From Candidatus Omnitrophota bacterium (GTDB lineage: Bacteria > Omnitrophota > Gorgyraeia > Duberdicusellales > 4484-171), in contig PMCS01000006.1 in the NCBI GenBank assembly GCA_003154195.1, positions 17,676 through 81,675 of the forward strand: a stretch of 64,000 nucleotides of DNA. The letters are read 5' to 3'. This document shows positions 1 to 64,000 of the stretch, piece by piece. The translations under genes and the position numbers were made by a program. Under the pieces are notes generated by a model. The model was not told the origin of the DNA. It ran no database searches and saw nothing but the letters and a program-made list of their open reading frames with translations. Position 1 is the first letter of the stretch. Each line of letters begins with the position of its first letter.

Positions 1-338
1 TAAAAGCGTTCAGCAAGCCGCCGGCCTTGATCGCGCGGGCGATCGAGGAAGGAGATTATAATTTTCTGCAGGCGCTCGACGGTATCGGCAAACAAAAAGC
101 AAAGCAGATAATCGCTTCACTTCAGGGTAAAGTGGGCCGGTTTGCCCTGATAAAAGAAGAAGAGCATTCGTCTCTCGCGGCGCATAAGGAAATCGCCCAG
201 GAAGCGCGGCAGATATTAAAACGGTTGCAGTATAACGCCAAAGAAATAGAAGAGATGATTGATAAAGCGTTAGGGGCGCGCCCGGATATCAGTACCACCG
301 AAGATCTTTTGAATGAAGTTTACCGGCAGAAACATTAA
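1..338 (+). CDS. ruvA: Holliday junction branch-migration protein RuvA, C-terminal portion (5' end cut by window edge)
   Basis: Frame is open from position 1 with no upstream Met in the window. The translation has the helix-hairpin-helix motif LQALDGIGKQKAKQIIASL and a RuvA domain-III-like tail, matching the E. coli RuvA C-terminus from memory. Confidence 0.7.
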   Translation, partial: KAFSKPPALIARAIEEGDYNFLQALDGIGKQKAKQIIASLQGKVGRFALIKEEEHSSLAAHKEIAQEARQILKRLQYNAKEIEEMIDKALGARPDISTTEDLLNEVYRQKH

Positions 339-370
339 ATTTGATAAAAACAACATAAAAAGTCAGAGTA

Positions 371-474
371 TCAGGATATCGGGATTTGGGAATTGGGAGA
401 CTGGGAAATTAAGGCTGTCCCTGATTCCCTAATATTCCAATCTCCAAATCCGGATTCCCTGATACCCCAATTTC
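371..474. repeat. Imperfect long hairpin of degenerate GGGATT/TGGGAA units (G-rich arm, C-rich arm); family H copy 1, ends 10 nt before the scpB start
   Basis: Left arm atcaggatatcgggatttgggaattgggagactgggaaatt; right arm is its approximate reverse complement ...aatccggattccctgataccccaatttcc. The G-rich arm has four GGG tracts (G4-capable) on the + strand. Confidence 0.8.
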
Positions 475-483
475 CTCAATCAT

Positions 484-1389
484 ATGGACGAACCGGATAA
501 TATAATTGCTGAAAATACCGCCGCCGGTAATTACGCGGAGGGCGACAACCGTCCTTCCGGTGAACAGGGCGTCGCGGCGATTGTTTCCTCCGGCAATCCG
601 CCCGTTGCGGGTCACGACGGGGCGGGAAACGATAATAAAGACGCCGGAGGCGCTGAGCCGAAAATATCGCGCGGCGCGTTGAACCGCGAAGATATAAAAC
701 CGATTATCGAATCTTTACTCTTTATCAACGAGAAACCTATCGAACCTAAAGAGATCGTGGGTATTTTAGATATTGACCGCAAGGAGATCGAGCTGGCGCT
801 CGATGAATTAGTCGAGCAATACCGTGGCCGTAGATCCGGGGTATGCATAGTGAAGGTTGCCGGAGGGTACCAGATGTGTTCCGCTCCGGAGAGCGCGCCG
901 TGGGTAAAAAAGATGTACCAGGAGCGCAACAAGCAAAAGTTGTCTTTGCCGGCGCTGGAAACCCTGGCGATCGTCGCTTATAAACAGCCCGTTACCCGGA
1001 TGGAGATTGAGGCGATACGCGGCGTTAACGTTGATAATATGGTGAGAAATTTGACTGAGTTGGGGCTGGTTAAAACTGAAGGGAGAAAGGAAGTTATCGG
1101 CAGGCCGTTTCTTTACATTACGACGCGTAAATTCCTGGAATATTTCGGGCTTAATTCATTAAAAGATTTACCTAAACTGGAAGAATTCTCGGCTATCGTG
1201 GCTAAAGACGGCCTCGCCGGCGGTGACGGCGCGGCATCAGCCCCGGCGGCATCCGATATAGTTAAAGAAGAAGCGGCGGGTAAGGTAAACATTGTTGCCG
1301 CCGGCAATGAGCATGATGGCGATTGCGATGATGAAGATGATGCCGATGACGAAGGCGAAGATGATGCCGACGATAGCGGTGAAGATTAA
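484..1389 (+). CDS. scpB: Segregation and condensation protein B (ScpB) with about 70-aa low-complexity N-terminal extension and D/E-rich C-terminal tail
   Basis: Conserved ScpB core: IIESLLFINEKPIEPKEI...GGYQMCS...LSLPALETLAIVAYKQPVTRMEIEAIRGVNVDNMVRNLTELGLV...GRPFLYITTRKFLEYFGL. The tail DGDCDDEDDADDEGEDDADDSGED is atypical. The true start may be downstream of 484. Confidence 0.8.
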   Translation: MDEPDNIIAENTAAGNYAEGDNRPSGEQGVAAIVSSGNPPVAGHDGAGNDNKDAGGAEPKISRGALNREDIKPIIESLLFINEKPIEPKEIVGILDIDRKEIELALDELVEQYRGRRSGVCIVKVAGGYQMCSAPESAPWVKKMYQERNKQKLSLPALETLAIVAYKQPVTRMEIEAIRGVNVDNMVRNLTELGLVKTEGRKEVIGRPFLYITTRKFLEYFGLNSLKDLPKLEEFSAIVAKDGLAGGDGAASAPAASDIVKEEAAGKVNIVAAGNEHDGDCDDEDDADDEGEDDADDSGED

Positions 1390-1433
1390 TGGGACGGAAG
1401 TGGCGATAACTAAACAATAAATAAACACCGTTT

Positions 1434-1617
1434 TTCATTCGCGTAAGCGAATGACAGTTATTTTTTTGCGCAGCAATCCCCGTTGGGGCAATAAAACTTG
1501 GCCTGCCGTAAACGGCAGGACTTAGTTTTATTGATTCGACTACAGCCTCAATCTGCGCTCGCTTGCGCGGTGCTTGATTTTGGCTAAGTCTCATTAAAAA
1601 ATAAAGGAGGTTGTCAG
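1434..1617. repeat. Mosaic structured repeat (CTCATTAA-terminated family) forming the whole metK upstream region
   Basis: Modules: hairpin cattcgcgtaagcgaatg; tttttttgcgcagcaatccccgttgggg; actacagcctcaatctgcgctcgcttgcgcg; ggctaagtctcattaaaaaat. The same modules recur at 5312, 11071, 34165, 44281, 51880, 54266 and 59428. Confidence 0.85.
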
Positions 1618-2754
1618 ATGAAGACGTTTTTTGCTTCTGAGTCAGTCAGCGAGGGGCATCCCGATAAGGTTTGTGACCAGATATCCGACGCGGTATTGGA
1701 CGCTGTTCTTTCTAAGGATCCCCGCGGCAGAGTCGCCTGCGAAAGCTTAGCGACGCGAGGCCTTATTTTAGTTGCCGGAGAAATAACAACAAAGTGTTAC
1801 GTGGAAATACCAAAAATCGTGCGCAATGTCGTCAAGGAAATAGGCTATGACGATCCGGCCATGGGTTTTGACGGAGATACCTGCGGCGTAGTTACGGCGA
1901 TTCAGGAACAGTCTCCCGATATCGCGCTGGGCGTTGATACGGGCGGCGCCGGCGACCAGGGGCTGATGTTTGGTTTAGCCGTTAACGAAACCGAAGAACT
2001 TATGCCGATGCCGATTATGTTGGCGCATGGTTTAGTCAAGCGTTTATCGGATGTGCGTAAGGAAAAAATCCTGCGTTATTTAAGGCCGGACGGGAAATCG
2101 CAGGTTACCGTGGAATACGAAAACGGAAAACCCAAACGAGTCGATGCCGTTATCATCGGCGCCCATCATAACGAGAGCGTCAAAACTGAACAGCTTCGCG
2201 AGGACATAAAAAAATTAGTCATTGACCAGGTTATTCCCAAGGAGATGGTCGATAAGGGCACTAAGATCTTTATCAACGGAACCGGCCGTTTTGAAATCGG
2301 CGGCCCCGTATCGGATACCGGAGTCACGGGAAGGAAGATTATCGTCGATACCTATGGTGGTTACGCGCACCACGGCGGCGGCGCTTTTTCCGGAAAAGAT
2401 CCGACCAAGGTTGACCGTTCCGCTTCGTATATGGCGCGTTACATTGCCAAAAATATCGTAAAAGCGGGGATTGCTTCGATTTGCGAAGTGCAATTATCGT
2501 ATTGCATCGGCATTGCCGAGCCGGTATCCGTCAACGTCAACACTTTCGGGACGGCCCAGGTTGATGAGAAAAAAATATCCAAAGTAATCAGGGAGTTATT
2601 TAAATTAACACCCCGCGGGATCATCGAAGAGCTTAATTTATTACGGCCGATTTATACCAAGACGGCGGCGTACGGCCATTTCGGCAGGGAAGAAGAGGGG
2701 TTTACCTGGGAAAATACCGATAAGGCTAAAGAGCTAAAGAAAATACTTAAGTAA
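1618..2754 (+). CDS. metK: S-adenosylmethionine synthetase
   Basis: Strong SD aaggagg 8 nt upstream. N-terminus [24 protein letters not shown] and [19 protein letters not shown] motifs are diagnostic of MetK. Confidence 0.97.
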
Positions 2755-2968
2755 GCGCTGATGATCGCTGCCCTGGTACCCTGAATAATGTATTTAGGTT
2801 CAGGGCGTCCCGCACCTGGATGTTTATATTCAGGGTAACGGGACTGATTGAGAATCAGCTGATAATCGCGGATAGTAAGATTTATCCGGTATTGGTTTTG
2901 GATTATCTGTGATTATCTGATTCCTTTAATCTGCGATCATCTGTGTTACAAAATTAAAACGAGGAAAA

Positions 2969-4231
2969 ATGAAATACGACGTAAAAAATAAAAGTTTAAG
3001 CAAGGCCGGGAAGAAGCGAATCGAATGGGCGTTGAAACGAATGCCCGTTCTGGAATTAATCCGCGCGCGGTTCGCGAAAGAAAAGCCTTTAAAAGGAGTG
3101 ACGCTGGGCGCCTGCTTGCATGTTACTACCGAAAGCGCGGCGTTGATGCTTACTCTTAAAGAAGCCGGCGCCGACGTGAGTTTATGCGCTTCTAACCCTC
3201 TTTCGACGCAAGACGATACCGCTGCGTCCCTGGTGTGGGATTACGGCATAAAGGTATTTGCCAAGCATGGTGAAGACTCAAAGACGTACTATAGCCATAT
3301 CCGGCAAGTTGTTATGGCGCATCCTCAGGTCACGATGGATGACGGCGCGGACGTTATTGCTTTTATCCATAAAAATCACGCGGCTGATAAGAATATCGTA
3401 TTGCCGTGGGCAAGCACCGAGGAAACGACTACCGGAGTCATCCGTTTGAAAGCCCTGGAGCGGGAGGGCAAACTTTTATACCCGATTGTCGCCGTCAATG
3501 ATGCGCATACCAAGCATCTTTTCGATAATCGTTACGGTACTGGCCAATCAACTCTTGACGGGATCATCCGCGCTACCAATCGCTTGATCGCCGGGACGAC
3601 TTTTGTCGTCGCGGGGTATGGCTGGTGTTCGCGCGGCATTGCCCAGAAAGCCAGGGGCATGGGCGCCAACGTAATCGTTACGGAAGTCGACGCATTCAAA
3701 GCTCTTGAAGCGGTCATGGACGGTTTCCGGGTTATGCCGATGAGCGAAGCAGTTAAGCCGGCTGATGTTATTGTGACGGCAACCGGTGATATCAACGTCG
3801 TCGCCAAACCGCATTTTGCGCTGATGAAAGACGGCGTACTTTTAGCCAACTCCGGCCATTTTAATGTCGAGATAGAATTGCCCGCCTTGGAAAAACTATG
3901 CGTGGCGAAACGCGAAGCTAAACCGATGGTAATGGAATATACTCTTAAAAACCGGAAAAAGATTAATGTTTTAGGCGAGGGGAGGCTGGTCAATCTTGCC
4001 TGTGCCGAAGGCCACCCGGCGGAGGTTATGGATTTAAGTTTTGCCGACCAGTCCTTGAGCGCGGAATATATTGTAAAACATAAAGACGTGCTTGCGAAAA
4101 AAGTATATAAAGTCCCCGACGAAATAGATTATAGCGTCGCGGTTTTAAAACTAAAAGCAATGGGAATCGCAATCGACACCTTGACGGCGGAGCAAAAAAA
4201 ATATCTTTCCAGCTGGGAAGCGGGTACCTAA
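2969..4231 (+). CDS. ahcY: Adenosylhomocysteinase (S-adenosyl-L-homocysteine hydrolase)
   Basis: 420 aa, SD gaggaaaaATG. NAD-binding AGYGWCSRGIAQKARGMGANVIVTEVD and ...KVPDEIDYSVA motifs are typical of SAHH. It is adjacent to metK (SAM cycle). Confidence 0.95.
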   Translation: MKYDVKNKSLSKAGKKRIEWALKRMPVLELIRARFAKEKPLKGVTLGACLHVTTESAALMLTLKEAGADVSLCASNPLSTQDDTAASLVWDYGIKVFAKHGEDSKTYYSHIRQVVMAHPQVTMDDGADVIAFIHKNHAADKNIVLPWASTEETTTGVIRLKALEREGKLLYPIVAVNDAHTKHLFDNRYGTGQSTLDGIIRATNRLIAGTTFVVAGYGWCSRGIAQKARGMGANVIVTEVDAFKALEAVMDGFRVMPMSEAVKPADVIVTATGDINVVAKPHFALMKDGVLLANSGHFNVEIELPALEKLCVAKREAKPMVMEYTLKNRKKINVLGEGRLVNLACAEGHPAEVMDLSFADQSLSAEYIVKHKDVLAKKVYKVPDEIDYSVAVLKLKAMGIAIDTLTAEQKKYLSSWEAGT

Positions 4232-4233
4232 CT

Positions 4234-4302
4234 AACCTAACACTGATTTTCGCTATAGCGAAAATCAGTGTTAGGTTAGGCGACCGAAAAATTCGTTTGA
4301 CA
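4234..4302. repeat. Perfect 20-bp inverted repeat (aacctaacactgattttcgc / gcgaaaatcagtgttaggtt) followed by a second hairpin ccgaaaaatt-cgtttgaca-aatttttcgg, immediately after the ahcY stop
   Basis: Seen directly. There is no U-run after the first stem, so it is not a canonical intrinsic terminator. The second hairpin is followed by a T-rich stretch. Confidence 0.6.
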
Positions 4303-4352
4303 AATTTTTCGGGTGATAGTTATTTTTTTACGAAGTAAAAAAATAAAGTAAT

Positions 4353-5312
4353 ATGAAAATAAAACGTATCGGAGTCTTGACGAGGGATTGCGCCGGCGTA
4401 AATGCCTGTCTCAGGGCGATTGTCCGTACAGCGGCGTATCATAATATCGAAGTCATGGGCATCTTCCGGGGCTATGAAGGCCTGATGAATGACGATATGA
4501 AGATTTTTGACCGCCGTGCGGTTTCGGGAATAATAAATTTAGGCGGAACGATTTTGAAAACTTCCCGCGCGAAAAAATTCATGACCGGCCAAGGCCAGCG
4601 CCGCGCCGTAGCGGTCATCGAGCAGAATAACATCGATGGGCTTATCGTTGTGGGCGGCAACGGTTCGCTTGCCGGGGCGCATGTTTTAGCGGATAAATAT
4701 AATATTCCCGTCATCGGCGTTCCCGCGACCATCGACAACGATATCAATGGAGTGGAGATGTCGATTGGCGCGGATACGGCGATAAATGTTGCTCTCGATG
4801 CATTGGACAAAATCCGCGATACCGCGACATCGCTGGAGCGTATTTTTGTTGTCGAAGTTATGGGGCGCGATTGCGGGTTTATCGCTCTTCGGGCGGCATT
4901 GGCAGGGGGTTGCGAAGATGCTATAATCCCCGAGAAGAAATTCAGTATCGAAAAAATCGCCGAGGAGATTACCGAAGGCAATGTCCGCGGAAAAGTCAGC
5001 TGGATTGTGGTGGTTGCCGAAGGAAAAGCCAAAGCCGGCGTTATCGCCGGGCAAATTACCGGCCTTACGGGATTGGAAACCCGGGAGGTGGTCCTGGGCC
5101 ATATCCAGAGAGGCGGGATACCGACGGCGTTTGACCGGATTTTAGCGGCGCGTTACGGCAATTACGCCGTCGAATTATTAAAAAACGGGGAAAGCGGAAA
5201 GTGCGTTGCGATAAAAAATTATCAAATGTCGTCAGTTCCGCTGGCGCAAGCGATTAAGCATAAGGATATTCAAGCTGAAGATTACTATAAACTAATTAAG
5301 TTGTTGACTTGA
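4353..5312 (+). CDS. pfkA: ATP-dependent 6-phosphofructokinase
   Basis: MKIKRIGVLTRDCAGVNACLRAIV...VVGGNGSLAGAH...IDNDI motifs of PfkA. It is preceded by the short conserved leader ttttttacgaagtaaaaaaataaagtaatATG. Confidence 0.93.
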   Translation: MKIKRIGVLTRDCAGVNACLRAIVRTAAYHNIEVMGIFRGYEGLMNDDMKIFDRRAVSGIINLGGTILKTSRAKKFMTGQGQRRAVAVIEQNNIDGLIVVGGNGSLAGAHVLADKYNIPVIGVPATIDNDINGVEMSIGADTAINVALDALDKIRDTATSLERIFVVEVMGRDCGFIALRAALAGGCEDAIIPEKKFSIEKIAEEITEGNVRGKVSWIVVVAEGKAKAGVIAGQITGLTGLETREVVLGHIQRGGIPTAFDRILAARYGNYAVELLKNGESGKCVAIKNYQMSSVPLAQAIKHKDIQAEDYYKLIKLLT

Positions 5313-5413
5313 TTATTTTTTAAAATACCTTATACCCCCTCGCGTTGCTCGGGGGTAATTCGATTACAGCCTCACTGAGCGTGACATACACGCTCGTTCG
5401 GCTAAATCTCATT
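5312..5413. repeat. Mosaic repeat (CTCATTAA family, short form) abutting the aldolase-like start codon
   Basis: ccccctcgcgttgctcggggg hairpin; tacagcctcactgagcgtgacatacacgctc (7-bp stem); ggctaaatctcattATG. Same module order as 1434..1617 but with different, compensating stem sequences. Confidence 0.75.
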
Positions 5414-6823
5414 ATGATTTTTAAAAACGAAGAAGAAATTTTTCAGGAAGGTATCGTCGCTCAGGATAGCGGCAAGCTTGTGATCAAAGACCGGGATGTC
5501 TTTTGCGACCGGTTTATTGACGATATCGCCGACACTCTTGTTTTGAGCAATTCACGGGACACCAAAAGCGTATGCTATTGGATTGCTTACGAAGCGGCGT
5601 TGCAGTTTGGCATTTTTCCTTCTTCGATGCAGGGTCTTTATGAAGCGCGAGGCAGGAACGAGGTGGGCGGTTTTACCGTTCCGGCGATTAATTTAAGGAC
5701 GCTGGCCTATGATTTATCCCGGGCGGTATTCCGGTCGGCTAAAAAAATTAACGCTTCCGCCTTTATTTTTGAAATTACCCGGGGTGAAATTAATTATACC
5801 GAGCAGACGCCGGAGGAGTATTCAAGCGTTATCTTGCTTGCCGCGATTAAGGAAAATTACAGCGGCCCGGTATTCTTGCAAGGCGATCATTTTGAGATTG
5901 ACGCGGCAAATTATAACTACGATAAGAACCACGAAATCACCGCGATCAAGCAGCTGATTGAGGAAGCGGTCGGCGCCGCGTTCTATAATATCGATATTGA
6001 TTCCTCAACTTTAGTTGAGCTGGCAAAAGAAGATGTCGCCGCGCAACAGAGGCCTAATTATGAAACGTGCGCGTTCCTCACAAAGTTTATCCGCCAGATT
6101 CAGCCTTCCGGTATTTTCATTGCCGTGGGAGGCGAAATCGGCGAAATCGGCGGTAAGAATTCTACGCCGGAGGAATTAAACGTTTTTATGCAAGGTTATC
6201 TGGCTTGCCTTGAAGGGGTTAAGGGGATAACAAAATTGAGTATCCAAACCGGAGCGGTCAGCGGAGGAATCCCTTTACCGGACGGCGCCATCGCCAGAGC
6301 AAATATTGATTTCCAGATTCTGCGTGAGCTTTCGGAATTGGCCCGGCGCCAATACGGTTTATCGGGGTGCGTCCAGCAGGGCGCTTCTACCTTGCCCAAC
6401 GAGGCATTCCATAAATTTTCCGAAGTAGAATGTTCGGAGATACATTTAGCGACGCAGTTTCAAAATACCGTTTACGATTACCTGCCGATTTCCTTAAAAG
6501 AAAAAATTTATGATTGGCTGCACGATAACTATGCCCATGAACGCAAGGCCGGCCAGACCACCGACCAGTTTATCTATGTAACGCGTAAAAACGCATTCGC
6601 GCCGTTTAAGAAAGCTATTTTTTCTCTGCGCCGGGATTTAAAAAATCGAATATCAAAGGCGATGGAAGAGGAGTTTGATTTTTTGTTTGAGCAACTGCGG
6701 ATTAAAGATACGCGTACCATCGTAGAAAAATATATTAAACCCGTGGCCATTGAAAAAAATAAAGAAGATTTTACTTACGAAAAGGTTGGGCGAGATACGC
6801 CCGCCGAGCCGGAGTCCGAATAG
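5414..6823 (+). CDS. Class II aldolase-fold protein (fructose-bisphosphate aldolase class II / GatZ-KbaZ-like), divergent
   Basis: Start moved to the internal Met (track ORF begins 5345) because 5345-5413 is a repeat module. Motifs [24 protein letters not shown] and LATQFQN align to the class II FBA motifs DH, ELGxxGGEEDG, FHGGSG and TDTQ. Several Zn-ligand His positions appear substituted. Adjacent to pfkA. Confidence 0.55.
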
Positions 6824-6897
6824 AGCGTCAGAATGATTTAGCTTTGACACTTTGCCGCTATGACGCTTTGCCGCTATTAATTATAGGGGGAGGAACG

Positions 6898-8562
6898 ATG
6901 CGCTCCGATAAGATTAAAAAAGGTTTAGAGAGGATGCCCAATCGCGCGTTACTGTACGCAACCGGGTTGAGCGCTTCGCATTTAGACCGGCCGTTTATCG
7001 GCATCGCCTCGTCGTTTACGGATCTTATTCCGGGGCATACCAACATGCGTGTTCTGGAGCGCTATATCGAGCGCGGCGTAGAAAACGGCGGCGGAACGCC
7101 TTTTATTTTCGGCGTACCGGGCATTTGCGACGGTATCGCGATGGGGCACGGCGGGATGAAGTATTCCCTGGCTTCGCGTGAGTTGATTGCCGACATCATC
7201 GAAACCGTGGCTGGCGCGCATAGCCTCGATGGCCTGGTGCTTTTGACGAATTGCGACAAGATCACCCCCGGTATGATTATGGGGGCCTTACGCATAAATA
7301 TACCCGTGATTGTGGTTACCGCCGGCCCGATGCTGGCCGGTCATTTTAAGGGGGAACGCAGTCTTTCGCTGATAAAGGGGACATTTGAGGCAGTCGGCAG
7401 GGCTAAGGTCGGACAATTAAGCGAAGCTGACCGAAGGATCATGGAGGTTGAATCGTGCCCCTCCTGCGGGTCATGCCAGGGGCTTTATACCGCTAATACC
7501 ATGGCCTGCATTACGGAAGCCATGGGGTTGTCACTGCCTTATTGCGCTGCGGTTCCCGCGGTTTTAAGCAAAAAAACACGGATTGCCTATGAAAGCGGCC
7601 GGCGTATCGTCGGGCTCGTAAAAAATGATGTGACTCCTTTAAAGATCGTCAATAGAAAATCTTTAGAAAACGCGATAATGGTAGATATGGCTTTGGGCGG
7701 TTCATCGAATACTGTCCTGCATTTAATGGCGATTGCCGACGAAGCCGGGATAACGCTGAAGCTAAAGGATTTTGACCGGATCAGCAAAAAAACCTGTCAT
7801 ATATCGAATATCGACCCGGCGGGAAATTATTTCATGGAAGACTTAGACCGCGCGGGAGGGATACCGGCGGTTTTGAAGCGTTACGGTGATGTCATTAATG
7901 ATAACATCACCGTTTCGGGAATAAATATTAAAAAAATCGCGCAGGGCGCGCATATCTACGACGAAGACGTGATACGGCCGCTGGATAATCCTTATCATAA
8001 AGAAGGCGGAATCGCGATACTCTATGGTAATCTTGCTCCCGATGGCTGTGTGGTAAAGCAGTCGGCCGTCGACCGCGAGATGCTTAAATTCCAGGGCCGG
8101 GCGGTTGTGTTTAATTCCGAGGAACAGGCAATGAGCGCGATACTGGCGGGTAAGATTAAAAAGGGCAGTGTGCTGGTGATCAGGTACGAGGGGCCGGCCG
8201 GCGGCCCGGGGATGCGGGAAATGCTTTCTCCCACGTCCGCGATTATCGGCATGGGGTTACACAAAAATACGGCGTTGATTACCGACGGGCGTTTTTCCGG
8301 CGGGACGCGCGGGCCATGCATCGGGCATATCTCTCCCGAAGCTTCCTCCGGCGGTTTAATCGCCTATCTTAAAGACGGCGATATGATTTCCATCGATATC
8401 CCGCAGCGAAAAATATGCGCCGGGTTAAGCGGCGACGAAATAAAAAAACGTAAACGGTCGATGAGCATTTTGCGGCATAAAATAAAATCAGGATATTTGT
8501 ACCGATACTCTAAAATTGTGACATCGGCTTCTACGGGGGCGGTTTTTAAGCCCGATGTATAG
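6898..8562 (+). CDS. ilvD: Dihydroxy-acid dehydratase
   Basis: Start at the internal Met 6898, preceded by SD gggggagg (track ORF starts 6844). Motifs [23 protein letters not shown] and [20 protein letters not shown]. About 555 aa. Confidence 0.95.
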
Positions 8563-8582
8563 GAATTTCTTTTTAGAGGATA

Positions 8583-8708
8583 TTAGGGGATTAGGATATC
8601 AGGATTTGGGGATTGGGAAATTAGTAGTGAACGGTAAAGAGGCGATAGCCGAATATCCCAATACCCTAATTTCCAAATCCTAATTTCCCGATATCCCAAT
8701 TTCCTTAA
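8583..8708. repeat. G-tract/C-tract imperfect hairpin element, family H copy 2, directly upstream of mreB
   Basis: ggggattaggatatcaggatttggggattgggaaatt ... aatttccaaatcctaatttcccgatatcccaatttcc. Related to the 371..474 element. Confidence 0.8.
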
Positions 8709-8787
8709 TTTAAGAAGGGAATTGTTTCCTTCGCTGCGGTTCGAAATGTTATTGACAATCGACAGCGCCTCTGTTATTATTTTCATA

Positions 8788-9840
8788 ATGAAAATATTTA
8801 ATTTTATTTCAAAAGCGATTAACGCGGTGTTGGGTAATTTTACCAGCGATATCGGTATCGATCTGGGTACGGCGACTACGCTTGTCTATTTACGCGGCGA
8901 AGGGATTGTTTTATGCGAACCTTCGGTCGTGGCAATTTATAAAAATACCGGAGAAGTCGCTGCCGTCGGTGAAGAAGCGAAAAGAATGCTCGGCCGGACT
9001 CCGGGAAGCATGAGCGCGATACGTCCGATGAAAGACGGAGTGATCACCGATTTTGAAGTAACGGAAGAGATGCTTAAGTATTTTATAAAGCGAGTAAGGC
9101 CGAAGGGTTTTCATCTGGGAACCAGGATGGTGATTGCCGTTCCCAGCGGTATTACCGAAGTGGAAAAAAGAGCGGTAAAAGATTCGGCGGTGCGCGCGGG
9201 GGTGCGCGAGGTTATCATGGTAGAACAGGCGCGTGCCGCGGCGATCGGCGTGGGCCTGCCGATCGGCGAACCCCAGGGTAATATGATCATTGATATTGGC
9301 GGAGGAACGACGGAAGTAGCCGTAATTTCGCTTTACGGTATGGTTCACGCCCGTTCGATCAGGGTCGGCGGCGACGAAATGGACGAGGCGATCATCGAAC
9401 ATATGAAGAAACACTATAACCTTATGATCGGCGAGCGCAGCGCCGAGGAAATTAAGATAAAAATCGGCTCGGCAGTGCCTTTAGAAGAAGAGTTGACCAT
9501 GGAAGTACGCGGCAGGGACTTGATAACGGGATTGCCGAAATTTATCAGAATTGGTTCCGAGGAAATTCGTGAGGCGTTGAAGGCCCCCTTGAAAGAAATT
9601 TTAGAGGCAACAAAGGTAACCTTAGAGCGTACGCCGCCGGAATTAGCGGCGGATTTGCTGGAACGCGGAATCGTTCTTTGCGGAGGAGGTTCTCTCCTGC
9701 GCGGTATCGATAAGTTGATTTCGGATGAGACCGGCCTGGCATGTTTCGTTGCCGACGATCCCCTGACTGCCGTCGCGCTGGGGACCGGCAAAATTTTAGA
9801 AGATCCTAAATTCTTGACCAAGATTTCCCTCGTGTCCTAA
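8788..9840 (+). CDS. mreB: Rod shape-determining protein MreB
   Basis: [44 protein letters not shown] and [34 protein letters not shown]. The track ORF starts at a TTG (8722). Alignment to MreB N-termini favours ATG 8788. TTGACA(8751-8756)-17 nt-TATTAT lies just upstream, so the mRNA may be leaderless. Confidence 0.93.
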
Positions 9841-9900
9841 TCCGGCTCCGCCGGATTAGATGACCGAAAAATGAGCTTCGCGCATTTTTCGGTTCGTGAA
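9841..9900 (+). terminator. Two hairpins after mreB (aatccggc-tccg-ccggatt; ccgaaaaatg-agcttcgcg-catttttcgg)
   Basis: Seen directly. The second hairpin is followed by ttcgtg, so a weak U-tract; possible terminator or attenuator between mreB and mreC. Confidence 0.4.
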
Positions 9901-9949
9901 AACTCACACTCTTTCCGCCAGTAAAACACTTCATTAAGATACTTTAATA

Positions 9950-10015
9950 AGACACTTTAAGTCAGACCATTTTTGTCTTATATAACACACTTTAAGCCAG
10001 ACTTGTTTTGTATCA
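9950..10015. repeat. Two to three tandem about 33-bp direct repeats containing ACTTTAAG(T/C)CAGAC
   Basis: gacactttaagtcagaccatttttgtcttata / acacactttaagccagacttgttttgtatcat, plus an upstream half-copy atactttaataag. Confidence 0.6.
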
Positions 10016-10085
10016 TTTAAGGAAAAAATCAATCTTCTAATTATTTTTTGTTTTGATTTTATTCCTTTTCATTCGTGTTCCTGCC

Positions 10086-10114
10086 TTGTCGATAAGCCGA
10101 CTCCGTGGTATAAT
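10086..10114 (+). promoter_or_regulatory. Sigma-70-like promoter with extended -10 (TTGTCG -17 nt- TGgTATAAT) directed toward mreC
   Basis: Hexamers read directly. The transcript would include the GC-rich hairpin repeat 10163..10258 in its 5' UTR. Confidence 0.5.
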
Positions 10115-10162
10115 CCCTTGTATAGTGTTACAGGGTGTTAAAAATACTTTAAAAACAAACAC

Positions 10163-10258
10163 ACCGCATTTTTCCCTGCCTGCCCTCGGCTTCGCCGCGA
10201 GGCGAGCCGGTAGGCAGGACGCAGCCGGAAAAATGCGTCAAACGCATTTTTCCGGCTT
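10163..10258. repeat. GC-rich hairpin module (family G): gcatttttccctgcctgccctcggcttcgccgcgaggcgagccggtaggcagg + ccggaaaaatgcgtcaaacgcatttttccgg
   Basis: Nested inverted repeats seen directly. Related copy at 11631..11834. Confidence 0.8.
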
Positions 10259-10978
10259 GTGATAAATACGAAAATCCCCAAATATACAATCGTAGCCTTG
10301 TTGCTTATCATCTGTACCCTGCCTTTTAGGAATTTTATCGAGGGCGCTTTTCTGTTTTTTTCCCGGCGGCTTATCGTTACCGGCCCGTATTCTTATCAGC
10401 TTAAATTTCAAGAAGCAAAAAGGCAGAACCTTGGTTTGATTATGCAAATCCGCCGGCTTCGTTATCTGCAAACCGAGAACGAACGTTTGCGTAAGGCCCT
10501 TCAATTTAAAGAGGCGCACGCGGCGGATTTAATCGAGGCCAATATAATTTCGTTTAACCCCTCAAGCTGGCGCCGGATCGTCAACGTTGATATCGGCAAA
10601 CGCGCGGGGGTAAAGGATGGCTTGCTGGCGGTAAATGAAGAAGGTTATTTTGTCGGTAAACTCGGCGAGGTCAGGAATAGTTATTCGCGCTTGATTCTTG
10701 CCGATGATGTCGATTGCTCGATACCGGTTTTTATCGGCGAGTCTTCTTACGGTTTGCTGAAGGGGGGATTAAAAGGGGCAAAGGTTTTCTATGTTGAAGC
10801 GGAAGATAAAATCGAAATGGGGCAAAAAGTTTGGATAAAACTATCCTCCCTATCGTTTCCGATTTATGTGGGCCGGGTCATTAAGGCTTCAAAAGATTCG
10901 GAAGGGTTATTCTGGGATATCAACGTGGAACTATCCGCCGGGAATCCGCTGCTGGGCGAAATCTTTATCCTGAAATAA
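10259..10978 (+). CDS. mreC: Rod shape-determining protein MreC
   Basis: GTG start. N-terminal TM helix, a coiled-coil (RRLRYLQTENERLRKALQFKE), then beta-rich domains SRLILADDVDCSIPVFIG. Position between mreB and mreD. Confidence 0.85.
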   Translation: MINTKIPKYTIVALLLIICTLPFRNFIEGAFLFFSRRLIVTGPYSYQLKFQEAKRQNLGLIMQIRRLRYLQTENERLRKALQFKEAHAADLIEANIISFNPSSWRRIVNVDIGKRAGVKDGLLAVNEEGYFVGKLGEVRNSYSRLILADDVDCSIPVFIGESSYGLLKGGLKGAKVFYVEAEDKIEMGQKVWIKLSSLSFPIYVGRVIKASKDSEGLFWDINVELSAGNPLLGEIFILK

Positions 10979-11040
10979 TTTTATCTTACGGTTTACCGTA
11001 AGATAAAATTATCGGCAAATCCGCCGGAGGCGGATTTGGA
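10979..11040 (+). terminator. Reusable terminator cassette: palindrome aattttatcttacggtttaccgtaagataaaatt + atcggcaaatccgccggaggcggatttgga
   Basis: Begins at the mreC stop codon. A near-identical cassette (variant first palindrome, identical second hairpin) follows the lipoprotein gene at 30976..31047. Confidence 0.6.
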
Positions 11041-11070
11041 TTAAACACACGACAAATAATCTATTGGTTT

Positions 11071-11192
11071 TCATCCGCGCAAGCGGATGATGATTATTTT
11101 TTGCGGAGCTTCAAATCCCCTCCGGGGATAATTCGGCTGCCATCTCACGCTACGCGCTATCGCGCTTGCGTTCGATGAAGCCTCATTAATAA
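11071..11192. repeat. Mosaic repeat (CTCATTAA family) abutting the mreD start
   Basis: tcatccgcgcaagcggatga hairpin (covaries with cattcgcgtaagcgaatg at 1436); ttttttgcggagc; cccctccggggataattcggctgccatctcacg; ctacgcgctatcgcgcttgcg; gatgaagcctcattaataaATG. Confidence 0.85.
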
Positions 11193-11630
11193 ATGAAAGG
11201 AAAAAAACTTAATATAATTGGCATTCTACTCTTTTTGTTATTTTTAGATGCTTTTCGGCCATGGGGATATTTATTGCAAGTTGAGTTTGTTTTTTTAGGA
11301 ATTATTTGCCTTGCCCTGTATTGCCCGTTTAATTTTTCCTTTATCAGCGCAATCGCCCTTGGGTATTTGCGGGACTGTCTTTGCGGTACTTTCTTTTTGA
11401 CTTCCCTTGAATTTCCCGCGCTGGTATTTTTTATTGCCTACTCCAAAGATGTTTTTACTCACCGGTACGCGAAATTTTTTATAGTTACGGCGGCGCTTGG
11501 CGCGCATATAATCGTAAACAATCTATTCATCGCCGGTTCGGTTTTTCCTTTAGTGTCTTTGTTTGTTTTGCTCTTTTTTTTGCATTCCCTATTCTTTTTT
11601 TTCGTTGTCGAGCGTATCGCTTTCGCTTAA
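11193..11630 (+). CDS. mreD: Rod shape-determining protein MreD (polytopic membrane protein)
   Basis: 145 aa, five predicted TM helices, in the mreBCD position. The assignment rests on genomic context. Confidence 0.7.
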   Translation: MKGKKLNIIGILLFLLFLDAFRPWGYLLQVEFVFLGIICLALYCPFNFSFISAIALGYLRDCLCGTFFLTSLEFPALVFFIAYSKDVFTHRYAKFFIVTAALGAHIIVNNLFIAGSVFPLVSLFVLLFFLHSLFFFFVVERIAFA

Positions 11631-11834
11631 CCGGGAAAATGCGGTTACGCATTTTTCCGGTCTGGCCTGCCTGCCGGCTCGCCTCGCGGCGTCCGCCTCG
11701 GCGAGCCTTCGGCGAGACGGGAAGCCGAGGGCAGGCAGGGAAAAAAATGCCGGCAGGCAAGCGTCAAAAGCCCGCGGCCTCCCTCGGCTTCGCCGAGAGG
11801 CGAGCGCCGCGAGGCGGGCATTTTTCCGGTTAAT
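11631..11834. repeat. GC-rich hairpin module cluster (family G) filling the mreD-mrdA gap
   Basis: ccgggaaaatgcggttacgcatttttccgg; cctgcctgccggctcgcctcgcggcg...gccgagggcaggcagg; ...cctccctcggcttcgccgagaggcgagc...cgggcatttttccgg. The Arg/Pro-rich six-frame ORFs here are artefacts of the repeat. Confidence 0.85.
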
Positions 11835-13526
11835 ATGAATTACTATTTTATCCGCCGCCTGTATATATTCGGCCTGACGATTCTGGTTATCGCGCTTTTT
11901 TATTCCCAGATTATCCGGGGGAATTATTATCTGGAGCGGGCGAAAAACAATTACGTGCGGGTTATCCCCCTGCGTTCAAAAAGAGGCACGATTTATGACC
12001 GCAACGGCCTGCCTCTCGCTTACGATAACGCGTCGTTTAACATTGCGGTAATACCCTGCCAGATAAAAAATAAAAAAGATTCATTATTCCGGGAACTCGC
12101 CGCTGCGCTGGGATCAGACATCAATATTATTTTACGTAATTACAGCCGCGAGCTGATTAATTATTTCAGCCCGATCGATGTAGCAATCAACATTGATAAG
12201 TCAAAAGCTTTCCAGATCCAGGAAAAATTCAAAGATGTGTTGATCGACCCGCAGCCGCGGCGTTACTATCCTTATCCCCGCGAATTCTCTCATATTTTAG
12301 GATATGTGAAGCGGCAGGATAGTTTTTATGAGAGTTTTAAGAAATATGGTTACGCGCCTTCCGAATACGCGGGGGTTACCGGCATCGAGCAGTATTACGA
12401 TAGTTATTTAAAAGGCGAGGATGGCGGTAATTTAATCGAAATAAATGCCCGGGGCCAGGTAGTAGGGTTTTTAGGCGAACAAAAAGCCCATAAGGGGCAG
12501 GATATCTATCTGACGATCGACGCGCGTTGGCAAAAAATAGTTTTTGATGAACTGGGAGGGCGCATCGGCGCGGTCATTATTATGGATTCCCAGAGTGGTG
12601 AGATCATCGCCATGGTTTCATCCCCCGCGTTCGATCCCAATCAATTTTTAAAAGGTAAGGGCTTAGCGGAAATGCGCGACGAGCGCCACCCGCTGCTTAA
12701 CCGGGCGATTCAGTCCGCTTGCCAGATGGGCTCTACGATAAAACCGATAATCGCTCTCGCCGCGCTGCAAGAAAAAAAAATAACTCCCGCATCCACTTTT
12801 ATTTGCAACGGCACAATGAATCTCGGCCGCGCGTCTTTCCATTGCCTCCATACTCACGGCGCCCAGGATTTATACCAGGGAATAGCGCACTCCTGTAATA
12901 TTTATTTTTATAACGTCGCTTTACGGCTCGGCCCCGATAATATAACAAAGTGGGCAAAACGATTCCGGCTGGACGCAGTTACGGATATCGATTTGCCTTA
13001 CGAGGGGAAAGGTTTTATGCCGACCGTAGAATGGAAGGAGAGAGTTTTAAAAAGTAAATGGTTTGACGGCGATACCTGCAATTTAGCCATCGGCCAGGGT
13101 TCGAGCCAGGTTACCCCTCTGGAGAATTTGTTGGCGATGAATGTGTTCGCGACCTCAGGATATTTAGTGAGGCCCCATCTTTTTAAAAAAGTGGAGGATA
13201 CCGATTCCGGTTTTGGCGAAAGGAATTACCTCGGCGCGGATATCGCCAATATTGATATTGTCAAGACGGGCTTACGCGATGTCGTCGAGGGGGAGGGCGG
13301 CACGGCGCATATTCTAAAAGAATTAAATCTGAAGATCGCCGGCAAAACCGGAACCGCTCAGGTAGGGCCGGGAAAGTCTCCTCACGGATGGTTTCTCGGC
13401 TTTTTTCCCTACGATAATCCCCGATATACTTTTTGCGTATTTCTTGAGCACGGCCAATCAAGCTATATCGCCGTAAAGGCGTTCAAGGCGATTTTGAAAA
13501 AAGCAAGGGAAGGCGGCATTTTATGA
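11835..13526 (+). CDS. mrdA: Penicillin-binding protein 2 (elongasome transpeptidase)
   Basis: N-terminal TM helix, dimerisation domain, and transpeptidase motifs STIKP, SCN and KTGTA. Lies between mreD and rodA. Confidence 0.9.
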   Translation: MNYYFIRRLYIFGLTILVIALFYSQIIRGNYYLERAKNNYVRVIPLRSKRGTIYDRNGLPLAYDNASFNIAVIPCQIKNKKDSLFRELAAALGSDINIILRNYSRELINYFSPIDVAINIDKSKAFQIQEKFKDVLIDPQPRRYYPYPREFSHILGYVKRQDSFYESFKKYGYAPSEYAGVTGIEQYYDSYLKGEDGGNLIEINARGQVVGFLGEQKAHKGQDIYLTIDARWQKIVFDELGGRIGAVIIMDSQSGEIIAMVSSPAFDPNQFLKGKGLAEMRDERHPLLNRAIQSACQMGSTIKPIIALAALQEKKITPASTFICNGTMNLGRASFHCLHTHGAQDLYQGIAHSCNIYFYNVALRLGPDNITKWAKRFRLDAVTDIDLPYEGKGFMPTVEWKERVLKSKWFDGDTCNLAIGQGSSQVTPLENLLAMNVFATSGYLVRPHLFKKVEDTDSGFGERNYLGADIANIDIVKTGLRDVVEGEGGTAHILKELNLKIAGKTGTAQVGPGKSPHGWFLGFFPYDNPRYTFCVFLEHGQSSYIAVKAFKAILKKAREGGIL

Positions 13527-14617
13527 CGGCTCATCATCCTTTACGATTCAGGCTTACTACCGCCAAAACAATAATTTTTTGTTTAGCGATACTTAATGCC
13601 CTGAGCCTGGCCGCTATTTACAGCAGCCTGCACGAAGGGGGAAGTTTTACCGCCCAGGGCCTTTTTTATAAAGAAATTGTCTGGATGATCATTTCCTGGT
13701 TATTTTTGTTATTTTTTTCCTTCGTCAACTACCGTATTTATTATGACCTCGCGTATTTTTTTTATATTTTTAATATAATCCTTCTTTTCATCGTTGGACG
13801 TTTTGGGAAAACCGCGATGGGTGCCACGCGCTGGATCAATATCGCCGGATTTAATTTCCAGCCTTCGGAGGTAGCGAAAATAGCGATAATCTTTCTGTTG
13901 GCGCGTTTTTTCTCTTTTCAGGGCAAGCGCGGTTTTTTGAAAGATTTCCTGGTTCCCCTGGTTTTAGTCGGATTCAGCAGCCTGATCATCCTTAAGCAGC
14001 CCGACCTGGGCACTGCCCTGATTTTAATCTTTCTTTTCCTTTTAACCGGGTTCGCCTCACAGGTAAAAAAAAGATATTTTGTGTTTTTACTTATCGCCGG
14101 CATAGCGGCCGCGCCGTTTTTATTTAACCATCTTAAGGATTATCAAAAAAAACGCCTTATTGTTTTCGTTAACCCCAATGCCGACCCCCTGGGCGCCGGT
14201 TACACGATAATCCAGTCGAAAATCGCCGTCGGTTCCGGACGGTTTTTCGGCAAAGGTTTTTTATCGGGAACGCAGAATCAATTTAACTTTTTACCGGAGC
14301 GCCATACCGATTTTATTTTTACCGTAATCGGCGAAGAGGGAGGGCTTCTCGGTTCGCTCTTCCTTATTTTAATATACTGGCTGATCATCAATACGATTTT
14401 AAAGGAAACCGACCGCCTGAAAGACCCTTTTGCGCAGTATCTGTGTTTCGCGATTGCGACCTTGTTCTTTCTCCATTTGTTTATCAATGTCGGCATGACT
14501 CTGGGGATACTTCCGGTTGTCGGCGTGCCTTTTCTTTTTATGAGTTACGGCGGGACCCACCTGATGGCGAGTTTTATTCTGGCGGGGATATTTCTTAATA
14601 TCTGTCACTCCGAATAA
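13523..14617 (+). CDS. rodA: Peptidoglycan glycosyltransferase RodA (SEDS family)
   Basis: ATGA overlap with the mrdA stop. Ten TM helices with typical SEDS segments GATRWINIAGFNFQPSE and AVGSGRFFGKGFLSGTQ. Confidence 0.9.
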   Translation: MTAHHPLRFRLTTAKTIIFCLAILNALSLAAIYSSLHEGGSFTAQGLFYKEIVWMIISWLFLLFFSFVNYRIYYDLAYFFYIFNIILLFIVGRFGKTAMGATRWINIAGFNFQPSEVAKIAIIFLLARFFSFQGKRGFLKDFLVPLVLVGFSSLIILKQPDLGTALILIFLFLLTGFASQVKKRYFVFLLIAGIAAAPFLFNHLKDYQKKRLIVFVNPNADPLGAGYTIIQSKIAVGSGRFFGKGFLSGTQNQFNFLPERHTDFIFTVIGEEGGLLGSLFLILIYWLIINTILKETDRLKDPFAQYLCFAIATLFFLHLFINVGMTLGILPVVGVPFLFMSYGGTHLMASFILAGIFLNICHSE

Positions 14618-14619
14618 AG

Positions 14620-14692
14620 AAAATTCCGTGCCGGAATTTTCTTTATGAAGGAAAAATACAGTCTGATGAAACGGCTGTATTTTTCTCGAAAT
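14620..14692 (+). terminator. Rho-independent terminator(s) after rodA (agaaaattccg-tgc-cggaattttct + ttat; second hairpin aaaatacagtc...ctgtattttt)
   Basis: Stem-loops followed by T-runs, seen directly. Confidence 0.7.
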
Positions 14693-14878
14693 CGAAGATA
14701 TTATTAGCTAAAATACTTCTTTTGCCAAATTTCCCATGTTATACGGACTCCGTATAATATGATATTACGAAGCAAAGACGGATAAATTAAATAAAAAAGT
14801 GCTATTTTTTGTATGAAAACGGTTTATTTTTGTTAAAATAATCATGGGTAACACAGAAAACACCGAATCCGTATATTA

Positions 14879-15120
14879 ATTGTTGCGCGAAATCCAAATA
14901 ATATAGAACCAGTATTTATTTCGCGCAACGCGGAGCTCAGGCTTCGCCGTTCCGCGCTTTGTCGCGCCTAAATTCAAAAATCGTACGCGCAACAAATCGC
15001 TACAGCGGAATACGCAAAATATAAGCAGGTAAATGCGCCACCTGTATTATCAAAGGAACGCGCACTTACCTGCCACCTACACTTTGCGTATTCCGCTGAG
15101 CTCCGCGTTATGCATAAATT
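14879..15120. repeat. Element A copy 1 (basic form, about 240 bp): 12-bp terminal hairpin gttgcgcgaaat...atttcgcgcaac, large inverted repeat cgcggagctcagg...cctgagctccgcg enclosing nested palindromes
   Basis: Internal palindrome cagcggaatacgcaaaatataagcaggtaa / ttacctgccacctacactttgcgtattccgctg. Two longer copies with a nested insertion are at 16612..17016 and 21062..21510. Confidence 0.9.
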
Positions 15121-15165
15121 AATACAAAAAATCAATCGAATCGAAAATAAAAAATAAAAAAATGT

Positions 15166-15190
15166 GTAGGGACAGGCCTAAGGCCTGTCC
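15166..15190. repeat. REP-like hairpin GTAG-GGACAGGCC-TAA-GGCCTGTCC, 22 nt upstream of the RAYT start
   Basis: 5' GTAG tetranucleotide followed by a perfect 9-bp palindrome. An exact inverted copy lies inside the RAYT ORF at 15496..15520. Confidence 0.8.
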
Positions 15191-15212
15191 AATACCAAAT
15201 ACCAAATAAAAA

Positions 15213-15788
15213 ATGACAAAAATATTAACACGCAAAGCGAATATACGTTTATCGGGATACGATTATACCCGATCAAATCATTATTACGTCACCGCCTGCA
15301 CCGAAAATAAACGCGAATGGTTCGGGGAAATTAAAAATAATGAAATGATATTGAATTCATACGGTAAAATCTGTTTAGAGCACCTGCAAAATCTGCCCGT
15401 TTATTATAAAAATATCAAAATTGATACGTTTGTAATTATGCCCAACCACTTTCATGCGATAATCATTATGCAAAATAATCAAATAAATCATAGCGGACAG
15501 GCCTTAGGCCTGTCCCTACATATATCGCAAAATAAATCATTGTCGAAAATTATCGGCGATTATAAATCGTTTTCTTCACGGGAAATTAATAAAATAACGG
15601 ACAATGGCCATAAATTCAAATGGCAACGCTCGTTTTATGACCACATAATCAGAAACGAAAAATCTCTGCGGAAAATCCGTGAATACATTACCAATAATCC
15701 CGTTGCCTGGGCGGAAGACGAGGAAAATATCAAGTGCATAACCATCAAATCCAGCCGACCTGAACCGTCCTGCTTCGCCCTTCGATAG
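15213..15788 (+). CDS. REP-associated tyrosine transposase (RAYT; IS200/IS605-like Y1 HuH transposase)
   Basis: HuH motif MPNHFHAII and catalytic Tyr context KWQRSFYDHIIRNE, about 67 aa apart. 191 aa, longer than IS200 TnpA and typical of RAYTs. Flanked by GTAG-type REP hairpins and element A copies. Confidence 0.8.
   Translation: MTKILTRKANIRLSGYDYTRSNHYYVTACTENKREWFGEIKNNEMILNSYGKICLEHLQNLPVYYKNIKIDTFVIMPNHFHAIIIMQNNQINHSGQALGLSLHISQNKSLSKIIGDYKSFSSREINKITDNGHKFKWQRSFYDHIIRNEKSLRKIREYITNNPVAWAEDEENIKCITIKSSRPEPSCFALR
15496..15520. repeat. Inverted copy of the GTAG REP hairpin (GGACAGGCCTTAGGCCTGTCC-CTAC), in frame inside the RAYT ORF
   Basis: Exact reverse complement of 15165..15190. Encodes SGQALGLSL in the RAYT reading frame. 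Confidence 0.8.
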
Positions 15789-15789
15789 G

Positions 15790-15850
15790 AAGTGGATAGC
15801 TTTGACGGGCTTCGCAGAGACAGGCCGGCACGAACGGTTCAGGCGGCTGA
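15790..15850. repeat. Inverted repeat gccgacctgaaccgtcc ... ggcacgaacggttcaggcggc just after the RAYT stop
   Basis: 10-bp arms cctgaaccgt / acggttcagg, seen directly. Confidence 0.6.
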
Positions 15851-15862
15851 TTATATTGTTAG

Positions 15863-16546
15863 ATGAAAATAAATATGAAAAATACATCACGAATAATCAT
15901 CTTTCTTCTTGTAGCGTCATCTGTTTTGCCATGTCGTGCAAAACAGATAAATGATCTTCGCCAAGCAGCCATTAATTATGTTGTTGCCGAACATGGACCG
16001 CAAGCAATGGGCATGAAGGAAATTTCATCAGGACAACAGAAAGGCCTAATCGTAACCGTCGAGAAACCACAGTCAAATGACAAGGCCATGTATTGGGTGA
16101 CATTTGAAGAGTCAACGCCCGTATACGCTGGAAAACCACGACCGCAAGAGAAACAGAATCTGCTTCATGCGCTTAGAATTATCGGTCCCGAATTCAGAGG
16201 CGTGTATAACGAGCGCTTGTCGGACGAAGAATTCCAGGCATTATCCGCACTGAAATCACCAAGGGATATCTTGGTTCGGGAGCCGATCGCGCAGGCGATC
16301 ATAAAAGAAAAGGTGTTACCGGGGATTGCCAGAGAATTGCAGGAAGGTCAGTTTTTCGCCAGAGAAACAGAAGCCCACTATTTTATCTTTGACTTTAGCA
16401 CAATGTCGAATAGGGGTCTAACTGGGGTCACTGTATTAGTTGATGAAGATGGGACCGTTATAACGAAATATGAACATATTGCACCAGATGATCTAGCAGC
16501 TAACAAGCCGAATGAAAAAACTACGGGAACAAGCACTGAAAGCTGA
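15863..16546 (+). CDS. Hypothetical secreted protein (signal peptide; possible lipoprotein)
   Basis: N-terminal MKINMKNTSRIIIFLLVASSVLPC signal. Nothing in the sequence indicates a function. Lies in the low-GC island. Confidence 0.55.
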   Translation: MKINMKNTSRIIIFLLVASSVLPCRAKQINDLRQAAINYVVAEHGPQAMGMKEISSGQQKGLIVTVEKPQSNDKAMYWVTFEESTPVYAGKPRPQEKQNLLHALRIIGPEFRGVYNERLSDEEFQALSALKSPRDILVREPIAQAIIKEKVLPGIARELQEGQFFARETEAHYFIFDFSTMSNRGLTGVTVLVDEDGTVITKYEHIAPDDLAANKPNEKTTGTSTES

Positions 16547-16555
16547 AAATAAATT

Positions 16556-17016
16556 TAATATCTAACAATTTCATCCAGCGGACTTTGCCTGCGGCAAAAC
16601 CGCTGATTATTATGTTGCGCGAAATCCAAATAATATGGAATCAGTATTTATTAATGAGACTTCGCCGAATGAACGCGCGCAGCGCGTTCGGTGAGGCGGT
16701 AGTGAAACTTATCCCGCCGTATTCGGCGGGATGTAGTTGAACTATCCCCGCAGGGGGTAGTCGAATTAGCGCAACGCGGAGCTCAGGCTTCGCCGTTCCG
16801 CGCTTTGTCGCGCCTAAATTCAAAAATCGTACGCGCACGATACACCTTAATGTAAGTATTCGGTAAGTCCCGCTGAACCGTAGAGGTGAAGCGGGGACAA
16901 ATCGCTCCAGCAGAATACGCAAAATGTAAGCAGGTAAATGCGCCGCCTGTATCATTCAAAGGAACGCGCACTTACCTGCCACCTACACTTTGCGTATTCC
17001 GCTGAGCTCCGCGTTA
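16556..17016. repeat. Terminator cassette T1 (16556-16611) plus element A copy 2 with a nested reverse-oriented CTCATTAA-family insertion
   Basis: T1 is atctaacaatttcatccagcggactttgcctgcggcaaaaccgctgattatt. A2 begins gttgcgcgaaatccaaataatatggaatcagtatttatt. An inserted segment ttaatgagacttcgccg...gggatagttcaactacatcccgccg follows, then the cgcggagctcagg...ctgagctccgcgtta body. The antisense ORF 16641..16955 is repeat-derived. Confidence 0.9.
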
Positions 17017-17049
17017 GATGTAAAATATAAATAAAACGGGGCGCAAAAA

Positions 17050-18105
17050 ATGGAAAATGTAAAAAAGGTCATAATCGCATTGTTTGGGTATATATACTTC
17101 CTGCAAGGAATGTGCATAATTATCATGCATACCGCTATCTGGACGGTCAGACCGGATTTTCAATATGCATTGAGCACAGGTACGGGCATAGCATTATTGT
17201 GCACGGCAATCGGGCTGTTCAGGTTAAAAGAATTGGCGAGGAAAATCACGATTATTTTAAATATTTTCTTCCTGATTAACACGTGGCTATCCATTTTTTC
17301 GATGTATAAGATAGTGTCAACGGGAAATGGCTGGCTATGGGCTATATGGCATAATATTTGTTTTATTTTGCCGATTTATTTTTTCACTCGACCCGGGATA
17401 AAAGAACAATTCAGAATAAATCCCGCATCAACGCAATTCCCTGGCCCCGCTCCCGCGGCTGATCCTTTAGACACAAATGAAGGCCAAAAACCAATTTCAG
17501 CATGGTTATCTTTAGTATTCCTTATATTACCGTTTGCAGTGGTTATACCTTATTGGTTATTGTCCCCTTCCCCGAAGATCAATTTTTTCAGTGTGCTATT
17601 CATTATTTTCATTTTTACATCATCCATAATCGCCGCTATATCTTTCATAATGATAGCGTTTATCCGCAAAGAAAAGCCGCTACGATTCTTTCGATTGGTA
17701 CTATGGGCAAATATCATTGTTATCGGCTCAATAGTCGCCAACCTATACCTTGCAGGCCAAAAAACAAAAGAAATAGAAGAGCGAGTAACCCGTGAGGTGG
17801 AAAACCGTGATCCAGTTATAATCGCTTTCCGCAAACAGAAAATCGTCCCTCTCATGGTTACCTATTTCGACCTTGCGTGCTTTGAAGCTGAAGATAAATA
17901 CCCTCTTGATAATCAGGCGATAGAAAGAAAGAAAAAACTCGCGTTAAATGCCATTATAAACCATATCGACCGTAACGATTATACCGAATATATATTTAGT
18001 CGCAGCCACCCGGAAAGTATTTTTTATATCAAAACAACTTATAATGGATATAGAAAATTAAAACATAATCTCTATGTAAAATTTATAAACCTAGTTAACG
18101 AATAA
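17050..18105 (+). CDS. Hypothetical polytopic membrane protein with about 120-aa cytoplasmic C-terminal domain
   Basis: 351 aa with multiple hydrophobic segments. No family recognised from the sequence. Low-GC island gene. Confidence 0.6.
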   Translation: MENVKKVIIALFGYIYFLQGMCIIIMHTAIWTVRPDFQYALSTGTGIALLCTAIGLFRLKELARKITIILNIFFLINTWLSIFSMYKIVSTGNGWLWAIWHNICFILPIYFFTRPGIKEQFRINPASTQFPGPAPAADPLDTNEGQKPISAWLSLVFLILPFAVVIPYWLLSPSPKINFFSVLFIIFIFTSSIIAAISFIMIAFIRKEKPLRFFRLVLWANIIVIGSIVANLYLAGQKTKEIEERVTREVENRDPVIIAFRKQKIVPLMVTYFDLACFEAEDKYPLDNQAIERKKKLALNAIINHIDRNDYTEYIFSRSHPESIFYIKTTYNGYRKLKHNLYVKFINLVNE

Positions 18106-18202
18106 GCCGGACCAGGAACTTAAAATTAAACAAAAAGAAATCCAGGGTTTATCACCAAAAAAACTACGGGGTCAAACACTGAAAGCTGAAAAGAAAATAA
18201 AA

Positions 18203-18260
18203 CATCTAACAAACTAATCCAGCGAGATCTCGCCAAGGGCGGACCGCTGATTTTTGTGTT
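18203..18260 (+). terminator. Terminator cassette T2 (atctaacaaactaatccagcgagatctcgccaagggcggaccgctgatttttgtgtt)
   Basis: Stem followed by a T-run. A second copy is at 22069..22135. Confidence 0.55.
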
Positions 18261-18285
18261 ATAATAAAAAGAATAGAGAAAAATT

Positions 18286-19047
18286 ATGAAAAACATTTTT
18301 TGGGCTGTAATTCTCATCGGTGTTTTCTTTGTAACATCTCCCGTCATGGCGAATCAGGACGTTTATAACAGTTTACAATCTACTTTAATTTTAGTGGGTG
18401 AATATACCGGTAATAAAAATTACGATACCGATGCTCATGCTTGGCGTCTTGATTACAAAGTGATAACCATTCTGCAGAATAGCAACAATTCGAACCCAAT
18501 CTATTTTATAACACATTTCTTCAGTATGGATTGTAAACCAGGTCGCATTATTACGGTAAGAGGAATAGTGGATTGGAATAAGGAGAACGCGGAAAAAACC
18601 GAGATAAACAGCCGCTGGATTCTGTTTTTGGAAAATAAATACAATATTAAATACAATAAATACGCCGATTATCCTGGATCGTATCACAGTTTAAGAATCC
18701 CCGCAAGTCAGAATAACATGGATAAAATAAAAAAAGAAATGGAGATTAAAAAAAATCTATATTCCAAATCCTGCGATCAGCTGTCAAAACTCTGGAAAGA
18801 CAATTATAAAAAATTAGACAAAAGCTGTTCAAACGACAGCGATTGCATGAAAAGACCGTCTGCTGATTGCGGAAGAGACTGCATCAACAATATAAACGCA
18901 AACAATGCCGCGATCGAGGAAATGTGTTGGAAACTAGATGGTGCTCGTATAGACAAAGGCTGCATCCCCCAGGGTGAGTGTTCCCCTTATATAACTGAAT
19001 GTAAATGCGTAGACAAACAATGTTCCGCGATAGAGAAAAAGCCTTAG
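18286..19047 (+). CDS. Hypothetical secreted protein with Cys-rich C-terminal domain
   Basis: Signal peptide MKNIFWAVILIGVFFVTSPVMA. The C-terminal 90 aa contain 13 Cys (CSNDSDC, CGRDC, CIPQGEC, CKCVDKQC). AT-rich codon usage. Confidence 0.6.
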   Translation: MKNIFWAVILIGVFFVTSPVMANQDVYNSLQSTLILVGEYTGNKNYDTDAHAWRLDYKVITILQNSNNSNPIYFITHFFSMDCKPGRIITVRGIVDWNKENAEKTEINSRWILFLENKYNIKYNKYADYPGSYHSLRIPASQNNMDKIKKEMEIKKNLYSKSCDQLSKLWKDNYKKLDKSCSNDSDCMKRPSADCGRDCINNINANNAAIEEMCWKLDGARIDKGCIPQGECSPYITECKCVDKQCSAIEKKP

Positions 19048-19161
19048 ACGTAAGCGAGCTAAACGAAAGACGGTTATAACAACGCGCTGCAGGCGACAAA
19101 ACCTGCGGTTTTGCGCCTGAGCTTGGATGTTATGGTTAAAAATATTAGGAGGAATTTATAT

Positions 19162-19800
19162 ATGGCTAGTTTGGAAAAATCGGGATTAGAAATTGTCGCC
19201 AAATTAATGTCAATATCTGCTAGGACCGCTCCAAAGTCCGGCGGTATTGACCATGTACATATAATGGTTGCGTCTTCCAGTAAACAAAAATCTATCGCTG
19301 GCATGATGAAAAAAGTTGCAGAACAAATTTGTCAAAAATTACCAAATAGCAAGCTTGGAAATGCAATAAAAGAAGATTGGGAAAGTGATGCCAGTAGTAT
19401 CATAGAATCCGGCCTTCTGGTGCTAATAGGAGTTGAAGGTAGAAAAGCAATAGGTCTGAATTGTGGAGGATGTGGATTTTCTACCTGTTCAGAAATGTTA
19501 AAACATCGTCGAATTTCCTTAACAGAACATAGTCTTATTGGTCCTTATTGTATTTTTAAAGTAATGGATTTAAGTATTGCGTCAGCATCAGCAGTTAAAA
19601 CTGCAATGGAACACAATGTTGATAACCGTATGATGTATAAAGCAGGAGTTGCGGCTTTAAAATTAGGTATTTTAAATCCATGTGATTTAATAATGGGCAT
19701 ACCGCTATCAGCGACAGGAAAAAATATTTATTTTGATAGAACAGATAAACTTGATGCATGGAAGGTAATCAAATCGAATAAAAATAATAAAGAACCATAA
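19162..19800 (+). CDS. Hypothetical protein with a CGGCGFSTC Cys motif (possible metal/Fe-S binding)
   Basis: Start set at the ATG 9 nt after SD aggagg (track ORF begins at TTG 19111). Motif NCGGCGFSTC plus distal C residues. Resemblance to DUF2148-type ferredoxin-domain proteins is a recollection. Confidence 0.5.
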   Translation: MASLEKSGLEIVAKLMSISARTAPKSGGIDHVHIMVASSSKQKSIAGMMKKVAEQICQKLPNSKLGNAIKEDWESDASSIIESGLLVLIGVEGRKAIGLNCGGCGFSTCSEMLKHRRISLTEHSLIGPYCIFKVMDLSIASASAVKTAMEHNVDNRMMYKAGVAALKLGILNPCDLIMGIPLSATGKNIYFDRTDKLDAWKVIKSNKNNKEP

Positions 19801-19851
19801 CAATTTCATCCAGCGGATTTTGCCTGCGGCAAAACCGCTGATTATTGTGTT
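19796..19851 (+). terminator. Terminator cassette T1 copy 2 (ataacaatttcatccagcggattttgcctgcggcaaaaccgctgattatt)
   Basis: 13-bp stem cagcggttttgcc with a one-base bulge, then a T-rich tail. Near-identical to 16556..16611. Confidence 0.6.
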
Positions 19852-20202
19852 ATGCAAATATTAATAATTATACTGATAATTGTCGGGCTAATTGCAATTG
19901 GCAATATTTATAGTTTCATAAAATATTTAAATGCCGCAACGGAGCATGAAAAACAGGAAAACTATAAAGAAGCTTGTTTTTCATATTCTCAGCTTTTATT
20001 GCACTCTTTGTTCTCGAAAATCCACGGAACATATTACAAAATGAAAATTCAATCGTTGTGGAATACCAATGGTCCTTTTGATTATGAATATAAATACAAC
20101 AATATCATACAAAACAGAGAAGATACCGGTGACAACGAAATAGAATTAAGAGATACCATACAATACATTGGTAAAATTGTTGACGAAAATAAAAATGCAT
20201 AA
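19852..20202 (+). CDS. Hypothetical small membrane-anchored protein
   Basis: N-terminal TM helix MQILIIILIIVGLIAIGNIY. No SD, and the start overlaps the T1 cassette, so the start is uncertain. Confidence 0.4.
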   Translation: MQILIIILIIVGLIAIGNIYSFIKYLNAATEHEKQENYKEACFSYSQLLLHSLFSKIHGTYYKMKIQSLWNTNGPFDYEYKYNNIIQNREDTGDNEIELRDTIQYIGKIVDENKNA

Positions 20203-20270
20203 CAACTCCTTTCAGCGTACGTCAGGGCTGCGCCCTGCCACCGCTGAAGCCGATGTTATAGGAGGGAAAA

Positions 20271-20912
20271 ATGCGGAAATTATTTTTAGCGATTATCTTT
20301 TCTTTATTTTGGCCGGGAGCAACTGGTCCTTATATTCTTTATGCGCAGTCAACAGAGCTTTCCCAGGATAAAAACGGAAATCTTGAACTTCACGTGGTAA
20401 CAGATGAAAACGTTGATATCAAGGTGTTTATTGATGATAAGCTTGCGGTGGACGAACAGTTTCACAAACAGCGAGAAAAATATTCTATAGGAATTGCTCC
20501 ACATAAGGTATTTTGTTTTAATCTTCAACCGGGCAAACATACGCTGTGGGCTGAGGCCAACCCGGGAAAACAGAGTTTTGCGGGTGAGTTTGAAATAAGG
20601 GATAAAGGAGTTGTGATAACACAAAGCTTCGGCCTATTCAATGTTGGCGCCGAGACCGTATTCGACGACTTAATAAAGAACGGCTATATTGACGTTAATG
20701 GTATAATCCGGGAAAAGTTTAAACAGATTGCAGAGTACTCCCAAATGAAGTTAAGCCAAGACTATCGCGACTGGGAAAAACAAAAGATTTATAACATTTT
20801 GCGACAGAGCGATAAACGATGGCTTTCGCTTAGTTACGTTGATCCTCAACGGATAAAGCAAAAGGAACAATTTACTTTGGAAGCGTACGATTGGCAGATT
20901 ATGTATCAATGA
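20271..20912 (+). CDS. Hypothetical secreted protein
   Basis: SD ggaggg 6 nt upstream. Signal peptide MRKLFLAIIFSLFWPGATGPYILYA. No recognisable domain. Confidence 0.6.
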   Translation: MRKLFLAIIFSLFWPGATGPYILYAQSTELSQDKNGNLELHVVTDENVDIKVFIDDKLAVDEQFHKQREKYSIGIAPHKVFCFNLQPGKHTLWAEANPGKQSFAGEFEIRDKGVVITQSFGLFNVGAETVFDDLIKNGYIDVNGIIREKFKQIAEYSQMKLSQDYRDWEKQKIYNILRQSDKRWLSLSYVDPQRIKQKEQFTLEAYDWQIMYQ

Positions 20913-20994
20913 TTGCCTTCGCCGGATAACTCGACTGTGATTTTATTAAAAAATAAAGAAGAACACCCAAGAAAACAAAATTTGGGAAAAAAAC

Positions 20995-21510
20995 CCTATA
21001 ACAAATCAATCAACCGGACTTTTTCGCGGCTTTTTAAAGCCGCTCAAAAGCCGGTTATTTCTATGTTGCGCGAAATCCAAATAATATAGAATCAGTATTT
21101 ATTAATGAGACTTCGTCGAACGAACGTGCGAAGTGCATTCAGTGAGGCGGTAGTGAAACTTATCCTGCCGTATTCGGCGGGATGTAGTTGAACTATCCCC
21201 GCAGGGGGTAGTCGAATTAGCGCAACGCGGAGCTCAGGCTTCGCCGTTCCGCGCTTTGTCGCGCCTAAATTAAAAAATCGTACGCGCACGCGAAGCACCT
21301 TAATGTAAGCATGCAGCGAGTCCCGCCGTAGGCGGGGACAAATCGCTTCCGCCAAAAACAAGATACGGCGGACAGGCCATCGGAAATCGCGTATAAGTAC
21401 GCGGATAAACCTGCCACCTATATCATTTAATAGTAAGCAGGCTTATCCGCTACCTTGATAGCGCAATGGAGTTTATCCTGAGCGAAGTCGAAGGGCTGAG
21501 CTCCGCGGTA
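20995..21510. repeat. Hairpin module (ccggactttttcgcggctttttaaagccgctcaaaagccgg) plus element A copy 3 (longest, about 450 bp)
   Basis: Begins gttgcgcgaaatccaaataatatagaatcagtatttatt + ttaatgagacttcgtcg..., with the same body as copy 2 plus extra internal sequence, and ends ctgagctccgcggta. The antisense ORF 21092..21361 is repeat-derived. Confidence 0.9.
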
Positions 21511-21598
21511 GAACTATATGAAAAATAAAGTCGTAAATTTTACCGCAAAAACACAGCAAATATGTTATAATTTAGCCAAGAACATAGGAGGAATAAAA

Positions 21599-21778
21599 AT
21601 GAGCCCAATAAAATTAGAAGCAAAAAAATTGATCAGCCGTTTACCGGACAGCGCGACATGGGACGACATACTTTACGAATTCCATGTTAAAAGGAAAATC
21701 GATATTGCCCTCGATGCTGTAAAGAGTGGCAAAATTATTTCTCACGAACAAGCTAAAAAGCGCCTGTTATCAAAATGA
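21599..21778 (+). CDS. Type II antitoxin (putative addiction-module antitoxin partner of the ParE/RelE toxin)
   Basis: SD aggagg. 59 aa (MSPIKLEAKKLISRLPDSATWDDILYEFHVKRKIDIALDAVKSGKIISHEQAKKRLLSK). ATGA overlap with the downstream toxin. Confidence 0.65.
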   Translation: MSPIKLEAKKLISRLPDSATWDDILYEFHVKRKIDIALDAVKSGKIISHEQAKKRLLSK

Positions 21779-22068
21779 CAATACTCTGGTCAGAGCCATC
21801 CATTTCGGATTTAAAAAATATTAAAGACTATATCGCCAAAGACTCCCCTTATTATGCCGCCATCTTTATTGAAAAAATAATTACCGCCGTCGAAAAACTT
21901 GCCACCCTTCCACTCGTCGGACGCATCGTTACTGAATGTAACGACAAACACATAAGAGAAGTAATATATCAACACTACCGAATAATTTACAAAATTAATC
22001 ATAAAGCCCTCATCATCTTAACCGTGGTGCATGGCGGCCGTGATTTGTCCGGCTGGGCTAAAAAATAA
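21775..22068 (+). CDS. ParE/RelE-family type II toxin
   Basis: 97 aa with the typical ParE-like pattern ...YYAAIFIEKIITAVEKLATLPLVGRIV...REVIYQHYRIIYKI...ILTVVHGGRDL. Confidence 0.75.
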   Translation: MTILWSEPSISDLKNIKDYIAKDSPYYAAIFIEKIITAVEKLATLPLVGRIVTECNDKHIREVIYQHYRIIYKINHKALIILTVVHGGRDLSGWAKK

Positions 22069-22135
22069 TCAAATTGCTAACCGATCAATCCAGCGAGATC
22101 TCGCCAAAGGCGGACTGCTGATTTATGCGTTGCGC
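22069..22135 (+). terminator. Terminator cassette T2 copy 2 followed by a truncated element-A start (gttgcgcgaaat)
   Basis: aatccagcgagatctcgccaaaggcggactgctgatttatgcgttgcgcgaaat. Confidence 0.55.
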
Positions 22136-22248
22136 GAAATATAATTACTAAAGGTGATCATGTAATGGAGAAATCTCGGCTTCTACTAAAAGAAGTATTT
22201 TCTATCCGCGAAGCGGGCGGCATTTATTTTTTACGGAGTAAAAAATAA

Positions 22249-23871
22249 ATGAATTTTGCTCAGTTCCAAAAACCCCAGCGCTATATCGGCAATGAGTGGA
22301 ATGTCGTCAAAAAAGATCATGCCGGTAGGATAAAAATATGCCTGTCTTACCCTGATACCTACGAAATCGGGATGAGCAATCTAGGTTTACGCATCATCTA
22401 TTCCCTGCTTAACGATTTCGACGATGTTGTTTGCGAGCGGGTTTTCCTGCCCGACGATGATTTTGCCGCGTTTTTCCGAAATTCCCAAGCCCCGCTTTTT
22501 TCCCTGGAGACAAAAACTGCGTTAAAAGATTTCGAGGTTATCGGTTTTAATCTAAGCTGCGAACTTAATCTCACTAATTTTTTAGATATTCTTTCTTTGG
22601 GAGGCATTCCGCTATTGGCCGCCGAGCGCGAGAAAGTGATTATTGTGGGGGGAGGCATTGCCAATCCTGAACCGGTAGCGGATTTTGTCGATGTGTTTTT
22701 TATGGGAGAGTTTGAAGATTCTGCCGCCGCTTTTGTCGAGGTTTTGCGCAAAGTCAAAGATAAAGAGGAACGCCTTAAGGCGCTGGCGCAAATCGACGGG
22801 TTCTATGTCCCGAAATTTTACGCTGCCGGTTTTAACGGCGCTAAATATTCTTTTGAAAAAAAATACGCTGCTGCGAATTTTCCCATCCGCCGCATGTTTG
22901 TAAAAGATTTCAATAACGCGCCTCATCCGGATAAATGGCTTGTTCCTTATGGGCAGATTGTCCATGACCGCGTCCAGGTCGAGATCGCCCGCGGATGCCC
23001 CAACGCCTGCGTTTTTTGCCAGGCACGCGCGGTTTACCGCCCTTATCGCGAGCGGAGCATCCCGGCGATCATGGATATTTTAAGAAAAAGTTACGAGAAT
23101 AGCGGTTATGAGGAATTTACCCTGCTGGCGCTCTCCGTATCGAATTATTCCCATATTGAGGAACTGATCGATGAAAGCATCGATTATTTTAAAGATAAGA
23201 AGGTAGGACTATCGCTGCCATCTTTACGCGTGGATGATATTCTGGGCCGCCTGCATTCCAAGCTTTCAAGCATAAAAAATAGTTCCTTAACGGTTGCGGT
23301 AGAGGCGGCCAGGGATTGTCTGCGCGATAAATTAAATAAGAAAATAGATTTAGCGAAGCTTTTTGAGGCAGGGCAAATCCTGCGCGCGTTAAAAATAAGA
23401 AAGGCCAAGCTTTATTTCATGTTCGGATTTTCCGATGAAACCGATGAAGATTTAGCCGCGATCGGTAAGTTTTTGCACGAATTGAGCTATAAGACGCGGT
23501 TGAATTTAAACGTGAGTATTAATGTGTTTGTGCCTAAGCCTTTTTCCCTGTGGGAGGGTGAAAAAATGGATAGTGAGGAAACCCTGCTCAATAAACGGCA
23601 AATTATCCTTAACCACGCTCCGGCGGTAAGATATATCGATATTTCGATATCGTCGATAAAGAAAAGTATTTTTGAAGGTATCGTGAGCCGTGCCGATCGA
23701 AGTTTTTCCCGTGTTTTGCTTAACGCCTACAGGAAAGGAGCGCGCCGCGATTCCAGTTCCGAGCGCTTTAACTGGGATATCTGGGAAGCGGCGATGAAGG
23801 AGGAAGGATTCGACTGGCATTTTTGTTTAGAGGCGAAAACGGAGAATCATCCGTGGAATATTATTGAATAA
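22249..23871 (+). CDS. Radical SAM protein with N-terminal B12-binding-like domain (TIGR03960-type uncharacterised rSAM)
   Basis: CxxxCxxC motif in VEIARGCPNACVFCQARAVY. 540 aa. Preceded by the conserved short leader ttttttacggagtaaaaaataaATG. Confidence 0.85.
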   Translation: MNFAQFQKPQRYIGNEWNVVKKDHAGRIKICLSYPDTYEIGMSNLGLRIIYSLLNDFDDVVCERVFLPDDDFAAFFRNSQAPLFSLETKTALKDFEVIGFNLSCELNLTNFLDILSLGGIPLLAAEREKVIIVGGGIANPEPVADFVDVFFMGEFEDSAAAFVEVLRKVKDKEERLKALAQIDGFYVPKFYAAGFNGAKYSFEKKYAAANFPIRRMFVKDFNNAPHPDKWLVPYGQIVHDRVQVEIARGCPNACVFCQARAVYRPYRERSIPAIMDILRKSYENSGYEEFTLLALSVSNYSHIEELIDESIDYFKDKKVGLSLPSLRVDDILGRLHSKLSSIKNSSLTVAVEAARDCLRDKLNKKIDLAKLFEAGQILRALKIRKAKLYFMFGFSDETDEDLAAIGKFLHELSYKTRLNLNVSINVFVPKPFSLWEGEKMDSEETLLNKRQIILNHAPAVRYIDISISSIKKSIFEGIVSRADRSFSRVLLNAYRKGARRDSSSERFNWDIWEAAMKEEGFDWHFCLEAKTENHPWNIIE

Positions 23872-23877
23872 AATATT

Positions 23878-23962
23878 GTAGGGGCAGGGTCACCCTGCCC
23901 GGATAAACAATCGATAATTTTCGCCAAATAAAATAATCGGGCGGGGAAACCCAGCCCCTACA
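23878..23962. repeat. REP doublet (BIME-like): GTAG-gggcagggtcaccctgccc ... gggcggggaaacccagcccc-CTAC in inverted orientation
   Basis: GTAG/CTAC termini and GC-rich palindromes seen directly. Same GTAGGG type as the hairpins flanking the RAYT. Confidence 0.7.
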
Positions 23963-23993
23963 ATCTTTTCGTGGTTAACCTGATAAATTTTAC

Positions 23994-24305
23994 ATGGACA
24001 TTCAGAAATACCCCATCAAAGTTACCTTGCATAAACGCGGCGAGATGATTTATTTCTCCCAGCTCGATATGGTGCGTATTTTAGAACGCGCTTTGCGCCG
24101 GGCCGGCCTTCCGATATATTTCACCCAGGGGTTTAACCCCCATGTTAAATTAAGTTTTTTAAACGGGCTCAAGCTCGGCGTGGATGGCAGCTTGGAGGTT
24201 GTTTTGTATTTTACGCAAAAAATCGAACCGGATTCTGTGCGGCAAAAACTTATTCCGCAGTTACCGGAAGGTTTGGATATTATCGGCTGTGAGGTAAAAA
24301 ATTAG
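23994..24305 (+). CDS. Radical-SAM-linked small protein (DUF2344/TIGR03936-like)
   Basis: 103 aa, immediately downstream of the rSAM gene. The conserved rSAM plus small-partner pairing is recalled from memory. No SD. Confidence 0.55.
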   Translation: MDIQKYPIKVTLHKRGEMIYFSQLDMVRILERALRRAGLPIYFTQGFNPHVKLSFLNGLKLGVDGSLEVVLYFTQKIEPDSVRQKLIPQLPEGLDIIGCEVKN

Positions 24306-24385
24306 TCATCGGGCAGTTTGTCTTATAAGTTAAAAAACCCGCTTTTTGAAAGCGGGTTTTTTAACTTATCCACCGATGACTATGT
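24304..24385. terminator. Bidirectional intrinsic terminator embedded in an about 80-bp extended palindrome
   Basis: tagtcatcgggcag...cttataagttaaaaaacccgctttttgaaagcgggttttttaacttat...ccaccgatgacta. The core aacccgcttt-ttgaa-agcgggtt is flanked by A-run and T-run. Sits between convergent genes. Confidence 0.85.
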
Positions 24386-24391
24386 AAAAAA

Positions 24392-24754
24392 TTATCGTAC
24401 GATATATCTTGTTCTTATGCTTTGTGCTTTGAAAAATTCCTTGGTAAATTTAGCCGCTAATCTATAGTCGTAAGGTTTGCAGGAAAACACATTGAGGTAC
24501 GCTTTTAACCAGTATTCGCTGAAATGGCCGGTAATCGAGCTGGTTTCAATGAATTGTAAGAGCGAATACCCTTTTGTTTGAGGTTTTTCCAACCCGAAAT
24601 AGGGCAGTTGAACTCCCTTATATTTTTTCATATCAATAAGCTTGCATAGTCTATCGACATATTCGGCAAGTTTTTTCTTGGAACTCATAACTGCGATGTC
24701 ACAATCCGAAAGATCCATGATCAGTTCAAAACCAAAAGTCCTTTCTTTACCCAT
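24392..24754 (-). CDS. Pyruvoyl-dependent decarboxylase of the S-adenosylmethionine decarboxylase (SpeH) family
   Basis: 120 aa. Aligns to SpeH from memory: GFELIMDLSDCD, LLQFIETSSITGHFSE vs ISESHLTIHTWPE, and VFSCK vs LFTCG. The cleavage-site context is TS rather than ES. Substrate (SAM vs arginine) cannot be set from sequence. Confidence 0.7.
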   Translation of the reverse strand: MGKERTFGFELIMDLSDCDIAVMSSKKKLAEYVDRLCKLIDMKKYKGVQLPYFGLEKPQTKGYSLLQFIETSSITGHFSEYWLKAYLNVFSCKPYDYRLAAKFTKEFFKAQSIRTRYIVR

Positions 24755-25068
24755 TACCTTTGCCCTCCAAAGTGTTTAGTGATTATTAGTCGGTATATTA
24801 ACTTTTTGTTTCTTGAGGCCTGCGTGATTTATTATAGTTAGGAAAGTATTTTCTACCCTTAGAGGCGCAAATACTTTTCTGGACCATATAAAGAATCACT
24901 TTCTTATAACATATTTTTTTATTCTTTGCAATATATTTTTTTGCTAGTTCTTTTAACGATTGCGCAAAGCGTACTCCGCGTGGGCAGTAGTGAAATTTAG
25001 ACGTTTAGCGCGATTTACCCCGTTAGAGAAAGCCGCCGTCGGCGCAGACCGTTAGAGAGCGAAGTTCT

Positions 25069-26322
25069 CTAACGGGGTTTACTTTTTTTTGCGCGTGGCG
25101 CGGGAAACTTTTTTTCTTGTATTTGCGTCGGCAGTCCTATTTCGCCTAATAATCCCAGGAACGGTACCGGGTCTAATTCTTCTACGTTGACCATTGTTTT
25201 GGGATCCCAAATGCCTTTGGCGATAAGCATTGCCGCGGCTACCGGCGGTACGCCGGCGGTATAGGATATCGCCTGTGATTCAACTTCCCCATAGCATTCC
25301 GCGTGATCGCAGATATTGTAAATAAAAATCTCTTTTTTCCTGCCGTTTTTTACGCCCTGGACAAGAGTGCCGATACAGGTTTTTCCCGTATAATTGGGCG
25401 CAAGTGAAGACGGGTCAGGCAACAGGGATTTTAAAACTTTTAGCGGTACGACTTCTATCCCTTCAGCGGTTTTGATCGGCTTTTCCGAAGTTAAACCCAG
25501 ATTAGTCAATACGGTAAATACATTTATATAGTGGTCGCTAAATCCCATCCAGAAGCGGATGGAGTTGGCGTTGATATTTCTTGCCAGGGAGTGCAGCTCG
25601 TCGTGGCCGTTCAGGTAAATGGGCATTTTACCGACTACCGGAAAATCATATATTTTTTTGATTGAATGGACTTTTTCGGCTACCCATTTTCGGTCAGCCC
25701 ACGTCCAGACTTTTTTGAATTCCCGGAAATTTATTTCCGGGTCGAAATTGGTGGCAAAATATTTTCCGTGGTTTCCGGCGTTGACGTCCATGATGTCGAT
25801 TGTATCAATCGTATCGAGGTATTTTTTAGCCGCCAAAGCGCAATAGGCGTTTACTACTCCCGGGTCAAAGCCGGCGCCTAGTATCGCGGTAATGCCCTTT
25901 TCTCTGCAGCGGTCTTTGCGTTTCCACTCGTAGTTGGCGTACCACGGCGGGTCTTCGCATACTTTATTCGGTTCTTCATGGATGGCCGTATCGATGTAGG
26001 CGGCGCCTGTCTGGAGACAAGCCTCGAGAACCGACATATTTATATAAGCCTGGCCTAAATTGATTACAATCTTGGAGTTGGTTTTATGTATTAAGCTGAC
26101 GGTGGCGGGGACATCCAGGGCGTTAACCTGTCGGGAGTATATTCTTTTTGTTTTAATTTTTATGCTGTTTTTTCGTTTAACACTGTCAATGATCGCTTCG
26201 CATTTACTCGGCGTTCGGGAAGCGATGCAGATATCTCCTAATACGTCATTGTTTTGCGCGCATTTATGCGCGGCGACATGGGCAACCCCCCCGGCGCCGA
26301 TGATCAGTATGTTATTTTTCAT
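25069..26322 (-). CDS. Carboxynorspermidine/carboxyspermidine dehydrogenase (saccharopine dehydrogenase-like)
   Basis: N-terminal Rossmann motif ILIIGAGGVAHVAAHKCAQ. 417 aa. Adjacent to the carboxynorspermidine decarboxylase. Confidence 0.8.
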   Translation of the reverse strand: MKNNILIIGAGGVAHVAAHKCAQNNDVLGDICIASRTPSKCEAIIDSVKRKNSIKIKTKRIYSRQVNALDVPATVSLIHKTNSKIVINLGQAYINMSVLEACLQTGAAYIDTAIHEEPNKVCEDPPWYANYEWKRKDRCREKGITAILGAGFDPGVVNAYCALAAKKYLDTIDTIDIMDVNAGNHGKYFATNFDPEINFREFKKVWTWADRKWVAEKVHSIKKIYDFPVVGKMPIYLNGHDELHSLARNINANSIRFWMGFSDHYINVFTVLTNLGLTSEKPIKTAEGIEVVPLKVLKSLLPDPSSLAPNYTGKTCIGTLVQGVKNGRKKEIFIYNICDHAECYGEVESQAISYTAGVPPVAAAMLIAKGIWDPKTMVNVEELDPVPFLGLLGEIGLPTQIQEKKFPAPRAKKSKPR

Positions 26323-26396
26323 AGTTATTTTTCCTCCTCAATTTTTCCCGATATATCGGGAAAAATTGACCCTGAGGCCAAAAAGGCCGAAGAGCC

Positions 26397-27509
26397 TTAA
26401 GATAAATTACTTACGAAATCTTTATACCCAAAACGCCGCGCTACTTCTATTTCTCCATTAAGCCTTTTCACGACAATCGAGGGCATCGCCAGTCCGTTAA
26501 ACCAATTTTTTTTGACCATGGTGTAGCCGGCGGCGTCAGAAATTTTAATTATGCTGCCTATTTTCAACCGTGATTTGAAGCGGTAAGTCCCGAAAATATC
26601 TCCCGCCAGGCAGGAGCGGCCGGCAATCATGTATTTAAACCGCCCCCGGCCGGAATTTTCGATTTTTGCGTTTAATCGATAAATCAATAAATCAAGCATA
26701 TGCGCTTCCGTTGAGGCGTCAATGACGGCGATATCTATTTCGTTATGGACAATATCTACGACTTGGGTTATCAGTTCAGTAGTGCCGGTTACCGCGGATT
26801 CGCCCGGTTCCAGGTACACTTGAACTTTAAAACGTTCGCTGAATTCTTTCAACCGTTTAGCGAATTTTTCTACCGGATAACCGTCGCGGGTAAAGAAAAT
26901 TCCGCCTCCCAGGCTCACCCATTTCAGTTTTTTCAATAAATCCGAGTATCCTCGGCTGATGGAATCGAGGTTCAGGGAAAAGTTTGAAAAATCATCATTC
27001 TCGCAGTTAAAATGAAACATTGCCCCGTTAAGAAGGGGGGATATTTTTAGAAGAATTTTTTTATCACGGACGCCTAACCGGGAATATTGCCGCGCCGGAT
27101 CGGCCAAGTCAAAGTGAGAATAGCTTACCCCGGGGTTTACCCGCAATCCGATTTCTAATCTGCGCACATCGTTGTAAAATAACTTTAATTGCGATATCGA
27201 ATTAAAAATAACCTTATCGGCGATTTTTTTAATCGTGTCGATGTCGGTTTTATTGAATCCTACGCTGTAAGCGTGTACTTCTTTGCCGAATTTTTCATGG
27301 CCGAGGCGGGCTTCATAAGGAGAGCTTGAAGTTGTGCCGTCCAGGTATTGTTTCATCAGGCCGAAAGAACACCATGTAGAAAAACACTTTAGCGCCAGCA
27401 CTACCTTCGCGCCGGAAATATTCTTGACGTATCCGATGATTTTTAAATTTCTTAATAATTTGCGTTCATCAATCAGGTAATAGGGCGTTTCGGGAAGTGT
27501 GTTTTGCAT
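26397..27509 (-). CDS. nspC: Carboxynorspermidine/carboxyspermidine decarboxylase (fold-III PLP decarboxylase)
   Basis: 370 aa, N-terminus PYYLIDERKLLRNLKII. Alanine-racemase-like PLP barrel family. First gene of the minus-strand polyamine operon. Confidence 0.85.
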   Translation of the reverse strand: MQNTLPETPYYLIDERKLLRNLKIIGYVKNISGAKVVLALKCFSTWCSFGLMKQYLDGTTSSSPYEARLGHEKFGKEVHAYSVGFNKTDIDTIKKIADKVIFNSISQLKLFYNDVRRLEIGLRVNPGVSYSHFDLADPARQYSRLGVRDKKILLKISPLLNGAMFHFNCENDDFSNFSLNLDSISRGYSDLLKKLKWVSLGGGIFFTRDGYPVEKFAKRLKEFSERFKVQVYLEPGESAVTGTTELITQVVDIVHNEIDIAVIDASTEAHMLDLLIYRLNAKIENSGRGRFKYMIAGRSCLAGDIFGTYRFKSRLKIGSIIKISDAAGYTMVKKNWFNGLAMPSIVVKRLNGEIEVARRFGYKDFVSNLS

Positions 27510-27699
27510 TTTTTAAATAAACGTTCCGGCTGTTTTTGCCATCCTGTTTCAGGCAAAAAAATTTTTACATTGTATACTTTTCACACAATACATCTACAAA
27601 AATTATCTTAACAACATTTGATTGCACTTGCAAGAAATTTTTTAATGAGCGCATTATTTTTTCTAGTGTACTCACGACGAAAAAATAATAGCGCGAATT

Positions 27700-27960
27700 A
27701 TCCAAAACCGTAGGCGCGCTTAGAGCGCGACTTCAGGTTTTGGGTAATGAGGCTTCGCCGAAATCAAGCGCGAAGCGCGCAGGTTGAGGCGGTAGCCGAA
27801 CTTCCCGCCTGCGCTTCACTCGGCGGGATCACGCTTCCTTGATATAACCATATTAGGAAGGCGGTGAACCTCGAGCGAGGAGCGAAGCGACGAGTCGAGG
27901 GATAATGAGCCTTAATTTTTTTCCGCCTATGGCGGGAAAAAAATCCAGGTCTTATTAATA
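27700..27960. repeat. Mosaic repeat (reverse-oriented modules of the CTCATTAA family) in the polyamine-operon upstream region
   Basis: ccgtaggcgcgcttagagcgcgac; taatgaggcttcgccg; the reverse complement of 27780-27870 matches the ggttcaccgcc..cccgccgag..gcaggcgggaa module at 34220 and 51940; ttttttccgcctatggcgggaaaaaaa hairpin. Confidence 0.8.
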
Positions 27961-28033
27961 AATATTTGACAAAAAATAAAATATGCTTACAATATAGTTT
28001 TCTATATTCGAATATTGAGGAATAAGGAAATAT

Positions 28034-28363
28034 ATGGAAGAATTAGCTTATAAAATAAAAGCGGATTTTCTGGGAGCGTTGGCCCATCCGTTACGCCTCC
28101 AGGTAATCGAGTTTTTAAAAGGCGGCGAGAAAAACGTCGGAGCGATAATTAAGACACTGGGAATCCCCCAATCCAGTCTTTCCCGCCACCTGACTATCTT
28201 GAGGGAAACCGGCATATTGAAATCGCGGCAGCAGGGAACGACGATCTATTACGCTATCGACGACCGGGATATATTCAGCGTTCTGCGGCCGATTGCGGAA
28301 ATGCTGCGGAAGAAACTTAAAAAAACCGAAGCGGTTTTGAATAGTTTAGGCAAAGAGGAATGA
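28034..28363 (+). CDS. ArsR/SmtB-family transcriptional regulator
   Basis: HTH segment LAHPLRLQVIEFLKGGEKNVGAIIKTLGIPQSSLSRHLTILRETGIL. 109 aa. Confidence 0.85.
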   Translation: MEELAYKIKADFLGALAHPLRLQVIEFLKGGEKNVGAIIKTLGIPQSSLSRHLTILRETGILKSRQQGTTIYYAIDDRDIFSVLRPIAEMLRKKLKKTEAVLNSLGKEE

Positions 28364-28409
28364 ATACCCGCCGATGCGTCGTGGCGGATTATCTAAAGGA
28401 GGAAGGGAA

Positions 28410-28637
28410 ATGCCGCAGGCAATAATGTTAACCCCCGGCGATATTATCGAATATACCGAAGGCCATAAAGCGCGAATTACCAAGATAAGAATAATTTCCA
28501 GCGGAGAGTTCGTGACGCAATGTAAACATGACGGAAACGGCGACGATGTTATCCTGACCCTGGATGATGGCCAGGGCATTATCAATTTCTGGCTTAAAGA
28601 CCGGGTTGTGCATAAAATGGCGGAAGCTAAACGATGA
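28410..28637 (+). CDS. Hypothetical small protein
   Basis: Start set at the ATG 7 nt after SD aaaggagg (track ORF begins 28374). 75 aa, no recognisable domain. Confidence 0.5.
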   Translation: MPQAIMLTPGDIIEYTEGHKARITKIRIISSGEFVTQCKHDGNGDDVILTLDDGQGIINFWLKDRVVHKMAEAKR

Positions 28638-28696
28638 TCCTGGGGCTGTTGCGGTGTGCGCGGTTATATTTTACTTGTTTTTAAAGCGCTAAAGCT

Positions 28697-29596
28697 ATGG
28701 AACATTTTGATTTGGGGATTGCCTGGAATTGGGAACCGGACAATGAGTTTGTTGAAGGTTTACACAATGAAGCGCTGGGAAGGGGATTAAAGCCTTATTT
28801 GCTTCATGCTTATAATTTCTACAGTTCTTTGAAAGATATTGCCGAAAGCAATATCTATTTTCGTTTTTTCCTGAACCGGACCAATGAAAATGACAGCGCT
28901 TTTAACGGCCTATCGAATTTTTTAATGAGAAAAAATATCGCGGTTATTAACCGTCCCGATATCGCAAGAAGGTCGGAAGATAAATTTCTAATGCATGCCG
29001 AATTCAAGAAAAATAACATACCGGTGCCGGAAACTTTTTTTCTAATGCCCGGCGACGACAACTGTGTTCTCGAGGCAAAAATAAAAAATTTATCTAAGCC
29101 GTTTGTGCTGAAACCCGCTGCCGGTTCTTGCGGGGATGGGGTGGTTTTGGGCGCTAAATCGGTGGAAGATATTTTGCAATTACGCCGGACTCACGGCGAT
29201 ATTCCCTATCTAGCCCAGGAAAGGATTTTCCCGGAGGATTTAAAAAACAAACCGGCCTGGTTTCGGGTTTTTTGCTGCCATGGAAAAATCACACCTTGCT
29301 GGTGGCACCCCGAAACGCATGCCTATCGCGTCCTGGAACGTAACGAAATGGATAGATTTGAATTATCGCGCTTATTCCGTATAGCGGAACAAATTATCTC
29401 AGTTTGTAAGTTGGATTTTTTTACTACCGAGATAGCGGTCGACGGCAAAGGTGATTTTTTCGTGATCGATTATGCTAATGACCAGCCCGATATGCGCAAG
29501 CAATCTAAATTTAAGGACGGGGTGCCGGATAGAATAGTCGATGGGGTCATCGCTGATATCGTTTCGTTTGTAAAAATGGCGGAAAATAATCAATAA
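28697..29596 (+). CDS. ATP-grasp domain protein (RimK/glutathionylspermidine-synthetase-like fold), function unknown
   Basis: KPFVLKPAAGSCGDGVVLGAKSVEDI and FFVIDYANDQPDM are typical ATP-grasp segments. 299 aa. Confidence 0.6.
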   Translation: MEHFDLGIAWNWEPDNEFVEGLHNEALGRGLKPYLLHAYNFYSSLKDIAESNIYFRFFLNRTNENDSAFNGLSNFLMRKNIAVINRPDIARRSEDKFLMHAEFKKNNIPVPETFFLMPGDDNCVLEAKIKNLSKPFVLKPAAGSCGDGVVLGAKSVEDILQLRRTHGDIPYLAQERIFPEDLKNKPAWFRVFCCHGKITPCWWHPETHAYRVLERNEMDRFELSRLFRIAEQIISVCKLDFFTTEIAVDGKGDFFVIDYANDQPDMRKQSKFKDGVPDRIVDGVIADIVSFVKMAENNQ

Positions 29597-29796
29597 CGTT
29601 TGCGCCAGTTTCGCGGGCGCAGGGCGATATGGGAAATGTATTTGGCCCCCGGCTCCACGAGCCGCTGGCTCGGAGAGTGAAATACATTTTTTGTCCTAAG
29701 AGCCGGCCGATTTAAATTGAATCGGCAAATTCAATTTTAGAAAGGCTGCGCTTGAAATCAGGATAAAGGCATAATGGTTAAAAGGAGGAGGTTGGT

Positions 29797-30222
29797 ATGG
29801 TTAAGGCGGCACGATTGATGGCTTTCAGTCTGGCGGCAACGTTAATTATGGGGGCGGGGGTTCTGCTTTACGCCCAAGAAAAAAACGAACCGAAAATTAC
29901 TTTCCTGACCGGTGAAGTAGTATCGGTGGATTCAGATGCGTCAACAGTGGTGATAAAACAGCTTATCGACGTGGCGGCAAATACATATAAAGATGCCGAT
30001 ATAGCGGTTTTACCGGAAACCAAAATTATCAGAGGCGATGCCGCGTTGACGCTTTCGGAGCTTAACGCCGGTGACAAAGTTGAGGTAGAATCGAAAATCG
30101 ACGCTTCAGGAAAATCAAAGGTAACGGCTATTACCGTTGAGCCTAAAGAAGCAGCAAAGGAAGCAGTGACGGAAGCAGCAAGCGAAGCGGTACCGGCCGG
30201 TAACGATACATCTGACAGATAA
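29797..30222 (+). CDS. Hypothetical secreted protein
   Basis: SD ggaggagg. Signal peptide MVKAARLMAFSLAATLIMGAGVLLYA. Ala/Glu-rich tail. Confidence 0.6.
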   Translation: MVKAARLMAFSLAATLIMGAGVLLYAQEKNEPKITFLTGEVVSVDSDASTVVIKQLIDVAANTYKDADIAVLPETKIIRGDAALTLSELNAGDKVEVESKIDASGKSKVTAITVEPKEAAKEAVTEAASEAVPAGNDTSDR

Positions 30223-30227
30223 TAAAT

Positions 30228-30264
30228 AGCGGCGGCGTAAGTAATTTCGCCGCCGCTATTTTCT
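30228..30264 (+). terminator. Rho-independent terminator (agcggcggcg-taagtaatttc-gccgccgct + attttct)
   Basis: 9-bp GC stem followed by a U-run, seen directly. Confidence 0.8.
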
Positions 30265-30516
30265 AATATTTGTTTTTTGTTTCGAAAAAAATCAGGGAAT
30301 GCATCGGTTAAGAATTATCGGCGTATCTTGACAAAAGATACTGCTGCGTATAAAATATTAATTACTAAGACTTGAGTTTTTCAAGCCGTAGGCGCAGAAA
30401 AACGATTAGTCGCAGTTATACCCCGCGGCTTGCCGCAGGGAGGTTCATTAGTTTTTATATTTTTTTAAGTTCACTAATATCCTATTAACTTATTCAAATC
30501 TATAGTGAGGTGGAGA

Positions 30517-30978
30517 ATGGCAAAGAAAATATTTCTAGCTGTCGCGGTGGTTTTATTTCTTGCTGGTTGCGGTACCGGCAAAAAGATAAACGTTTTGGAG
30601 ACAAAAGTCGATTCCCTGGAAGGTAAGATTAATTCCGTGGAAGGGCGTCAGAGTTCTATCGAGACACAGGCGGGGGATTCGCGGGAATCTATCGGTTATG
30701 TAAAAGGAAAAGTCGATGGTATGCCCAAGGGCCCTTCGACGGTAGTCGTTACCGGCTCCCAGGGCAATAACGGCGGTTTTTCCGGTAAAAAACGGTTGAC
30801 TAACAAGGAAATCCAAACTACGTTGAAAGACGCCGGTTATTATTCCGGGAATATCGATGGAAAACTCGGTAAAAATACTAAAAAGGCGATAAAGGAGTTC
30901 CAGAAAGCAAATGGTTTGAAAGTCGACGGCGTAGCCGGCGACGCGACAATGAGCATGCTGTCGCAATACCTTAAATGA
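30517..30978 (+). CDS. Lipoprotein with C-terminal peptidoglycan-binding domain (PG_binding_1-like)
   Basis: Lipobox LAGC. The C-terminal LKDAGYYSGNIDGKLGKNTKKAIKEFQKANGLKVDGVAGDATMSML matches the peptidoglycan-binding repeat. Start set at the Met after ggtgga. Confidence 0.7.
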   Translation: MAKKIFLAVAVVLFLAGCGTGKKINVLETKVDSLEGKINSVEGRQSSIETQAGDSRESIGYVKGKVDGMPKGPSTVVVTGSQGNNGGFSGKKRLTNKEIQTTLKDAGYYSGNIDGKLGKNTKKAIKEFQKANGLKVDGVAGDATMSMLSQYLK

Positions 30979-31047
30979 ATTTATCCTACGGCAAGCCGCA
31001 GGATAAATTCATCGGCAAATCCGCCGAGGCGGATTTGGAAAAACTCA
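30976..31047 (+). terminator. Terminator cassette (palindrome tgaatttatcctacggcaagccgcaggataaattca + atcggcaaatccgccgaggcggatttgga), second copy
   Basis: Same two-hairpin architecture and identical second hairpin as 10979..11040. The first palindrome differs but keeps its pairing. Confidence 0.6.
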
Positions 31048-31301
31048 AGAAACTTCGGTCTCACCGAAGGTGAGGCCTCACAACTACCATAAAAAATAAG
31101 GATTATGCCTTATTGATAGGGTAAGTAATCTTCGAAAGGCTGCGTATCTTAATCTTGCCTTTGATGATGCCGATTGCCGCATAAAAATTTTCATAATCGT
31201 TTTCCTGCAAGAAAAAATTTATCTCGTAATTATTATTTTGGGGGTTGACTTTTATCTCCGAAATGGACCGATGTTATTTTTTTTACGGAGTAAAAAATAA
31301 A

Positions 31302-33137
31302 ATGGGATATTTTAATGCGTCGATGTCTTTTTCTTTTGACTATCTCTCTCTGTTTTTTCTTGCCGTTATCGCCGTCGTATCTGTTCCCAGCGCGGTATAT
31401 TCTGTAGGCTACCTGAAGGGAGAATATCCGCGGGCAAAAATTATTTTTGCCTGGTTTTTGCTCGTTATGTTTATCCTGGCGATGGTTTTGGTAGTTACGG
31501 TCAGCAACGCATTCGTTTTTCTTATCGTCTGGGAAACGATGTCGCTGGTTTCCTATTTTCTTGTTACTTTCGATAACGAACAAGAAAAATCGTTACGCGC
31601 GGGGATAATTTACATTGTCATGACCCATGTCGGTACGGCATTGATCACGGCGGCGATTTTAACAATGTTTCAGTACAGCCATTCTTTTGATTTTGCGGCG
31701 CTTAAATCCGGTTGCCAAATTATGCCGGAAAATACTAAGAATTTCGTTTTTATTCTCCTTTTTTTCGGTTTTGGCGCCAAAGCCGGGGTAGTGCCTCTGC
31801 ACATCTGGCTTCCTTACGCTCATCCCCAGGCGCCCAGTCACGTATCCGGCATCATGTCGGGGGTAATGATTAAAATCGCCATATATGGGATATTGCGTTT
31901 TGTCATATGCATCCTGGGAGTAACGGCGATGTGGTGGGGAAATATGATTTTAATCATCGCTTCAATTTCCTGCGTTGTAGGGGTTATGTATGCGCTTATG
32001 GAGCATGATATAAAAAAACTTTTAGCCTACCATAGCGTCGAAAATATCGGAATAATTTTGCTGGGTATCGGGGCGGGGATGGTGTTTTTAAAAATGGACC
32101 TTCCCGTCCTGGCGGTTTTTGCGTTTTGCGCCGGGCTCTATCATCTGATCAATCACGCGATCTTCAAGGGGCTGTTATTTTTATGCGCCGGCAGCGTGTA
32201 CAAAGCGACCGGAACGCGCGACATCGAAAAACTGGGCGGCCTCATCAAAGTCATGCCGCGCACGGCGCTGTTTTTTTTAATCGGCTCCATCGCGATTTCC
32301 GGCCTGCCGCCCTTAAACGGCTTTGTCAGCGAATGGCTTACGCTTCAGGCTTTTTTTCTGGGGGCTTTAGCCGGTACTGCCGGCACGAAAATTTTTATGG
32401 GGTTGTGTGCCGCGGTTTTGGCGCTGACCGGCGGCCTTGCCGCCGCGTGTTTCGCGAAAGCCTTCGGGGTAACTTTCTTAGCGATGCCGCGCAGCGCGCG
32501 CGCGGCTAACGCGAAAGAAGTTTCACTGAGCATGAAATCGGCAATGTTTTTTCTGTCTTTGCTTACGGTCATCTTCGGCTTATTCCCGGCGGTAATAATG
32601 AAAATATTAGTCAAAGTTTCCGGCGAGATAACAGGGATCGATACCGCGGCCATGAGTTTTAGCCTGAATAATTTTTCCCTCGCGCCGCAACCCGCGAACC
32701 GCGCGTGTTTATCGAATCCTTTGCTGGCATTAATCCTTATTTTCTTTTGCGGTTTAGCGGCGGCCGTGTATTATCTATTGCCGGGGCGTAGGAATACCGT
32801 AAAAAACCGAACATGGGATTGCGGGTATTATAAGCTGGATAGCCGTAACGAATATACCGCTACGGCATTTTCCAAACCTTTCCGGGCGGCGTTCAGCTTT
32901 TTCTTTTTGCCTTATCGAAAAACCGAAAAAATACGGGAGTCTTTTTATCATGTAAAATATTTCAAATACGAAACGTTCACTACGCCTATTTTCAAACAAT
33001 ATATTTACGACCCGATCGTCAACGCGATATTTATGGCCGCCGGCTACATGCGCCGGATCCAGCGGGGGAGTATCCATCTATATATCGCGTATATTTTTAT
33101 TACTCTATTGGGGCTTATCATTTTTTATCGAGGATAA
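31302..33137 (+). CDS. Hydrogenase-4 component B / formate hydrogenlyase subunit 3-like antiporter-type membrane subunit (NuoL/HyfB family)
   Basis: Start at MGYFNAS with a ggag SD (track ORF begins 31245). Polytopic, with conserved ...WETMSLVSYFLV... and ...LPYAHPQAPSHVSG... segments of the NuoL/HycC/HyfB family. Confidence 0.85.
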   Translation: MGYFNASMSFSFDYLSLFFLAVIAVVSVPSAVYSVGYLKGEYPRAKIIFAWFLLVMFILAMVLVVTVSNAFVFLIVWETMSLVSYFLVTFDNEQEKSLRAGIIYIVMTHVGTALITAAILTMFQYSHSFDFAALKSGCQIMPENTKNFVFILLFFGFGAKAGVVPLHIWLPYAHPQAPSHVSGIMSGVMIKIAIYGILRFVICILGVTAMWWGNMILIIASISCVVGVMYALMEHDIKKLLAYHSVENIGIILLGIGAGMVFLKMDLPVLAVFAFCAGLYHLINHAIFKGLLFLCAGSVYKATGTRDIEKLGGLIKVMPRTALFFLIGSIAISGLPPLNGFVSEWLTLQAFFLGALAGTAGTKIFMGLCAAVLALTGGLAAACFAKAFGVTFLAMPRSARAANAKEVSLSMKSAMFFLSLLTVIFGLFPAVIMKILVKVSGEITGIDTAAMSFSLNNFSLAPQPANRACLSNPLLALILIFFCGLAAAVYYLLPGRRNTVKNRTWDCGYYKLDSRNEYTATAFSKPFRAAFSFFFLPYRKTEKIRESFYHVKYFKYETFTTPIFKQYIYDPIVNAIFMAAGYMRRIQRGSIHLYIAYIFITLLGLIIFYRG

Positions 33138-33151
33138 AATAGCGAGGCATT

Positions 33152-34072
33152 ATGAAAACGATTGTTGTTATCGGGCAAACGTTATTGGTAATCTTGCTTG
33201 CGCCGTTAATCGGCGGCTTCATCCGTAAGATTAAAAATAATTTACGGATGCGCAAGGGCGCGCCGGTTTTACAGCCTTACTATAATTTGAGTAAGCTTTT
33301 CATCAAGCAAGAGGTCGTATCGGATAATTCTTCCTGGATATTTAAAATCACACCATTTATCGTATTGGGGGCGGCAGTCACGGCATTATTACTGGTGCCA
33401 TTTTTTCATACCGGTTTTTCCCTAAGTAATATCGGAGATTTTTTTGCGCTGATATTTATTTTATCGTTAGGCCGTTTTTTTCTCGCTCTCGCCGGCTTAG
33501 ACACCGCCAGTTCGTTCGGCGGTATGGGATCTTCCCGGGAAATGTTTTTATCCAGCCTGGTGGAACCGACGGCAATCCTTGCCGTAATGGCGGTTTCTTT
33601 GAATGCCGGTTCGACCAATCTTGAAATGATCGCAAATGTTGGGGCGATACCGGTTTCTTCGTTATTAGCCGCCTTAGCGTTATTTTTAGTCACAATCGTC
33701 GAGACCGGCCGTATCCCCATCGATAATCAGGAAACCCATCTTGAACTTACCATGATTCATGAAGCGATGGTTTTAGAGTATTCCGGACGATCCCTGGCAA
33801 TGATCGAATTGGCCGCGTATATAAAACAAGCAATATTTTTTTCCTTGATTGCCGGCATTATATTACCGTTCAGTATTGTTTATCCGTTTAGTTACGCGCA
33901 GGTTTTAGCCGGTTTCGCGCTATTCGGCGGAGAGATAGTTGCTATTGCCGTCATAACGGCGGTCACGGAAGTTTCGATTGCGAAAATGCGTTTATTCCGG
34001 GCGGTAGATTTTTTAGCGTTTTCTTTCGCCCTGGGGATTATGGCGGTCGTCGCCCAGTCAATACGGTTGTAA
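33152..34072 (+). CDS. Hydrogenase-4 component C / formate hydrogenlyase subunit 4-like (NuoH/HycD family)
   Basis: 306 aa polytopic protein. The N-terminal LLVILLAPLIGGFIRKIKNNLRMRKGAPVLQPYYNLSKL matches the NuoH-type signature. Confidence 0.85.
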   Translation: MKTIVVIGQTLLVILLAPLIGGFIRKIKNNLRMRKGAPVLQPYYNLSKLFIKQEVVSDNSSWIFKITPFIVLGAAVTALLLVPFFHTGFSLSNIGDFFALIFILSLGRFFLALAGLDTASSFGGMGSSREMFLSSLVEPTAILAVMAVSLNAGSTNLEMIANVGAIPVSSLLAALALFLVTIVETGRIPIDNQETHLELTMIHEAMVLEYSGRSLAMIELAAYIKQAIFFSLIAGIILPFSIVYPFSYAQVLAGFALFGGEIVAIAVITAVTEVSIAKMRLFRAVDFLAFSFALGIMAVVAQSIRL

Positions 34073-34164
34073 GGCATTTAGTATCGTGGTAGTTTTTACA
34101 TTATCAGGAAATGGCTGCGTAGTTTTTTAATTCGTCTTTTCGGGAAGATGGGGTTAATATATTT

Positions 34165-34440
34165 TTCCGGGGGGTGAATTTATTTTTTGCGCAGTAAACC
34201 CCCTCGCTAACGCTTCAGGGGTTCACCGCCTCCCTGATAATTATATCAAGGAAGCGGGATCCCGCCGAGTGAAACGCAGGCGGGAAATTCGACTACCGCC
34301 TCGTCTGGCGACCCCGCCATCCCATAGATGGCGAGGTCTCGTCAATTCGTTTAACGAATTGACGGACTTCAGGCTTGATAATTCAACTAAGCCCTGGGTA
34401 CCGGGCTAGTTTCATTACGGCGAAGTCTCATTAATAATTT
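34165..34440. repeat. Mosaic repeat (CTCATTAA family, long form) inserted between the hyfC-like and hyfE-like genes
   Basis: ggggg...tttattttttgcgcagtaaaccccc; ggggttcaccgcctcc; gcgggatcccgccgag; gcaggcgggaaattcgac; ggataattcaactaagccctgggtaccgggctagtttcattacggcgaagtctcattaataatttATG. Confidence 0.85.
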
Positions 34441-35079
34441 ATGCAAATCGATATATTTTTATTCGGCATGTTAATCGCTAATTTTTTGATGGTTGCGGCG
34501 AAAAGAATTTCCGCTTTAATCAACGGGTTTTGCCTGCAGGCATTGTTGCTTTTTTTAGCTACCTTGATTCTGGCCATCCGTTCAAAAAATATTGAGTTGT
34601 ATATTGTGGCTTTTTTGCTGTTTCTTTTAAAAGTAGTTTTAGTCCCTTATTTTTTACGGCGGATCGTGAAACGGATAAAAGTAGAGGAGAATCTCGGGCT
34701 TTTTGTCAATTCGGCCCTCTCTTTATTTTTAGTCTTAATCTTTACTTATATGGCTTACCTTTTTGCTTCCACATTTATGCCCGTAGGCGAAAGCGTTAAC
34801 GGTATTTCCTGCGTCATCTCGTTATCGGTGATGATGACCGGTGTTTTTATGATGATTTCGCGCATAAAAGCACTGACGCAGATTATCGGGCTTTTAGTCA
34901 TCGAAAACGGTTTGTTTGTGTTTGCCGCGGCAGTTTCCGGCGGCATGCCTTTCATCGTGGAGATAGCGATTTTCTTTGATGTTTTTGTTTGCGTCATAAT
35001 TTTGGGTATTTTTGTTTATCGAATCAACCGGCTTTTTACGCATATTGATGTCAACAAATTAAGGAACCTGAAGGGGTAG
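34441..35079 (+). CDS. Hydrogenase-4 component E-like small membrane subunit (HyfE/NuoK-related)
   Basis: 212 aa, 6-7 TM helices, in the hyf operon position. Assignment rests mainly on context and size. Confidence 0.65.
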   Translation: MQIDIFLFGMLIANFLMVAAKRISALINGFCLQALLLFLATLILAIRSKNIELYIVAFLLFLLKVVLVPYFLRRIVKRIKVEENLGLFVNSALSLFLVLIFTYMAYLFASTFMPVGESVNGISCVISLSVMMTGVFMMISRIKALTQIIGLLVIENGLFVFAAAVSGGMPFIVEIAIFFDVFVCVIILGIFVYRINRLFTHIDVNKLRNLKG

Positions 35080-35134
35080 CGCTTGACCAGTTTTTAAACG
35101 CAAGGCGCGTAGGGAATGCGCGCCGCCCAATCGG

Positions 35135-36610
35135 GTGTCCAGAGGTTATGCGATGCAGTTATTCTATATTCTTGCTCTGCCCTTGCTGCTGATGCTTGTC
35201 CCGGTATTTATAAAAAATAATCGGGTAATCGGGATAATCAATGCGGTAGGGTATTTTTCCCTTTTATTGCCGGCTTTAACCCTGGCGCGTAACTTAGCTT
35301 CCGGCGGTTCCGGGATATCTTTTTTTAACTTTTTCTATGTCGATTCGTTAAGCGCTTTTTTTATTTTGACTACCGCGGTAGTCGGATTTGCCTCCAGCCT
35401 TTATTCCATCGATTATATCGCTAAAGAAACCGCGCATGGCGTTATTTCCGGGAAAAAAGCGAAAATATACTACGCCCTTTTTAATTTATTTCTTTTCTCC
35501 ATGTTTTTCGCGCTCACCGTAAACAACCTGGGGATGTTGTGGGCGGCGATTGAGATGACTACCCTTGCTTCAGCCTTTCTCGTGGGTTTTTACAATACCG
35601 GCGAATCGGTAGAAGCGGCGTGGAAATATATAATTATTTGTTCGGTCGGCATCGCCATCGCCCTTTTCGGGACAATACTTTTTTATTACGCGTTATCCGG
35701 CTCCGGCACGAACAGCCTTAACTGGACGGATATGGCGATGGCCGCCAAAAAACTTGATCCGCGTGTCCTGAAAATCGCATTTTTATTTATTCTGGTCGGT
35801 TATGGGACTAAGGCTGGTGTCGCTCCGATGCACACCTGGCTTCCCGATGCCCATAGCCAGGCGCTTACGCCGATCAGCGCGTTGTTGTCGGCGGTGTTGT
35901 TGAAAACCGCCCTTTACGCGATTTTGCGTTTCGCGATTATCGTAAATAAATGCGCCGGGGAGCAGTATTGCGGAAATTTATTTATATTTTTCGGTTTATT
36001 ATCTTTAGGGATTTCCGCCGGGTTTGTGATTTTGCAAAAAGATATCAAGCGGTTGCTGGCTTACAGCAGTATCGAACATATCGGCGTGGTTCTCGTAGGT
36101 TTTGGTATTTCCGGCGTCCTGGGGATTTATGGCGCGCTAATGCATGTTTTTAACCATGCCGCGGCAAAATCGCTGATGTTTTTTTGCGCCGGTAATATTT
36201 TAAAAAACTACAAGACTACCAACATGAATGTTATCCGCGGCTTAGGCAAAGTCCTGCCGTTTACCGGCGTCGTGGCAATTTTAGGAGCGTTTGCTCTTTC
36301 CGGTTCGCCGCCATTCTCTCTTTTTATCAGCGAAATTATGATTTTAGCCGCCGCCTTTTCCAAAGGCTCCTACATCGTTTGCGCGCTATTTATTATTTTT
36401 CTTTCGGTGGCCTTCGCGGCGATTGTCTACAACCTGAGCCGGGTAGTTTTCGGCAAAAAGCCTGAAGGGATGGTTGTGGAGGGGGAGGCGTTGAGTACGA
36501 AACTGGCGTTTGTTTTTTTATTCGTCTTGATTTGTGTTTTAGGCGTGAAGATTCCCGCGTTTTTTAACGATATCTTAACCGCCGCGGGAAAAGTAGTAAG
36601 CGGGGCTTAA
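35135..36610 (+). CDS. Hydrogenase-4 component F-like antiporter-type membrane subunit (NuoM/NuoN/HyfF family)
   Basis: About 490 aa polytopic protein with ...GYGTKAGVAPMHTWLPDAHSQA... typical of the NuoM/N family. Alternative start at 35153. Confidence 0.8.
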   Translation: MSRGYAMQLFYILALPLLLMLVPVFIKNNRVIGIINAVGYFSLLLPALTLARNLASGGSGISFFNFFYVDSLSAFFILTTAVVGFASSLYSIDYIAKETAHGVISGKKAKIYYALFNLFLFSMFFALTVNNLGMLWAAIEMTTLASAFLVGFYNTGESVEAAWKYIIICSVGIAIALFGTILFYYALSGSGTNSLNWTDMAMAAKKLDPRVLKIAFLFILVGYGTKAGVAPMHTWLPDAHSQALTPISALLSAVLLKTALYAILRFAIIVNKCAGEQYCGNLFIFFGLLSLGISAGFVILQKDIKRLLAYSSIEHIGVVLVGFGISGVLGIYGALMHVFNHAAAKSLMFFCAGNILKNYKTTNMNVIRGLGKVLPFTGVVAILGAFALSGSPPFSLFISEIMILAAAFSKGSYIVCALFIIFLSVAFAAIVYNLSRVVFGKKPEGMVVEGEALSTKLAFVFLFVLICVLGVKIPAFFNDILTAAGKVVSGA

Positions 36611-36615
36611 TCAAT

Positions 36616-38208
36616 ATGCCGGCAAGTTACGAAAAAATCATCAGCGAACTTAAGGAGAAAACCGGAGCTATTCCGCTGCGGCTGGATTATCCTGCCGCGG
36701 ATGAGGCCTATCTCGAAGTTTCTTTATCTGATTTTAACAAAACCTGTTTATGGTTCCACAAGAAGTTTAATTCCCCGGTGATGGCTTTTTTTGCCGTGGA
36801 CGAACGAAAACTCTCCGGCGCCTACGCTATCTATTGCTTGTTTTTAGCGCTGGACGGCAAAAAATGGCTGTTTACGCGCGCGGCGATACCGCAGGATTAC
36901 CCTCGCTTTAATTCTTTAGCCCGGGAAATCTATTCCGCCAGTCGATTTGAGCGGGAGATAAAAGAGATGTTTGGGATCGAACCGGCCGGCAATCCCGATA
37001 CGCGCCGGTTAAATCTGCACGATGAAGTCTGGCCGGCCGGATTTTATCCTTTGCGCAAGGATTTTGATTCCCGTGCGGTACAATCCGGCGAACGGGGGGA
37101 ATATAAATTCGACCGTATCGACGGAGAGGGGGTATTCGAAATCCCCGTAGGGCCGGTACACGCTGGGATAATCGGGCCGGGGCATTTCCGTTTCAGCGTG
37201 GCCGGAGAGCCGATTATCAACCTGGAAATCCGGCTGGGGTTTACCCATCGCGGTGTGGAGAAACTTTTTGAAGGTAAGGATGCGCATACCGGCATAGAAC
37301 TTTCCGAACGCGTTTGCGGCGATGCGGCATTCAGCCATTCACTTTCTTTCTGCCGGGCGATGGAAAAAATAGCTAAGGCTGAACTGCCGGAGCGGGCGCA
37401 ATATTTACGGGCGATATTCCTTGAACTGGAACGGATGTATAATCATGTCAACGATATTGCCGGGATCGCTCTCGACGTCGGGTTTACCTTTGCCGCCGGA
37501 TACGCCGCGGTGATCAAAGAGTCGCTGCTGGGCGTTAATGAAAAATTAACCGGCAGCCGGTACCTTAAGGGCGTGAACGTCTTGGGCGGAGTTTGCCGGG
37601 ATATCGAAGGCGATAAAAAAATATTTTTGAAAAATTACCTCGTCGATACTGGGAACGATTTTAACCGGCTGACCGCGATGCTTTATTCCAGTACTTCGTT
37701 TATGGATCGGGTGGACGGAACGGGGATCTTGAAACGAAAAACTGCTTTCGATTTTGGAGTAACAGGATTGGCCGGCCGCGCCTGCGGTATCGGGCTGGAT
37801 TTACGTAAAAACTTCGAAGAAGTTTATAATAAAGTAAATTTTAAAGCGGCAAAAGAAGAAAAAGGTGATGTCCTGGCGCGGCTTAATGCGAGAATAAAAG
37901 AATTCGAGGAATCCCGGCGGTTGATAAAATATTTTCTCGCCAAGCTGGATGAGGTAAAAACCGGATTGGCCGCGGCCGCTGGGCCGGCAAGAGAAGGCTT
38001 CGGCCTGGGCTATTGTGAATCCTGGCGCGGTCCCTTGCTCTATTGGGTAAAATTGGACGCGGCAGGCCGGATTGAGCGCTGTAAGATAACTGATGCCTCG
38101 GTACATAATTGGCAGGGGTTAGCTTACTCGGTTTTAGGCAACATTATTCCTGATTTTCCGGTTTGCAATAAAAGTTTTGATTTATCCTATGCCGCTAACG
38201 ATTTATAA
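36616..38208 (+). CDS. Group-4 [NiFe]-hydrogenase large-subunit homologue (fused NuoC-NuoD-like; HycE/HyfG family) with degenerate Ni-Fe binding motifs
   Basis: The N-terminal NuoC-like domain is fused. The L1 motif reads ERVCGDAAFSHS where HycE has RxCGxCxxxH. The C-terminal motif reads DFPVCNKSFD where HycE has DPCxxCxxR. Only 2 of the 4 canonical Cys ligands remain. Confidence 0.85.
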   Translation: MPASYEKIISELKEKTGAIPLRLDYPAADEAYLEVSLSDFNKTCLWFHKKFNSPVMAFFAVDERKLSGAYAIYCLFLALDGKKWLFTRAAIPQDYPRFNSLAREIYSASRFEREIKEMFGIEPAGNPDTRRLNLHDEVWPAGFYPLRKDFDSRAVQSGERGEYKFDRIDGEGVFEIPVGPVHAGIIGPGHFRFSVAGEPIINLEIRLGFTHRGVEKLFEGKDAHTGIELSERVCGDAAFSHSLSFCRAMEKIAKAELPERAQYLRAIFLELERMYNHVNDIAGIALDVGFTFAAGYAAVIKESLLGVNEKLTGSRYLKGVNVLGGVCRDIEGDKKIFLKNYLVDTGNDFNRLTAMLYSSTSFMDRVDGTGILKRKTAFDFGVTGLAGRACGIGLDLRKNFEEVYNKVNFKAAKEEKGDVLARLNARIKEFEESRRLIKYFLAKLDEVKTGLAAAAGPAREGFGLGYCESWRGPLLYWVKLDAAGRIERCKITDASVHNWQGLAYSVLGNIIPDFPVCNKSFDLSYAANDL

Positions 38209-38245
38209 AAAATTCGCTGATTTTTCCATATTTTTTGCTTATTTT

Positions 38246-38322
38246 TTATCCGTGACAATCGGTGTTGATCGGTGGCAAAAAAGTTTTTTGGCCACGGATT
38301 GTCACTGATATGCACGGATTAA
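38246..38322. repeat. Palindromic element (family P): ttatccgtgacaatcggtgttgatcggtggc - aaaaaagtttttt - ggccacggattgtcactgatatgcacggattaa
   Basis: About 29-bp arms in inverted orientation around a palindromic A6/T6 centre. Sits between the large and small subunit genes. Second copy at 45140..45232. Confidence 0.8.
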
Positions 38323-38368
38323 TAAATAAAATTCTGTGGTTGTTTTTGACAAAACAAAGAGGACATTT

Positions 38369-38884
38369 ATGTTTGAGATATATAAGAATAGCCTGGCTAA
38401 AGGCCTGGTCACCCGCAAAATTGCCAAAGAAACAATTTTGTCGAAAGATTTCGATAACCTTGGGTTGGAATTAAAAGCGTTAATCAAAGAGAAGTTCGGC
38501 CGGTCATTTCACATCCGTGAGGTTGATACCGGTTCCTGCGGCGGCTGCGAATCGGAAATTATCGCCTGCTCCAATCCCGTTTACGATATCCAGAGATTCG
38601 GGGTGGATTTTGTCGCTTCGCCCCGCCACGCCGACGCGTTACTGGTCACCGGCCCGGTATCGAAAAATATGCTGCTTGCGTTAAAGAAGACTTATGACGC
38701 GATGCCGGAGCCTAAATTCGTTATTTCTTTAGGTGATTGCGCTGCCGATGGAGGAGTTTTTAAAGAGTCATATTATACTATCGGCGGTGTCGATAAAGTC
38801 TTGCCGGTGGTTTTACATATCCCCGGCTGTCCGCCCACTCCGACGCGAATTATCAGCTGTCTTATGTCTTTTTTGCGAAAATGA
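38369..38884 (+). CDS. Hydrogenase small-subunit homologue (NuoB/HycG family, [4Fe-4S])
   Basis: Start at MFEIYK after SD aagagga (track ORF begins 38336). Motifs GSCGGCESEIIAC, GDCAADGG and GCPPTP, the NuoB/HycG cluster-binding cysteines. Confidence 0.9.
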   Translation: MFEIYKNSLAKGLVTRKIAKETILSKDFDNLGLELKALIKEKFGRSFHIREVDTGSCGGCESEIIACSNPVYDIQRFGVDFVASPRHADALLVTGPVSKNMLLALKKTYDAMPEPKFVISLGDCAADGGVFKESYYTIGGVDKVLPVVLHIPGCPPTPTRIISCLMSFLRK

Positions 38885-38939
38885 TATTTTTTTAGTTTTT
38901 TCCTTGCCCGCGAGCCTTCCGAAGAATAAAATAGATTAA

Positions 38940-40785
38940 ATGGATAAAATAAAACTCGGCTGTTTTAAAAAACATTTTTACGCGTATATCGCTTTATCTA
39001 TCGGGATTATCCTTTCCCTACTTCTTTTTATTTATTCCCGTAAACTGGAAACAAAATATTTACATGGTGAATTTAATCTTCTGGCGCGGGATCGCGCCAG
39101 CATCATTATTAACGGCGTATTGGATAACCTGGATTTCGTTAAATCAATAGCTCATTTTTACGCCGGCAGCGTAAGCGTGGAGCGCAACGAATTCCACGAA
39201 TTTACCCGCCAAACCCTTACCGAGCGTCACGATATTTACGAGTTTCGCTGGCTTAAGCGAGTTTCCGGGCCGCAGCGCCAGGCGTTTGAAGAAACGGCTT
39301 CCCGGGAGTTGGGCTATAATTTTTATATCAAAGATCGCGCCGGGGAAGGCGATTTCCTGAGAGCGCCATCGCGCGAAGAATATTTCCCGGTTTTTTTTAT
39401 CGAGCCCGGAGACGCGGCTAAAAATAAAATGTTAGGTTTTGACGCCGCCGGCGTACCGGAACGCTTACGGGCGATGAAAAAGGCTTGCGCTACCGGTGAG
39501 GCGGTAATCGTCCCGGAGTTGGTGATTTTTGGTGAATCAAAATTTAAAACCGCGACGCGTATTTATATCCCTGTCTACCTAAATGGTATTCCCCATAAAA
39601 CTATTGAAGAGCGCCTTAAGAATCTTACCGGTTTCGCGGTCGTTTTATTTAATATGGAAGCTATGGCGGATATTCTACTCAAGGATATGCGCGGGATGGG
39701 TATTGATACTTACGTATATGATGAAGCGCTTCCCGCAGGCAAACGCCTTATTCTAGTTGATTGCTCCCTCGCCCCGGGAAAGCCTATCGTGCCAATTTTC
39801 GGGGAAGAACAGCTAAGGGGTACAACCGGCATCGCCTGGAAAAGGTCGTTTAACGTGGCTGATTCAAAATGGACGATAGTCTGCCGCGCTGCCCCGGCAT
39901 TTTTAAAAAACCATCGGCAGAGGGTGCTAACTCCCTGGTTTATTTTAGCGGTATGCTTACTTATTACCCTAATCGCTGCGCTTTATATCGATAACCTCGT
40001 TAGGCGTGCTTCTATTGTTCAAGCGTTGGTTGAACAAAAAACCGAAGAGTTAAAAGTTCTGCACGCGCAACTCGCTCAGCAGTTCAAAATGGCCGCCATC
40101 GGGCAATTGGCCGGCGGCGTTGCTCATGAAATAAATAATCCCCTCGCAGGTATTTTAAATAATCTCCAATTGATAAAGATGAAGATGGGGGACGGCCGGA
40201 AATTTGAGGTTGCAGAATTTAAGGAAACTTTACAAGTTATGGAAAAATCCGGCCTGCGATGCAAGAATATAGTCAAATCCTTGATTGATTTTTCCGGGCC
40301 TTCGAGTGAATATCTGGAGCCGGTATCGCTTAATGATCTTGTGGCGAAAGCCAGGGAATTGGTTTCCGAAAAATTAAAGATTAACCATATCGATTTCATC
40401 GAAGAACTAGAGCCGGACATGCCTAAAATCATCGGCGACCGCCGGCTTCTACAGCGGGCGGTTTTTGATCTTCTGTCTAATTCTTGCTGGGCAATCGGCA
40501 AAAAAAAACGGGCCTTCCGGCGGTACGGTGCGGATAAAGACATGGCATGAGCAAAAAAACAATCTTGTCGCCATCGCTATTTCCGACACCGGTATCGGCA
40601 TCCCTAAAGAAAATATAAAGAAAATATTCGAACCTTTTTTTACGACTAAAGATGTAGGTGAGGGGACTGGCCTCGCCTTGGCTTTGGTATATAGCGTCGT
40701 TAAGCTTCACAAGGGTACGATTGAGGTGGAAAGCGAAGTTGATAACGGCGCGACATTTACGATAAAACTGCCGGTTGGTGGATAA
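38940..40785 (+). pseudogene. Sensor histidine kinase (periplasmic CHASE-like sensor, TM, HisKA, HATPase_c) interrupted by a +1 frameshift in an A9 run
   Basis: Frame 1 (38940..40550) carries the sensor, TM2 and the H-box MAAIGQLAGGVAHEINNPLAGI and ends ...[14 protein letters not shown]. The ATP-binding G-boxes continue in another frame (40465..40785: GGTVRIKT...DTGIGIP...[10 protein letters not shown]). The junction is caaaaaaaaacggg at about 40499-40508. Deleting one A restores [14 protein letters not shown]. Confidence 0.8.
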
Positions 40786-40836
40786 GCGAGTAAGCAAATA
40801 ATTGGACTTTTTAAAATAAGACGGTCGTGAGACGTC

Positions 40837-40865
40837 TTGACATCAAGGCATCTATATGCTATATT
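40837..40865 (+). promoter_or_regulatory. Canonical sigma-70 promoter TTGACA -17 nt- TATATT driving vapBC; GACGTC palindrome overlaps the -35
   Basis: Hexamers and spacing read directly. SD ggaggtgg and ATG 40885 follow about 20 nt downstream. Confidence 0.6.
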
Positions 40866-40884
40866 ATTAGTGGAGGTGGATTAG

Positions 40885-41127
40885 ATGAAAGCCTATACTT
40901 TAAGATTAAACGATAATATTTTGGACGCGTTAAAGCATATCGGCATAAAAGAAAGGAAAACCGTAAGAGAAATCATGATTGAGCTTATTGAAAGAAAGAT
41001 TTCCACGGGCAGCTCCAAAAGCGAGAGCATCAAAGAACAACGAGAAATGGAAAAAATTATGCATTTACTGAGCCGCGCTCCTGTTCCCAGAGTTACAAAA
41101 TCGATACGCGATGATAGAGAGAGATGA
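40885..41127 (+). CDS. VapB-like antitoxin (ribbon-helix-helix/CopG-like)
   Basis: 80 aa (MKAYTLRLNDNILDALKHIGIKERKTVREIMIELIERKI...). ATGA overlap with the downstream PIN gene. Confidence 0.6.
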   Translation: MKAYTLRLNDNILDALKHIGIKERKTVREIMIELIERKISTGSSKSESIKEQREMEKIMHLLSRAPVPRVTKSIRDDRER

Positions 41128-41510
41128 TGCTTTTTGACGCGAGCAGTATTTACGCGGCGATTGGTAAGGGTAAAACTTCAAGCTTAAAGGGCTTTTATTC
41201 GGTAATTCTTGCCCGGTACGAGCTCGGCAATATTATCTGGAAGGAAACTATTTTAAGAAAAACATATTCTGTCGGCGAAGGGATTTCCGTGGTTAATTTT
41301 TTTGACAAAGTTTTAAGTGAAATGAAATTACTGCATCCCGACCTCGATGCAGTTTTTAAAACTGCCGTGCAGTTTCATCTAAGCTATTACGATGCTTCCT
41401 ATGTATACGCGGCTATTAACGCGAAAATACCTCTTGTGACCGAAGACGAAAAGATTAAAGATAAAGCCGGTAAGCTGTTGAAGATTTATTCGTTTGATGA
41501 CATTGCTTGA
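41124..41510 (+). CDS. VapC toxin (PIN-domain ribonuclease)
   Basis: 128 aa. N-terminal MMLFDASSIYAAI (PIN Asp), ...DASYVYAAINAKIPLVTEDEK (distal acidic residues). Confidence 0.75.
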   Translation: MMLFDASSIYAAIGKGKTSSLKGFYSVILARYELGNIIWKETILRKTYSVGEGISVVNFFDKVLSEMKLLHPDLDAVFKTAVQFHLSYYDASYVYAAINAKIPLVTEDEKIKDKAGKLLKIYSFDDIA

Positions 41511-41526
41511 ATTCGCAAGGAGAAAT

Positions 41527-42315
41527 ATGAAGCTGGATGCCTACAATAAAATTATCTGGGCAGTTATCGGCACCGGCGCGATCTTAGGTTTTATCCTGGT
41601 TATCGCACTTTCCTTAGCCGGCATCTTTTATTCACAGACTAAGGGCGTACGAGTGGAACAAGCCCGCAGCCTCAAGCCTCAGGGAAAAGTTCTGGTTTAT
41701 TACGATCCGATTAATCTTACGCAATCACCGTATACCATGATTCCCGTCGGTTTCAAGGTTGTGCCTGGTTCCGAGGCCGCTACCGGTGACCGTTACAATA
41801 TAGGAATGGCGTGCAAGCGCTGCATTTCCGGTTCTTATTCCGGCTATCGCGGCGAGTTCAACAACATTGTTTTTAGAAGTAAAACGGATAATAGTTCTTT
41901 TTTGTTGTTGGATAAAAAAGGCGTGATTACTTCGTTTTATTACCCGTCTCATGAACAAGGGGAAAAAGATAATAAAAAAGATTTTAATTTTCTATTGTTT
42001 TCTATAGTCGAGGATGATACCAGCGGCGACGGCGTATTGAACGATAGAGATGCCGATACCGTTTATCTGTCCAATTTATCCGGCAAGAATCTGATTAAAA
42101 TAAGCCCGGCAAATACAAAATTGGTAGATTGGAACATCGATTATGATAGCCAGAAAGCTTACCTGACTTTACGGCGTGATTCTAACAATGACAAAAAGTT
42201 TAACGATCATGATGAAATGGATATTATTGCGGTAGACGCGGCCAATCCTCAAGGCGCGGTGACGCTGGTAGACGAAAAAACCAAAGCGGCGATAAAAGCG
42301 ATTTTGAATAAATAA
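41527..42315 (+). CDS. Hypothetical membrane-anchored protein
   Basis: Start after SD aggag (track ORF begins 41494). One N-terminal TM helix, then a 230-aa domain rich in D/N/K with no recognisable motifs. Confidence 0.55.
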   Translation: MKLDAYNKIIWAVIGTGAILGFILVIALSLAGIFYSQTKGVRVEQARSLKPQGKVLVYYDPINLTQSPYTMIPVGFKVVPGSEAATGDRYNIGMACKRCISGSYSGYRGEFNNIVFRSKTDNSSFLLLDKKGVITSFYYPSHEQGEKDNKKDFNFLLFSIVEDDTSGDGVLNDRDADTVYLSNLSGKNLIKISPANTKLVDWNIDYDSQKAYLTLRRDSNNDKKFNDHDEMDIIAVDAANPQGAVTLVDEKTKAAIKAILNK

Positions 42316-42491
42316 GCTACACTCAAGAAAACCATCAAGCAAATATTTCCTGCACGCCCTGAATGCTCTACATATAAAAATTAGTGTTTTCACTTGAGCA
42401 TTACCGTTTTTCTGCTAAAATCTTTTAAGAACAATTAGTTTTTGCTGCTTACTCCTTACTACTAAATATTACTATAAGTTTATGCTATATC

Positions 42492-42564
42492 GCCGACGTA
42501 GCTCAGTTGGTAGAGCAGCTCATTCGTAATGAGCAGGTCGAAGGTTCGACTCCTTTCGTCGGCT
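42492..42564 (+). tRNA. tRNA-Thr (anticodon CGT)
   Basis: Acceptor stem GCCGACG/CGTCGGC, D-arm TAGCTCAGTTGGTAGAGCA, anticodon stem-loop GCTCA-TTCGTAA-TGAGC, T-arm GAAGG-TTCGACT-CCTTT. No encoded CCA. Confidence 0.9.
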
Positions 42565-42678
42565 CGTTGTTTGTTATCCGTTAGCGATGGTGGTATAAAA
42601 TAGCTCATCGTAACTCGAGGGCCTAATACATTGTCGGAAGTAATAAGCGCCTTCGGTGCCCTGCGGCCTGGCGGCCGC

Positions 42679-42696
42679 AGATTACTTGCGACTCCT
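42679..42696 (+). repeat. 18-nt direct repeat of the tRNA-Thr 3' end (cgactcctttcgtcggct), about 115 bp downstream of the tRNA
   Basis: Exact duplicate of tRNA positions about 42547-42564. The pattern resembles an attL/attR remnant of an integrative element. Confidence 0.6.
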
Positions 42697-42959
42697 TTCG
42701 TCGGCTAATGAAACTTAGCTGGTTGCAAGCTCGTAAGAGCGCCGCAACCAGATTAAATAGAAAAATATCTCACCACAGAGAACACGGAGGGTACAGAGAA
42801 AAACATTTATTCTAAATATTTTTTTATTTCTCTGTGAGCTCTGTGCGCTCTGTGGTAAAAATTTTTGTTTTTATTTATCATCAAATTTGTGTCATGTATT
42901 ATTGAAACCGTTTAATTTTTTAATTGCCAATCGACAAATTTATAATCAGAAATAACTCT

Positions 42960-44270
42960 ATGTTCCTTTCTTACATCAAAATTCTCAAAAAACGTAACTT
43001 CAGTTTACTCTGGATCGGCCAGGTGATATCCCAGTTCGGCGACCGGCTTACCCAGATGGCTCTGATCGGGTTAGTTTATCGCCTCGAGCCGGGTTCTTCG
43101 ATGAGCCTGGCTAAAATCTTAAGCCTTGCCGTAATTCCCGTATTCATCATATCCCCCGTATCCGGCGCTTATGTCGACCGCTGGAGTAAACGTAAAACGA
43201 TGTGCATCAGCGATTTTATGCGTGGCACGTTCATTTTGCTTGTGTCGTTGACCTTTTTAAAATTTCACTCGATGCTTCCGGTTTATATTTTTGTTTTTCT
43301 TTCTTTTTGCGCCGGCAGATTTTTTATACCGGCTAAGATGGCGATGATCCCTTCCCTGGTGGACAAGGATGAATTATTCTTGGCGAATTCCCTTGTTTCG
43401 GTAACTTCGATGATCGCCGCGGTGCTGGGCTTTGGTCTGGGCGGCGTGATTGTGGAGAAGTGGGGGGTAGAGTCGGGATTTATTATCGACGCGTCGACTT
43501 TTTTCCTTTCTTCGCTGCTGATTCTTTTTATGCGCGCCAACGACGGCAGTGCGTTTATACCGAAAGATATCCTGGAACTGGGCAGGGAAGCGATTAAAAA
43601 TGTAAAGAATTCTCTTATCTTTGAAATCAAAGACGGCTTGAAATATCTTTTTAAGTCTAGCGAAACGATTTATTCGGTAAAAATCAGGGTAGTATTATTC
43701 GCAGCCCTGGGTTCGCTATATACGGTATTCATTGTGTTTATGCAGAAATGCCTGAATACCGGCACTGCCGGCTTGGGTTGGCTTGCCGTAGCCGCTGGTT
43801 TGGGCATGTTTTTGGGTACGGTTATTTACGGCAAGGTCGGAAAATATTTACCGGTGAAACCGGCAATTAATACTTCCCTTGCCCTTTGCGGGATGCACAT
43901 GCTCGCCTTCGGTTTTCTTCTTAAAAGCCACCCGAATAAAATTTTGGCATTCGCGTATTGCCTTATTTTAGGTATCCTTGCTTCGCCGATCGAAATCGCT
44001 TTGAATACTTTAATCCATAAAGAGAGCGAGAATGCTTTTTTGGGAAGAATTTTCAGTTCCCTGGAGGTAATTCTCCACTTGGCGTTTCTTGTTTTTATGT
44101 TCCTGGCTTCTTTCCTGGCGGAATTGATGACTCCGTTTACTATTATCGCTTCAGTAAGCGTAATGATCATTGTTTTCGCGGTTGTGGAAATGATTGCGGG
44201 AGAAAGGACAGGAAAATCGGATACGGAAAAAAGAGAAGGTGCAGCAGCGAGCGTTTCTTCCGGGTTATAA
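42960..44270 (+). CDS. MFS transporter (12 TM)
   Basis: Start at the ATG 42960 (track ORF begins at TTG 42924). N-terminal MFS signature LLWIGQVISQFGDRLTQMALIGLV. 436 aa. TATAAT at 42941-42946. Confidence 0.8.
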   Translation: MFLSYIKILKKRNFSLLWIGQVISQFGDRLTQMALIGLVYRLEPGSSMSLAKILSLAVIPVFIISPVSGAYVDRWSKRKTMCISDFMRGTFILLVSLTFLKFHSMLPVYIFVFLSFCAGRFFIPAKMAMIPSLVDKDELFLANSLVSVTSMIAAVLGFGLGGVIVEKWGVESGFIIDASTFFLSSLLILFMRANDGSAFIPKDILELGREAIKNVKNSLIFEIKDGLKYLFKSSETIYSVKIRVVLFAALGSLYTVFIVFMQKCLNTGTAGLGWLAVAAGLGMFLGTVIYGKVGKYLPVKPAINTSLALCGMHMLAFGFLLKSHPNKILAFAYCLILGILASPIEIALNTLIHKESENAFLGRIFSSLEVILHLAFLVFMFLASFLAELMTPFTIIASVSVMIIVFAVVEMIAGERTGKSDTEKREGAAASVSSGL

Positions 44271-44280
44271 TAAGCAGATA

Positions 44281-44500
44281 ATTTTATTTTTTGCGCAGCA
44301 ATCCCCGTTGTTGGGGATAATTCGACTATCCCCTACGGGGATAGTTCAACTAAAGACATTTGTTGCGGCTTCGCCACACAAATGTCTAAGTTTCACTACA
44401 GCCTCAATCGGCGTCCCCCTTGCGCGGGGCTTGTAATGAAACTTGCCCCGGGGCACCGGGCTTAGTTTCATTATCGGCTAAGTCTCATTAAAAGAAAATT
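44281..44500. repeat. Mosaic repeat (CTCATTAA family, long form) forming the purN upstream region
   Basis: ttttattttttgcgcagcaatccccgttgttgggga; ggataattcgactatcccctacggggatagttcaactaa; gacatttgttgcggcttcgccacacaaatgtc; tttcactacagcctcaatcggcgtcccccttgcgcggggc; gaaacttgccccggggcaccgggcttagtttcattatcggctaagtctcattaaaagaaaattATG. Confidence 0.9.
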
Positions 44501-45103
44501 ATGAATATAGCAGTTTTTGCTTCGGGTAACGGAACGAATTTTGAAGCGATCGCTAAGGCGATAAGGCGCGGTTATATAAAAGCGAACCTTGCGCTTTTGG
44601 TCTGCGATAATCCCGCAGCTTTTGTTATCAAGCGGGCAAAGCGTCTTAAGATAAAATCAGTCTTAATCGACCGGAATTTATTTTCTACAAAGAACGATTT
44701 TGAAAAAGAAATCATCAGAAACCTGAGAAAAGAAAAGGTTAGTTTGATTATCCTTGCCGGTTTCATGCGGCTGTTAAGTCCCGGCTTTGTCGCGCTTTAT
44801 CGTAACAAGATAATAAATATCCACCCCGCGATATTGCCTTCTTTCAAGGGTATTGATTCGATAAAGAAGGCTTACGAATACGGGTGCAAGGTTGCCGGCG
44901 TTACCGTTCATTTTGTCGACGAAAAAACCGACCACGGTCCGATAATTTTGCAGGAAGCGGTCAAGATTAAAACCGGGATGAGCCTTTCCGGTTTAGAGCG
45001 CCGTATTCATCGCCTGGAGCATAAACTTTACCCCCTGGCTGTTAAGTTATTTGTTGAAGGGGAACTGAAGGTGAGGGGGAGGAGAGTTATTCTTTTGAGT
45101 TGA
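44501..45103 (+). CDS. purN: Phosphoribosylglycinamide formyltransferase
   Basis: MNIAVFASGNGTNFEAIAKA...IINIHPAILPSFKGIDSIKKAYEYGCKVAGVTVHFVDEKTDHGPIILQEAV, the PurN signature. Confidence 0.92.
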   Translation: MNIAVFASGNGTNFEAIAKAIRRGYIKANLALLVCDNPAAFVIKRAKRLKIKSVLIDRNLFSTKNDFEKEIIRNLRKEKVSLIILAGFMRLLSPGFVALYRNKIINIHPAILPSFKGIDSIKKAYEYGCKVAGVTVHFVDEKTDHGPIILQEAVKIKTGMSLSGLERRIHRLEHKLYPLAVKLFVEGELKVRGRRVILLS

Positions 45104-45139
45104 CCCGGAGGCGTGTTATATCCAAGTTTTTATTTTTTT

Positions 45140-45232
45140 AGCCACCGATTGTCACGGATAAACACGGATTTTAATAAAAAACTAAACAAATACATTGTTT
45201 ATCCGTGACAATCAGTGTTAATCCGTGGCTAA
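45140..45232. repeat. Palindromic element family P copy 2 (gccaccgattgtcacggataaacacggat ... atccgtgacaatcagtgttaatccgtggc)
   Basis: Arms match those at 38246..38322 but in swapped order. Sits between purN and the convergent lipoprotein gene. Confidence 0.8.
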
Positions 45233-45247
45233 AATAAGCCGTTGTAG

Positions 45248-46084
45248 CTAATTTCCTTCCAAGAGCGCTTTCCGGGAATAAAAAACCGCGTTTTTGTGGG
45301 CGATATCATTTATCTCAAATGAGTTGATTTCCGGGGCGTCGTAGATTTTTAAAAACCGGCGGATTGATTTTTTTATCTCGTCACCGGCGTTAAACGATAC
45401 CGCGGTTTTGTTTACCGGCGTTACGTCGAGAATCACGGAAAGGCGGCCGTCGGCATAATAAGAATACAGGTCGTTTGTTTTGAAATTTTTGACCATTTCC
45501 TTGTCGGTTAATTTTCGTTCCAGGTTCTGTTTTATGAGATAGGCAAGAAAATTGCCCATCTCCATTTCCGGCATGGTTATATGTTTTCCCAGCGCATCGC
45601 CGATTGCTTCGGTGGTAAGCAAGAAAGTAAAAACTTCCCGCTCCTGCCATTCGCTTAACGAGATCATGCCCGCGTCGACTTTCATTATATCGAGAACCGT
45701 ACCGATATAATAAAGGTCGGCGCCGGTTTTTATATCGGAAAAAACAAACGCATAAAATTTTGGCCGTTTTTCCATACTGAGGATGACGCGTTTTAGCGCG
45801 GTAAAAATCTGGCGCATTTTTGTGTTGGCGTCGTTGTCGAAGGTTTTCTTTTCGGTAAGGATTTTATTGAGGGGAACGTAAACCCAGATAGTGTCGCCGG
45901 CCTCGCGGACAACCGGTTTTACATTAAATTCTTTTCCGCAGATATTAACCAACGATGTTTCGATGTTTTTACGGTTATAGGTATATTTAGGTTTAGAAGG
46001 AGAACAAGCCGGCAAGCATAAGAGAAAAAAAACAACAAGGACGTGCTCAACCAGCTTCTTTAAATACCGCTTCGATTTCGTCAT
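45248..46084 (-). CDS. Hypothetical lipoprotein
   Basis: Lipobox-like FFLLCLPAC. 278 aa. Its 5' end overlaps the 3' end of the upstream FtsH gene by 38 nt, so the start is uncertain. Confidence 0.5.
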   Translation of the reverse strand: MTKSKRYLKKLVEHVLVVFFLLCLPACSPSKPKYTYNRKNIETSLVNICGKEFNVKPVVREAGDTIWVYVPLNKILTEKKTFDNDANTKMRQIFTALKRVILSMEKRPKFYAFVFSDIKTGADLYYIGTVLDIMKVDAGMISLSEWQEREVFTFLLTTEAIGDALGKHITMPEMEMGNFLAYLIKQNLERKLTDKEMVKNFKTNDLYSYYADGRLSVILDVTPVNKTAVSFNAGDEIKKSIRRFLKIYDAPEINSFEINDIAHKNAVFYSRKALLEGN

Positions 46085-49067
46085 AATTGAGTTCTTCTTT
46101 TTCTAATAGCCTGGCCATCAGCTTTTCTAATATCGCGTCTTTTTCTTTTAGCAGCGTTTCGGTTTCTTTCATGCATTCCTGCATTATGTCTTGCACGTCC
46201 GCGTCGAGTTTAGCCATCATTTCTTCGGACATCAATGTTTGCCCGGTACGCTGGTTGGTCAGCGAGGAGAAGTTGCCGATAAACCCGGATTTTCCCATGC
46301 CCCACGACCAGACCATCTGGTGCGCATACTGCATGGCGTTACTGAAATCGCTGCTTACGCCGTCGGATGTAGCGCGGCATTTAAGTTTTTCCGCAGCGTA
46401 TCCACCCAGGGAAACTTTTATACTGCTTAAAATCTGTATTTTGTTATGGACCAATGTTTCAGCTTTCCCCGGCGCCCACATCACGCCGGCGGTTTCTTTG
46501 CGGGGAATAATCGAGAGTTTAAATATTTCCCGGCTGCCGGCTAAGAAATAAGTTACCACCGCGTGCCCCGCTTCATGAACGGCGGTAGAGCGTTTTTCTT
46601 CGTCGCCTAATTTTATACGGCGTTTTAGCCCTAATTCAACGCGTTCGCGCGCTTCATCAATTTCTTTTAATCCCATTGTTTCTTTTTGATTGCGTACGGT
46701 GATCAGCGCTCCTTCGCGTACAATGTTTGATATATCGGCAGGGCTCCAGCCGGCAGTAACGCGGGCGAGCCGGTTGCTGTCGATTTCCTGCGCGTTAAAT
46801 TTAATCTTCGCGAGATAGTAATCAAAAAGTTTGGTGCGGTCTTCCAGGCCGGGTAATTCAACGTATAGTTTTCGGTCAAACCTTCCCGGCCGCAAGAGCG
46901 CCGCGTCAAGAAAATCTTCATTGACGTTGGTCGCGCCGATGATCACGATATTATATTGCTCATTTTTTTCTTTGAGGCCGTCAAGCTCGGTCAAGAGCTG
47001 GTTTAAAGTCTGGTTGTATTCGCGGTCGCCGCCGGAGCGCGCGTCTTCCCGCTTGGCGCCCAGCGCGTCGATTTCATCGATAAAAATGATACAGCCGCCT
47101 TTGGATGAAGCTAATTCCCGCGCTTCCTGGAAAAGATGGCGGATGCGGCTGGCGCCTACGCCGACATACATTTCAACAAATTCCGAACCGGATTTCGCCA
47201 GAAAAGGCAGGCCCGCTTCGTTGGCCATGGCCGAGGCAAGATAGGTCTTACCGCATCCCGGCATCCCAAACATTAAAAGCCCGCGGATGATCCTGCCGCC
47301 TACTTCGTTTAACTGCGCGTGGTCTTTGATCAGGCTGACTATTTCTTTCGCTTCCTGCTTAGCGTCGTCCATGCCGATAACGTCGTCCCAGCCGATTTCG
47401 TTTTCCGATTTTTTCGTAATTTTATCCATAAGGCGAACCTTGCCGTATTCTTTGAAAATCGCCTCGAGCGCGTCGTAATCCAGCTCGTTTTTAGAAACCA
47501 ATTCTCCGGCAATACGCTCCAGGATAACCATTTCTTTGCGCAATAAGTCATGAACCTCGTTAAAGCACTTGTTGATAATATCGGCCTTATCTTTTTCGGC
47601 GATCTGGCGCGAATGCATATCCCACTGTCCGGAAACGGTATTGGGCCCCGATGTTCCCATACCCCACTTGAAAGCCATACTTTCGGCAACCACATTGGCG
47701 GTTTCAAGGTCGTTTCCCACGCCGCTGGTGGTAACGCCGAATTTTATTTTTTCGGCGCAATAGCCGCCTAAGCAAATCCGTATTTCATTCAATAAATCGT
47801 CTTTGTCGGGAGCAAAAACTTCTTCTTTTTGCGCGATCCAGGTCGAGCCCAGAAGGCTTGTCCGGGGGATAATGCTGGCTTTAAAAACGTCTTTTGTCGG
47901 AACCATAAGATAGGTAACGATGGCATGTCCCGCTTCATGATAGGCGGTAGAAATTCGTTCTTTTTCGCTCATCGTAAGGTTTATTTTGATGCCCATGGCA
48001 AGACGTTCGCGCGCTTCCTCGATGTCGGACATCATCACCGACTGTCTTTTTTTGCGGGCCGCGATTAACGATGCTTCGCGGACAATATTGGCGATGTCGG
48101 CGGGAGTGTTTCCGATGGTCAATCTTCCCAGCCGGTCAATTTTTACGTCACTGGTGTTGTATTGGATTTTGTCCAGATAATACTTAAAGATTTCTCCGCG
48201 GTCTTTAAGGTTAGGGAAGCCGATATAAATTTTTCGGTCAAAACGGCCGGCGCGCATCAGGGCCGAGTCAAGTTCATTTTCCGGCACATTGGTGGCGGCG
48301 ACGATAATAATATTTTTCTCTTTTTGCTTGATGCCGTCCATTTCCGCGAGCAACTGGTTGACGGCCATATTATAGCTTTCCGCGCCGCCCAGGCCGAAAC
48401 CGCGCGTGCGCGGCCGGGCTACGGAATCGACTTCGTCGATAAAAATAATACATCCGCCTTTCATGTCGGCAAGTTCGCGCGCCAGCTTAAAGAGTTTCTT
48501 TATTTTCATCGCGCCTAAGCCGACGATAATCCCTTCCAGTTCGCTGCCGATAACCGAGAGAAAGGGTATGCCGCATTCGGTAGCGATTGCTTTTGCCAGG
48601 TACGTTTTGCCGACGCCTGGTTGGCCGATGAGGAGCAAGCCTTTAATCAAAGGGGCGCCGATAGTGGTAAGACGCGTGCGTTCCCGGATAAGCTCTACTG
48701 CTTCCCATGCTTCGCGTTTGGCATCTTCCATACCGATTACGTCTTTCCATTTTATCCCGATTTCATCGCCCCGGAGAGCTTTAGTCTGTAATTTTGAAAA
48801 CTCACTATAGCCGCCGCCCCGGTACATCCAGTAGAGGAAGTATACGTAAATGGCGCCGCCCATGATCGAGCCGATAAGGTAGAGGTAAAGCTGGTAACCC
48901 ATACCGGCCTTCATCTGTTCCTTATAGAATGATTCCATGCCCATCCAGGCTTTAGCGCTGGCGTAGATTACCGTAATCAATGAAATCACCAGGAGCGCTA
49001 ATACCGTAATGACAAGAATGCGCAGCCAGTATAATCGTAAAAAGATTTTTGCTTTTCTTGGATCCAT
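46047..49067 (-). CDS. ftsH: Tandem double-FtsH: membrane-anchored protein with two complete AAA+ ATPase plus M41 zinc-metalloprotease units in one polypeptide
   Basis: SD aggag. Two N-terminal TM helices with no periplasmic domain. Unit 1: Walker A GQPGVGKT, Walker B IIFIDEVD, SRH ATNVPENELDSALMRAGRFDRK, HEAGH. Unit 2: GMPGCGKT, IIFIDEID, ATNVNEDFLDAALLRPGRFDRK, HEAGH. 1006 aa. Confidence 0.9.
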   Translation of the reverse strand: MDPRKAKIFLRLYWLRILVITVLALLVISLITVIYASAKAWMGMESFYKEQMKAGMGYQLYLYLIGSIMGGAIYVYFLYWMYRGGGYSEFSKLQTKALRGDEIGIKWKDVIGMEDAKREAWEAVELIRERTRLTTIGAPLIKGLLLIGQPGVGKTYLAKAIATECGIPFLSVIGSELEGIIVGLGAMKIKKLFKLARELADMKGGCIIFIDEVDSVARPRTRGFGLGGAESYNMAVNQLLAEMDGIKQKEKNIIIVAATNVPENELDSALMRAGRFDRKIYIGFPNLKDRGEIFKYYLDKIQYNTSDVKIDRLGRLTIGNTPADIANIVREASLIAARKKRQSVMMSDIEEARERLAMGIKINLTMSEKERISTAYHEAGHAIVTYLMVPTKDVFKASIIPRTSLLGSTWIAQKEEVFAPDKDDLLNEIRICLGGYCAEKIKFGVTTSGVGNDLETANVVAESMAFKWGMGTSGPNTVSGQWDMHSRQIAEKDKADIINKCFNEVHDLLRKEMVILERIAGELVSKNELDYDALEAIFKEYGKVRLMDKITKKSENEIGWDDVIGMDDAKQEAKEIVSLIKDHAQLNEVGGRIIRGLLMFGMPGCGKTYLASAMANEAGLPFLAKSGSEFVEMYVGVGASRIRHLFQEARELASSKGGCIIFIDEIDALGAKREDARSGGDREYNQTLNQLLTELDGLKEKNEQYNIVIIGATNVNEDFLDAALLRPGRFDRKLYVELPGLEDRTKLFDYYLAKIKFNAQEIDSNRLARVTAGWSPADISNIVREGALITVRNQKETMGLKEIDEARERVELGLKRRIKLGDEEKRSTAVHEAGHAVVTYFLAGSREIFKLSIIPRKETAGVMWAPGKAETLVHNKIQILSSIKVSLGGYAAEKLKCRATSDGVSSDFSNAMQYAHQMVWSWGMGKSGFIGNFSSLTNQRTGQTLMSEEMMAKLDADVQDIMQECMKETETLLKEKDAILEKLMARLLEKEELNYDEIEAVFKEAG

Positions 49068-49283
49068 GAGTTTTTGCTCCTGAAATCCGGCCTCAGGGAA
49101 TATGCCGTCTTGGCCGAATTCATCTTATTTTTACGAAGCGGGTTCCCGCAATAAAAGTATTTTTGTTTATAAGCGGGATTAACTACCCTATTGAAAAGAT
49201 ACCATAATTTTTATTAAGTATCAAGGAGAAAGTGTAAATTATTTGTTGCGCGCCGCGATTTTAGTTTGTATACTATAAAAATA

Positions 49284-49395
49284 GGGTTAAGGATTCGGGT
49301 CAAGATGCTGGCATGAGTGATGGTTAAGGTTGAATTTTTTAAAGTCATAACCCCATCCCTAGCCTACACGGGTATCTTAACCCTGACCCTTACCG
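49284..49395. repeat. G-tract/C-tract hairpin element, family H variant (GGTTAAGG / CCTTAACC units) in the ftsH-SPFH divergent promoter region
   Basis: agggttaaggattcgggtcaag...tggttaaggttg ... ccccatccctagcc...tcttaaccctgacccttacc. Ends about 15 nt before the SD of the SPFH gene. Confidence 0.75.
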
Positions 49396-49413
49396 ATTTA
49401 TTTAAGGAGGTGC

Positions 49414-50499
49414 GTGATGCGCGATTATAACGAAAGCATAAACCCGGAAATAGTCGAGAAGCCCGATTTATTTTTTTCCCGCCTCAAGGAATTCTTTTTT
49501 AAATTTATTTTGCCGGCGATTATCTTAATCGTAATTTTTAAAACTTGCTTTATTTATATCAAGCCCAACGAATTCGGTATAAAGCAGGTAAACATCGGCT
49601 TTCGGACCGGCCTCCAGCATACGGTATATCAGACGGGTTTTCATTTTTTAATGCCGTTTGGTTTCGAGATGATGCACCGTTTCCCGAAAAATATTCAGGT
49701 ATTTGAACTTACCAATTCTCCCCTGACGGCTTCGGCGGGATCGCGCCTTGAGAAAGCCGCGCATATCCAGACTTCCGATGGATTTTTCGTGGATGTCGAC
49801 GTTAGTATAATCTATCGCATTGATGACCCTTATAAAGTTATAACTACGGTTGGCCCGGGCCTGCTTTATGAAGATAGCGCTATTATCCCCAAGGTCGAAC
49901 CAAAACTTAAGGAATCTTTAGGCGAGATGACGACTGAAGAGTTTTATAATAGCCCGTTACGGGTTAAAAAAGTAGCCAGGGCGAAAGAATTGCTGAATAA
50001 AGAATTAGAGCCCAAGGGCATCAAGGTTGAACATGTATTGGTGCGTTATTTTATTTATAGCGAAGAGATCCAGCGCAATATTGAAGAGAAAAAATTAAAG
50101 GACCAGCTGGTGTTTACTAACCAGGCTAAAGCAAGGGCCACGGCGGAAGAGGCGCTGGTCAAAAAAACCACGCAGGAAGGGGCGGCGAATATTAAAGTTA
50201 AGTTAGAGGAAGGCAGGGCATACGCGGTAAGAACGATAGCGGAAAAAGATTTGTATGTGCGCACCAAGAAAGCCGAGGGCGATCTTCTGGTAAAACTTGC
50301 CGAGGCGAGGAAAACCGAATTAATCAACCAGGCCTATCAGAAGAGCGGTTCCGATAAGTTAATCGGCCTTAAGATGGCCGAAGTGTACAAAGGGTTAGAC
50401 GTGATTATGCTTTCTTCCAGCGGCCAGTATGGGATAAACCCCCTGAATTTAGAAAATTCCTTAAAGATGTTCGGCATCGAGGATAAAGGCGATAAGTGA
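49414..50499 (+). CDS. SPFH/band-7 domain protein (HflK/HflC-like FtsH modulator candidate)
   Basis: SD aaggagg. N-terminal TM anchor, then an SPFH domain (...IKPNEFGIKQVNIGFRTGLQHTVYQTGFHFLMPF...) and a coiled-coil tail. Divergent from the tandem FtsH. Confidence 0.8.
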   Translation: MMRDYNESINPEIVEKPDLFFSRLKEFFFKFILPAIILIVIFKTCFIYIKPNEFGIKQVNIGFRTGLQHTVYQTGFHFLMPFGFEMMHRFPKNIQVFELTNSPLTASAGSRLEKAAHIQTSDGFFVDVDVSIIYRIDDPYKVITTVGPGLLYEDSAIIPKVEPKLKESLGEMTTEEFYNSPLRVKKVARAKELLNKELEPKGIKVEHVLVRYFIYSEEIQRNIEEKKLKDQLVFTNQAKARATAEEALVKKTTQEGAANIKVKLEEGRAYAVRTIAEKDLYVRTKKAEGDLLVKLAEARKTELINQAYQKSGSDKLIGLKMAEVYKGLDVIMLSSSGQYGINPLNLENSLKMFGIEDKGDK

Positions 50500-50799
50500 C
50501 GTTGTGAGAAATGAGGGAGATTGATGAAGAAGGGAAAATAGGAAATTACCACAGAGGCCACGGAGGAAGAATTAATCCTCTGTGTTCTCTTAAATGAAGA
50601 ATAGCACATAAACCAATAACCAAGGAAAATAAGAAAGAAAATTTTTGCAATATCTAAAATCGTAAAGTTTGTTTTTTAAAGAAAGGTTTAAGGAAGATAT
50701 AAAAGGGTTTGTAATTCAGGAGTACACAGAGATAAGAAAAAATTATAATTCATTGTTATCCAATAATTTCTCTGTGGTTAGAAGACTGCAGAGGATAAT

Positions 50800-51849
50800 A
50801 TGGAGGGCAGAATGGCGAAAATACAAAAATTCAATAATTTCATCGTTCCGGCAATCGTAATCGGAGTTATCGCGGCGTTTTTTCCTCATTCCACGAAATC
50901 AACGGAAGTGGGTGTGCGCGTGATCAAGTGGTCGCCTTTCGTCAAGAAAGGCGTTCTTCAGATGGTTTACGCTCCCGGCGCGACCTATTTCTTCCCTCCG
51001 ATAATAAACGAGTGGTATGTTTTTGATACCAAGCTTCATAATATGGAGTTGACTACAGTCGGTAATCGAGGCGCGCGCCCCGGCAGAGACGACCTTGTTT
51101 TTAAAACCATCGATGGCAACGATATCGGCCTTGACGTTATATTTTCTTATCGTATCGATCCGACAAAGGCGCATTATATTTTAGAATATGTCGCTAAGAA
51201 TAATACAGAATTGGAGGAGAAGGTTGTCCGTACGTTGACTCGCAGTAGCGCCCGTGATATTTTCGGCGAATTAAAAACGGAAGATTTTTATGTCGCGGAT
51301 AAGCGCACGGAAAAAGCGGACATGGTAAAAGAAGCCTTAAATGGCGTTCTTAATCCTTATGGTGTGATTGTGGAAAGCGTTTTGCCTAAAGATTATCGTT
51401 TTAACGAGGCTTATCAGCAAGCGATTGAAGATAAGAAGATTGCCGATCAGATGGCGGAACGTTTTAAATCGGAAACAAAAGCGACGTTTGAGGAATACCG
51501 CCAGAAGCTTCAGGACGCCCAGGGCGAGGTGAATAAGGTGGTGGCCGATATTAACGGTGAGTATGCTAAGGCGAAAATCGGCGCCGACGCTTACTACGAA
51601 CAGCAAGCGCTGATCGCTAAAGCCATTGAAATCGAAGGTATCGCTGAGGCTAAAGGTATCGAAAAAATGATTGAAGCGCTTAATTCCAGCGGCGGGAAAA
51701 CCATGGTCAAGCTGAAACTTGCCGAGGCTTTAATCGGTAAAAAGATTTATCTATTGCCGTTTTCCGACGCCGGCGGGCTCGATTTAAAAACTACCAATGT
51801 CAATGATCTCTTACGGGTTTACGGAACCCAGAAACTTGGCGGAGAATAA
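50800..51849 (+). CDS. SPFH/band-7 domain protein, second paralogue (HflC/HflK-like)
   Basis: N-terminal TM anchor FIVPAIVIGVIAAFF, an SPFH core (VGVRVIKWSPFVKKGVLQMVYAPGATYFFPP...) and a coiled-coil region. Confidence 0.8.
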   Translation: MEGRMAKIQKFNNFIVPAIVIGVIAAFFPHSTKSTEVGVRVIKWSPFVKKGVLQMVYAPGATYFFPPIINEWYVFDTKLHNMELTTVGNRGARPGRDDLVFKTIDGNDIGLDVIFSYRIDPTKAHYILEYVAKNNTELEEKVVRTLTRSSARDIFGELKTEDFYVADKRTEKADMVKEALNGVLNPYGVIVESVLPKDYRFNEAYQQAIEDKKIADQMAERFKSETKATFEEYRQKLQDAQGEVNKVVADINGEYAKAKIGADAYYEQQALIAKAIEIEGIAEAKGIEKMIEALNSSGGKTMVKLKLAEALIGKKIYLLPFSDAGGLDLKTTNVNDLLRVYGTQKLGGE

Positions 51850-51879
51850 TTTTTTATTCCTATTTTAAATTATTTCCCC

Positions 51880-52134
51880 CATCAGCGAAGCTGATGAGCA
51901 GATATTTTTTTACGCAGTAAACCCCTCCACCGATGTTCCGGGGTTCACCGCCTTCCTAAAATTAATATATCGAGGAAGCGGGATCCCGCCGAGTCGCTAC
52001 TCAGACGCAGGCGGGAAATTCGGCTATCCCCTTACGGGGATAATTCAACTAAGCCCGGGGTACCGGGCAAGTTTCATTACCACCTCGTGCTACGCCTTTC
52101 GGACTTGCGCTCGGTTAAGCCTCATTAAAAATAT
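51880..52134. repeat. Mosaic repeat (CTCATTAA family, long form) abutting the purU start
   Basis: atcagcgaagctgat; tttttttacgcagtaaacccctcc; ggggttcaccgccttcc; gcgggatcccgccgag; gcaggcgggaaattcggctatccccttacggggataattcaactaagcccggggtaccgggcaagtttcattac; cttgcgctcggttaagcctcattaaaaatatATG. Confidence 0.9.
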
Positions 52135-52986
52135 ATGAATAACGCTATTTTACTCATTTCCTGTCCGGATCGGCGGGGAATAACTGCGGCGGTCACCAAT
52201 TTCGTTTATCAAAACAACGGCAATATCGAGCATGCCGACCAGCATATCGACGCCCAGACTAATACTTTTTTTATGCGCATCGAATGGGCGCTCGACGGTT
52301 TCCGGATTGCCCGTGACGCGATTGCCGGGAAGTTCAGTCCAATCGCGAAAAAATTTACGATGACCTGGCCGCTTTATTTCAGCGATCGGCTGCCCCGCGC
52401 GGCGATTTTTGTTTCCGGCCATACCCATGTCCTCTACGATTTGCTTTTACGCTATAAAGAAAAACAATTCAATTGCGAGATCCCCCTGATCATTAGCAAC
52501 CGCTCCGACGCGCGCCATATCGCCGATAATTTTGGGATTGAATATTATGAATTCGCTAAAACTTCGAAAAATAAAAACAGCGTGGAAAAAAAAGAAATCG
52601 CCCTGCTTGCGCAGAAAGGTATCGATACGATTGTTTTAGCGCGTTATATGCAGATTCTGTCAAAAAATTTCGTAAACCGTTTTCCTGACCGCATTATCAA
52701 TATCCACCACTCCTTTTTACCTGCTTTCGCCGGCGCCAATCCCTACGCGCAGGCTTATAACCGCGGCGTAAAAATTATCGGCGCGACCAGCCATTACGCA
52801 ACCCCTAAGTTAGACGCCGGCCCGATTATTGAGCAGGATACCTGCCGCATCAGCCACCGCGATTCGATTGATGACCTGAAGCGTAAAAGCATGGATTTGG
52901 AAAAGGTCGTTTTAGCCCGTGCCTTGCGCTGGCACCTCGAGCGCAAAATCCTCGTTTATAATAACAAAACCGTAGTCTTCGATTAA
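52135..52986 (+). CDS. purU: Formyltetrahydrofolate deformylase
   Basis: N-terminal ACT domain (AILLISCPDRRGITAAVTNFV), then a formyltransferase core IINIHHSFLPAFAGANPYAQAYNRGVKIIGATSHYATPKLDAGPIIEQD. Confidence 0.9.
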   Translation: MNNAILLISCPDRRGITAAVTNFVYQNNGNIEHADQHIDAQTNTFFMRIEWALDGFRIARDAIAGKFSPIAKKFTMTWPLYFSDRLPRAAIFVSGHTHVLYDLLLRYKEKQFNCEIPLIISNRSDARHIADNFGIEYYEFAKTSKNKNSVEKKEIALLAQKGIDTIVLARYMQILSKNFVNRFPDRIINIHHSFLPAFAGANPYAQAYNRGVKIIGATSHYATPKLDAGPIIEQDTCRISHRDSIDDLKRKSMDLEKVVLARALRWHLERKILVYNNKTVVFD

Positions 52987-53059
52987 TACAAATGATAGTG
53001 ATAATAGTGATAGGGGACACCCTTCATAACTTATTGCACACCAAAAAGTTATAAATAAA

Positions 53060-53551
53060 TTACTTACTTCGTCGTCCGCGCCCTTTGGGGTAAAATCGCT
53101 CGCCAAATTTAGCCAACTGGGTAAGGAAGTGGTCAGAGCCTATTGCCGGGACACTGCTTTTGAATAATTTTGTCTCTTCCCGATTATCTTGACTTACCCA
53201 TTGCTTATATTGCTGGGGATCGGTTAACCCATGCCCTTCAATTTCGGGATCGATATCGGTAATGCCGTCGTTTAACCCATTAAGCAGCGGAATGGTCCAA
53301 AAGATGAAAACGAACGTAATTACGCTTATAATCAGGACGCGATGATGAGGATGTTCGCGGGGTTTTTTCTCAACGTCGAAGCTGTTGATATTGAAAGTTT
53401 TCGTAAGTTTATTTGCGATATGCACGAAGTTTTGCTGAAGGGACCGGAAGGGAAAACTCCTTATATGCCGGAGCTTTCGGCAGAGCTTTATGGTGCCAGA
53501 TATGCTGAAGAAATGGGAGAGAGTATTGTACATCGTGCGCGCGCGCTTCAA
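53060..53551 (-). CDS. Hypothetical single-pass membrane protein (doubtful)
   Basis: 163-aa ORF. The TM and C-terminal part (53060-53340) is non-overlapping. The basic N-terminal 70 codons are antisense to the first 70 codons of the Fic-like ORF. May be spurious or use a different start. Confidence 0.3.
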   Translation of the reverse strand: MKRARTMYNTLSHFFSISGTIKLCRKLRHIRSFPFRSLQQNFVHIANKLTKTFNINSFDVEKKPREHPHHRVLIISVITFVFIFWTIPLLNGLNDGITDIDPEIEGHGLTDPQQYKQWVSQDNREETKLFKSSVPAIGSDHFLTQLAKFGERFYPKGRGRRSK

Positions 53552-54217
53552 TGGAGCCAGGAACTATCCGAGCGATTACTGAAAATATTAAAAAATATCA
53601 AGGGAGAATACCTTAACAACGATCGCAGGGTTACCCTTGGATTGTTGGTCGGTATCGCTCAATTTTATTTTTACGGTCTGAGAAGATACCCCTTTCTCGG
53701 TGGTAATAATTCTCTACTCATGAACATTGTTAATGATTTATTACTCCTATGCTTGGGTAAGCGGTATTTCATAGGAAACATTGATTCTGTTCATTCTTAT
53801 GCCTGGGACGATAAAAATCGGCCGGAGCTTCTTTACGCGTATTTTTTACAACGGGTGAAGATCGCCAACTCCGATAACGATAAAGTAAATTGGACGCCGG
53901 AAAAATTGGCAAGATTTAATATCACCCAGGCGGATTTTGACGATATAATAAAATATCTTTCAAGGCAGTCGCAAAGGGACGATCTCAGTTCCAGCCCAAC
54001 CGATTTTGGCGCCGCCAAAATTGATGACGGATTTTTCGCGGCAGCGGAAAATCCGGGGGGTATTGACTTCCGCCGTAAGAATTTCGGTCTCAGTTCGTCG
54101 CCCGCCGCCTCCGCTGTCGGCACCGCTTCCCCGGTTTCCGAGATAACCGGCCTCACCTTTACGATCATTTCCCTCACCGATATACCGCCGAAGGAATTAG
54201 CCTTGTTGATAAACTAA
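53342..54217 (+). CDS. Fic-fold protein with degenerate active-site motif
   Basis: GLRRYPFLGGNNSLLMNIVNDLLLL aligns with the Fic core HPFxDGNGRxxRLLMNLLL, with His to Tyr and GNGR to GNNS changes. Low-complexity Ser/Ala tail. The start may be at a later Met (53420, 53465 or 53513). Confidence 0.45.
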   Translation: MMRMFAGFFLNVEAVDIESFRKFICDMHEVLLKGPEGKTPYMPELSAELYGARYAEEMGESIVHRARALQWSQELSERLLKILKNIKGEYLNNDRRVTLGLLVGIAQFYFYGLRRYPFLGGNNSLLMNIVNDLLLLCLGKRYFIGNIDSVHSYAWDDKNRPELLYAYFLQRVKIANSDNDKVNWTPEKLARFNITQADFDDIIKYLSRQSQRDDLSSSPTDFGAAKIDDGFFAAAENPGGIDFRRKNFGLSSSPAASAVGTASPVSEITGLTFTIISLTDIPPKELALLIN

Positions 54218-54265
54218 ATTCGGCCAAAATTGCATTTTAACATATGAAGCTGGTAGGCTTAGCGC

Positions 54266-54353
54266 ATCCCCGCCCTTTTTTACCGATGAATAATCGATTA
54301 AGGTATAAAAGGGCGGGGTTAATTCGGCTGCCATCTCACGAGAAGCCTCATTA
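54266..54353. repeat. Mosaic repeat (CTCATTAA family, short form) upstream of the por operon promoter
   Basis: ccccgcccttttttaccgatgaataatcgattaaggtataaaagggcgggg hairpin + ttaattcggctgccatctcacgagaagcctcattaaaaa. Shares ggctgccatctcacg with 11130. Confidence 0.8.
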
Positions 54354-54360
54354 AAAATAA

Positions 54361-54389
54361 TTGACAAAGCTTATCCGACGACGTACAAT
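54361..54389 (+). promoter_or_regulatory. Sigma-70-like promoter TTGACA -17 nt- TACAAT immediately after the repeat, directed toward porG
   Basis: Read directly. It is followed by hairpin ccggtttcaaccgg and the short leader ttttttgcggagcaaaaaagaaacatATG. Confidence 0.55.
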
Positions 54390-54476
54390 AAAGCTTCGTT
54401 TTTTATATAATCTTAAAAAATTGCCGGTTTCAACCGGTGATTGGTATTTATTTTTTGCGGAGCAAAAAAGAAACAT

Positions 54477-55022
54477 ATGAAAGAATTAAAAATCTTTGCC
54501 CGAGCCGGACAGGGTGCGATCACTACCGCCGCTATTTTAGGGGAAGCGTTTTTCCACCAGAAGATTTACGCTTACGCTTTCCCCAACTTCGGAGCGGCGC
54601 GGATGGGCGCCCCCATGAACGCTTTTTTGCGTTACGATAATAACCCCGTCAGGTTACGTTCCCAGATTTATAATCCCGATTCGATTATTGTAGTCGATCC
54701 CACGCTGTTCAAGAGCCAGAATTGTTTTGCCGGAATGAAAGACGGTAGCGTGGCGATTATTGCTATCCGTGAAGGGATAAAAGTCGAAGCGCCGAAAAAT
54801 ATTAAAGTTGTAAGCTTACCGGCCGAGCAGATTGCTATGGAAATCATCGGCAGGCCGTTCAGCAATACGGTATTGATGGGCGCGTTTTGTAAAGCCACCG
54901 GAGATTTAAAACTAGAATCGTTGATTGAAGCGGTAAAGATACAATTTGCCGATAAACCGGAAGTATTAGATAAAAATATTCAGGCGGTAAAGAAGGGATT
55001 TGAACTTGGGGCCGCTTCTTAA
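54477..55022 (+). CDS. porG: Pyruvate:ferredoxin oxidoreductase gamma subunit
   Basis: MKELKIFARAGQGAITTAAILGEAFF...YAYAFPNFGAARMGAPMNAFLRY. Start at the internal Met (track ORF begins 54441). Confidence 0.9.
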   Translation: MKELKIFARAGQGAITTAAILGEAFFHQKIYAYAFPNFGAARMGAPMNAFLRYDNNPVRLRSQIYNPDSIIVVDPTLFKSQNCFAGMKDGSVAIIAIREGIKVEAPKNIKVVSLPAEQIAMEIIGRPFSNTVLMGAFCKATGDLKLESLIEAVKIQFADKPEVLDKNIQAVKKGFELGAAS

Positions 55023-55056
55023 GCTCATTTAGAGTTATGCAAAACGGAGATCAAAC

Positions 55057-55308
55057 GTGTTCAGCGTATTAGCAAGCAAAGGAAAGACTTCCCGAAATAA
55101 TAAAACCGGTTCCTGGCGGACATTTAAAAAACCCAATTTTTTACAGAAGAACTGTATCAATTGCGGATTGTGCAAATTAGTTTGTCCGGAAACCTGCATT
55201 ACCGGTAAAGAGAAAAATCAATATTATCCCGATTATGATTACTGCAAGGGCTGTGGGCTTTGTGCCTATATTTGCCCTAAGAAAGATATAGAAATGGTGA
55301 AAGAATAA
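55057..55308 (+). CDS. porD: Pyruvate:ferredoxin oxidoreductase delta subunit (2x[4Fe-4S])
   Basis: Two CxxCxxCxxxCP motifs: CINCGLCKLVCP and CKGCGLCAYICP. 83 aa. Confidence 0.9.
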   Translation: MFSVLASKGKTSRNNKTGSWRTFKKPNFLQKNCINCGLCKLVCPETCITGKEKNQYYPDYDYCKGCGLCAYICPKKDIEMVKE

Positions 55309-55314
55309 AAACCG

Positions 55315-55432
55315 GATTAAGGCTAGGGCTAGGAAGCCGGTTTGGGCTATGGTAATGGTTAGGGCTGATACGAATTACAGCTTTAACCTTAACCCTGATC
55401 CATACGGGCATCGTTACCCTTACCCTAACCAA
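55315..55432. repeat. G-tract/C-tract hairpin element, family H variant copy 2 (GGTTAGGG/CCCTAACC units), ending 18 nt before the porA start
   Basis: ccggattaaggctagggctaggaagccggtttgggctatggtaatggttagggctga ... ctttaaccttaaccctgatcc...cgttacccttaccctaacc. Confidence 0.75.
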
Positions 55433-55449
55433 ATAAAAAGGTATTTGTT

Positions 55450-56625
55450 ATGAAACAATTTATAGAGGGTTCCTGGGCGATGGCTTACGCGGCGAAGTTG
55501 TGCCGGCCGCAAGTGGTTTCCGCTTATCCAATAACGCCTCAAACTCATATCGTTGAGCATATGGCAGAATTTGTCGCTAGCGGTGAACTCGCGGCCGAAT
55601 CGGTGAACGTGGAAAGTGAACATTCCGCGGCCTCGCTCGTTTTGGGCGCTCAGGCTACGGGCGTCAGGACATTTACCGCTACCAGCTCGCAGGGCCTGTT
55701 TTTAATGCAGGAGGTAGTGTTTAACATTGCCGGGATGCGTTTGCCGGTAATGATGGTTTGCGCCAACCGCGCTATCTCGGCGCCGATAAATATCTGGAAC
55801 GACCAGCAGGATTCCATTGCCTTGCGCGACGCCGGTTGGGTTCAGCTATACGCGGAAAATAACCAGGAAGCGCTCGATTTGATTATCGCGGGCTACAAAA
55901 TCGGGGAAAACCCCAAAATTATGCTCCCGATTATGGTTTGCGTGGACGGTTTTATCCTTACTCACGGCATGGAAACCGTAGATATGCCCACTCAGGAAGA
56001 AGTCGATAAATTTCTGCCGAAATACAACCCGCCTTACAAGCTTGATGTGGAAAATCCCATGAGTTTAGGTTTATTGGGCGATCCCACGGTTTATTTAGAA
56101 AATCGATACGCTCTGCATAAAACATTAGAAGAGGTTATACCGGAAATCAATAAAGTGGGGGCGGAGTACAAAAAGGCTTTCGGCCGGGATAGCATCCGTT
56201 TAGTCGAAGAGTATAAGCTCGACGACGCAGAAATTGCCTTAGTCGCGATGGGTTCGGTATGCGGCTCGATTAAAGACGTTGTCGACCAGGAACGCGCCAA
56301 AGGGGCCAAGGTCGGTATGCTTAAAATTGTTTCCTACCGTCCCTTCCCCGGCGAAGCGATAAAGAAAGCGCTTGCTAAAGTTTCTTGCGTGGGAATTCTC
56401 GATAAAAATATTTCTTTAGGCGCGGCCGGCGCGGTATACACGGAAATCAATTCCCTGATGGCCGGCCAGAACAAAAAAGTCAGCGGTTTTGTCGCCGGCT
56501 TGGGTGGAAGAGATATCACGCCCCAGACGATTCAGGAAATAATCAAAACAACAAAAAACGAGGTTAACGCCTGCAAATTTATCGGGTTGAATAAAGAATT
56601 ACTCTGGGATGAATTCCGTGTATAA
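55450..56625 (+). CDS. porA: Pyruvate:ferredoxin oxidoreductase alpha subunit
   Basis: MKQFIEGSWAMAYAAKLCRPQVVSAYPITPQT... 391 aa, typical PorA. Confidence 0.93.
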   Translation: MKQFIEGSWAMAYAAKLCRPQVVSAYPITPQTHIVEHMAEFVASGELAAESVNVESEHSAASLVLGAQATGVRTFTATSSQGLFLMQEVVFNIAGMRLPVMMVCANRAISAPINIWNDQQDSIALRDAGWVQLYAENNQEALDLIIAGYKIGENPKIMLPIMVCVDGFILTHGMETVDMPTQEEVDKFLPKYNPPYKLDVENPMSLGLLGDPTVYLENRYALHKTLEEVIPEINKVGAEYKKAFGRDSIRLVEEYKLDDAEIALVAMGSVCGSIKDVVDQERAKGAKVGMLKIVSYRPFPGEAIKKALAKVSCVGILDKNISLGAAGAVYTEINSLMAGQNKKVSGFVAGLGGRDITPQTIQEIIKTTKNEVNACKFIGLNKELLWDEFRV

Positions 56626-56753
56626 AAAAATTCCTTGTATGCAATTAGGTGGCGCAATGACGGAATTTTTTTATCCGGCTTGACCGCCAAAAACTTTTGA
56701 CTTTTGACGGGTAACCTTTCTCTTTGTTAAAGGTAGGATAAAAAGATAAAGAT

Positions 56754-57671
56754 ATGAATAATGATGAATTGAATAAAACTGCTTCTCAAACTGCTGAACA
56801 TTTCGACGAACATTGTTTTGTTTCCGGCCATACCGCCTGCGCGGGGTGCGGCCAGTCGCTGGCGGCGCGTTTAGTCGCCGACGTAGCGGGAAAAAATCTA
56901 ATGGTAGTCAATGCTACGGGGTGCCTGGAAGTATTTTCCACCAAGGCGCCGGAAACCGCCTGGGGCATCCCCTGGGTGCATTCGCTTTTTGAGAATGCCG
57001 CGGCAGTGGCCAGCGGCGTTGAGGCGGCATTAAGAGTTACCGGCCAGATCGATAAGGTTCGCGTCATCGCCCAGGGCGGCGACGGAGGAACCGCGGATAT
57101 CGGTTTACAGGCGTTATCGGGGATGCTGGAACGCGGCCATGATGTTTTATATGTTTGTTACGATAACGAAGCTTATATGAATACGGGAATCCAGCGCAGC
57201 GGCCTGACTCCGCTTAACACCAATACCACGACTTCTCCCATCGGCAGCAATTCTTCCGGTAATCCGAAATTCAAAAAACCGCTTCTGGAAATATGCGCGG
57301 CGCATAAGATACCTTACGCCGCTTCGGCCTCGGTAGGCTATCCGCAGGACTTGCAGAAAAAAGTGAAGCGCGCCCTCGATACACGCGGCCCGAAATTTAT
57401 CCATGTCCATGTTCCCTGCCCGTTAGGTTGGGCCGCGGAGCCTTCGTTAACGCTTGAGATTGCCAAACTTGCCGTAGCTTGCGGCCTTTTTCCTCTGGTT
57501 GAATATGAATACGGTAAAGTAACTAAAGTATTTAAGATCGGCGCGGTCAAACCGGTTGCCGATTATATAAAATTACAGGGCAGATTCAAACATCTCGCCA
57601 AAAATCAAGAAGCCTTAAGCGCCCTGCAGAAGGTTGCTGATCAAAATATCGAATATTACGGCCTTAAATAA
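56754..57671 (+). CDS. porB: Pyruvate:ferredoxin oxidoreductase beta subunit (TPP-binding)
   Basis: Motifs CAGCG, GGDGGTADIGLQALSG and YDNEAYMNTGIQRS. 305 aa. Confidence 0.93.
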   Translation: MNNDELNKTASQTAEHFDEHCFVSGHTACAGCGQSLAARLVADVAGKNLMVVNATGCLEVFSTKAPETAWGIPWVHSLFENAAAVASGVEAALRVTGQIDKVRVIAQGGDGGTADIGLQALSGMLERGHDVLYVCYDNEAYMNTGIQRSGLTPLNTNTTTSPIGSNSSGNPKFKKPLLEICAAHKIPYAASASVGYPQDLQKKVKRALDTRGPKFIHVHVPCPLGWAAEPSLTLEIAKLAVACGLFPLVEYEYGKVTKVFKIGAVKPVADYIKLQGRFKHLAKNQEALSALQKVADQNIEYYGLK

Positions 57672-57755
57672 GATACCGTAGGGCCGCATGACGTCCGCTT
57701 CCTTCGGAAGCTGGGACGTGGGACGACGGGAAAATTGAAAGCGGAGGTACGAAAA

Positions 57756-57938
57756 ATGAAAATCACGATTGACGAAAATGCTTGCGTGGGATGCGGTTTG
57801 TGCGTATCGGGTTGTCCGGAAGTTTTTGAGATGGCTGATAACGGTATCGCTAAGGTCAAGGCGGTCAAGGCCGGTTGTGGCTGTGATCTTAAAGAAGTTG
57901 CTTCGCAATGCCCGGTAACCGCTATTATCGTTGAATAG
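57756..57938 (+). CDS. Small [4Fe-4S] ferredoxin (likely the POR electron acceptor)
   Basis: SD ggagg. MKITIDENACVGCGLCVSGCPEVF...CGCDLKEVASQCP, a single-cluster ferredoxin. Track ORF begins 57735. Confidence 0.8.
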   Translation: MKITIDENACVGCGLCVSGCPEVFEMADNGIAKVKAVKAGCGCDLKEVASQCPVTAIIVE

Positions 57939-57956
57939 TTTTTCTTAAGGCAGAAT

Positions 57957-57995
57957 TAAAAAACCCCCGTTGATTTATCAACGGGGGTTTTTATT
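57957..57995. terminator. Bidirectional rho-independent terminator (aaaaaa-cccccgttga-ttta-tcaacggggg-ttttt)
   Basis: 10-bp GC-rich stem flanked by an A-run and a T-run, between convergent genes. Confidence 0.9.
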
Positions 57996-58028
57996 TCTAC
58001 AGGCTTGGCAAAGTCGGTGGTAAGTCAC

Positions 58029-59414
58029 TTACTTTTGGTAGGTTTTAAACCCGGTTTCCGCTTTCAGCTTGGCAAGGTATTTGGCTCTTGTCTCGGGTGA
58101 TTGTGAGTGCTTGACGTAGTCGATGTAGCCTTGTTTTTTGGCGGTGAAATCCGCCTGGTCAAACGAGGAAATATCTTTTGCCTGGATAAGGCAGGAACCT
58201 TCGGCCAGTGCCAGCGGTTCCTTGTAAATTTCGTTTTTCTTCAGCGAAAAAATAAGATTTTTAATTTTTGCGTCAAATCCCAATACCGGAACGAATTCGG
58301 AATACCTGAAAAAATCAGTTTCGCCGTACTTAACCTTCGCGTCTTTTTCCAGGGTTTTTAAGTCGGCGATTTTTTCGCCGGTTATTCTTTCCAGCAAAGC
58401 CCGGCAGTATTTATCCGCTAAAACTTTTTTCGCCGCGCGCTCCGCCCGTTTTTTAACTTCGTTCTTTATCTCGGCCAGAGCGGGGATGTAAGCTTCTTCC
58501 TGGCCGGTTTTTTCAATGATACAATAACCTTTTTTTATCTCGATTGCCTCGCCGATTTCCCCCTTTTTTAAGGTAAAAGCAAAATCGTTGATCTCCGGTT
58601 CGTCGCCGATGCCGTAAACCGGGTCTTTGGCCCGGAAATAACCGGTTTCTACCGCGGCCAGGCCGAATTTGGCGGCGAACTCGTCAAGTTTGTCGATTGC
58701 GTCGGCGGCTTTTAAGATTTCGTCTTTTGCGGGGTCATCTTTTGCCACAATCACATATTTTATTTTCGCTTTTGCTTCTTCCTTAAAGGTGTCCTTATTT
58801 TTGTTGTAGAATTCTTCGATTTCCTGGTCGGACGTGTTTACTCGGCCGTCAAAATCATCATCGGATACCAGAAGGTAGGAAATTTTCGCTTTTCGGGTGT
58901 CTTTATCGTACAACTCTCTGATTTGCTTGTCGTCAATCTTGACCGCGGCGTACTTTTCGTAAACTTTTTCTATTTTCATGGTATTGCGCAGCTGTTCTTC
59001 GAAGACGCGCGGTTGTACCCGAAGGGATCTCAACAACCGAAAATAGTTTTCTTTTTTAAACACGCCGCCGAAAGAGAGGGTATCGACAATTTTTTTCGCT
59101 ACCTCTTCGTCGCTTACTTTTATCCGGTCCTTGTCCGCTTTCCAATTTAAAACCAGATAGTCCCAGGCAGTTTTTTTGATCAACTGAGCGGTAAAAGCGT
59201 CTTTTTTCTGGCTGGCATATTGCATTTCTGCCATTCTATAATATGGGAGGAATTCGAAGGAGGATATCTTTCGCTTGGCGATTTCCGCGATTGCGTCGCT
59301 GTCTTTAGTTTTGAAATAAGCGAGGCCGCCCCAGAGCACAAACGCCGGGATGATCATTACGGCCAAAGCGATGAGAATTCTTTTTACATGATGCGCGCGG
59401 AATATCGTAAGCAT
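58029..59414 (-). CDS. Periplasmic chaperone / peptidyl-prolyl isomerase of the PpiD/SurA family
   Basis: N-terminal TM anchor ILIALAVMIIPAFVLWGGLAY. Two parvulin-like segments (...KKGEIGEAIEIKKGYCIIEK...; ...KKNEIYKEPLALAEGSCLIQAKD...). Upstream on the minus strand is ggcgaagtctcattaaaggagaaagaaacaATG. Confidence 0.7.
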   Translation of the reverse strand: MLTIFRAHHVKRILIALAVMIIPAFVLWGGLAYFKTKDSDAIAEIAKRKISSFEFLPYYRMAEMQYASQKKDAFTAQLIKKTAWDYLVLNWKADKDRIKVSDEEVAKKIVDTLSFGGVFKKENYFRLLRSLRVQPRVFEEQLRNTMKIEKVYEKYAAVKIDDKQIRELYDKDTRKAKISYLLVSDDDFDGRVNTSDQEIEEFYNKNKDTFKEEAKAKIKYVIVAKDDPAKDEILKAADAIDKLDEFAAKFGLAAVETGYFRAKDPVYGIGDEPEINDFAFTLKKGEIGEAIEIKKGYCIIEKTGQEEAYIPALAEIKNEVKKRAERAAKKVLADKYCRALLERITGEKIADLKTLEKDAKVKYGETDFFRYSEFVPVLGFDAKIKNLIFSLKKNEIYKEPLALAEGSCLIQAKDISSFDQADFTAKKQGYIDYVKHSQSPETRAKYLAKLKAETGFKTYQK

Positions 59415-59427
59415 TGTTTCTTTCTCC

Positions 59428-59560
59428 TTTAATGAGACTTCGCCGATAATGAAACTTGCCCGGTACCCCGGGCTTAGTTGAATTATCCCCGCAAGGGGAT
59501 AGGCGAAGGGTGATGAGTTCGAAGTTTCACCAAATGCCCGACGGCATTACCGGCAGGCAT
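59428..59560. repeat. Mosaic repeat (CTCATTAA family) in reverse orientation, serving the minus-strand PpiD-like gene
   Basis: Reverse complement reads cgcctatccccttgcggggataattcaactaagcccggggtaccgggcaagtttcattatcggcgaagtctcattaa. Nearly identical to the module at 52040-52090. Confidence 0.85.
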
Positions 59561-59848
59561 TCTTTTGGTCAACATTATAATATATTACCTACCGGGTTGT
59601 AAATTGCAAGATTTATATTCAGAGTAACGGGATAGGAAAAATAATAGTGAAGCTTACGCATTTGCAAGCCGAAGGCGAGGCAAATGTCTCCATCTAAGCT
59701 ATCTCCGCAAGGGAATAGCGTGAATCAAGCCAATGTTTAATGCGGCACCTTGATTTTACATTTTGAATATGTTATACCTTAATAAGGGGTTTGTCTGTGC
59801 CCGCGCTTAGGAGCGAATAAACTCAATGATGGCAAGGGTATTTTCCGT

Positions 59849-62800
59849 ATGCTGGCCAAGAAAACCTGGTTCAAAATAATTAATCTTTGCCTGATTCCGA
59901 TATTTATCGGCTTACCGCTGTCCAGTGAAGCGGCGGCTGCTTCGGCAACGCTTTTGCCTGAACCGGGCGCGATGCTCGGCGTTTCCGCCCCTTTCCAGCC
60001 GGCGACGCTTAAAGGCGTGCGCCTTGACCCCAAAAACCCCTTGAATATCAGGTTTATTATCGACCCCGGTACGGCGGGTGAGGTTGTGCCGGCGGAAGCC
60101 TCGCGCCTGGTGCGGTATTTTTTAGCCGGACTTACCTTGCCCGAGGAAAGTTTATGGGTAAATTTGTCGTTGTATGAGCAGGATCGCGTTATTGATTCTG
60201 CCGTCGCGCAAACCGATTTAGGCCGCGATATGCTGGGCCAGGATTACGTGTTGAAACAATTTATCGCCTCGTTGACCCATCCGGATTCTCCGGTAGGCCG
60301 TGATTATTGGAAGCAAACCTATCAGGCGGCTGCCGAACGCTTCGGCGCGGCTAATGTGCCTTTAAATACCTTCAGCAAAGTCTGGATAACCCACGACCAG
60401 GCCGAAGTCTATGAATATAACGATACCGCGTTTATCAGCAAGGCGAGCTTGAAGGCAATGCTTGAGCAAGACTTGTTAGCGCTGGAGAAAAGCGTTAAGC
60501 CGGTTGGGACAGTTGAGCCGGTTGGGCCAGTTGTAGGGTTAAAATCTCCTAACCGGCACAACAGGCTAAACCGGCTCAACGGACACAACGCCTTAACTGT
60601 CAACAAAGTCGCCTTCGACGTAATGCGCGAGGTTATCGTTCCTGTGATCACGCGGGATATCAATGACGGCGCTAACTTTGCCGCCTTACGCCAGATCTAC
60701 CATTCGCTTATCCTTGCCAAATGGTTTAAAGAGAAATTTAAAGCGTCGTTTTATAAATATTATATCAATAACAAAAACCTTTCGGCGATCGACCTTAAAG
60801 ACCCCAGAGTTAAAGATAAGATTTACGGGCTGTACGCCGAGGCGTTTAAGAAAGGCCTCTACAGTATCATCAAAAAGGAGATCGACCCGGCGAGCAAGCG
60901 GCCGGTGCGCCGGCGTTACTTTTCCGGCGGTATTTCCAGTCCCGTACCGCGGCATCTTACGGTGATCCTCGCGGCTTCCAATCTGATAGAGAAGTTACAA
61001 GCAGAAACGCGTAAGTCGTTCCAAGCTGATGTAAATATTACCTCCGCGAGCCCCGCGGCAAGCCCAAGAGTAATGACCCCTGCTAGTGAAGCTAAAACTA
61101 TCCCCCGTCGGGAGGTAGCGCTCGACAAATTAGAATTGCCGGAATACCTGCGTGCGGCGTTTTTAGCGGAAAAAGATGACTATAATTTTTATTCAGCGCT
61201 AACGGCATTTCAAAACGCGAGGAGCGGCTCAGGGGGGGAGAAGTTAGCGGACATTATGGAAGATAGGAGCGGGCGATATGGCGGGTCGCAACGCCGTTCT
61301 GTTGAGCGTATCATCAGCGGCAGCGGCATGGCTATTGTTGCTTACGCCGAGGCCGCGCGCGACTATCGAGATGTTTTTGAATTGCTTGCGGATATGGCTT
61401 TATATTTCAAAAATAACAATGTTGAAGCTAATTCCTGGCGGAGTTCAGCTTATGCCGCCGCGGCTAAAAGAAATTTGCGCGAAGCTGTTCCGGAGATGCT
61501 CAGGATTATTCTTATTGAGGATAAGGGGATAGTTCATCCTTTGGTTCAAGAAGACATTATTATTGCCTTGGGCATGATGGGTATAAGAAAGAGGCCGGTA
61601 ATAAAGGCGCTTAAAAATGCCGCGGCAAGCCGGCAAATATGGAGGCACGATGCCGCAGTAAAAGCGTTGATTAGTTTAGGGATTCATACTGCCTCAAGTA
61701 CGGTTAATATCGACATTATCGCCGACAGGCTTAAGAAAGAGATAATACCTAAGTATATGAAGCCGTCGTTAAGCTCTAAGGATATGAAAGATTTAATTCT
61801 GGCATTCAGGGTTTTTCTGCGCGACACCTCGCCTGACGCGGCCGATTCATTTTTCCGGCGCGATGATGAAAATGGAAACGAATGGGATATATCTTTTATT
61901 CGCGACGGGACGCGCGCGGAAATAATATGCGGCTCATATTACGGAGCGAACGGTATAAGGCGCCGCGCGCGCATCTTTATCGATGGCGCGTTTACCGCGC
62001 CGGAGAAGGTTAATGCTCCGTTAGTTCTGCCGCTATATATGCTTGCGGTATTTTCAGCTAAAAAGGATAATCCTTTTTTTATTCCCGCTGTTCATGCGCT
62101 GCGACGGGCTCAGGGCGATCTCGCGTTAGCGGCGCCGATCCTCATCGATAGTAATCCCGCGATACCGACATTGGCCGCCATTGCCGCTATTATGGAAAAT
62201 AGGGGTCATCAATATAGTGAACTGGAGCGCCGTTCGATGGCGTCGGCCATTGGTGAAATCGATCCCGGGGGGATGTTTATCGGGATAGATAAAGTCATCG
62301 AGGCGTTATTTGCCGGCCTTAGCCAAGACGACCGGCTTTCCGGTTCGTATATTATCAAGGCGATCGGAGATTTTGTTTCTAAGGCCGACTCCCTGGTTAT
62401 TGAGCAATGCGCCCCTCGCCTGATAGCATCCGAAGGCGTTTTACCCGGTTCAACCGGAAATCGGAGATTTATCGCCGGCGCCTTAAGCAAATTCGGTGAA
62501 CGCGCGGCGTCGGCCGAAACGGAAAGGTATTTATATGATATGGCGGTTCAACCCCGGCGGCAGGCGCAAGGCGTTGCCGGAGGCGATAACTCCGGGGAGC
62601 GGGCTGAGGCAGTACTTGCTTACGCTAATGTAGTAAGGGGTCGTGCCAAAGTTTTTAAAATGCTTGAGCTAATGGCTACCAATATTTCCGATGACCATTC
62701 TTATGTTGCAAGGGCCCGGCGTTTAGCCTATGTGGTTGCCGCTAATAAAAATTTGCGCGAAATTATTCCCGCGATGCTTGACTTGCTTGAACACGCCAAT

Positions 62801-64000
62801 CCCGTAGTTCAGGAAGATGTTGTCCATGCTTTGGGTATGCTGCGCGTTTTAGAGATACCGGCGGAAACAAAAGATTTAATGATTGACGCGCTTACGAAGG
62901 CCGGGGGAAGGAGCCAAAGGTTACGTGAAATCGTCTTAATCGCGTTGAAAGAATTAGGCGTTAATGAGGCCAAAGTCAAAGAGCTTGGCGACGCAATAAC
63001 CGGCTGGGGCATTATTAGAGAAGGTATCATCAAAGAGGGGATACTGGGAAAATTCAGAGAATTTTTGCGTTCCGGCGAGCCGTCCGGCGAATACCGGCAT
63101 GCGGAAGGTAAAAAAACCTGGGCGGTGACTTTCCGGCGCAGGAAAGACAGCGATGACGAAGGCGGCAAGGATAAAGACGGGAAGAATGTGGAAATTTATT
63201 ATAGCTTTGTCGATGATGATGCGCGCGAAAAGAATAAAACCGGGGATTTCTATATCTATGGCGTATTTGTCGCGGCAAGCTCGGCGATAAAGGTCCAGGC
63301 AGAAGAGGTGACCGGCGCGGCCGTCGGTTTAAACGCGGCGGCAAGGCCGGCGGCAGATCTTCGGGCGTCGGAAACAAGGAACTCTTTATATAAATTTGGG
63401 AATTATGGCGACACCAATCATAGATTTCGCATAGTGTCCTCCGCGAGCCCCATGAAGCCGGTTTTAACCGTTTTAACTACACCTTTGACCACAGAGCAAG
63501 AAAAACGTAAAATAAAACTTGAAATAATCGGCGAAGTCATGCGCGATATGGCTAAGGGTTCCCGGTACGCGCATGTCGATACAATAATTGACGCCGCGGA
63601 CCCGATTTTTAGAAAACAACCGGTTCTGGGCCCAGATCCCGATGTGGTGCTGTTGCATGAGGATGATGTCTTTGATGCCGTGGATGAACTCAAGCTTAAA
63701 AGCTCATTCGTATCCCCCTGCTCAGTAAACTCCGAAGGTATGGTCAGCCTGCCGTTATTGAAAACAGAATCCAGTGTCAAAGAACGCGAATATTCGGAAG
63801 AATGGAGGCGTGTAACAACTGAGCACGATTGGAGAGAGGAACCTATCAGCGAAATCATGAGAGACGAACATTTAAACCCGCGGAGCATTCATAGGGCGCT
63901 CGCGGCGATGACCGCTGATCCCGATTATCGATACCGCGTTTATGTGCAAGGCGGATACGTGGTAAGCGAATCAAAAACTGAAAGCAATCGGGGTAAAGCA
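59849..64000 (+). CDS. Giant secreted protein with PBS-lyase/HEAT-like repeats; 1384 codons open in the window, 3' end beyond the window
   Basis: Manual translation from ATG about 59849 gives no in-frame stop to position 64000. N-terminal signal peptide MLAKKTWFKIINLCLIPIFIGLPLSSEAAAASA. Repeated NLREAVPEMLRIILIEDKGIVHPLVQEDIIIALGMMG and NLREIIPAMLDLLEHANPVVQEDVVHALGMLRV modules (HEAT-type). Missing from the supplied ORF track because it has no stop. Confidence 0.7.
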   Translation, partial: MLAKKTWFKIINLCLIPIFIGLPLSSEAAAASATLLPEPGAMLGVSAPFQPATLKGVRLDPKNPLNIRFIIDPGTAGEVVPAEASRLVRYFLAGLTLPEESLWVNLSLYEQDRVIDSAVAQTDLGRDMLGQDYVLKQFIASLTHPDSPVGRDYWKQTYQAAAERFGAANVPLNTFSKVWITHDQAEVYEYNDTAFISKASLKAMLEQDLLALEKSVKPVGTVEPVGPVVGLKSPNRHNRLNRLNGHNALTVNKVAFDVMREVIVPVITRDINDGANFAALRQIYHSLILAKWFKEKFKASFYKYYINNKNLSAIDLKDPRVKDKIYGLYAEAFKKGLYSIIKKEIDPASKRPVRRRYFSGGISSPVPRHLTVILAASNLIEKLQAETRKSFQADVNITSASPAASPRVMTPASEAKTIPRREVALDKLELPEYLRAAFLAEKDDYNFYSALTAFQNARSGSGGEKLADIMEDRSGRYGGSQRRSVERIISGSGMAIVAYAEAARDYRDVFELLADMALYFKNNNVEANSWRSSAYAAAAKRNLREAVPEMLRIILIEDKGIVHPLVQEDIIIALGMMGIRKRPVIKALKNAAASRQIWRHDAAVKALISLGIHTASSTVNIDIIADRLKKEIIPKYMKPSLSSKDMKDLILAFRVFLRDTSPDAADSFFRRDDENGNEWDISFIRDGTRAEIICGSYYGANGIRRRARIFIDGAFTAPEKVNAPLVLPLYMLAVFSAKKDNPFFIPAVHALRRAQGDLALAAPILIDSNPAIPTLAAIAAIMENRGHQYSELERRSMASAIGEIDPGGMFIGIDKVIEALFAGLSQDDRLSGSYIIKAIGDFVSKADSLVIEQCAPRLIASEGVLPGSTGNRRFIAGALSKFGERAASAETERYLYDMAVQPRRQAQGVAGGDNSGERAEAVLAYANVVRGRAKVFKMLELMATNISDDHSYVARARRLAYVVAANKNLREIIPAMLDLLEHANPVVQEDVVHALGMLRVLEIPAETKDLMIDALTKAGGRSQRLREIVLIALKELGVNEAKVKELGDAITGWGIIREGIIKEGILGKFREFLRSGEPSGEYRHAEGKKTWAVTFRRRKDSDDEGGKDKDGKNVEIYYSFVDDDAREKNKTGDFYIYGVFVAASSAIKVQAEEVTGAAVGLNAAARPAADLRASETRNSLYKFGNYGDTNHRFRIVSSASPMKPVLTVLTTPLTTEQEKRKIKLEIIGEVMRDMAKGSRYAHVDTIIDAADPIFRKQPVLGPDPDVVLLHEDDVFDAVDELKLKSSFVSPCSVNSEGMVSLPLLKTESSVKEREYSEEWRRVTTEHDWREEPISEIMRDEHLNPRSIHRALAAMTADPDYRYRVYVQGGYVVSESKTESNRGKA

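Follow-up and report, generated by a model that had tools for sequence, protein, structure and literature searches.

Small palindromic repeats are a well-known bacterial phenomenon, and several families have been described. The Correia elements of Neisseria (NEMIS) and the ERIC sequences of enterobacteria and Yersinia have terminal repeats of ~26 bp or more and a single fixed body; Correia elements also show a TA duplication, an IHF site, and documented promoters. MIRU (mycobacterial interspersed repetitive units) are direct tandem repeats with short ORFs for translational coupling, which lie between operon genes and touch both stop and start, and pneumococcal BOX elements are modular (A-Bn-C), with sequence-conserved modules of 45–59 nt that form stable folds near genes. 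REP palindromes have one end marked by an unpaired tetranucleotide, GTAG or CGTC, and are found for the most part 3' of genes, in gaps between unidirectional or convergent ORFs (PMC3733652); a cognate REP stands on either side of the gene for the REP-associated tyrosine transposase (RAYT), the two being inverted relative to each other and co-evolving with the gene (PMC2817692).

The 64-kb stretch of Candidatus Omnitrophota DNA analyzed here (the window) contains 16 TC-box units and nine TMs, two kinds of extragenic element that are combined into mosaics. Like the REP, BIME, and REPIN sequences of E. coli, Pseudomonas, and Stenotrophomonas, they are dense, short, GC-rich extragenic palindromes in species-specific mosaic arrays with conserved linker motifs and conserved stem mismatches, probably handled as folded single strands (PMC2817692, PMC3733652, PMC3479197). 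In contrast to REP and BIME, the conserved part is a box (TAAT-TC-N4 / N4'-TC-ATTA) and not the hairpin; moreover, the units end in TAATTC.../...TCATTA and lack an unpaired tag (GTAG or CGTC), are not the repeats on either side of the RAYT gene, are nested and do not alternate in orientation, and lie at gene starts, including those in divergent gaps, but not at 3' ends or in convergent gaps. With Correia and ERIC elements they share the character of MITE-like imperfect palindromes near genes that are co-transcribed and fold through inverted ends, and the orientation-dependent effects of those elements on mRNA were counted as a further likeness; however, the units have 10-nt ends, an obligatory 2×2 mismatch, a variable modular body, and no evident promoter. 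Neither MIRU nor BOX has a helix-mismatch-helix box or nesting. attC sites likewise have two paired boxes, an unpaired spacer, and a variable cap, are recognized by shape with one strand as the better substrate, and lie just upstream of the next ORF, but the units have neither the attC core consensus nor extrahelical bases, their boxes measure 4+4 bp versus ~7+7 bp, and their flanking genes are conserved core genes. As the family shows neither a GTAG tag nor RAYT flanks, and neither an attC core nor long terminal inverted repeats, the units were assigned to the small palindromic repeats but outside the named families.

The best reading of these elements is that they are MITE/REP/BIME-type repeats, co-oriented with the downstream genes and co-opted as leader sequence. 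That lineage-specific, non-autonomous, hairpin-forming intergenic repeats spread into gene junctions that had previously been very short, in one Omnitrophota lineage, was given a probability of roughly 60%.

Architecture, covariation, and distribution of the repeats

All nine copies of the modular repeat listed in the initial annotation were recovered, along with two further copies (Table 1). The terminal motif RRGYCTCATTAA had nine exact matches against 0.05 expected, a number reached in 0 of 100 shuffles; two of these, at 16651 and 21102 on the minus strand, had not been noted before. The L4 motif AAGYCTCATTAA also occurred nine times in the 64 kb (0.05 expected), and variant terminal motifs (AAATCTCATT, AAGCCTCATTAC, and GCGCTCATTAA) were present at the fba and polyamine copies. 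The named modules are all real as well: both GGATAATTCAACTAAGCCCGGGGTACCGGGC and TACAGCCTCA with its hairpin occur among the copies, and the T-run followed by RCGVAG (TTTTTTRCGVAG) was found nine times, only on the plus strand of the window, against 0.33 expected. The repeats stand as described, but their treatment as a single family does not, as it merged two distinct element types, the TM palindrome and the TC-box unit.

Side-by-side reading of the copies revealed four conserved linkers of 10–12 nt in the fixed order L1-L2-L3-L4 (L1, TAATTCGRCTA; L2, TARTTCAACTA; L3, AAGTTTCAYTA; L4 as above), spaced 5 to >80 nt apart by variable GC-rich hairpins. Two-linker copies (L1 and L4) occur at metK, fba, mreD, and por and twice in the polyamine region; the hyfE-like, purN, purU, and ppiD copies and both cassette copies have all four. 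In every linker a TC separates two halves. Helix P1 is formed by L1 with L4, which make up an imperfect inverted repeat (TAAT-TC-GACT / AGTC-TC-ATTA), and helix P2 likewise by L2 with L3 (TART-TC-AACT / AGTT-TC-AYTA). The two helices are nested; both are broken by an invariant TC×TC mismatch (a tandem G·A when read on the other strand) and have a variable hairpin as cap. The TC-box unit is accordingly [TAAT-TC-N4]-variable GC hairpin(s)-[N4'-TC-ATTA], ~35–170 nt long, with terminal inverted repeats whose 10-nt arms have eight pairing positions and are imperfect owing to the fixed TC×TC. Units occur alone or nested, a four-linker element being one unit inside another. Pairing of adjacent linkers, in which each hairpin would be closed by the neighboring linker halves, was rejected for the nested L1:L4 and L2:L3 arrangement because L2 covaries with L3 and not with L1.

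A structure-aware search ([TAAT-like]-TC-N4 ... revcomp(N4)-TC-AYTA) recovered 16 distinct units in the window versus 0.11 in shuffles. The compensatory changes reported previously for homologous hairpins turned out to be stronger than claimed. The inner 4-bp box was fully Watson-Crick in 17 of 17 copies (permutation p < 5e-5) despite having four different sequences (GACT, GGCT, GATT, and GCGC), and TAGT/TAAT in L2 covaried with ACTA/ATTA in L3 in 8/9 copies (p = 0.012). When 16 simple units were aligned, 97.5% of the cells in the box helices were paired and four of the eight pairs changed on both sides, giving a covariation score of 0.402 versus 0.220 in shuffles (0/500 as high); sliding the pairing partner by 1–3 columns reduced pairing to 9–55%. 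Three non-Watson-Crick box positions are G·T on the sense strand. It is very probable that the unit family is real, structured, and lineage-specific.

The TM is an AT-rich palindrome of 25–27 nt, TTATTTTTT-RCGNAGY-AAAAAATAA, whose GNA loop is closed by a C-G pair and has a covarying R-Y pair as well. Usually 5' of it lies a GC hairpin, hpT (CATCCGC-GAA-GCGGATG), whose variants carry compensatory changes and which, together with the TM T-run, has a terminator-like score inside former operons. Intact TMs adjoin start codons without any unit at pfk, a radical-SAM gene, the hyfB-like gene, and porG, and at yebC in the adjacent genome; at metK, mreD, hyfE, purN, and purU the TM is split by a TC-box array that lies between the TM loop and the A-rich 3' arm, and the arm stays beside the ATG. 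The TM loop carries GGAG at the radical-SAM gene, the hyfB-like gene, and porG, and this has decayed to GCAG in four of the five unit-split TMs.

Across 111 loci compared, the TM pattern was restricted to contigs of the window's own species. A scan of GTDB genomes with the L1-L2-L3 pattern, in a representative set to which the window's species apparently does not belong, gave one true match in an Omnitrophota MAG (L007) and one chance match. Scanning metagenomes with the L3-L4 pattern gave 91 loci, among which the family is truly represented only by L018, L041, L042, and L069, the remainder being chance or coding repeats; L041 has the unit duplicated in tandem, and L042, considered as an mreD orthologue, was rejected as such owing to unrelated flanking proteins and is another copy. 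The distant Omnitrophota contigs L007 and L018 have one copy each with all four linkers conserved, which could point to functional constraint instead of mobility. Searches against Rfam 15 returned only a tRNA-Thr above gathering thresholds and no match with E ≤ 1 overlapping any element, and a literature search for the motif strings found unrelated primer matches only and no paper with the motifs in a relevant context. Likenesses to the initiator-tRNA anticodon loop, tRNA T-loops, C/D boxes, K-turns, CsrA sites, an IHF site, and the circovirus nonanucleotide were dropped on sequence inspection. Separate 72-nt repeats in the window (family D2) do show attC features.

Table 1. Composite elements, their units, and associated features in the window (SD, Shine-Dalgarno sequence).
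Feature	Coordinates	Strand	Description
metK composite	1435-1605	+	hpT 1435-1454; TM 5' arm and GCGCAGCAA loop 1458-1476; then two hairpins
metK unit	1532-1596	+	TGAT-TC-GACT ... AGTC-TC-ATTA; then TM 3' arm AAAAAATAAA; SD AAGGAGG kept between L4 and ATG (1618), both after the element
'Empty' TM, pfk	4320-4346	+	TTATTTTTTTAC-GAA-GTAAAAAAATAA; 6 nt before pfk ATG
fba composite	5313-5414	+	T-run, hairpin, unit; fills the whole pfk-fba gap
fba unit	5356-5414	+	TAAT-TC-GATT ... AATC-TC-ATTA; L4-to-start distance 0 nt, the final A of the unit being the A of ATG; no SD
mreD composite	11071-11192	+	hpT 11071-11090, TM 5' arm and GCGGAGC, hairpin, then unit
mreD unit	11129-11188	+	GGCT/AGCC; ATG 3 nt past L4; no SD
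'Empty' paralogous site	14917-14922		TATTTAT-TTC-GCGCAAC; flanks contiguous
RAYT gene	15213-15788		Profile and structure matches
Cassette-array 'filled' site 1	16652-16768	-	P1 unit 16652-16768 around P2 unit 16700-16744; in repeated block
Cassette-array 'filled' site 2	21103-21219	-	Nested unit 21151-21195; 94% identical to 16652-16768 including flanks
'Empty' TM, radical-SAM gene	22224-22248	+	TTATTTTTTAC-GGA-GTAAAAAATAA; directly against ATG
Polyamine-operon (pot) composite	27643-27915	-	Divergent gap; ~130 nt upstream of ATG 27509
Polyamine units	27745-27803, 27643-27700	-	GGCT/AGCC and GCGC/GCGC, respectively; plus TTCACCGCCTTCCT module and extra L4-like end
'Empty' TM, hyfB-like	31274-31301	+	Adjoins likely true start (31302)
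hyfE-like composite	34165-34440	+	TM 5' arm (34183), TTCACCGCC module, then P1 unit
hyfE-like units	34285-34433, 34379-34417	+	P1 around P2; ATG 6 nt past L4; no SD
purN composite	44281-44500	+	TM 5' arm (44287); P1 unit 44318-44490 around P2 unit 44342-44398; third unit inside hairpin of second is a perfect palindrome (TAATGAAACTT...AGTTTCATTA); ATG 9 nt past L4; no SD
purU composite	51880-52134	+	hpT, TM 5' arm (51906), TTCACCGCC module, then P1 unit
purU units	52016-52127, 52041-52079	+	P1 (GGCT/AGCC) around P2; ATG 6 nt past L4; no SD
por composite	54266-54354	+	Hairpin and minimal unit 54320-54353
'Empty' TM, porG	54447-54473	+	3 nt before likely true start (54477)
ppiD composite	59429-59520	-	Degenerate L1, P2 unit 59447-59485; in leader; SD AGGAG and ATG (59414) after L4

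Probable insertion into short junctions and orientation of the elements

Homologues of the window's FBA protein were all from Candidatus Omnitrophota, the nearest being 63% identical, and an identical MetK is encoded on several metagenome contigs of wood and peat origin. The gene order ruvC-ruvA-scpB-metK-ahcY-pfk-fba-ilvD-mreB-mreC-mreD-pbp2-rodA is kept in three Omnitrophota relatives, and comparison of the orthologous loci found the elements absent from the syntenic junctions of all three. The scpB-metK junction measures 14, 30, and -1 nt in the relatives versus 228 nt in the window; pfk-fba measures 22, 80, and 18 nt with a GGAGG-type SD versus 101 nt that are entirely element and without SD; and mreC and mreD overlap by 4 nt in the relatives (ATGA-type overlap) versus lying 214 nt apart. 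An SD is present at 15 of the 16 non-overlapping junctions of the relatives. Replacement of the native 5' UTR, as put forward in the initial annotation, is supported by these short SD-bearing or overlapping junctions without the element. Neither units nor TMs were found in ~110 kb of other Omnitrophota loci, comprising the syntenic relatives and four RAYT-bearing loci, and the elements were therefore considered gains in the window's lineage.

Inside the window, the flanking repeat families D5 and D3 adjoin each other at 14920, whereas 113 nt separate them at 16652/16766 and again at 21103/21217, a stretch that is exactly the L4-to-L1 element. This paralogous empty site set against two filled sites shows the unit to be a discrete insertion; the comparison represents one insertion event, in a duplicated block, and its junction, placed from the repeat families and direct reading, is ambiguous within ~3 nt. 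The empty site reads TTC at the junction and the filled site TA...TA, whereas TA or no residue would be expected after a precise excision; a clean target-site duplication was not evident in this single comparison, in which the unit ends could not be placed to the nucleotide. Most copies have TTATTT(T) or a near variant as 5' flank (strand reading TAATGAG...), which suggests a preferred AT-rich target. Strain-level contigs (L001–L006 and L069) were identical or differed by homopolymer errors only. The covariation and the paralogous empty and filled sites bear out the earlier suggestion of a modular, structured, lineage-specific family of MITE/REP type, and its spread by DNA-level insertion is probable.

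All ten non-cassette composites in the window and 9.5 kb of adjacent genome point at a downstream gene start. Three of the composites face minus-strand genes, namely pot, ppiD, and the GGDEF gene of L109, and the pot and GGDEF gaps are confirmed as divergent; no composite lies in any of the three convergent gaps of the window. Only the insertion in the cassette array, which exists in two paralogous copies and counts as one independent case, departs from this orientation. Of 20 units, 18 have the more stable fold on the strand complementary to gene sense when RNA parameters are used (mean difference 4 kcal/mol) and 14 when DNA parameters are used, mainly because TC×TC becomes tandem G·A on that strand. 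Single stem mismatches, in sense-strand letters, are A·C in nine cases and G·T in two, small numbers that run in the same direction as the fold asymmetry. The hpT/TM part has the opposite tendency, the sense strand being the stronger in 8/12. Taken together, the units may be recognized or moved as a folded strand antisense to the genes.

In the mechanism proposed, TC-box units would insert as discrete DNA pieces into AT-rich sequence, often the A-rich arm of a TM and sometimes another unit, the latter giving rise to nested L1-L2-L3-L4 arrays. Mobilization would proceed via a folded single DNA strand and a putative enzyme. Beside start codons, only insertions transcribed as the weaker-folding strand would survive, which would explain the fixed orientation. 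The inserted element would then simply be part of the leader or intercistronic RNA, its end and the A-rich flank forming an unstructured AU-rich stretch 3' of a stable hairpin where the SD-less genes would be translated.

Leader position, candidate enzymes, and promoters

The earlier observation that the elements end just before starts without an SD was upheld at five genes (fba, mreD, hyfE-like, purN, and purU), the fba start being confirmed both by gene calling and by an N terminus similar to that of relatives; metK and ppiD keep their SD. Where the element abuts the start, L4 is too near the ATG to leave room for promoter plus leader, and the element is therefore part of a read-through or longer transcript; judged from position, and in this sense of transcript membership, it takes the place of the native 5' UTR or of the spacer between cistrons. 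The distance from element to ATG is 67–133 nt at por, pot, and the L109 GGDEF gene, with a promoter-like site in between at por, and in these cases the element probably lies outside the leader. A and U dominate the stretch that links the last stable helix to the AUG (CUCAUUAA plus A/U), and the outer box, being weak and made of AU pairs only, should open readily; such a stretch fits SD-independent initiation at the five genes, and a role of the element as SD-less leader would follow from position. By a crude count, an SD is present at ~40% of the window's starts and absent at ~60%.

Another possibility is that the elements are kept as functional leader or intercistronic RNA, for SD-independent initiation and/or mRNA stabilization, in which the closing helices would keep the upstream stop or a GGAG loop near the downstream AUG. 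Several observations are in line with this: L4 or the TM 3' arm lies 0–9 nt from the five SD-less starts and four 'empty' TMs adjoin ATGs, relatives have strong SDs at the same junctions, the orientation of the non-cassette composites follows the gene, the whole array can be closed by the T-run and A-run, three TM loops display GGAG, and three non-Watson-Crick box positions are G·T on the sense strand. Nevertheless, the sense strand is the weaker fold in 18/20 units and its mismatch in RNA is U·C/C·U, GGAG has decayed in four of five split TMs, the por, pot, and GGDEF elements are probably outside the leader, the cassette copies have the opposite orientation, and most of the crudely counted starts in the window are SD-less anyway. 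We consider such a function unlikely on balance, and a conserved cis-regulatory leader RNA, offered earlier as a candidate identity, is likewise an unlikely origin given the element-free junctions of the relatives and the weaker sense fold. Somewhat more doubtful still is a reading in which TM and units together form a mobile 'gene-start cassette' that replaces SD or overlap initiation at a large part of the genes in one Omnitrophota lineage, with the units moved as folded single strands by a putative enzyme that reads their box; its parts would be the terminator-like hairpin, the AT-rich leader, and the SD-independent initiation region.

The candidate for the mobilizing enzyme that lies closest at hand is the RAYT of the window, which would make the units a REP/BIME system. 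Its protein matched Pfam Y1_Tnp (PF01797) at 1.9e-8 and NCBIfam REP_Tyr_transpos at 6e-20 (71.6 bits, just below the cutoff of 80) versus 1.6e-3 for IS200, had E. coli TnpA-REP (4ER8) as best PDB match, and carries an HUH motif (HFH) and a candidate catalytic Tyr; its homologues are named RayT by JGI. No other transposase, recombinase, or integrase is encoded in the 64-kb window. Besides the presence of this gene, the GC hairpins of the units have conserved mismatches of the type favored by Y1 enzymes, the strand asymmetry is compatible with a single-strand substrate, and about half of the boxes have GTAG on the complementary strand. However, this GTAG is base-paired and 3' of the hairpin, with no unpaired 5' tag, and the RAYT has a different, canonical repeat of its own, a GTAG-tagged hairpin (GTAGGGACAGGCC-TAA-GGCCTGTCC) at 15166 (+), 23 nt upstream of the start, with an inverted copy within the ORF at 15495-15519 (-). 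RAYT homologues of 64–68% identity (L105–L108) have the same GTAG repeats and no TC-box units; the repeat pair accompanies the gene in L105, L106, and L108, and in L107, where the homologue sits after rodA as in the window, repeats occur downstream of the gene only. The units also occupy divergent and not convergent gaps, the reverse of the REP distribution (PMC3733652). By the flanking and tag characters of RAYT-REP pairs (PMC2817692, PMC3733652), the TC-box family is not the cognate REP of this RAYT, and mobilization by it appears improbable.

The initial annotation had also proposed that the elements bring outward promoters to the downstream gene in the manner of Correia elements. The terminator-like hpT and T-run stand in former operons, such that mreD and other genes might need a new promoter, and TTATTTT resembles a -10 element and is paired at pfk with a TTGACA 18 nt upstream. 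Against this, a consensus scan, whose consensus may not match Omnitrophota promoters, detected nothing that resembles a sigma-70 promoter within the elements of metK, fba, and mreD; the 0–9 nt from L4 to ATG are too short for a -10 element plus leader; and the inter-linker spacing varies from 5 to >80 nt. The good promoter-like sites at por (TTGACA-17-TACAAT, 54361-54389) and ppiD (TTTACA-18-TATAAT, 59603-59574) lie outside the element, which is 6 nt upstream of the former and downstream of the latter, inside the leader; weaker promoter-like hexamers in the GGDEF and pot flanks were seen by eye only. Delivery of promoters by the elements is thus very unlikely, and a Correia-like MITE acting in this way is not the reading we retain. 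Least credible is that the units are attC-like folded single strands on which a site-specific recombinase, of integron type or another, would act. The architecture does run parallel (outer box, unpaired spacer, inner box, variable end; structure conserved while sequence varies), the better-folding strand is antisense to the genes, and an attC-like cassette array (repeat family D2) lies in the same window; yet the units have no RYYYAAC/GTTRRRY core or extrahelical bases, the window encodes no integrase, and the flanks are syntenic core genes and not cassettes.

Meaning for the Omnitrophota genome

If the invasion of junctions by co-oriented repeats is the correct reading, this compact, operon-dense genome has had its junctions rebuilt by small repeats, and genes that use a strong SD or an overlapping stop and start in relatives stand here behind a hairpin array and an AU-rich tail. 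The locus would then be a natural experiment on SD-independent initiation and on the tolerance of operons to insertions, in a phylum without a cultured model. Several start codons in such genomes are probably mis-called because of the elements, namely those of fba, the hyfB-like gene, and porG, which matters for annotation. The combination of a helix, an obligatory 2×2 mismatch, and a covarying helix with any hairpin as cap makes a clean, testable recognition motif for a putative single-strand-specific enzyme. Should the 'gene-start cassette' reading hold, the units would constitute a new kind of structured substrate for recombination or transposition (a helix-tandem-G·A-helix box), distinct from REP/RAYT, IS200/IS605 ends, and attC. 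Within the small palindromic repeats, the clean recognition box, the nesting, the strict association with gene starts, the large-scale displacement of SDs, and the uncultured phylum make this family unusual.

The low-GC block and its REP sequences

A 7.6-kb low-GC block (window 14618-22248; GC 0.36-0.41) carrying short plus-strand ORFs splits rodA from the radical-SAM gene, two genes that adjoin each other in relatives. Between the ORFs lie 72-nt imperfect palindromes with attC-like traits: a core of the form TCTAAC...GTT, a spacer that stays unpaired, and a single bulged base. The block looks like an integron-type cassette array; no integrase for it was found in the 64-kb window. Its cargo genes encode, among others, the REP-associated tyrosine transposase (RAYT), a DUF2148 protein, and a ParE toxin; a small ORF precedes the toxin gene.

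The RAYT is accompanied by its own GTAG-type REPs, one before the start codon and an inverted copy within the gene, so that only the initial ∼95 codons lie between the two. The internal copy encodes ...GQALGLSL..., a segment that follows the HUH motif and precedes the C-terminal half, and the same layout was found with RAYT homologs of 64-68% identity at three other Omnitrophota loci (L105, L106, and L108). The REPIN-like hairpin pair beyond the radical-SAM gene belongs to a GTAG REP family that is separate from the TC-box units, i.e., variable GC hairpins flanked by conserved linkers (L1-L4).

Repeat features and alternative start codons in the window (loci outside it are named)
Feature	Position	Strand	Sequence or context
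GTAG REP, upstream copy	15166-15190	+	GTAGGGACAGGCC-TAA-GGCCTGTCC; just before RAYT start
GTAG REP, inverted copy	15495-15519	-	within RAYT coding sequence
REPIN-like inverted pair, GTAG-tagged hairpins	23878-23976		GTAGGGGCAGGGTCACCCTGCCC ... GGGCGGGGAAACCCAGCCCCTAC; between radical-SAM gene and next ORF
72-nt palindromes	16545, 18189, 19780, 22060		between block ORFs
Long inverted repeats of GGGATT/GGAATT-like short units	339-483		upstream of scpB
Same	8563-8721		upstream of mreB
Repeats ATCTGCGATCATCTG and GATTATCTG	2755-2968		metK-ahcY gap
58-nt repeat, 79% identical	10969-11026		directly after mreC stop codon
Same	30969-31026		directly after stop codon of peptidoglycan-binding protein gene
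Two-hairpin module	27855-27868	-	TTCACCGCCTYCCT...AGGAAGCGGGATCCCGCC...GGCGGG
Same	34222-34235		
Same	51944-51957		
Same	L041 (metagenome locus)		
Same	L109 (adjoining genome) 4363-4690		
Start, longest ORF/downstream ATG: fba	5345/5414		
ilvD	6844/∼6934		
hyfB-like gene	31245/31302		
porG	54441/54477		

Other intergenic repeats and a tRNA-associated insert

The GGGATT/GGAATT inverted repeats constitute a third intergenic repeat type in the window. The motif of the metK-ahcY gap recurs between ahcY and pfk in a relative of 63% identity (L100 4507-4650), indicating a repeat family with a wider distribution across the phylum than that of the TC-box units. The 58-nt repeat, in which ATCGGCAAATCCGCCG comes after an AT-rich hairpin (TTTATCTTACGG...CCGTAAGATAAA), is probably another portable terminator-like module.

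In addition, at window 42545-42707, an insert of ∼125 nt comes directly after tRNA-Thr(CGU), and beyond it the tRNA's final 17 nt (GACTCCTTTCGTCGGCT) occur a second time. The adjacent genome has a homologous insert behind tRNA-Met(CAU) (region L109 5984-6140), which terminates in a duplicate of the 3′ end of tRNA-Met; the two inserts share the motifs TCGTTnGTTGT, CTCATCG, CCTAATACATT, and GCCTTCGG. It is unusual for a small element to duplicate 17-18 nt of the tRNA into which it inserts, whichever that may be.

Composite modules, start codons, and translation

In the larger composites, the two-hairpin module always lies just 5′ of L1, and it holds anti-Shine-Dalgarno-like CCTCC/CTTCCT sequences paired with AGGAAG. 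At fba, ilvD, the hyfB-like gene, and porG, the longest-ORF starts extend into repeat elements; the true starts are probably the downstream ATGs, as supported by the position of TM, the AT-rich palindrome that adjoins start codons, and by sister contigs on which the genes were called differently. In a distant AT-rich Omnitrophota MAG with a single four-linker copy (L007 5400-5486, minus strand), a 21-codon ORF has an ATG that overlaps with L4 and a stop codon that overlaps with the start of the gene after it (ATGA); judging from the latter overlap, translation of that following gene may be coupled through the short upstream ORF.

Follow-up and report, generated by a model that had tools for sequence, protein, structure and literature searches.

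What kind of element fills the gap between rodA and a radical-SAM gene in this Candidatus Omnitrophota bacterium, where short genes and repeated hairpins are packed into an AT-rich island (positions 14618-22248 of the 64,000-nucleotide stretch analysed here, hereafter the window)? Judged from its sequence, the island is very probably a chromosomal integron cassette array that has retained its attI site and carries no integrase gene, a CALIN in the terms of IntegronFinder.

Place and composition of the island

GC content was 39.5% (0.395) within the island vs 46.1% (0.461) in the remaining window (p=2.6e-5, Mann-Whitney test on 500-nt windows), and in no other 7.6-kb stretch of the window did it fall below 0.432. 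GC3 was likewise lower in island ORFs (0.23-0.43) than in flanking genes (0.48-0.58). The left flank is rodA (13523-14617, + strand), which is annotated with PF01098 in gene calls made on contigs that encode an identical RodA, and whose named homologues were, without exception, Omnitrophica/Omnitrophota RodA; the right flank is a gene for a TIGR03960 B12-binding radical-SAM protein (22249-23871, + strand). The gene order FBA-IlvD-MreB-MreC-MreD-PBP2-RodA-rSAM-DUF2344-AdoMetDC was found whole in three related Omnitrophota contigs, in which rodA and the radical-SAM gene overlap by 4 nt or are separated by 43-55 nt. Since the two genes directly adjoin in these relatives, the island is an insertion, and the empty site implies that the array is not fixed across the wider lineage. 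Together with the compositional shift and with contigs of identical RodA that differ after the first cassette (see below), this bears out the first-pass annotation in its description of an accessory island more AT-rich than its flanks.

attC sites, attI-like region and cassette boundaries

Two hairpin repeats of the island, T1 and T2, had been annotated as reusable terminator cassettes, one of which was said to follow each gene or gene pair. Both are real repeats, and by their sequence features they are integron attC recombination sites and not terminators: in each, an RYYYAAC-like box and a GTT box enclose an imperfect hairpin, which has the two canonical extra-helical bases and is set off from either box by a spacer. 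The hairpins lack a U-tract, being followed by spacer and GTT and not by T runs, and in a test for intrinsic terminators no + strand terminator-like match coincided with any attC. The island contains eight canonical attC sites, namely T1 (16560-16620 and 19795-19855), T2 (18204-18264 and 22075-22135) and four sites of the same class that had been missed (15736-15864, 19074-19135, 20197-20261 and 20996-21071), and one more inside each of three copies of a repeat termed element A, all on the + strand and spaced 0.4-1.6 kb apart.

TAAC...GTT was invariant, with AAC/GTT pairing in all seven aligned window sites, and this held in 51-52 of 52 sites across genomes; outer R-box positions varied, and the textbook RYYYAAC/GTTRRRY consensus was fitted only loosely. 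One additional C and one additional A, read as G and T on the bottom strand, stand out from the 5' arm, as in the stem ATC[C]AGCGG[A]CTTTGCC, which pairs with GGCAAA-CCGCT-GAT. Column 22 and columns 28-30 of the alignment were unpaired, and the R-to-L box spacers measured 5-6 nt, an extra-helical layout that we take to be the same as in attC-aadA7. Compensatory changes were present in 10 of 17 stem pairs among the seven window sites. In the 52-site alignment, which was fitted to a covariance model and whose pairing figures are biased that way, 93% of cells were paired and 122 double-change cells were counted vs 32 in shuffles, with none of 500 shuffles reaching 122 and with slid controls 23-44% paired.

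The covariance model (R1) was made in this analysis from seven window sites and not from the reference IntegronFinder model. It recovered the eighth site (15736-15864, outside the training set) at E 5.7e-5, and on both strands of the 64 kb it returned nothing outside the island at E<0.01, only three chance-level matches (E 2.9-5.6). A strict attC pattern, run against GTDB species genomes, matched 27 loci, of which six are from Omnitrophota; an estimated 0.4 or so were expected by chance. Same-strand arrays found by R1 comprised 11 sites in locus L040, six each in L020 and L032, and three in L028 (JBDRAN010000059.1). About 800 nt separate the attCs of this type in L028 from a divergent ORF that scores 413 bits on TIGR02249 (integron integrase, cutoff 265); R1 also matched attCs beside six further intI loci, always on the strand opposite intI.

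Upstream of the first cassette, an attI-like region (14740-14884, + strand) contains the upstream repeat GGACTCCGTATAATATGATATTACG...ACGGATAA and the core CCGAATCCGTATATTAATTG/TT, whose crossover G lies at 14882 (here and below, the slash marks the crossover point). This region matched, motif for motif, the stretch from the intI start codon to the first cassette in seven integrase-bearing integrons (L028, L046/47, L049, L052-54, L055, L056 and L058), the core common to the window and these integrons being GGAYTCCGTATATTAATTG/TT (...TCCGTATATTAATTG/TT). We infer from this homology that 14740-14884 functions as attI. A candidate cassette promoter (TTCCCA-16-TATAAT, 14731-14758, + strand) matched the consensus at 10 of 12 positions and is weak, because the scan as a whole (28 sites vs 22.6 expected from shuffles) did not exceed shuffled expectation.

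For intI or a remnant of it, tblastn with seven IntIs of the clade over the 64 kb returned noise only (best E 0.27), the searched sequence including 14.9 kb before the array and 42 kb after it. An approximate IntI1 query sequence gave nothing against the window at E<1e-3, and no recombinase was present among ten candidate ORFs. Since neither integrase nor remnant was found in the 64-kb window, the island is assigned to the CALIN-type, integrase-less chromosomal arrays.

Following known integron biology, each of the 11 units would have entered as a circular cassette. An IntI tyrosine recombinase would join the folded bottom-strand attC hairpin to attI or to another attC, and crossover within the GTT box, directly after its G, would stack promoterless ORFs in one orientation; these would be transcribed from a promoter in the attI region, and a toxin-antitoxin cassette with its own promoter would stabilise the array. 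Lacking a local integrase, the array would be frozen, except where it is served in trans by an IntI from another part of the genome.

That exception, in which the island is one half of a still-active integron and an IntI in a second integron, or one displaced by rearrangement, still moves its cassettes, is a serious possibility, if somewhat short of an even one. It is consistent with an intact attI that a cassette directly adjoins, and about half of CALINs lie in replicons encoding IntI (Cury et al., PMC4889954). It also fits the variation seen among contigs: those whose RodA is 100% identical have different second cassettes, and the change begins precisely at G/TT, as in L006, which is the same as the window up to ...CTCCGCG and carries a different cassette from /TT onward. 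L063 departs from the window at the 3' boundary of the third element A copy (A3), where the cassettes that it has in common with the window are connected to another toxin-antitoxin cassette, to an attC and to valS as a new flank, a hint that the population has a second attC locus. Cassette boundaries appear in these comparisons to behave as integrase crossover points. The variants could, however, have arisen by homologous recombination between element A copies or by mis-assembly, as the repeated element may cause assembly artefacts (L014 is perhaps collapsed between the second and third copies, A2 and A3, and L063 is a scaffold). The 64 kb yielded no integrase, and all nine rodA-containing contigs have the first element A copy (A1) in first place, so that no fresh insertion at attI was seen.

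Cassettes, cargo and element A

Because attC sites were found throughout, the integrase-less array was divided into 11 cassettes, all on the + strand. Cassettes 1, 4 and 10 are gene-less and correspond to element A1 (14883-15107, inner attC 14987-15113), A2 (16615-17013) and A3 (21066-21507, with a degenerate R' box, GGTAGAA). Cassette 2 (15108-15858, with a 129-nt attC at 15736-15864) encodes a RAYT (ORF 15213-15788; PF01797, 1.9e-8; NF047646, 71.6 bits, under the cutoff of 80). Cassette 3 (15859-16614, attC 16560-16620) encodes a 227-aa protein with a signal-peptide-like N-terminus (ORF 15863-16546) and no family match in Pfam, NCBIfam or PADLOC, and cassette 5 (17014-18258, attC 18204-18264) a 351-aa polytopic membrane protein (ORF 17050-18105). 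The product of cassette 6 (18259-19129, attC 19074-19135; ORF 18286-19047), 253 aa with a signal-peptide-like N-terminus and a Cys-rich C-terminus, is a near-orphan and was the only cargo protein examined in depth; its 13 annotated Cys in the C-terminal 90 residues were recounted as 10, with 12 in the whole protein. Cassette 7 (19130-19849, attC 19795-19855) encodes a DUF2148 ferredoxin-domain protein (ORF 19132-19800; PF09918, 9.6e-30) whose ATG at 19132 falls within the R' box, and cassette 8 (19850-20255, attC 20197-20261) a 116-aa protein that has a single hydrophobic segment at its N-terminus (ORF 19852-20202, with the stop codon within R''). Cassette 9 (20256-21065, attC 20996-21071) encodes a 213-aa protein with a signal-peptide-like N-terminus (ORF 20271-20912), the AF2 model of which was unusable (pLDDT 40). 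Cassette 11 (21508-22129, attC 22075-22135) carries a toxin-antitoxin pair, with the antitoxin running from 21518 or 21599 to 21778 and the ParE/RelE toxin (PF05016, 6.3e-18; TIGR02385) from 21775 to 22068. The RAYT and ParE/RelE of the earlier gene list were thereby confirmed, and its six proteins without recognisable domains were reduced by one, the CGGCG-motif protein being that of the DUF2148 cassette.

The cargo consists of independent cassettes, mostly orphans, in which each ORF has its own attC. No function common to the ORFs was found with Pfam, NCBIfam or PADLOC, and the surface- or host-interaction module proposed for them was not supported. A generic horizontally acquired island, with intrinsic terminators, a scaffold of MITE-like palindromes and a co-functional set of secreted and membrane proteins, would account for the low GC, the empty site in relatives and the signal-peptide-like or transmembrane N-termini of several ORFs. 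It is nevertheless very improbable: the + strand hairpins have neither U-tracts nor a terminator score, they show attC-specific features and adjoin integron integrases in other genomes, and the ORFs, with an attC apiece, share no family or defence-system match.

The gene-less cassettes called element A form a family that has multiplied in this array. Its three copies had been recognised, as elements scaffolding and partitioning the island; A3, placed at 20995-21510, had wrongly taken in attC 20996-21071, and element A belongs among the cassettes, delimited by G/TT points as all the others are. Every copy begins at the G/TT of the preceding attC or attI and ends in an attC with G/TT at its 3' boundary, or with a degenerate G/GT (A3) or A/TT (L052); A1 spans from the G/TT of attI to ...CTCCGCG/TT. 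The inner attC of A1 has the spacers and the extra base, with an R1 score of only 16.5 bits (E 0.46). No conserved ORF was present: the - strand ORFs of the three copies (53, 104 and 89 aa) are not common to them and have no family match, the 104-aa ORF of A2 being a mechanical call missing from A1, and reading frames differ between the L028 and L046 copies. The module upstream of the attC is complementary to the arms of that same attC, and the predicted fold is a conserved three-way junction plus a hairpin (-72 kcal/mol, z = -11, for the A1 bottom strand). Element A adjoins attI in three of eight attI-bearing loci. It matched no Rfam family and no group II intron at E<=1, no promoter-like site was flagged inside it by the consensus scan, and no description of its attC-complementary branched architecture was found in the literature searched. 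A2 and A3 do carry nested inserts (16653-16765 and 21104-21216), as annotated; these are not reversed copies of element A and belong to a separate dispersed repeat family, insert B, found on both strands elsewhere in the window.

A REP/BIME-type nature of T1/T2 and element A, with dispersal by the island's RAYT, is scarcely credible. A RAYT is present, with GTAG-hairpin REPs beside and inside its gene (15162-15190 and 15495-15523, the only two copies in the 64 kb, both inside the RAYT cassette), and dispersed hairpin repeats (the insert B family) occur in the genome. However, the REP that accompanies this RAYT (GGACAGGCCTNAGGCCTGTCC) bears no relation to T1/T2 or A; within the window T1/T2 and A are confined to the array, and they also occur in integrons without a RAYT in the stretches examined.

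Comparison with known integrons

CALINs are defined as clusters of two or more same-strand attC sites without an intI in the vicinity, and are proposed to originate by loss of intI or by rearrangement separating it (Cury et al. 2016, PMC4889954). The island, with eight canonical attCs and three inside element A, all on the + strand, and no intI found, falls within this definition, and like CALINs its cassettes are of unknown function and include no resistance gene. It differs in that an attI-like region, which shares homology with the one in relatives that bear an integrase, is still present at its head, and its 11 cassettes exceed 93% of the CALINs surveyed in PMC4889954. Of a complete integron it has the attI, by sequence homology, and lacks an intI beside the array.

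Sedentary chromosomal integrons, such as the Vibrio cholerae superintegron with its VCR sites, share with the island attCs that resemble each other (the T1 and T2 subtypes), small one-strand ORFs, some of them with a start or stop codon within an R box, a toxin-antitoxin cassette, gene-less cassettes and orphan ORFs, among them the near-orphan protein of cassette 6. GC skew on the + strand is positive, which probably places the bottom strand of the attCs on the template of the leading strand, the arrangement stated by the attC bottom-strand/leading-strand-template rule (PMC5371416). In contrast to these integrons, the island has no integrase, a small array, an Omnitrophota host and an empty site in relatives. 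Integrase-bearing Omnitrophota integrons, whose integrase proteins NCBI already names 'integron integrase', are represented by L028. They have attCs of the island's type (79 bits on R1), the core and repeats of attI, and members of the element A family, one of which is likewise the first cassette in L028; their intI is divergent from attI, whereas in the window the place of intI is taken by the rodA terminator region.

Gene-less or ORF-less cassettes can act as sources of promoters or of regulatory RNAs (Blanco et al. 2024, PMC11014356; reviewed in PMC8876359). Element A resembles them in having no conserved ORF and a 3' attC and in recurring in arrays, sometimes first, and differs in its lack of a flagged promoter and in a non-attC half complementary to its own attC arms. 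IS1111-attC elements and group IIC-attC introns likewise lie in or beside attC sites and interrupt arrays, whereas element A contains neither a transposase ORF nor an intron ORF, and its ends fall at the integrase crossover G/TT, not inside an attC. Set beside these systems, the array is of a known kind in all but one part, and some novelty attaches to element A, a gene-less cassette that recurs in the array and whose branched hairpin is conserved.

Cassette structure of the AT-rich island

The island at 14618-22248, between rodA (13523-14617, +) and a radical-SAM gene (22249-23871, +), has a GC content of 39.5% vs 46.1% in the rest of the window (p=2.6e-5, Mann-Whitney, 500-nt windows). The minimum among other 7.6-kb stretches of the window is 43.2%, and GC3 is 0.23-0.43 in island ORFs vs 0.48-0.58 in flanking genes. 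The AT-richness reported in the first-pass annotation is thus significant, and the positions it gave for two "reusable terminator cassettes" (placed here at 16560 and 19795 for T1, 18204 and 22075 for T2) and for a repeated element (element A) were confirmed. Its gene list held for the RAYT (PF01797), a ParE/RelE toxin with a small upstream ORF and six other ORFs; the description of the six as lacking recognisable domains did not, as one is DUF2148, the only Pfam or NCBIfam assignment among them. The last 90 residues of the Cys-rich protein contain 10 Cys, not the 13 first counted.

T1 and T2 units open with a YnTAAC box and close with GTT, and a spacer of 5-6 nt separates each of these from an imperfect hairpin in the middle, a layout that we take to be like that of attC-aadA7. 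The 5' arm of the hairpin carries an extra C and an extra A, e.g. ATC[C]AGCGG[A]CTTTGCC, which are G and T on the bottom strand and match the extra-helical bases of integron attC sites. Four further sites of this build (15736-15864, 19074-19135, 20197-20261 and 20996-21071) were found by a fold-filtered scan, and each ORF or ORF pair therefore terminates in an attC-type site. Across seven window sites, 10 of 17 predicted pairs have compensatory changes. A covariance model built from these seven (R1), run with filters off on both strands of the 64 kb, recovered an eighth, long attC (E 5.7e-5) and, outside the island, three chance-level matches only (E 2.9-5.6). Over 52 sites, in an alignment fitted to R1 and so biased toward the model, 93% of cells are paired (slid controls, 23-44%) and double-change cells number 122 vs 32 in shuffles, a level reached by 0 of 500 shuffles. 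The terminator reading was ruled out by a scan of the + strand, in which none of the sites gave a terminator-like score; by layout, covariation and integrase association they are attC sites.

Measured from the first T of TT through the final G, 11 cassettes were delimited, all on the + strand. Three are gene-less copies of element A: A1 (cassette 1, 14883-15107), A2 (cassette 4, 16615-17013) and A3 (cassette 10, 21066-21507). The others encode the RAYT (cassette 2, 15108-15858), a 227-aa protein (cassette 3, 15859-16614), a 351-aa membrane protein (cassette 5, 17014-18258), the Cys-rich 253-aa protein (cassette 6, 18259-19129), the DUF2148 protein, whose ATG lies inside R' (cassette 7, 19130-19849), a 116-aa protein whose stop codon lies inside R'' (cassette 8, 19850-20255), a 213-aa protein (cassette 9, 20256-21065) and the toxin-antitoxin pair (cassette 11, 21508-22129). 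The 44 nt directly upstream of two different attCs (16515-16558 and 18158-18201) are 86% identical, non-coding in one cassette and, in the other, coding for the C-terminal end of the protein of 227 aa; this likeness may be a trace of cassette or attC formation or exchange.

The cargo was proposed in the first-pass annotation to be a surface- or host-interaction module. No family common to the ORFs was found by Pfam, NCBIfam or PADLOC, and each ORF or ORF pair has its own attC; a shared surface function is conceivable but gained no support, and treatment of the six hypothetical proteins as an operon-like module is not warranted. PADLOC returned nothing except one weak match on the RAYT. For the 253-aa protein, no homologue was found by word-indexed search, and among 1.84 billion representatives there were nine weak matches (E 1.8e-14 to 6e-4), all but one confined to the Cys-rich C-terminal part. 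For the proteins of 213 and 227 aa, single-sequence modelling with AF2 yielded unusable structures (pLDDT ~40).

Integrase-bearing relatives, attI and site occupancy

In GTDB species genomes, 27 loci fit a strict attC pattern (chance expectation ~0.4 by our own estimate), six of them in Omnitrophota and others in lineages known as integron hosts. Same-strand attC arrays were detected with R1 in pattern loci L040 (n=11), L020 (n=6), L032 (n=6) and L028 (n=3). On L028, an Omnitrophota contig (JBDRAN010000059.1), a divergent ORF ~800 nt from the first attC scores 413 bits on the TIGR02249 integron integrase model (cutoff 265). Homologues of this integrase are abundant and are named by NCBI as integron integrases of Omnitrophota, and on the contigs of six such homologues R1 matches adjoin intI, on the opposite strand every time.

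The stretch from the intI start codon to the first cassette, shared by L028, L046/47, L049, L052-54, L055, L056 and L058, consists of an upstream repeat (GGAYTCCRTAT..TGATATTA..ACGGAAT) and a core (GGAYTCCGTATATTAATTG|TT). Both are present in an attI-like region of the window at 14740-14884, as the repeat GGACTCCGTATAATATGATATTACG...ACGGATAA and the core CCGAATCCGTATATTAATTG|TT, and the position of intI in those loci corresponds to the region just downstream of rodA. Searching the 64-kb window by tblastn with seven integrases of the clade gave noise only (best E 0.27), tblastn with IntI1 (an approximate query sequence) found nothing, and Pfam identified housekeeping genes only among ten integrase-sized ORFs. 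A short ORF adjoining attI (MGNLAKEVF*, 14738 leftwards) was rejected as an intI remnant, having no likeness to IntI N-termini. From its sequence, this locus of attI and cassettes without an integrase would be called a CALIN by IntegronFinder. After the last attC, the stretch 22130-22248 opens with TTGCGCGAAAT, the 11 nt that start every copy of element A; these nucleotides may stem from the right half of the original attI or be what is left of a further element A.

The claim that the island is accessory was borne out by synteny: in three Omnitrophota contigs that keep the whole neighbourhood (RodA 64-66% identical) the site is empty, with rodA and the radical-SAM gene overlapping by 4 nt or lying 43-55 nt apart. 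Variants of the array were also found. L006 (RodA 100% identical) is the same as the window up to ...GCTGAGCTCCGCG and has a different cassette from |TT onward, with a 195-aa ORF and then an Unstab_antitox gene. L063 (WOOD18 scaffold_1035, 4540-5800) has the cassettes of window 16963-21505, with identity ending at the A3 3' boundary. Beyond it lie a BrnT/BrnA-like toxin-antitoxin cassette that bears a TTGACA promoter of its own, an attC, a 47-nt tandem duplication and then valS; the population thus has a second attC locus here, or else the scaffold is a chimera joined through element A. In L014 (MAG GCA_003154645.1), window 16873-21045 is missing, through either A2 x A3 recombination or assembly collapse. 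The majority of rodA contigs end inside A1; the repeats therefore break assemblies, and the variants are provisional. Three further differences were set aside: 44 extra nt in L010 (a run of N from scaffolding), a divergent tail in L004 (diverging inside an ORF and apparently chimeric) and a 116-aa-before-253-aa order in L064 and L067 (truncated gene calls only).

Element A and other repeats

The three window copies of element A start exactly at a G|TT, belonging either to attI or to an attC. The end is ...CTGAGCTCCGCG|TT in A1 and A2 and a degenerate ...CCGCG|GT in A3. L028 has two related copies, one of them as its first cassette; others are in L052-54 (first), in L046/47 (second) and in L045, the one locus returned by a metagenome scan for the element's 3' end. 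Among eight attI-bearing loci examined, element A is first after attI in three and second in one more; the window array holds 3 copies.

The 3' half of element A is a canonical attC, in A1 at 14987-15113 (GCGCAAC-AAATCG-CT[A]CAGCGG...CCGCTGAG-CTCCGC-GTTATGC), and both extra bases are present in the attC of L028-type copies. In the 5' half, another R'' box precedes a segment that perfectly complements the attC 3' arm (R'/spacer/L') and forms outer stem P1 with it (AACGCRGAGYTSAG pairing with CTSARCTCYGCGTT). Hairpin P2 arises from one more segment, which is the complement of the inner R'' box plus spacer, and hairpin P0 from pairing of the cassette's first 12 nt (GTTNGCGC..AT) with the outer R'' box. 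As these 5' segments pair with both attC arms, the single strand is predicted to prefer a three-way junction plus hairpin over the recombinogenic attC fold. The predicted bottom-strand DNA fold, P1 enclosing two hairpins and then P0, is identical in 6 of 6 copies (A1, z = -11). When five lineages were aligned by hand, a small sample, pairing held in 70 of 72 cells of P0, with covariation at 9 of 12 positions, and in 81 of 84 cells of P1, with 3 covarying positions; the P2 register is unreliable in this alignment. One hairpin loop common to L028-type copies bears the motif GGRGAATAMTCATAGATGAATGG, outside any conserved reading frame and always on the - strand (L028 ~1640-1700, L046 ~860-900, L052 ~5730-5760); it is absent from the window copies.

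No conserved ORF was found in element A, as reading frames differ between copies, and no promoter-like site was flagged inside it by promoter scan. Rfam at E<=1 gave only chance microRNA-like matches on long hairpins of the island and none for element A; under gathering thresholds, a single tRNA was returned for the whole window. With nhmmer, the 5' module had no copies outside arrays and none in the other Omnitrophota arrays examined. Gene-less cassettes are already known, some serving as promoters or regulatory RNAs (PMC11014356; PMC8876359), and no mention of a self-complementary architecture like this one was found in the literature searched. Element A is the sole part of the array with some novelty. 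We consider it a speculative and rather improbable reading that it represents a kind of integron component not described before. On this reading, the 5' half of the gene-less cassette would have arisen as its own attC in inverted and top-deleted form, and the cassette would act as a self-masking or switchable recombination site or, instead, might be a cargo-free selfish cassette that re-inserts unusually often at attI. Self-masking might tune excision of the element or of its neighbours, and if the conserved branched fold truly modulates attC folding, element A would add a layer of control in cis over how cassettes move.

A REP/RAYT origin of T1/T2 and element A was rejected: the REP occurs only twice in the 64 kb, both times inside the RAYT cassette. 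One copy (GTAG plus hairpin, GTAGGGACAGGCCTAAGGCCTGTCC) lies upstream of the ORF at 15162-15190, and an inverted one at 15495-15523 lies in frame inside it, with the HUH motif (HFHAII) on one side and the C-terminal Y1_Tnp match on the other. At 71.6 bits, the match to the NCBIfam RAYT model is under the cutoff of 80, and the gene may therefore be impaired. Derivation of element A from a group II intron or an IS1111-attC element was dismissed, as it has no Rfam match and no ORF and ends at G|TT.

An element nested in reverse orientation had been described in A2 and A3. The nested insert is real (insert B, at 16653-16765 and 21104-21216, which adds 113 nt to the loop of P0), and the reverse orientation is baseless: insert B belongs to a separate dispersed family of intergenic repeats made of small hairpin modules and ending ..GAAGYCTCATTAATAA, found on both strands at ~11125-11195(-), 27745-27810(+), 34377-34437(-), 44318-44406(-), 52039-52131(-) and 59429-59498(+). 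Being common to A2 and A3, it was inserted before that cassette was duplicated. A perfect 22-bp-stem hairpin 3' of the AdoHcyase gene (4226-4281) and long G+C-rich inverted repeats flanking mreC-mreD (10169-10257 and 11631-11745) are unrelated to the integron.

A probable CALIN-type array in Omnitrophota

The island is very probably a CALIN-type integron cassette array with a retained attI. The array combines attC structure with covariation, attI homology, an empty site in relatives and variation at crossover points; elsewhere, attCs of this type are associated with true integrases, as are attI and element A. An unexplained island is thereby re-annotated as a standard mobile-gene platform, which would account for its composition, one-strand gene order, repeats and strain variation. 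By analogy with established integron biology, IntI would have brought the cassettes in by recombining the bottom strand of attC with attI, and transcription would reach them from the side of attI. The array would be stabilised by its toxin-antitoxin cassette, and with intI lost or separated it would remain static unless IntI were supplied in trans. The kept attI, the missing intI and the empty site of relatives make this an unusual CALIN and bear on whether CALINs originate by integrase loss or by relocation of the whole platform.

GC skew of the + strand is positive throughout the window; if this strand is leading, the bottom strands of the attCs lie on the leading-strand template. That arrangement is reported for 25 of 30 sedentary chromosomal integrons, with which the window array would share its attC orientation if the + strand is leading (PMC5371416).

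Follow-up and report, generated by a model that had tools for sequence, protein, structure and literature searches.

[quoted passage not shown] (2017). [quoted passage not shown] 2018, BMC Genomics 19:475, PMC6006769; signature in their Table 1). Our literature searches brought up no paper besides that study discussing intragenic REPs in RAYT genes. The TnpA-REP protein of E. coli (RAYT group 2, PDB 4ER8) recognises a GTAG-footed REP hairpin (Ton-Hoang 2012, Messing 2012); it has neither an insertion between beta3 and alphaC nor a REP inside its gene, and its REPs number in the hundreds per genome. The TnpA proteins of the IS200/IS605 group (IS608, ISDra2, IS200) share the HUH/Y1 fold, and their elements have subterminal hairpins with a 5′ guide tetranucleotide, as at the present locus, but they differ in carrying class 1 motifs (DH[VI]H, Y..Q), in their length of about 130–150 aa, and in belonging to mobile elements that occur in multiple copies and whose left and right ends are well defined and external to the gene. 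That palindromes can be tolerated in frame, adding a surface peptide, is known from the RPEs of Rickettsia and from intragenic GTAG/CGTC REPs (Di Nocera et al. 2013).

The gene described here lies within a 64-kb stretch of DNA, referred to as the window. It is like subclass 2.4 in its signature motifs, in its length close to ~194 aa, in the variable insertion between beta3 (the HUH strand) and alphaC, in having GT[AG]G-footed REPs both beside the gene and in frame inside it, in the low abundance of its REPs, and in the scatter of its homologues across many phyla. Unlike most members of the subclass, which have a 13-bp ‘double foot’ palindrome, the clade studied here has a short hairpin of 9 bp that bears one clean foot (GTAG...CCG-xTAC), and our RAYT is also without a downstream REP. 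The locus is a further subclass 2.4 RAYT with an already published peculiarity, from a poorly studied lineage. What our comparison of orthologous sequences adds is that the intragenic REP appears to act as an element conserved at the nucleotide level, synonymous sites included, whereas Quentin et al. treat intragenic REPs as insertions. The situation is also different from that of the Rickettsia RPEs and intragenic REPs, which strike various positions in host genes unrelated to them: in the present case the element sits in the gene of the very enzyme that putatively recognises it, and the same loop is involved throughout the family.

The transposase gene and its classification

A sequence-only reading that preceded this analysis had proposed a REP-associated Y1/HUH transposase with one REP just upstream and a second one in frame, and this core interpretation is supported by profile, fold and repeat searches (Table 1). 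The ORF, in which an HFH motif (residues 79–81) had been pointed out, matches Pfam PF01797 (Y1_Tnp) with 34.9 bits (E 1.9e-8; cut-off 23), the match being broken in two by a gap at residues ~90–101. The best NCBIfam family is NF047646 (REP_Tyr_transpos), matched in two stretches with 71.6 bits, which is below the equivalog cut-off of 80 bits, while the score against NCBIfam transpos_IS200 is 18.6 bits for a cut-off of 55. A profile search of the PDB gave 4ER8 as the sole match. The AF2 model (pLDDT 85.9) likewise retrieved 4ER8 first in Foldseek, followed by the IS608, ISDra2 and IS200 transposases, and the best 30 PDB matches were all TnpA-REP, IS608, ISDra2 or IS200 transposases (E 1e-6 to 4e-4). 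E. coli TnpA-REP is the best match in both sequence and fold, with HUH and Tyr motifs that align, although identity is only 18% and the E. coli motifs are of the DHLH / WE / YIHYNP type.

Homologues of the protein numbered 350. In an alignment of 30 of them, H79 and H81 are invariant and align with the HMH of 4ER8; Y158, I159 and N162 are also invariant, and P163 is present in at least 90% of the sequences. The catalytic Tyr had been placed about 67 residues after HFH, which has to be revised: Y158, which aligns with Y115 of 4ER8 (Y115-IYINP), sits 79 residues past H79, and the Tyr closer to the proposed distance, Y142, is His in several homologues. As to classification into a RAYT group, which had been suggested as a check, the motifs NHFH (residues 78–81), WQ (137–138) and YITNNP (158–163) together with the length of 191 aa place the protein in subclass 2.4, or RAYT group 4, as judged from sequence. 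Taken with the model, these data identify the protein as a HUH/Y1 nuclease and a RAYT of the domesticated type. The closest named relatives of its clade are from Omnitrophota and PVC-group bacteria. The gene is located just downstream of an mreBC-mrdA-rodA cluster, a housekeeping context, and is present in one copy in the 64 kb. It had been called the sole recombinase candidate of the window, and this holds within the scope of our scans: among 48 other ORFs of at least 90 aa, Pfam detected no transposase, integrase or recombinase, ten of these ORFs having no match.

Table 1. Location of the RAYT gene, its motifs, and the REPs and other repeats discussed in the text (window coordinates)
Feature	Position	Strand	Evidence
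RAYT / TnpA-REP gene, TnpA-Y1 subclass 2.4 type	15213..15788	+	ORF, 191 aa; Pfam, NCBIfam, PDB profile, AF2/Foldseek
HUH motif codons H79-F80-H81 (inside MPNHFH)	15447..15455	+	alignment of homologues and 4ER8
Catalytic Tyr motif (predicted) Y158-I-T-N-N-P	15684..15701	+	alignment of homologues and 4ER8; subclass 2.4 signature
Upstream REP: GTAG foot, 9-bp stem GGACAGGCC/GGCCTGTCC, loop TAA	15166..15190	+	motif and hairpin search
Embedded REP, complementary in reverse to the upstream copy, with 2 adjoining conserved bases	15495..15521	-	exact match; orthologue comparison
Second REP type, left unit of inverted doublet, GTAG + GGGCAGGG-TCA-CCCTGCCC	23878..23900	+	motif/hairpin search
Second REP type, right unit, imperfect partner with one stem mismatch	23939..23961	-	motif/hairpin search
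Long imperfect hairpin of the D2 repeat type, lacking a GTAG foot, across the stop codon and 3′ end of the RAYT gene	15748..15852	+	DNA fold -28.7 kcal/mol, z = -5.2
Copy of element A immediately upstream of the RAYT gene, nested long hairpin, MITE/REPIN-like	14867-15135 (hairpin row 14927..15109)	+	repeat families D3, D6, D7, D16

REP hairpins at the gene

According to the rule of Quentin et al. (2018), a REP consists of GT[AG]G located 0–2 nt 5′ of a fully paired stem of 7–20 bp, with a loop of 2–5 nt and at least three G/C among the first four stem bases. The upstream REP, which had been spotted earlier and which sequence search confirms, reads GTAGGGACAGGCCTAAGGCCTGTCC and is 22 nt from the ATG (-47 to -23); its GTAG directly adjoins (0 nt) the 9-bp stem GGACAGGCC, which starts with GGAC and closes on the loop TAA, so that the cognate unit can be written GTAGGGACAGGNC-TAA-GNCCTGTCC. 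When the whole window was searched with GTAGGGACAGGCCTAAGGCCTGTCC, allowing up to three mismatches, one further match was obtained, the exact reverse complement at 15495–15519 on the minus strand, and none was obtained in 100 shuffles. The internal copy had rightly been described as exact and in frame, but its coordinates (15496–15520) were off by one. The inverted repeat formed by the two copies reaches 29 nt (15162–15190 / 15495–15523), and the pair is oriented as in a REPIN, in which a short spacer separates two REPs in inverted orientation and the whole folds as a single long hairpin (Bertels and Rainey), but the spacer is here 304 nt long and consists of the 5′ part of the gene.

The embedded REP begins exactly at codon G95 and is translated as G-Q-A-L-G-L-S-L(-H), from G95 to H103. 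In the AF2 model these codons fall within a coil (residues 87–109) between the HUH strand and the helix 110–128, with a mean pLDDT of 56 for residues 91–100 and of 71 for residues 101–110. Unlike in many homologues, no third copy of the cognate REP was detected 3′ of the stop codon in the search of the 64-kb window with up to three mismatches; the classic REP-gene-REP layout is therefore incomplete, and the REPs that had been said to flank the gene turn out to be one upstream and one internal. Both copies of the cognate REP in the window are thus at the gene, whereas the sequence-only reading anticipated a dispersed family of GTAG palindromes. Metagenomic data bear this out weakly: the exact 25-mer was found on only four contigs in a JGI metagenome scan, and a dispersed intergenic doublet of the cognate REP was seen only on another metagenome contig, which also carries a third variant and has no RAYT within 6 kb.

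Conservation and possible role of the embedded hairpin

An in-frame REP had been singled out as unusual, which is true for RAYTs generally; within subclass 2.4 it is a published hallmark, and most homologues have one. Of 73 homologous loci, which come from many phyla, 59 have a perfect stem of at least 8 bp between the HUH and WQ motifs, the mean longest stem in this region being 10.3, vs. 5.7 and 6.6 in other parts of the gene and 5.3 in shuffles. The other 14 homologues are without such a stem there; in eight or more of these the loop is simply ~10 residues shorter, and the hairpin is therefore dispensable for the protein. Most of the embedded hairpins have the form GTAGGG[G/A]C-N5-loop-N5′-G[C/T]CCCTAC, with inner stems that are fully compensated. 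The 3′ CTAC foot occurs in two codon phases (18 and 19 loci); in the phase that is absent, GTAG would be read as xxG-TAG and so create a stop codon. The possibility that embedded palindromes are translated in all three frames was therefore rejected, and so was that of a conserved peptide, because GQALGLSLH, VGTGLDLSLQ and CRDRSRPVPT correspond to the same kind of palindrome in different phases. The same hairpin recurs at 31 of 62 loci, often within ~200 nt 5′ of the ATG or ~90 nt 3′ of the stop codon. Some homologues have tandem or multiple copies (L025, L046, L050, L052), and in others the gene contains an additional in-frame REP at a different place (L083, L085, L090). Hairpin type tracks protein relatedness (66 loci; identity 0.56 vs. 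0.47, p = 3e-14).

At the nucleotide level, a block of 27 nt comprising the embedded REP is identical in the window and in four orthologues (L081, L083, L084 and L085), and keeps its codon phase and orientation in all five lineages; the conserved protein core is 60–70% identical among them, and the loop residues and loop lengths around the block differ. At columns with identical amino acids, codons are identical in 9/9 cases in the hairpin vs. 12/69 elsewhere (Fisher p = 1.6e-6). The upstream REP is likewise located 11–24 nt 5′ of the ATG in L081 (as a compensated variant), L083 and L084, where the arrangement of an upstream copy on the plus strand and an internal copy on the minus strand recurs. 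In L081 the internal copy is unchanged although its upstream counterpart has diverged, with compensation within the stem, and in L085 the internal copy is identical and the upstream copy absent. These comparisons indicate that the embedded REP is an old feature inherited with the gene, not a fresh insertion. Its identity could instead come from steady replacement or conversion by other genomic REPs, without any function in cis.

We consider it rather likely that the RAYT and its cognate GTAG hairpins constitute a small REPtron in which the embedded copy is old, maintained at the nucleotide level, and kept as a cis site. If it works like E. coli TnpA-REP and IS608 TnpA, the protein, a single-strand-DNA nuclease-transposase of the HUH/Y1 type, would bind the hairpin once the DNA becomes single-stranded; the GTAG foot would serve as a guide, the HFH pair would hold the metal, and Tyr158 would cut and rejoin. 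Binding and cleavage of these particular hairpins are thus presumed, by extrapolation from the E. coli enzyme. One REP probably lies in the leader. The second is carried by the other strand and falls in the variable loop that separates the HUH strand from alphaC, where GQALGLSLH would be a tolerated surface peptide. The embedded REP would then be retained not for this peptide but as the enzyme's own cis-acting site, for self-recognition or feedback, or as a resident copy travelling with the gene, and we infer a regulatory or seed role for it. The stricter version, which we put forward tentatively, is that the embedded REP is a selected cis element, a resident ‘master’ copy or a self-recognition site, under nucleotide-level purifying selection independent of the flanking copies and co-inherited with the enzyme across phyla. 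If so, a domesticated transposase would be physically coupled to the sequence that it recognises. If the conservation is functional, how RAYTs and REPs stay matched could be studied in subclass 2.4 with a small enzyme-plus-site system of ~600 bp, and self-regulation of a RAYT through its own target would become testable.

Another explanation, which we regard as unlikely, is passive and tolerated insertion: REPs mobilised by the enzyme would now and then land in its own gene, only in-frame and stop-free cases in the beta3-alphaC loop would survive, and these would be without a role, their identity being ensured by replacement or conversion from the REP pool. Quentin et al. (2018, PMC6006769) read the insertions in this way, as peripheral and of low impact, and it would account for the low model confidence of the loop carrying the REP peptide, for the loci with tandem, multiple or second in-frame copies, for the shorter loops of hairpin-less homologues, and for the stop-generating phase being the sole one unseen. 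However, one would then not expect the same 27 nt in the same phase and orientation in five lineages despite turnover of the loop residues, nor conservation of the internal copy when the nearest external copy is different (L081) or missing (L085). Nor would one expect hairpin type to follow the protein tree across phyla, and there is no donor pool of copies within the 64-kb window.

Control at the RNA level appears improbable. The leader and coding REPs would pair over 29 bp and enclose the ATG together with codons 1 to 94, blocking translation or making an RNase III site, or else each local hairpin would slow translation. In IS200, a leader hairpin adjoining the start codon slows translation. 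The upstream REP is almost certainly transcribed with the RAYT gene, since only 22 nt separate it from the ATG; both the MFE and the centroid RNA folds of 15140–15560 use the 29-bp long-range duplex (z = -7.3), and the plus/minus layout recurs in L081, L083 and L084. In L081, however, both sides of the stem are altered in the upstream copy, which keeps the local hairpin and puts three mismatches in the long-range duplex, and L085 keeps its internal copy without an upstream one. The two patterns suggest selection on each local hairpin rather than on pairing between copies, so that long-range REP-REP pairing in the mRNA, although thermodynamically predicted, is comparatively unsupported. Moreover, a promoter scan around the RAYT gene located no promoter, the signal being at shuffle level, and co-transcriptional folding favours local hairpins.

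Finally, an active IS200/IS605-like insertion sequence with REPs as left- and right-end hairpins, instead of a domesticated single-copy RAYT, is very improbable: in homologous loci the hairpins mostly occur close to the gene and not farther away, a direct repeat of ~85 nt brackets the gene cassette in L083, another sample contains a form of this same gene that has undergone a deletion (P0014), and some homologue clusters are spread over several contigs, but the motifs are of class 2 (NHFH, YITNNP) and not class 1 (DH[VI]H, Y[IV]ENQ), in line with the low transpos_IS200 score, the gene is single in its housekeeping context, a right-end hairpin of the same type is absent while one ‘end’ would fall inside the gene, and genomes with subclass 2.4 genes have been reported to carry a mean of 1.5 copies at 40% identity (PMC6006769).

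Other repeats of the window

GT[AG]G-footed perfect hairpins number five in the window vs. 0.8 in shuffles. A second REP type, the GTAG/CTAC doublet noticed earlier at 23878, is real, with an imperfect inverted partner. Its left unit reads GTAGGGGCAGGG-TCA-CCCTGCCC, the GTAG feet point outward, and the two units are separated by a 38-nt spacer, a layout that fits a REPIN. The doublet is intergenic, between a radical-SAM ORF (22249–23871) and a DUF2344 ORF (23994–24305).

The suggestion that the RAYT disseminates some of the repeats of the window was not borne out: nothing links the enzyme to element A or the other families, as these do not include any short hairpin with a GTAG foot. Element A had also been described as flanking the gene. 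One copy does lie directly upstream (DNA fold -53.1 kcal/mol, z = -8.0), but the next one, at 16596–17036, is beyond the gene neighbouring the RAYT. An Rfam scan of the whole window gave only a tRNA (42492–42564), and no repeat corresponds to a curated RNA family. The ends of the long hairpin covering the stop codon of the RAYT gene resemble copies of the D2 family at 16545, 18189, 19780 and 22060. The C-terminal tails of three homologues (P0005, P0010, P0024) read into D2-like sequence.

A transposase gene with two REP copies

The coordinates of the REP-associated tyrosine transposase (RAYT) gene, its REP hairpins and the other repeats are collected in the table. The predicted product matches the Pfam family Y1_Tnp (34.9 bits, cut-off 23), the match being broken into two parts around residues 90-101, and its top NCBIfam model is REP_Tyr_transpos (71.6 bits, below the cut-off of 80), the IS200 model scoring only 18.6 bits. 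With a profile of 30 homologues, the sole solved relative was E. coli TnpA-REP (4ER8), in which HMH aligns with HFH and the catalytic Y115 (YIYINP) with Y158 (YITNNP), and a Foldseek search with the AlphaFold model (pLDDT 85.9) retrieved 4ER8 at the top, followed by IS608, ISDra2 and IS200 transposases. These matches confirm the HUH motif and Y1 identity proposed in the sequence-only reading. The catalytic Tyr, which that reading had set about 67 residues past HFH, is instead Y158, 79 residues after H79, since Y158 is invariant in the homologue alignment and Y142 (the Tyr of FYDH) is replaced by His in several homologues.

Features in the window
Feature	Coordinates	Strand	Description
RAYT ORF	15213-15788	+	191 aa
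RAYT motifs	residues 76-81; 137-144; 157-163		MPNHFH; WQRSFYDH; EYITNNP
Upstream REP	15166-15190		GTAGGGACAGGCCTAAGGCCTGTCC (25-mer), 22 nt 5' of ATG; GTAG foot, 9-bp stem, TAA loop
Embedded REP	15495-15519		exact reverse complement of upstream 25-mer
Second REP type, inverted doublet	23878-23900; 23939-23961	+; -	GTAG feet outward, 38-nt spacer
Element A	14867-15135; 16596-17036; 21047-21530		modular, ~250-480 nt, copies 89-99% identical over common modules
D2 hairpin family	16545-16616; 18189-18260; 19780-19851; 22060-22131; long version 15748-15852		...ATCCAGCGG...CCGCTGAT...
Third dispersed repeat family	27786-27873; 34241-34302; 34377-34437; 44318-44352; 44447-44502; 51939-52131; 59422-59507; 16734-16768; 21185-21219		

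The upstream REP and its in-frame reverse complement are present as first described, except that the embedded copy had been placed one base too high (15496-15520). It is the only further match to the upstream 25-mer in the window with up to three mismatches allowed, and none of 100 dinucleotide shuffles contained any match. Complementarity between the two copies extends to 29 nt (inverted repeat I11). The embedded REP starts at base 1 of codon 95 and reads G-Q-A-L-G-L-S-L, the next codon, H103, completing ...CTACAT.

An in-frame REP had been regarded as unusual for a transposase gene. Quentin et al. 2018 (PMC6006769) defined TnpA-Y1 subclass 2.4, in their view equivalent to RAYT group 4 (Bertels et al. 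2017), by NH[IFV]H, WQ and YIxNNP motifs, 'double foot' REPs, a protein length of 194 aa (median) and a variable insertion between strand beta3 and helix alphaC, a region that they modelled as a peripheral extension; REPs in frame between HuH and Y were reported as unique to this subclass (PMC6006769). The 16-mers flanking group 4 genes are only modestly abundant (Bertels et al.). The window protein agrees with subclass 2.4 on every sequence criterion, so that its embedded REP is the known hallmark of that subclass. The initial observation is therefore confirmed, and its interpretation is supported with corrections. Beyond Quentin et al. 2018, we found no other treatment of intragenic REPs in RAYT genes in the literature; the sole new point made here is evidence for the age of the intragenic REP and for constraint on its nucleotides.

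Conservation of the embedded hairpin

Three peptides recur after the HUH strand in the homologue alignment (NGQALGLSLH, VGTGLDLSLQ and CRDRSRPVPT), and from their sequences they looked like a single palindrome read in different frames. In a sample of 80 homologous loci spanning many phyla, the motifs identified the gene in 72; in these and the window gene we examined the DNA from HUH to WQ. A perfect stem of at least 8 bp was found in 59 of the 73 genes, the longest stem averaging 10.3 bp; other segments of these genes, matched for length, average 5.7 and 6.6, and shuffles 5.3. The common form is GTAGGG[G/A]C-N5-(2-3 nt)-N5'-G[C/T]CCCTAC, whose five inner pairs show full compensation from one genome to another. 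Among 37 of the loci L001-L080, the 3' C[TC]AC foot lies in codon phase 0 in 18 and phase 1 in 19, and in the third phase in none; in that third phase, the 5' GTAG of a 28-nt palindrome would be read as xxG-TAG, a TAG stop. Loops are about 10 residues shorter in at least eight homologues without the hairpin. Of 62 loci, 31 contain the same hairpin again at another place in the locus, often no more than about 200 nt 5' of the ATG or about 90 nt 3' of the stop. The embedded REP is thus a family trait.

Four close homologues (P0002, P0005, P0007 and P0011; loci L081 and L083-L085) are 56-68% identical to the window RAYT overall and 60-70% in the conserved core; where members of this group are named, their annotation is Omnitrophota or PVC-group bacteria. 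All four retain the internal palindrome. The window and all four loci agree at 27 of 27 positions of the block GGACAGGCCTTAGGCCTGTCCCTACAT, and its orientation and codon phase are likewise constant, whereas the loop residues to either side vary in sequence and number. At columns where a degenerate amino acid is common to all five proteins, the codon is identical in 9/9 within the hairpin versus 12/69 elsewhere (Fisher p = 1.6e-6). The window gene and those of L081, L083 and L084 each have an upstream REP 11-24 nt 5' of the ATG. The L081 copy has diverged by a compensated pair (GGACAGGGC...GCCCTGTCC; foot GTAA), L085 has no upstream copy, and both loci keep the internal REP unaltered. In a comparison of 66 loci, pairs with a common inner stem 5-mer have more similar proteins (identity 0.56 vs 0.47, p = 3e-14), and the 28-nt palindrome is identical in a Desulfuromonas and a Terriglobia locus whose proteins are 57% identical. 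Orthologue identity, codon conservation and co-variation of hairpin and protein together indicate that the embedded REP passes down with the gene under nucleotide-level constraint and did not land there recently.

A second in-frame REP (GTAGGGACAAGGC-TAA-GCCTTGTCC, + strand, peptide CRDKAKPCP) lies between alphaC and WQ in some close homologues, namely L083 (1-1100), L085 (3431) and L090 (659). The whole gene cassette of L083 sits between direct repeats of about 85 nt, each consisting of hairpin tail, spacer and REP. The JGI metagenome protein P0014 is a 154-aa derivative of the window RAYT, a decayed copy in a related population, in which residues 41-124 are deleted, removing the HUH motif and the embedded REP, and a frameshift affects the C-terminus; the deletion junction falls between GGGAAATTAA microhomologies at two sites (window ~15327 and ~15580).

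Possible roles of the embedded copy

The best-supported reading is that of a subclass 2.4 RAYT with putative cognate hairpins in its leader and, on the opposite strand, within the part of the gene that encodes its beta3-alphaC loop. By analogy with E. coli TnpA-REP and IS608, HFH and Y158 would act on single-stranded hairpin DNA. We favor a cis-acting role for the embedded copy, either self-recognition or as a resident copy travelling with the gene, because its conservation is independent of the flanking copies and it is co-inherited with the protein. The published view, a passively tolerated insertion renewed from the REP pool, is viable: the embedded REP falls in a low-confidence loop, tandem copies occur in some homologues and at least 11 of the 73 genes dispense with the hairpin. 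The motifs, the genomic context and published copy numbers make an active IS unlikely. A long-range mRNA duplex between the REP copies, although predicted thermodynamically, is contradicted by L081 and L085.

Dispersal, other repeats and gene neighborhood

Whether the GTAG palindromes are confined to this locus or dispersed had been left as a test: in the 64 kb the RAYT-associated REP does not form a dispersed family, its two copies both lying at the gene, and metagenome contigs gave one intergenic doublet sequence. The window holds five perfect GT[AG]G-footed hairpins, versus 0.8 in shuffles, three being GC-rich GTAG REPs (both RAYT copies and 23878). The GTAG/CTAC doublet noticed near 23878 is real and represents a second REP type with inverted units, the right one (23961-) being detected only once one stem mismatch was tolerated; it is flanked by a radical-SAM ORF (22249-23871, Radical_SAM_N2) and a DUF2344 ORF (23994-24305), which are 122 nt apart. 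An exact-match scan found the RAYT-associated REP in four JGI metagenome contigs, one with an intact RAYT carrying the internal copy and a second with a RAYT remnant. The other two, L088 and L089, one sequence present as two reverse-complement contigs, have an intergenic inverted REP doublet about 86 nt apart, with a third inner-stem variant 2 kb off and no RAYT within 6 kb, so the element is able to exist apart from the gene. In the sequence searched, it is rare.

On one side of the RAYT gene, an Element A copy (14927-15109) folds into a long nested hairpin (z = -8, fold of 14915-15112); the element, of MITE/REPIN-like type, has no Rfam match and no GTAG-footed short hairpin. On the other side, the long D2 version is a hairpin of about 100 nt that includes the RAYT stop codon (z = -5.2). 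As neither contains a GTAG-footed short hairpin, nothing ties them to the RAYT enzyme. D2 copies stand directly 3' of the stop codons of successive genes, and the C-terminal tails of homologues P0005, P0010 and P0024 (CIT.QSS...) run into D2-like sequence, so that this hairpin may accompany the gene in several genomes. The third family consists of short palindromic modules, often with an AAG[T/C]CTCATTAA end and an intergenic position shortly 5' of a gene, in both orientations, with arms of 61-62 nt that are 94-97% complementary.

The neighborhood is one of chromosomal housekeeping genes (among them scpB, metK, ahcY, pfk, ilvD, mreB and mreC in Pfam scans of 48 other ORFs), with PBP2 and RodA, named by sequence inspection, directly upstream of the RAYT gene and Complex-I-like subunits and PFOR farther along. 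As had been claimed for the window, the RAYT stands as the only recombinase candidate among the ORFs scanned: Pfam found no other transposase, integrase or recombinase among these 48, 10 of which had no match at all. A perfect 48-nt palindrome (4232-4279; two 24-nt arms, no spacer) lies right behind the stop of the S-adenosylhomocysteine hydrolase ORF (2969-4231). An inverted repeat (10169-10232/11652-11745; 25 nt perfect plus 40 nt at 83%) encloses about 1.4 kb with mreC (10259-10978) and a 145-aa ORF (11193-11630). A histidine kinase is split between two overlapping ORFs in different frames (CHASE and HisKA, 38940-40550; HATPase_c, 40465-40785), which could reflect a frameshift, a pseudogene or an assembly error. 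Finally, a 1006-aa ORF (46047-49067, - strand) contains two stretches each of AAA and peptidase M41 and so resembles a tandem double FtsH; a 59-nt direct repeat within it (at 46548 and 47910) is consistent with internal duplication.
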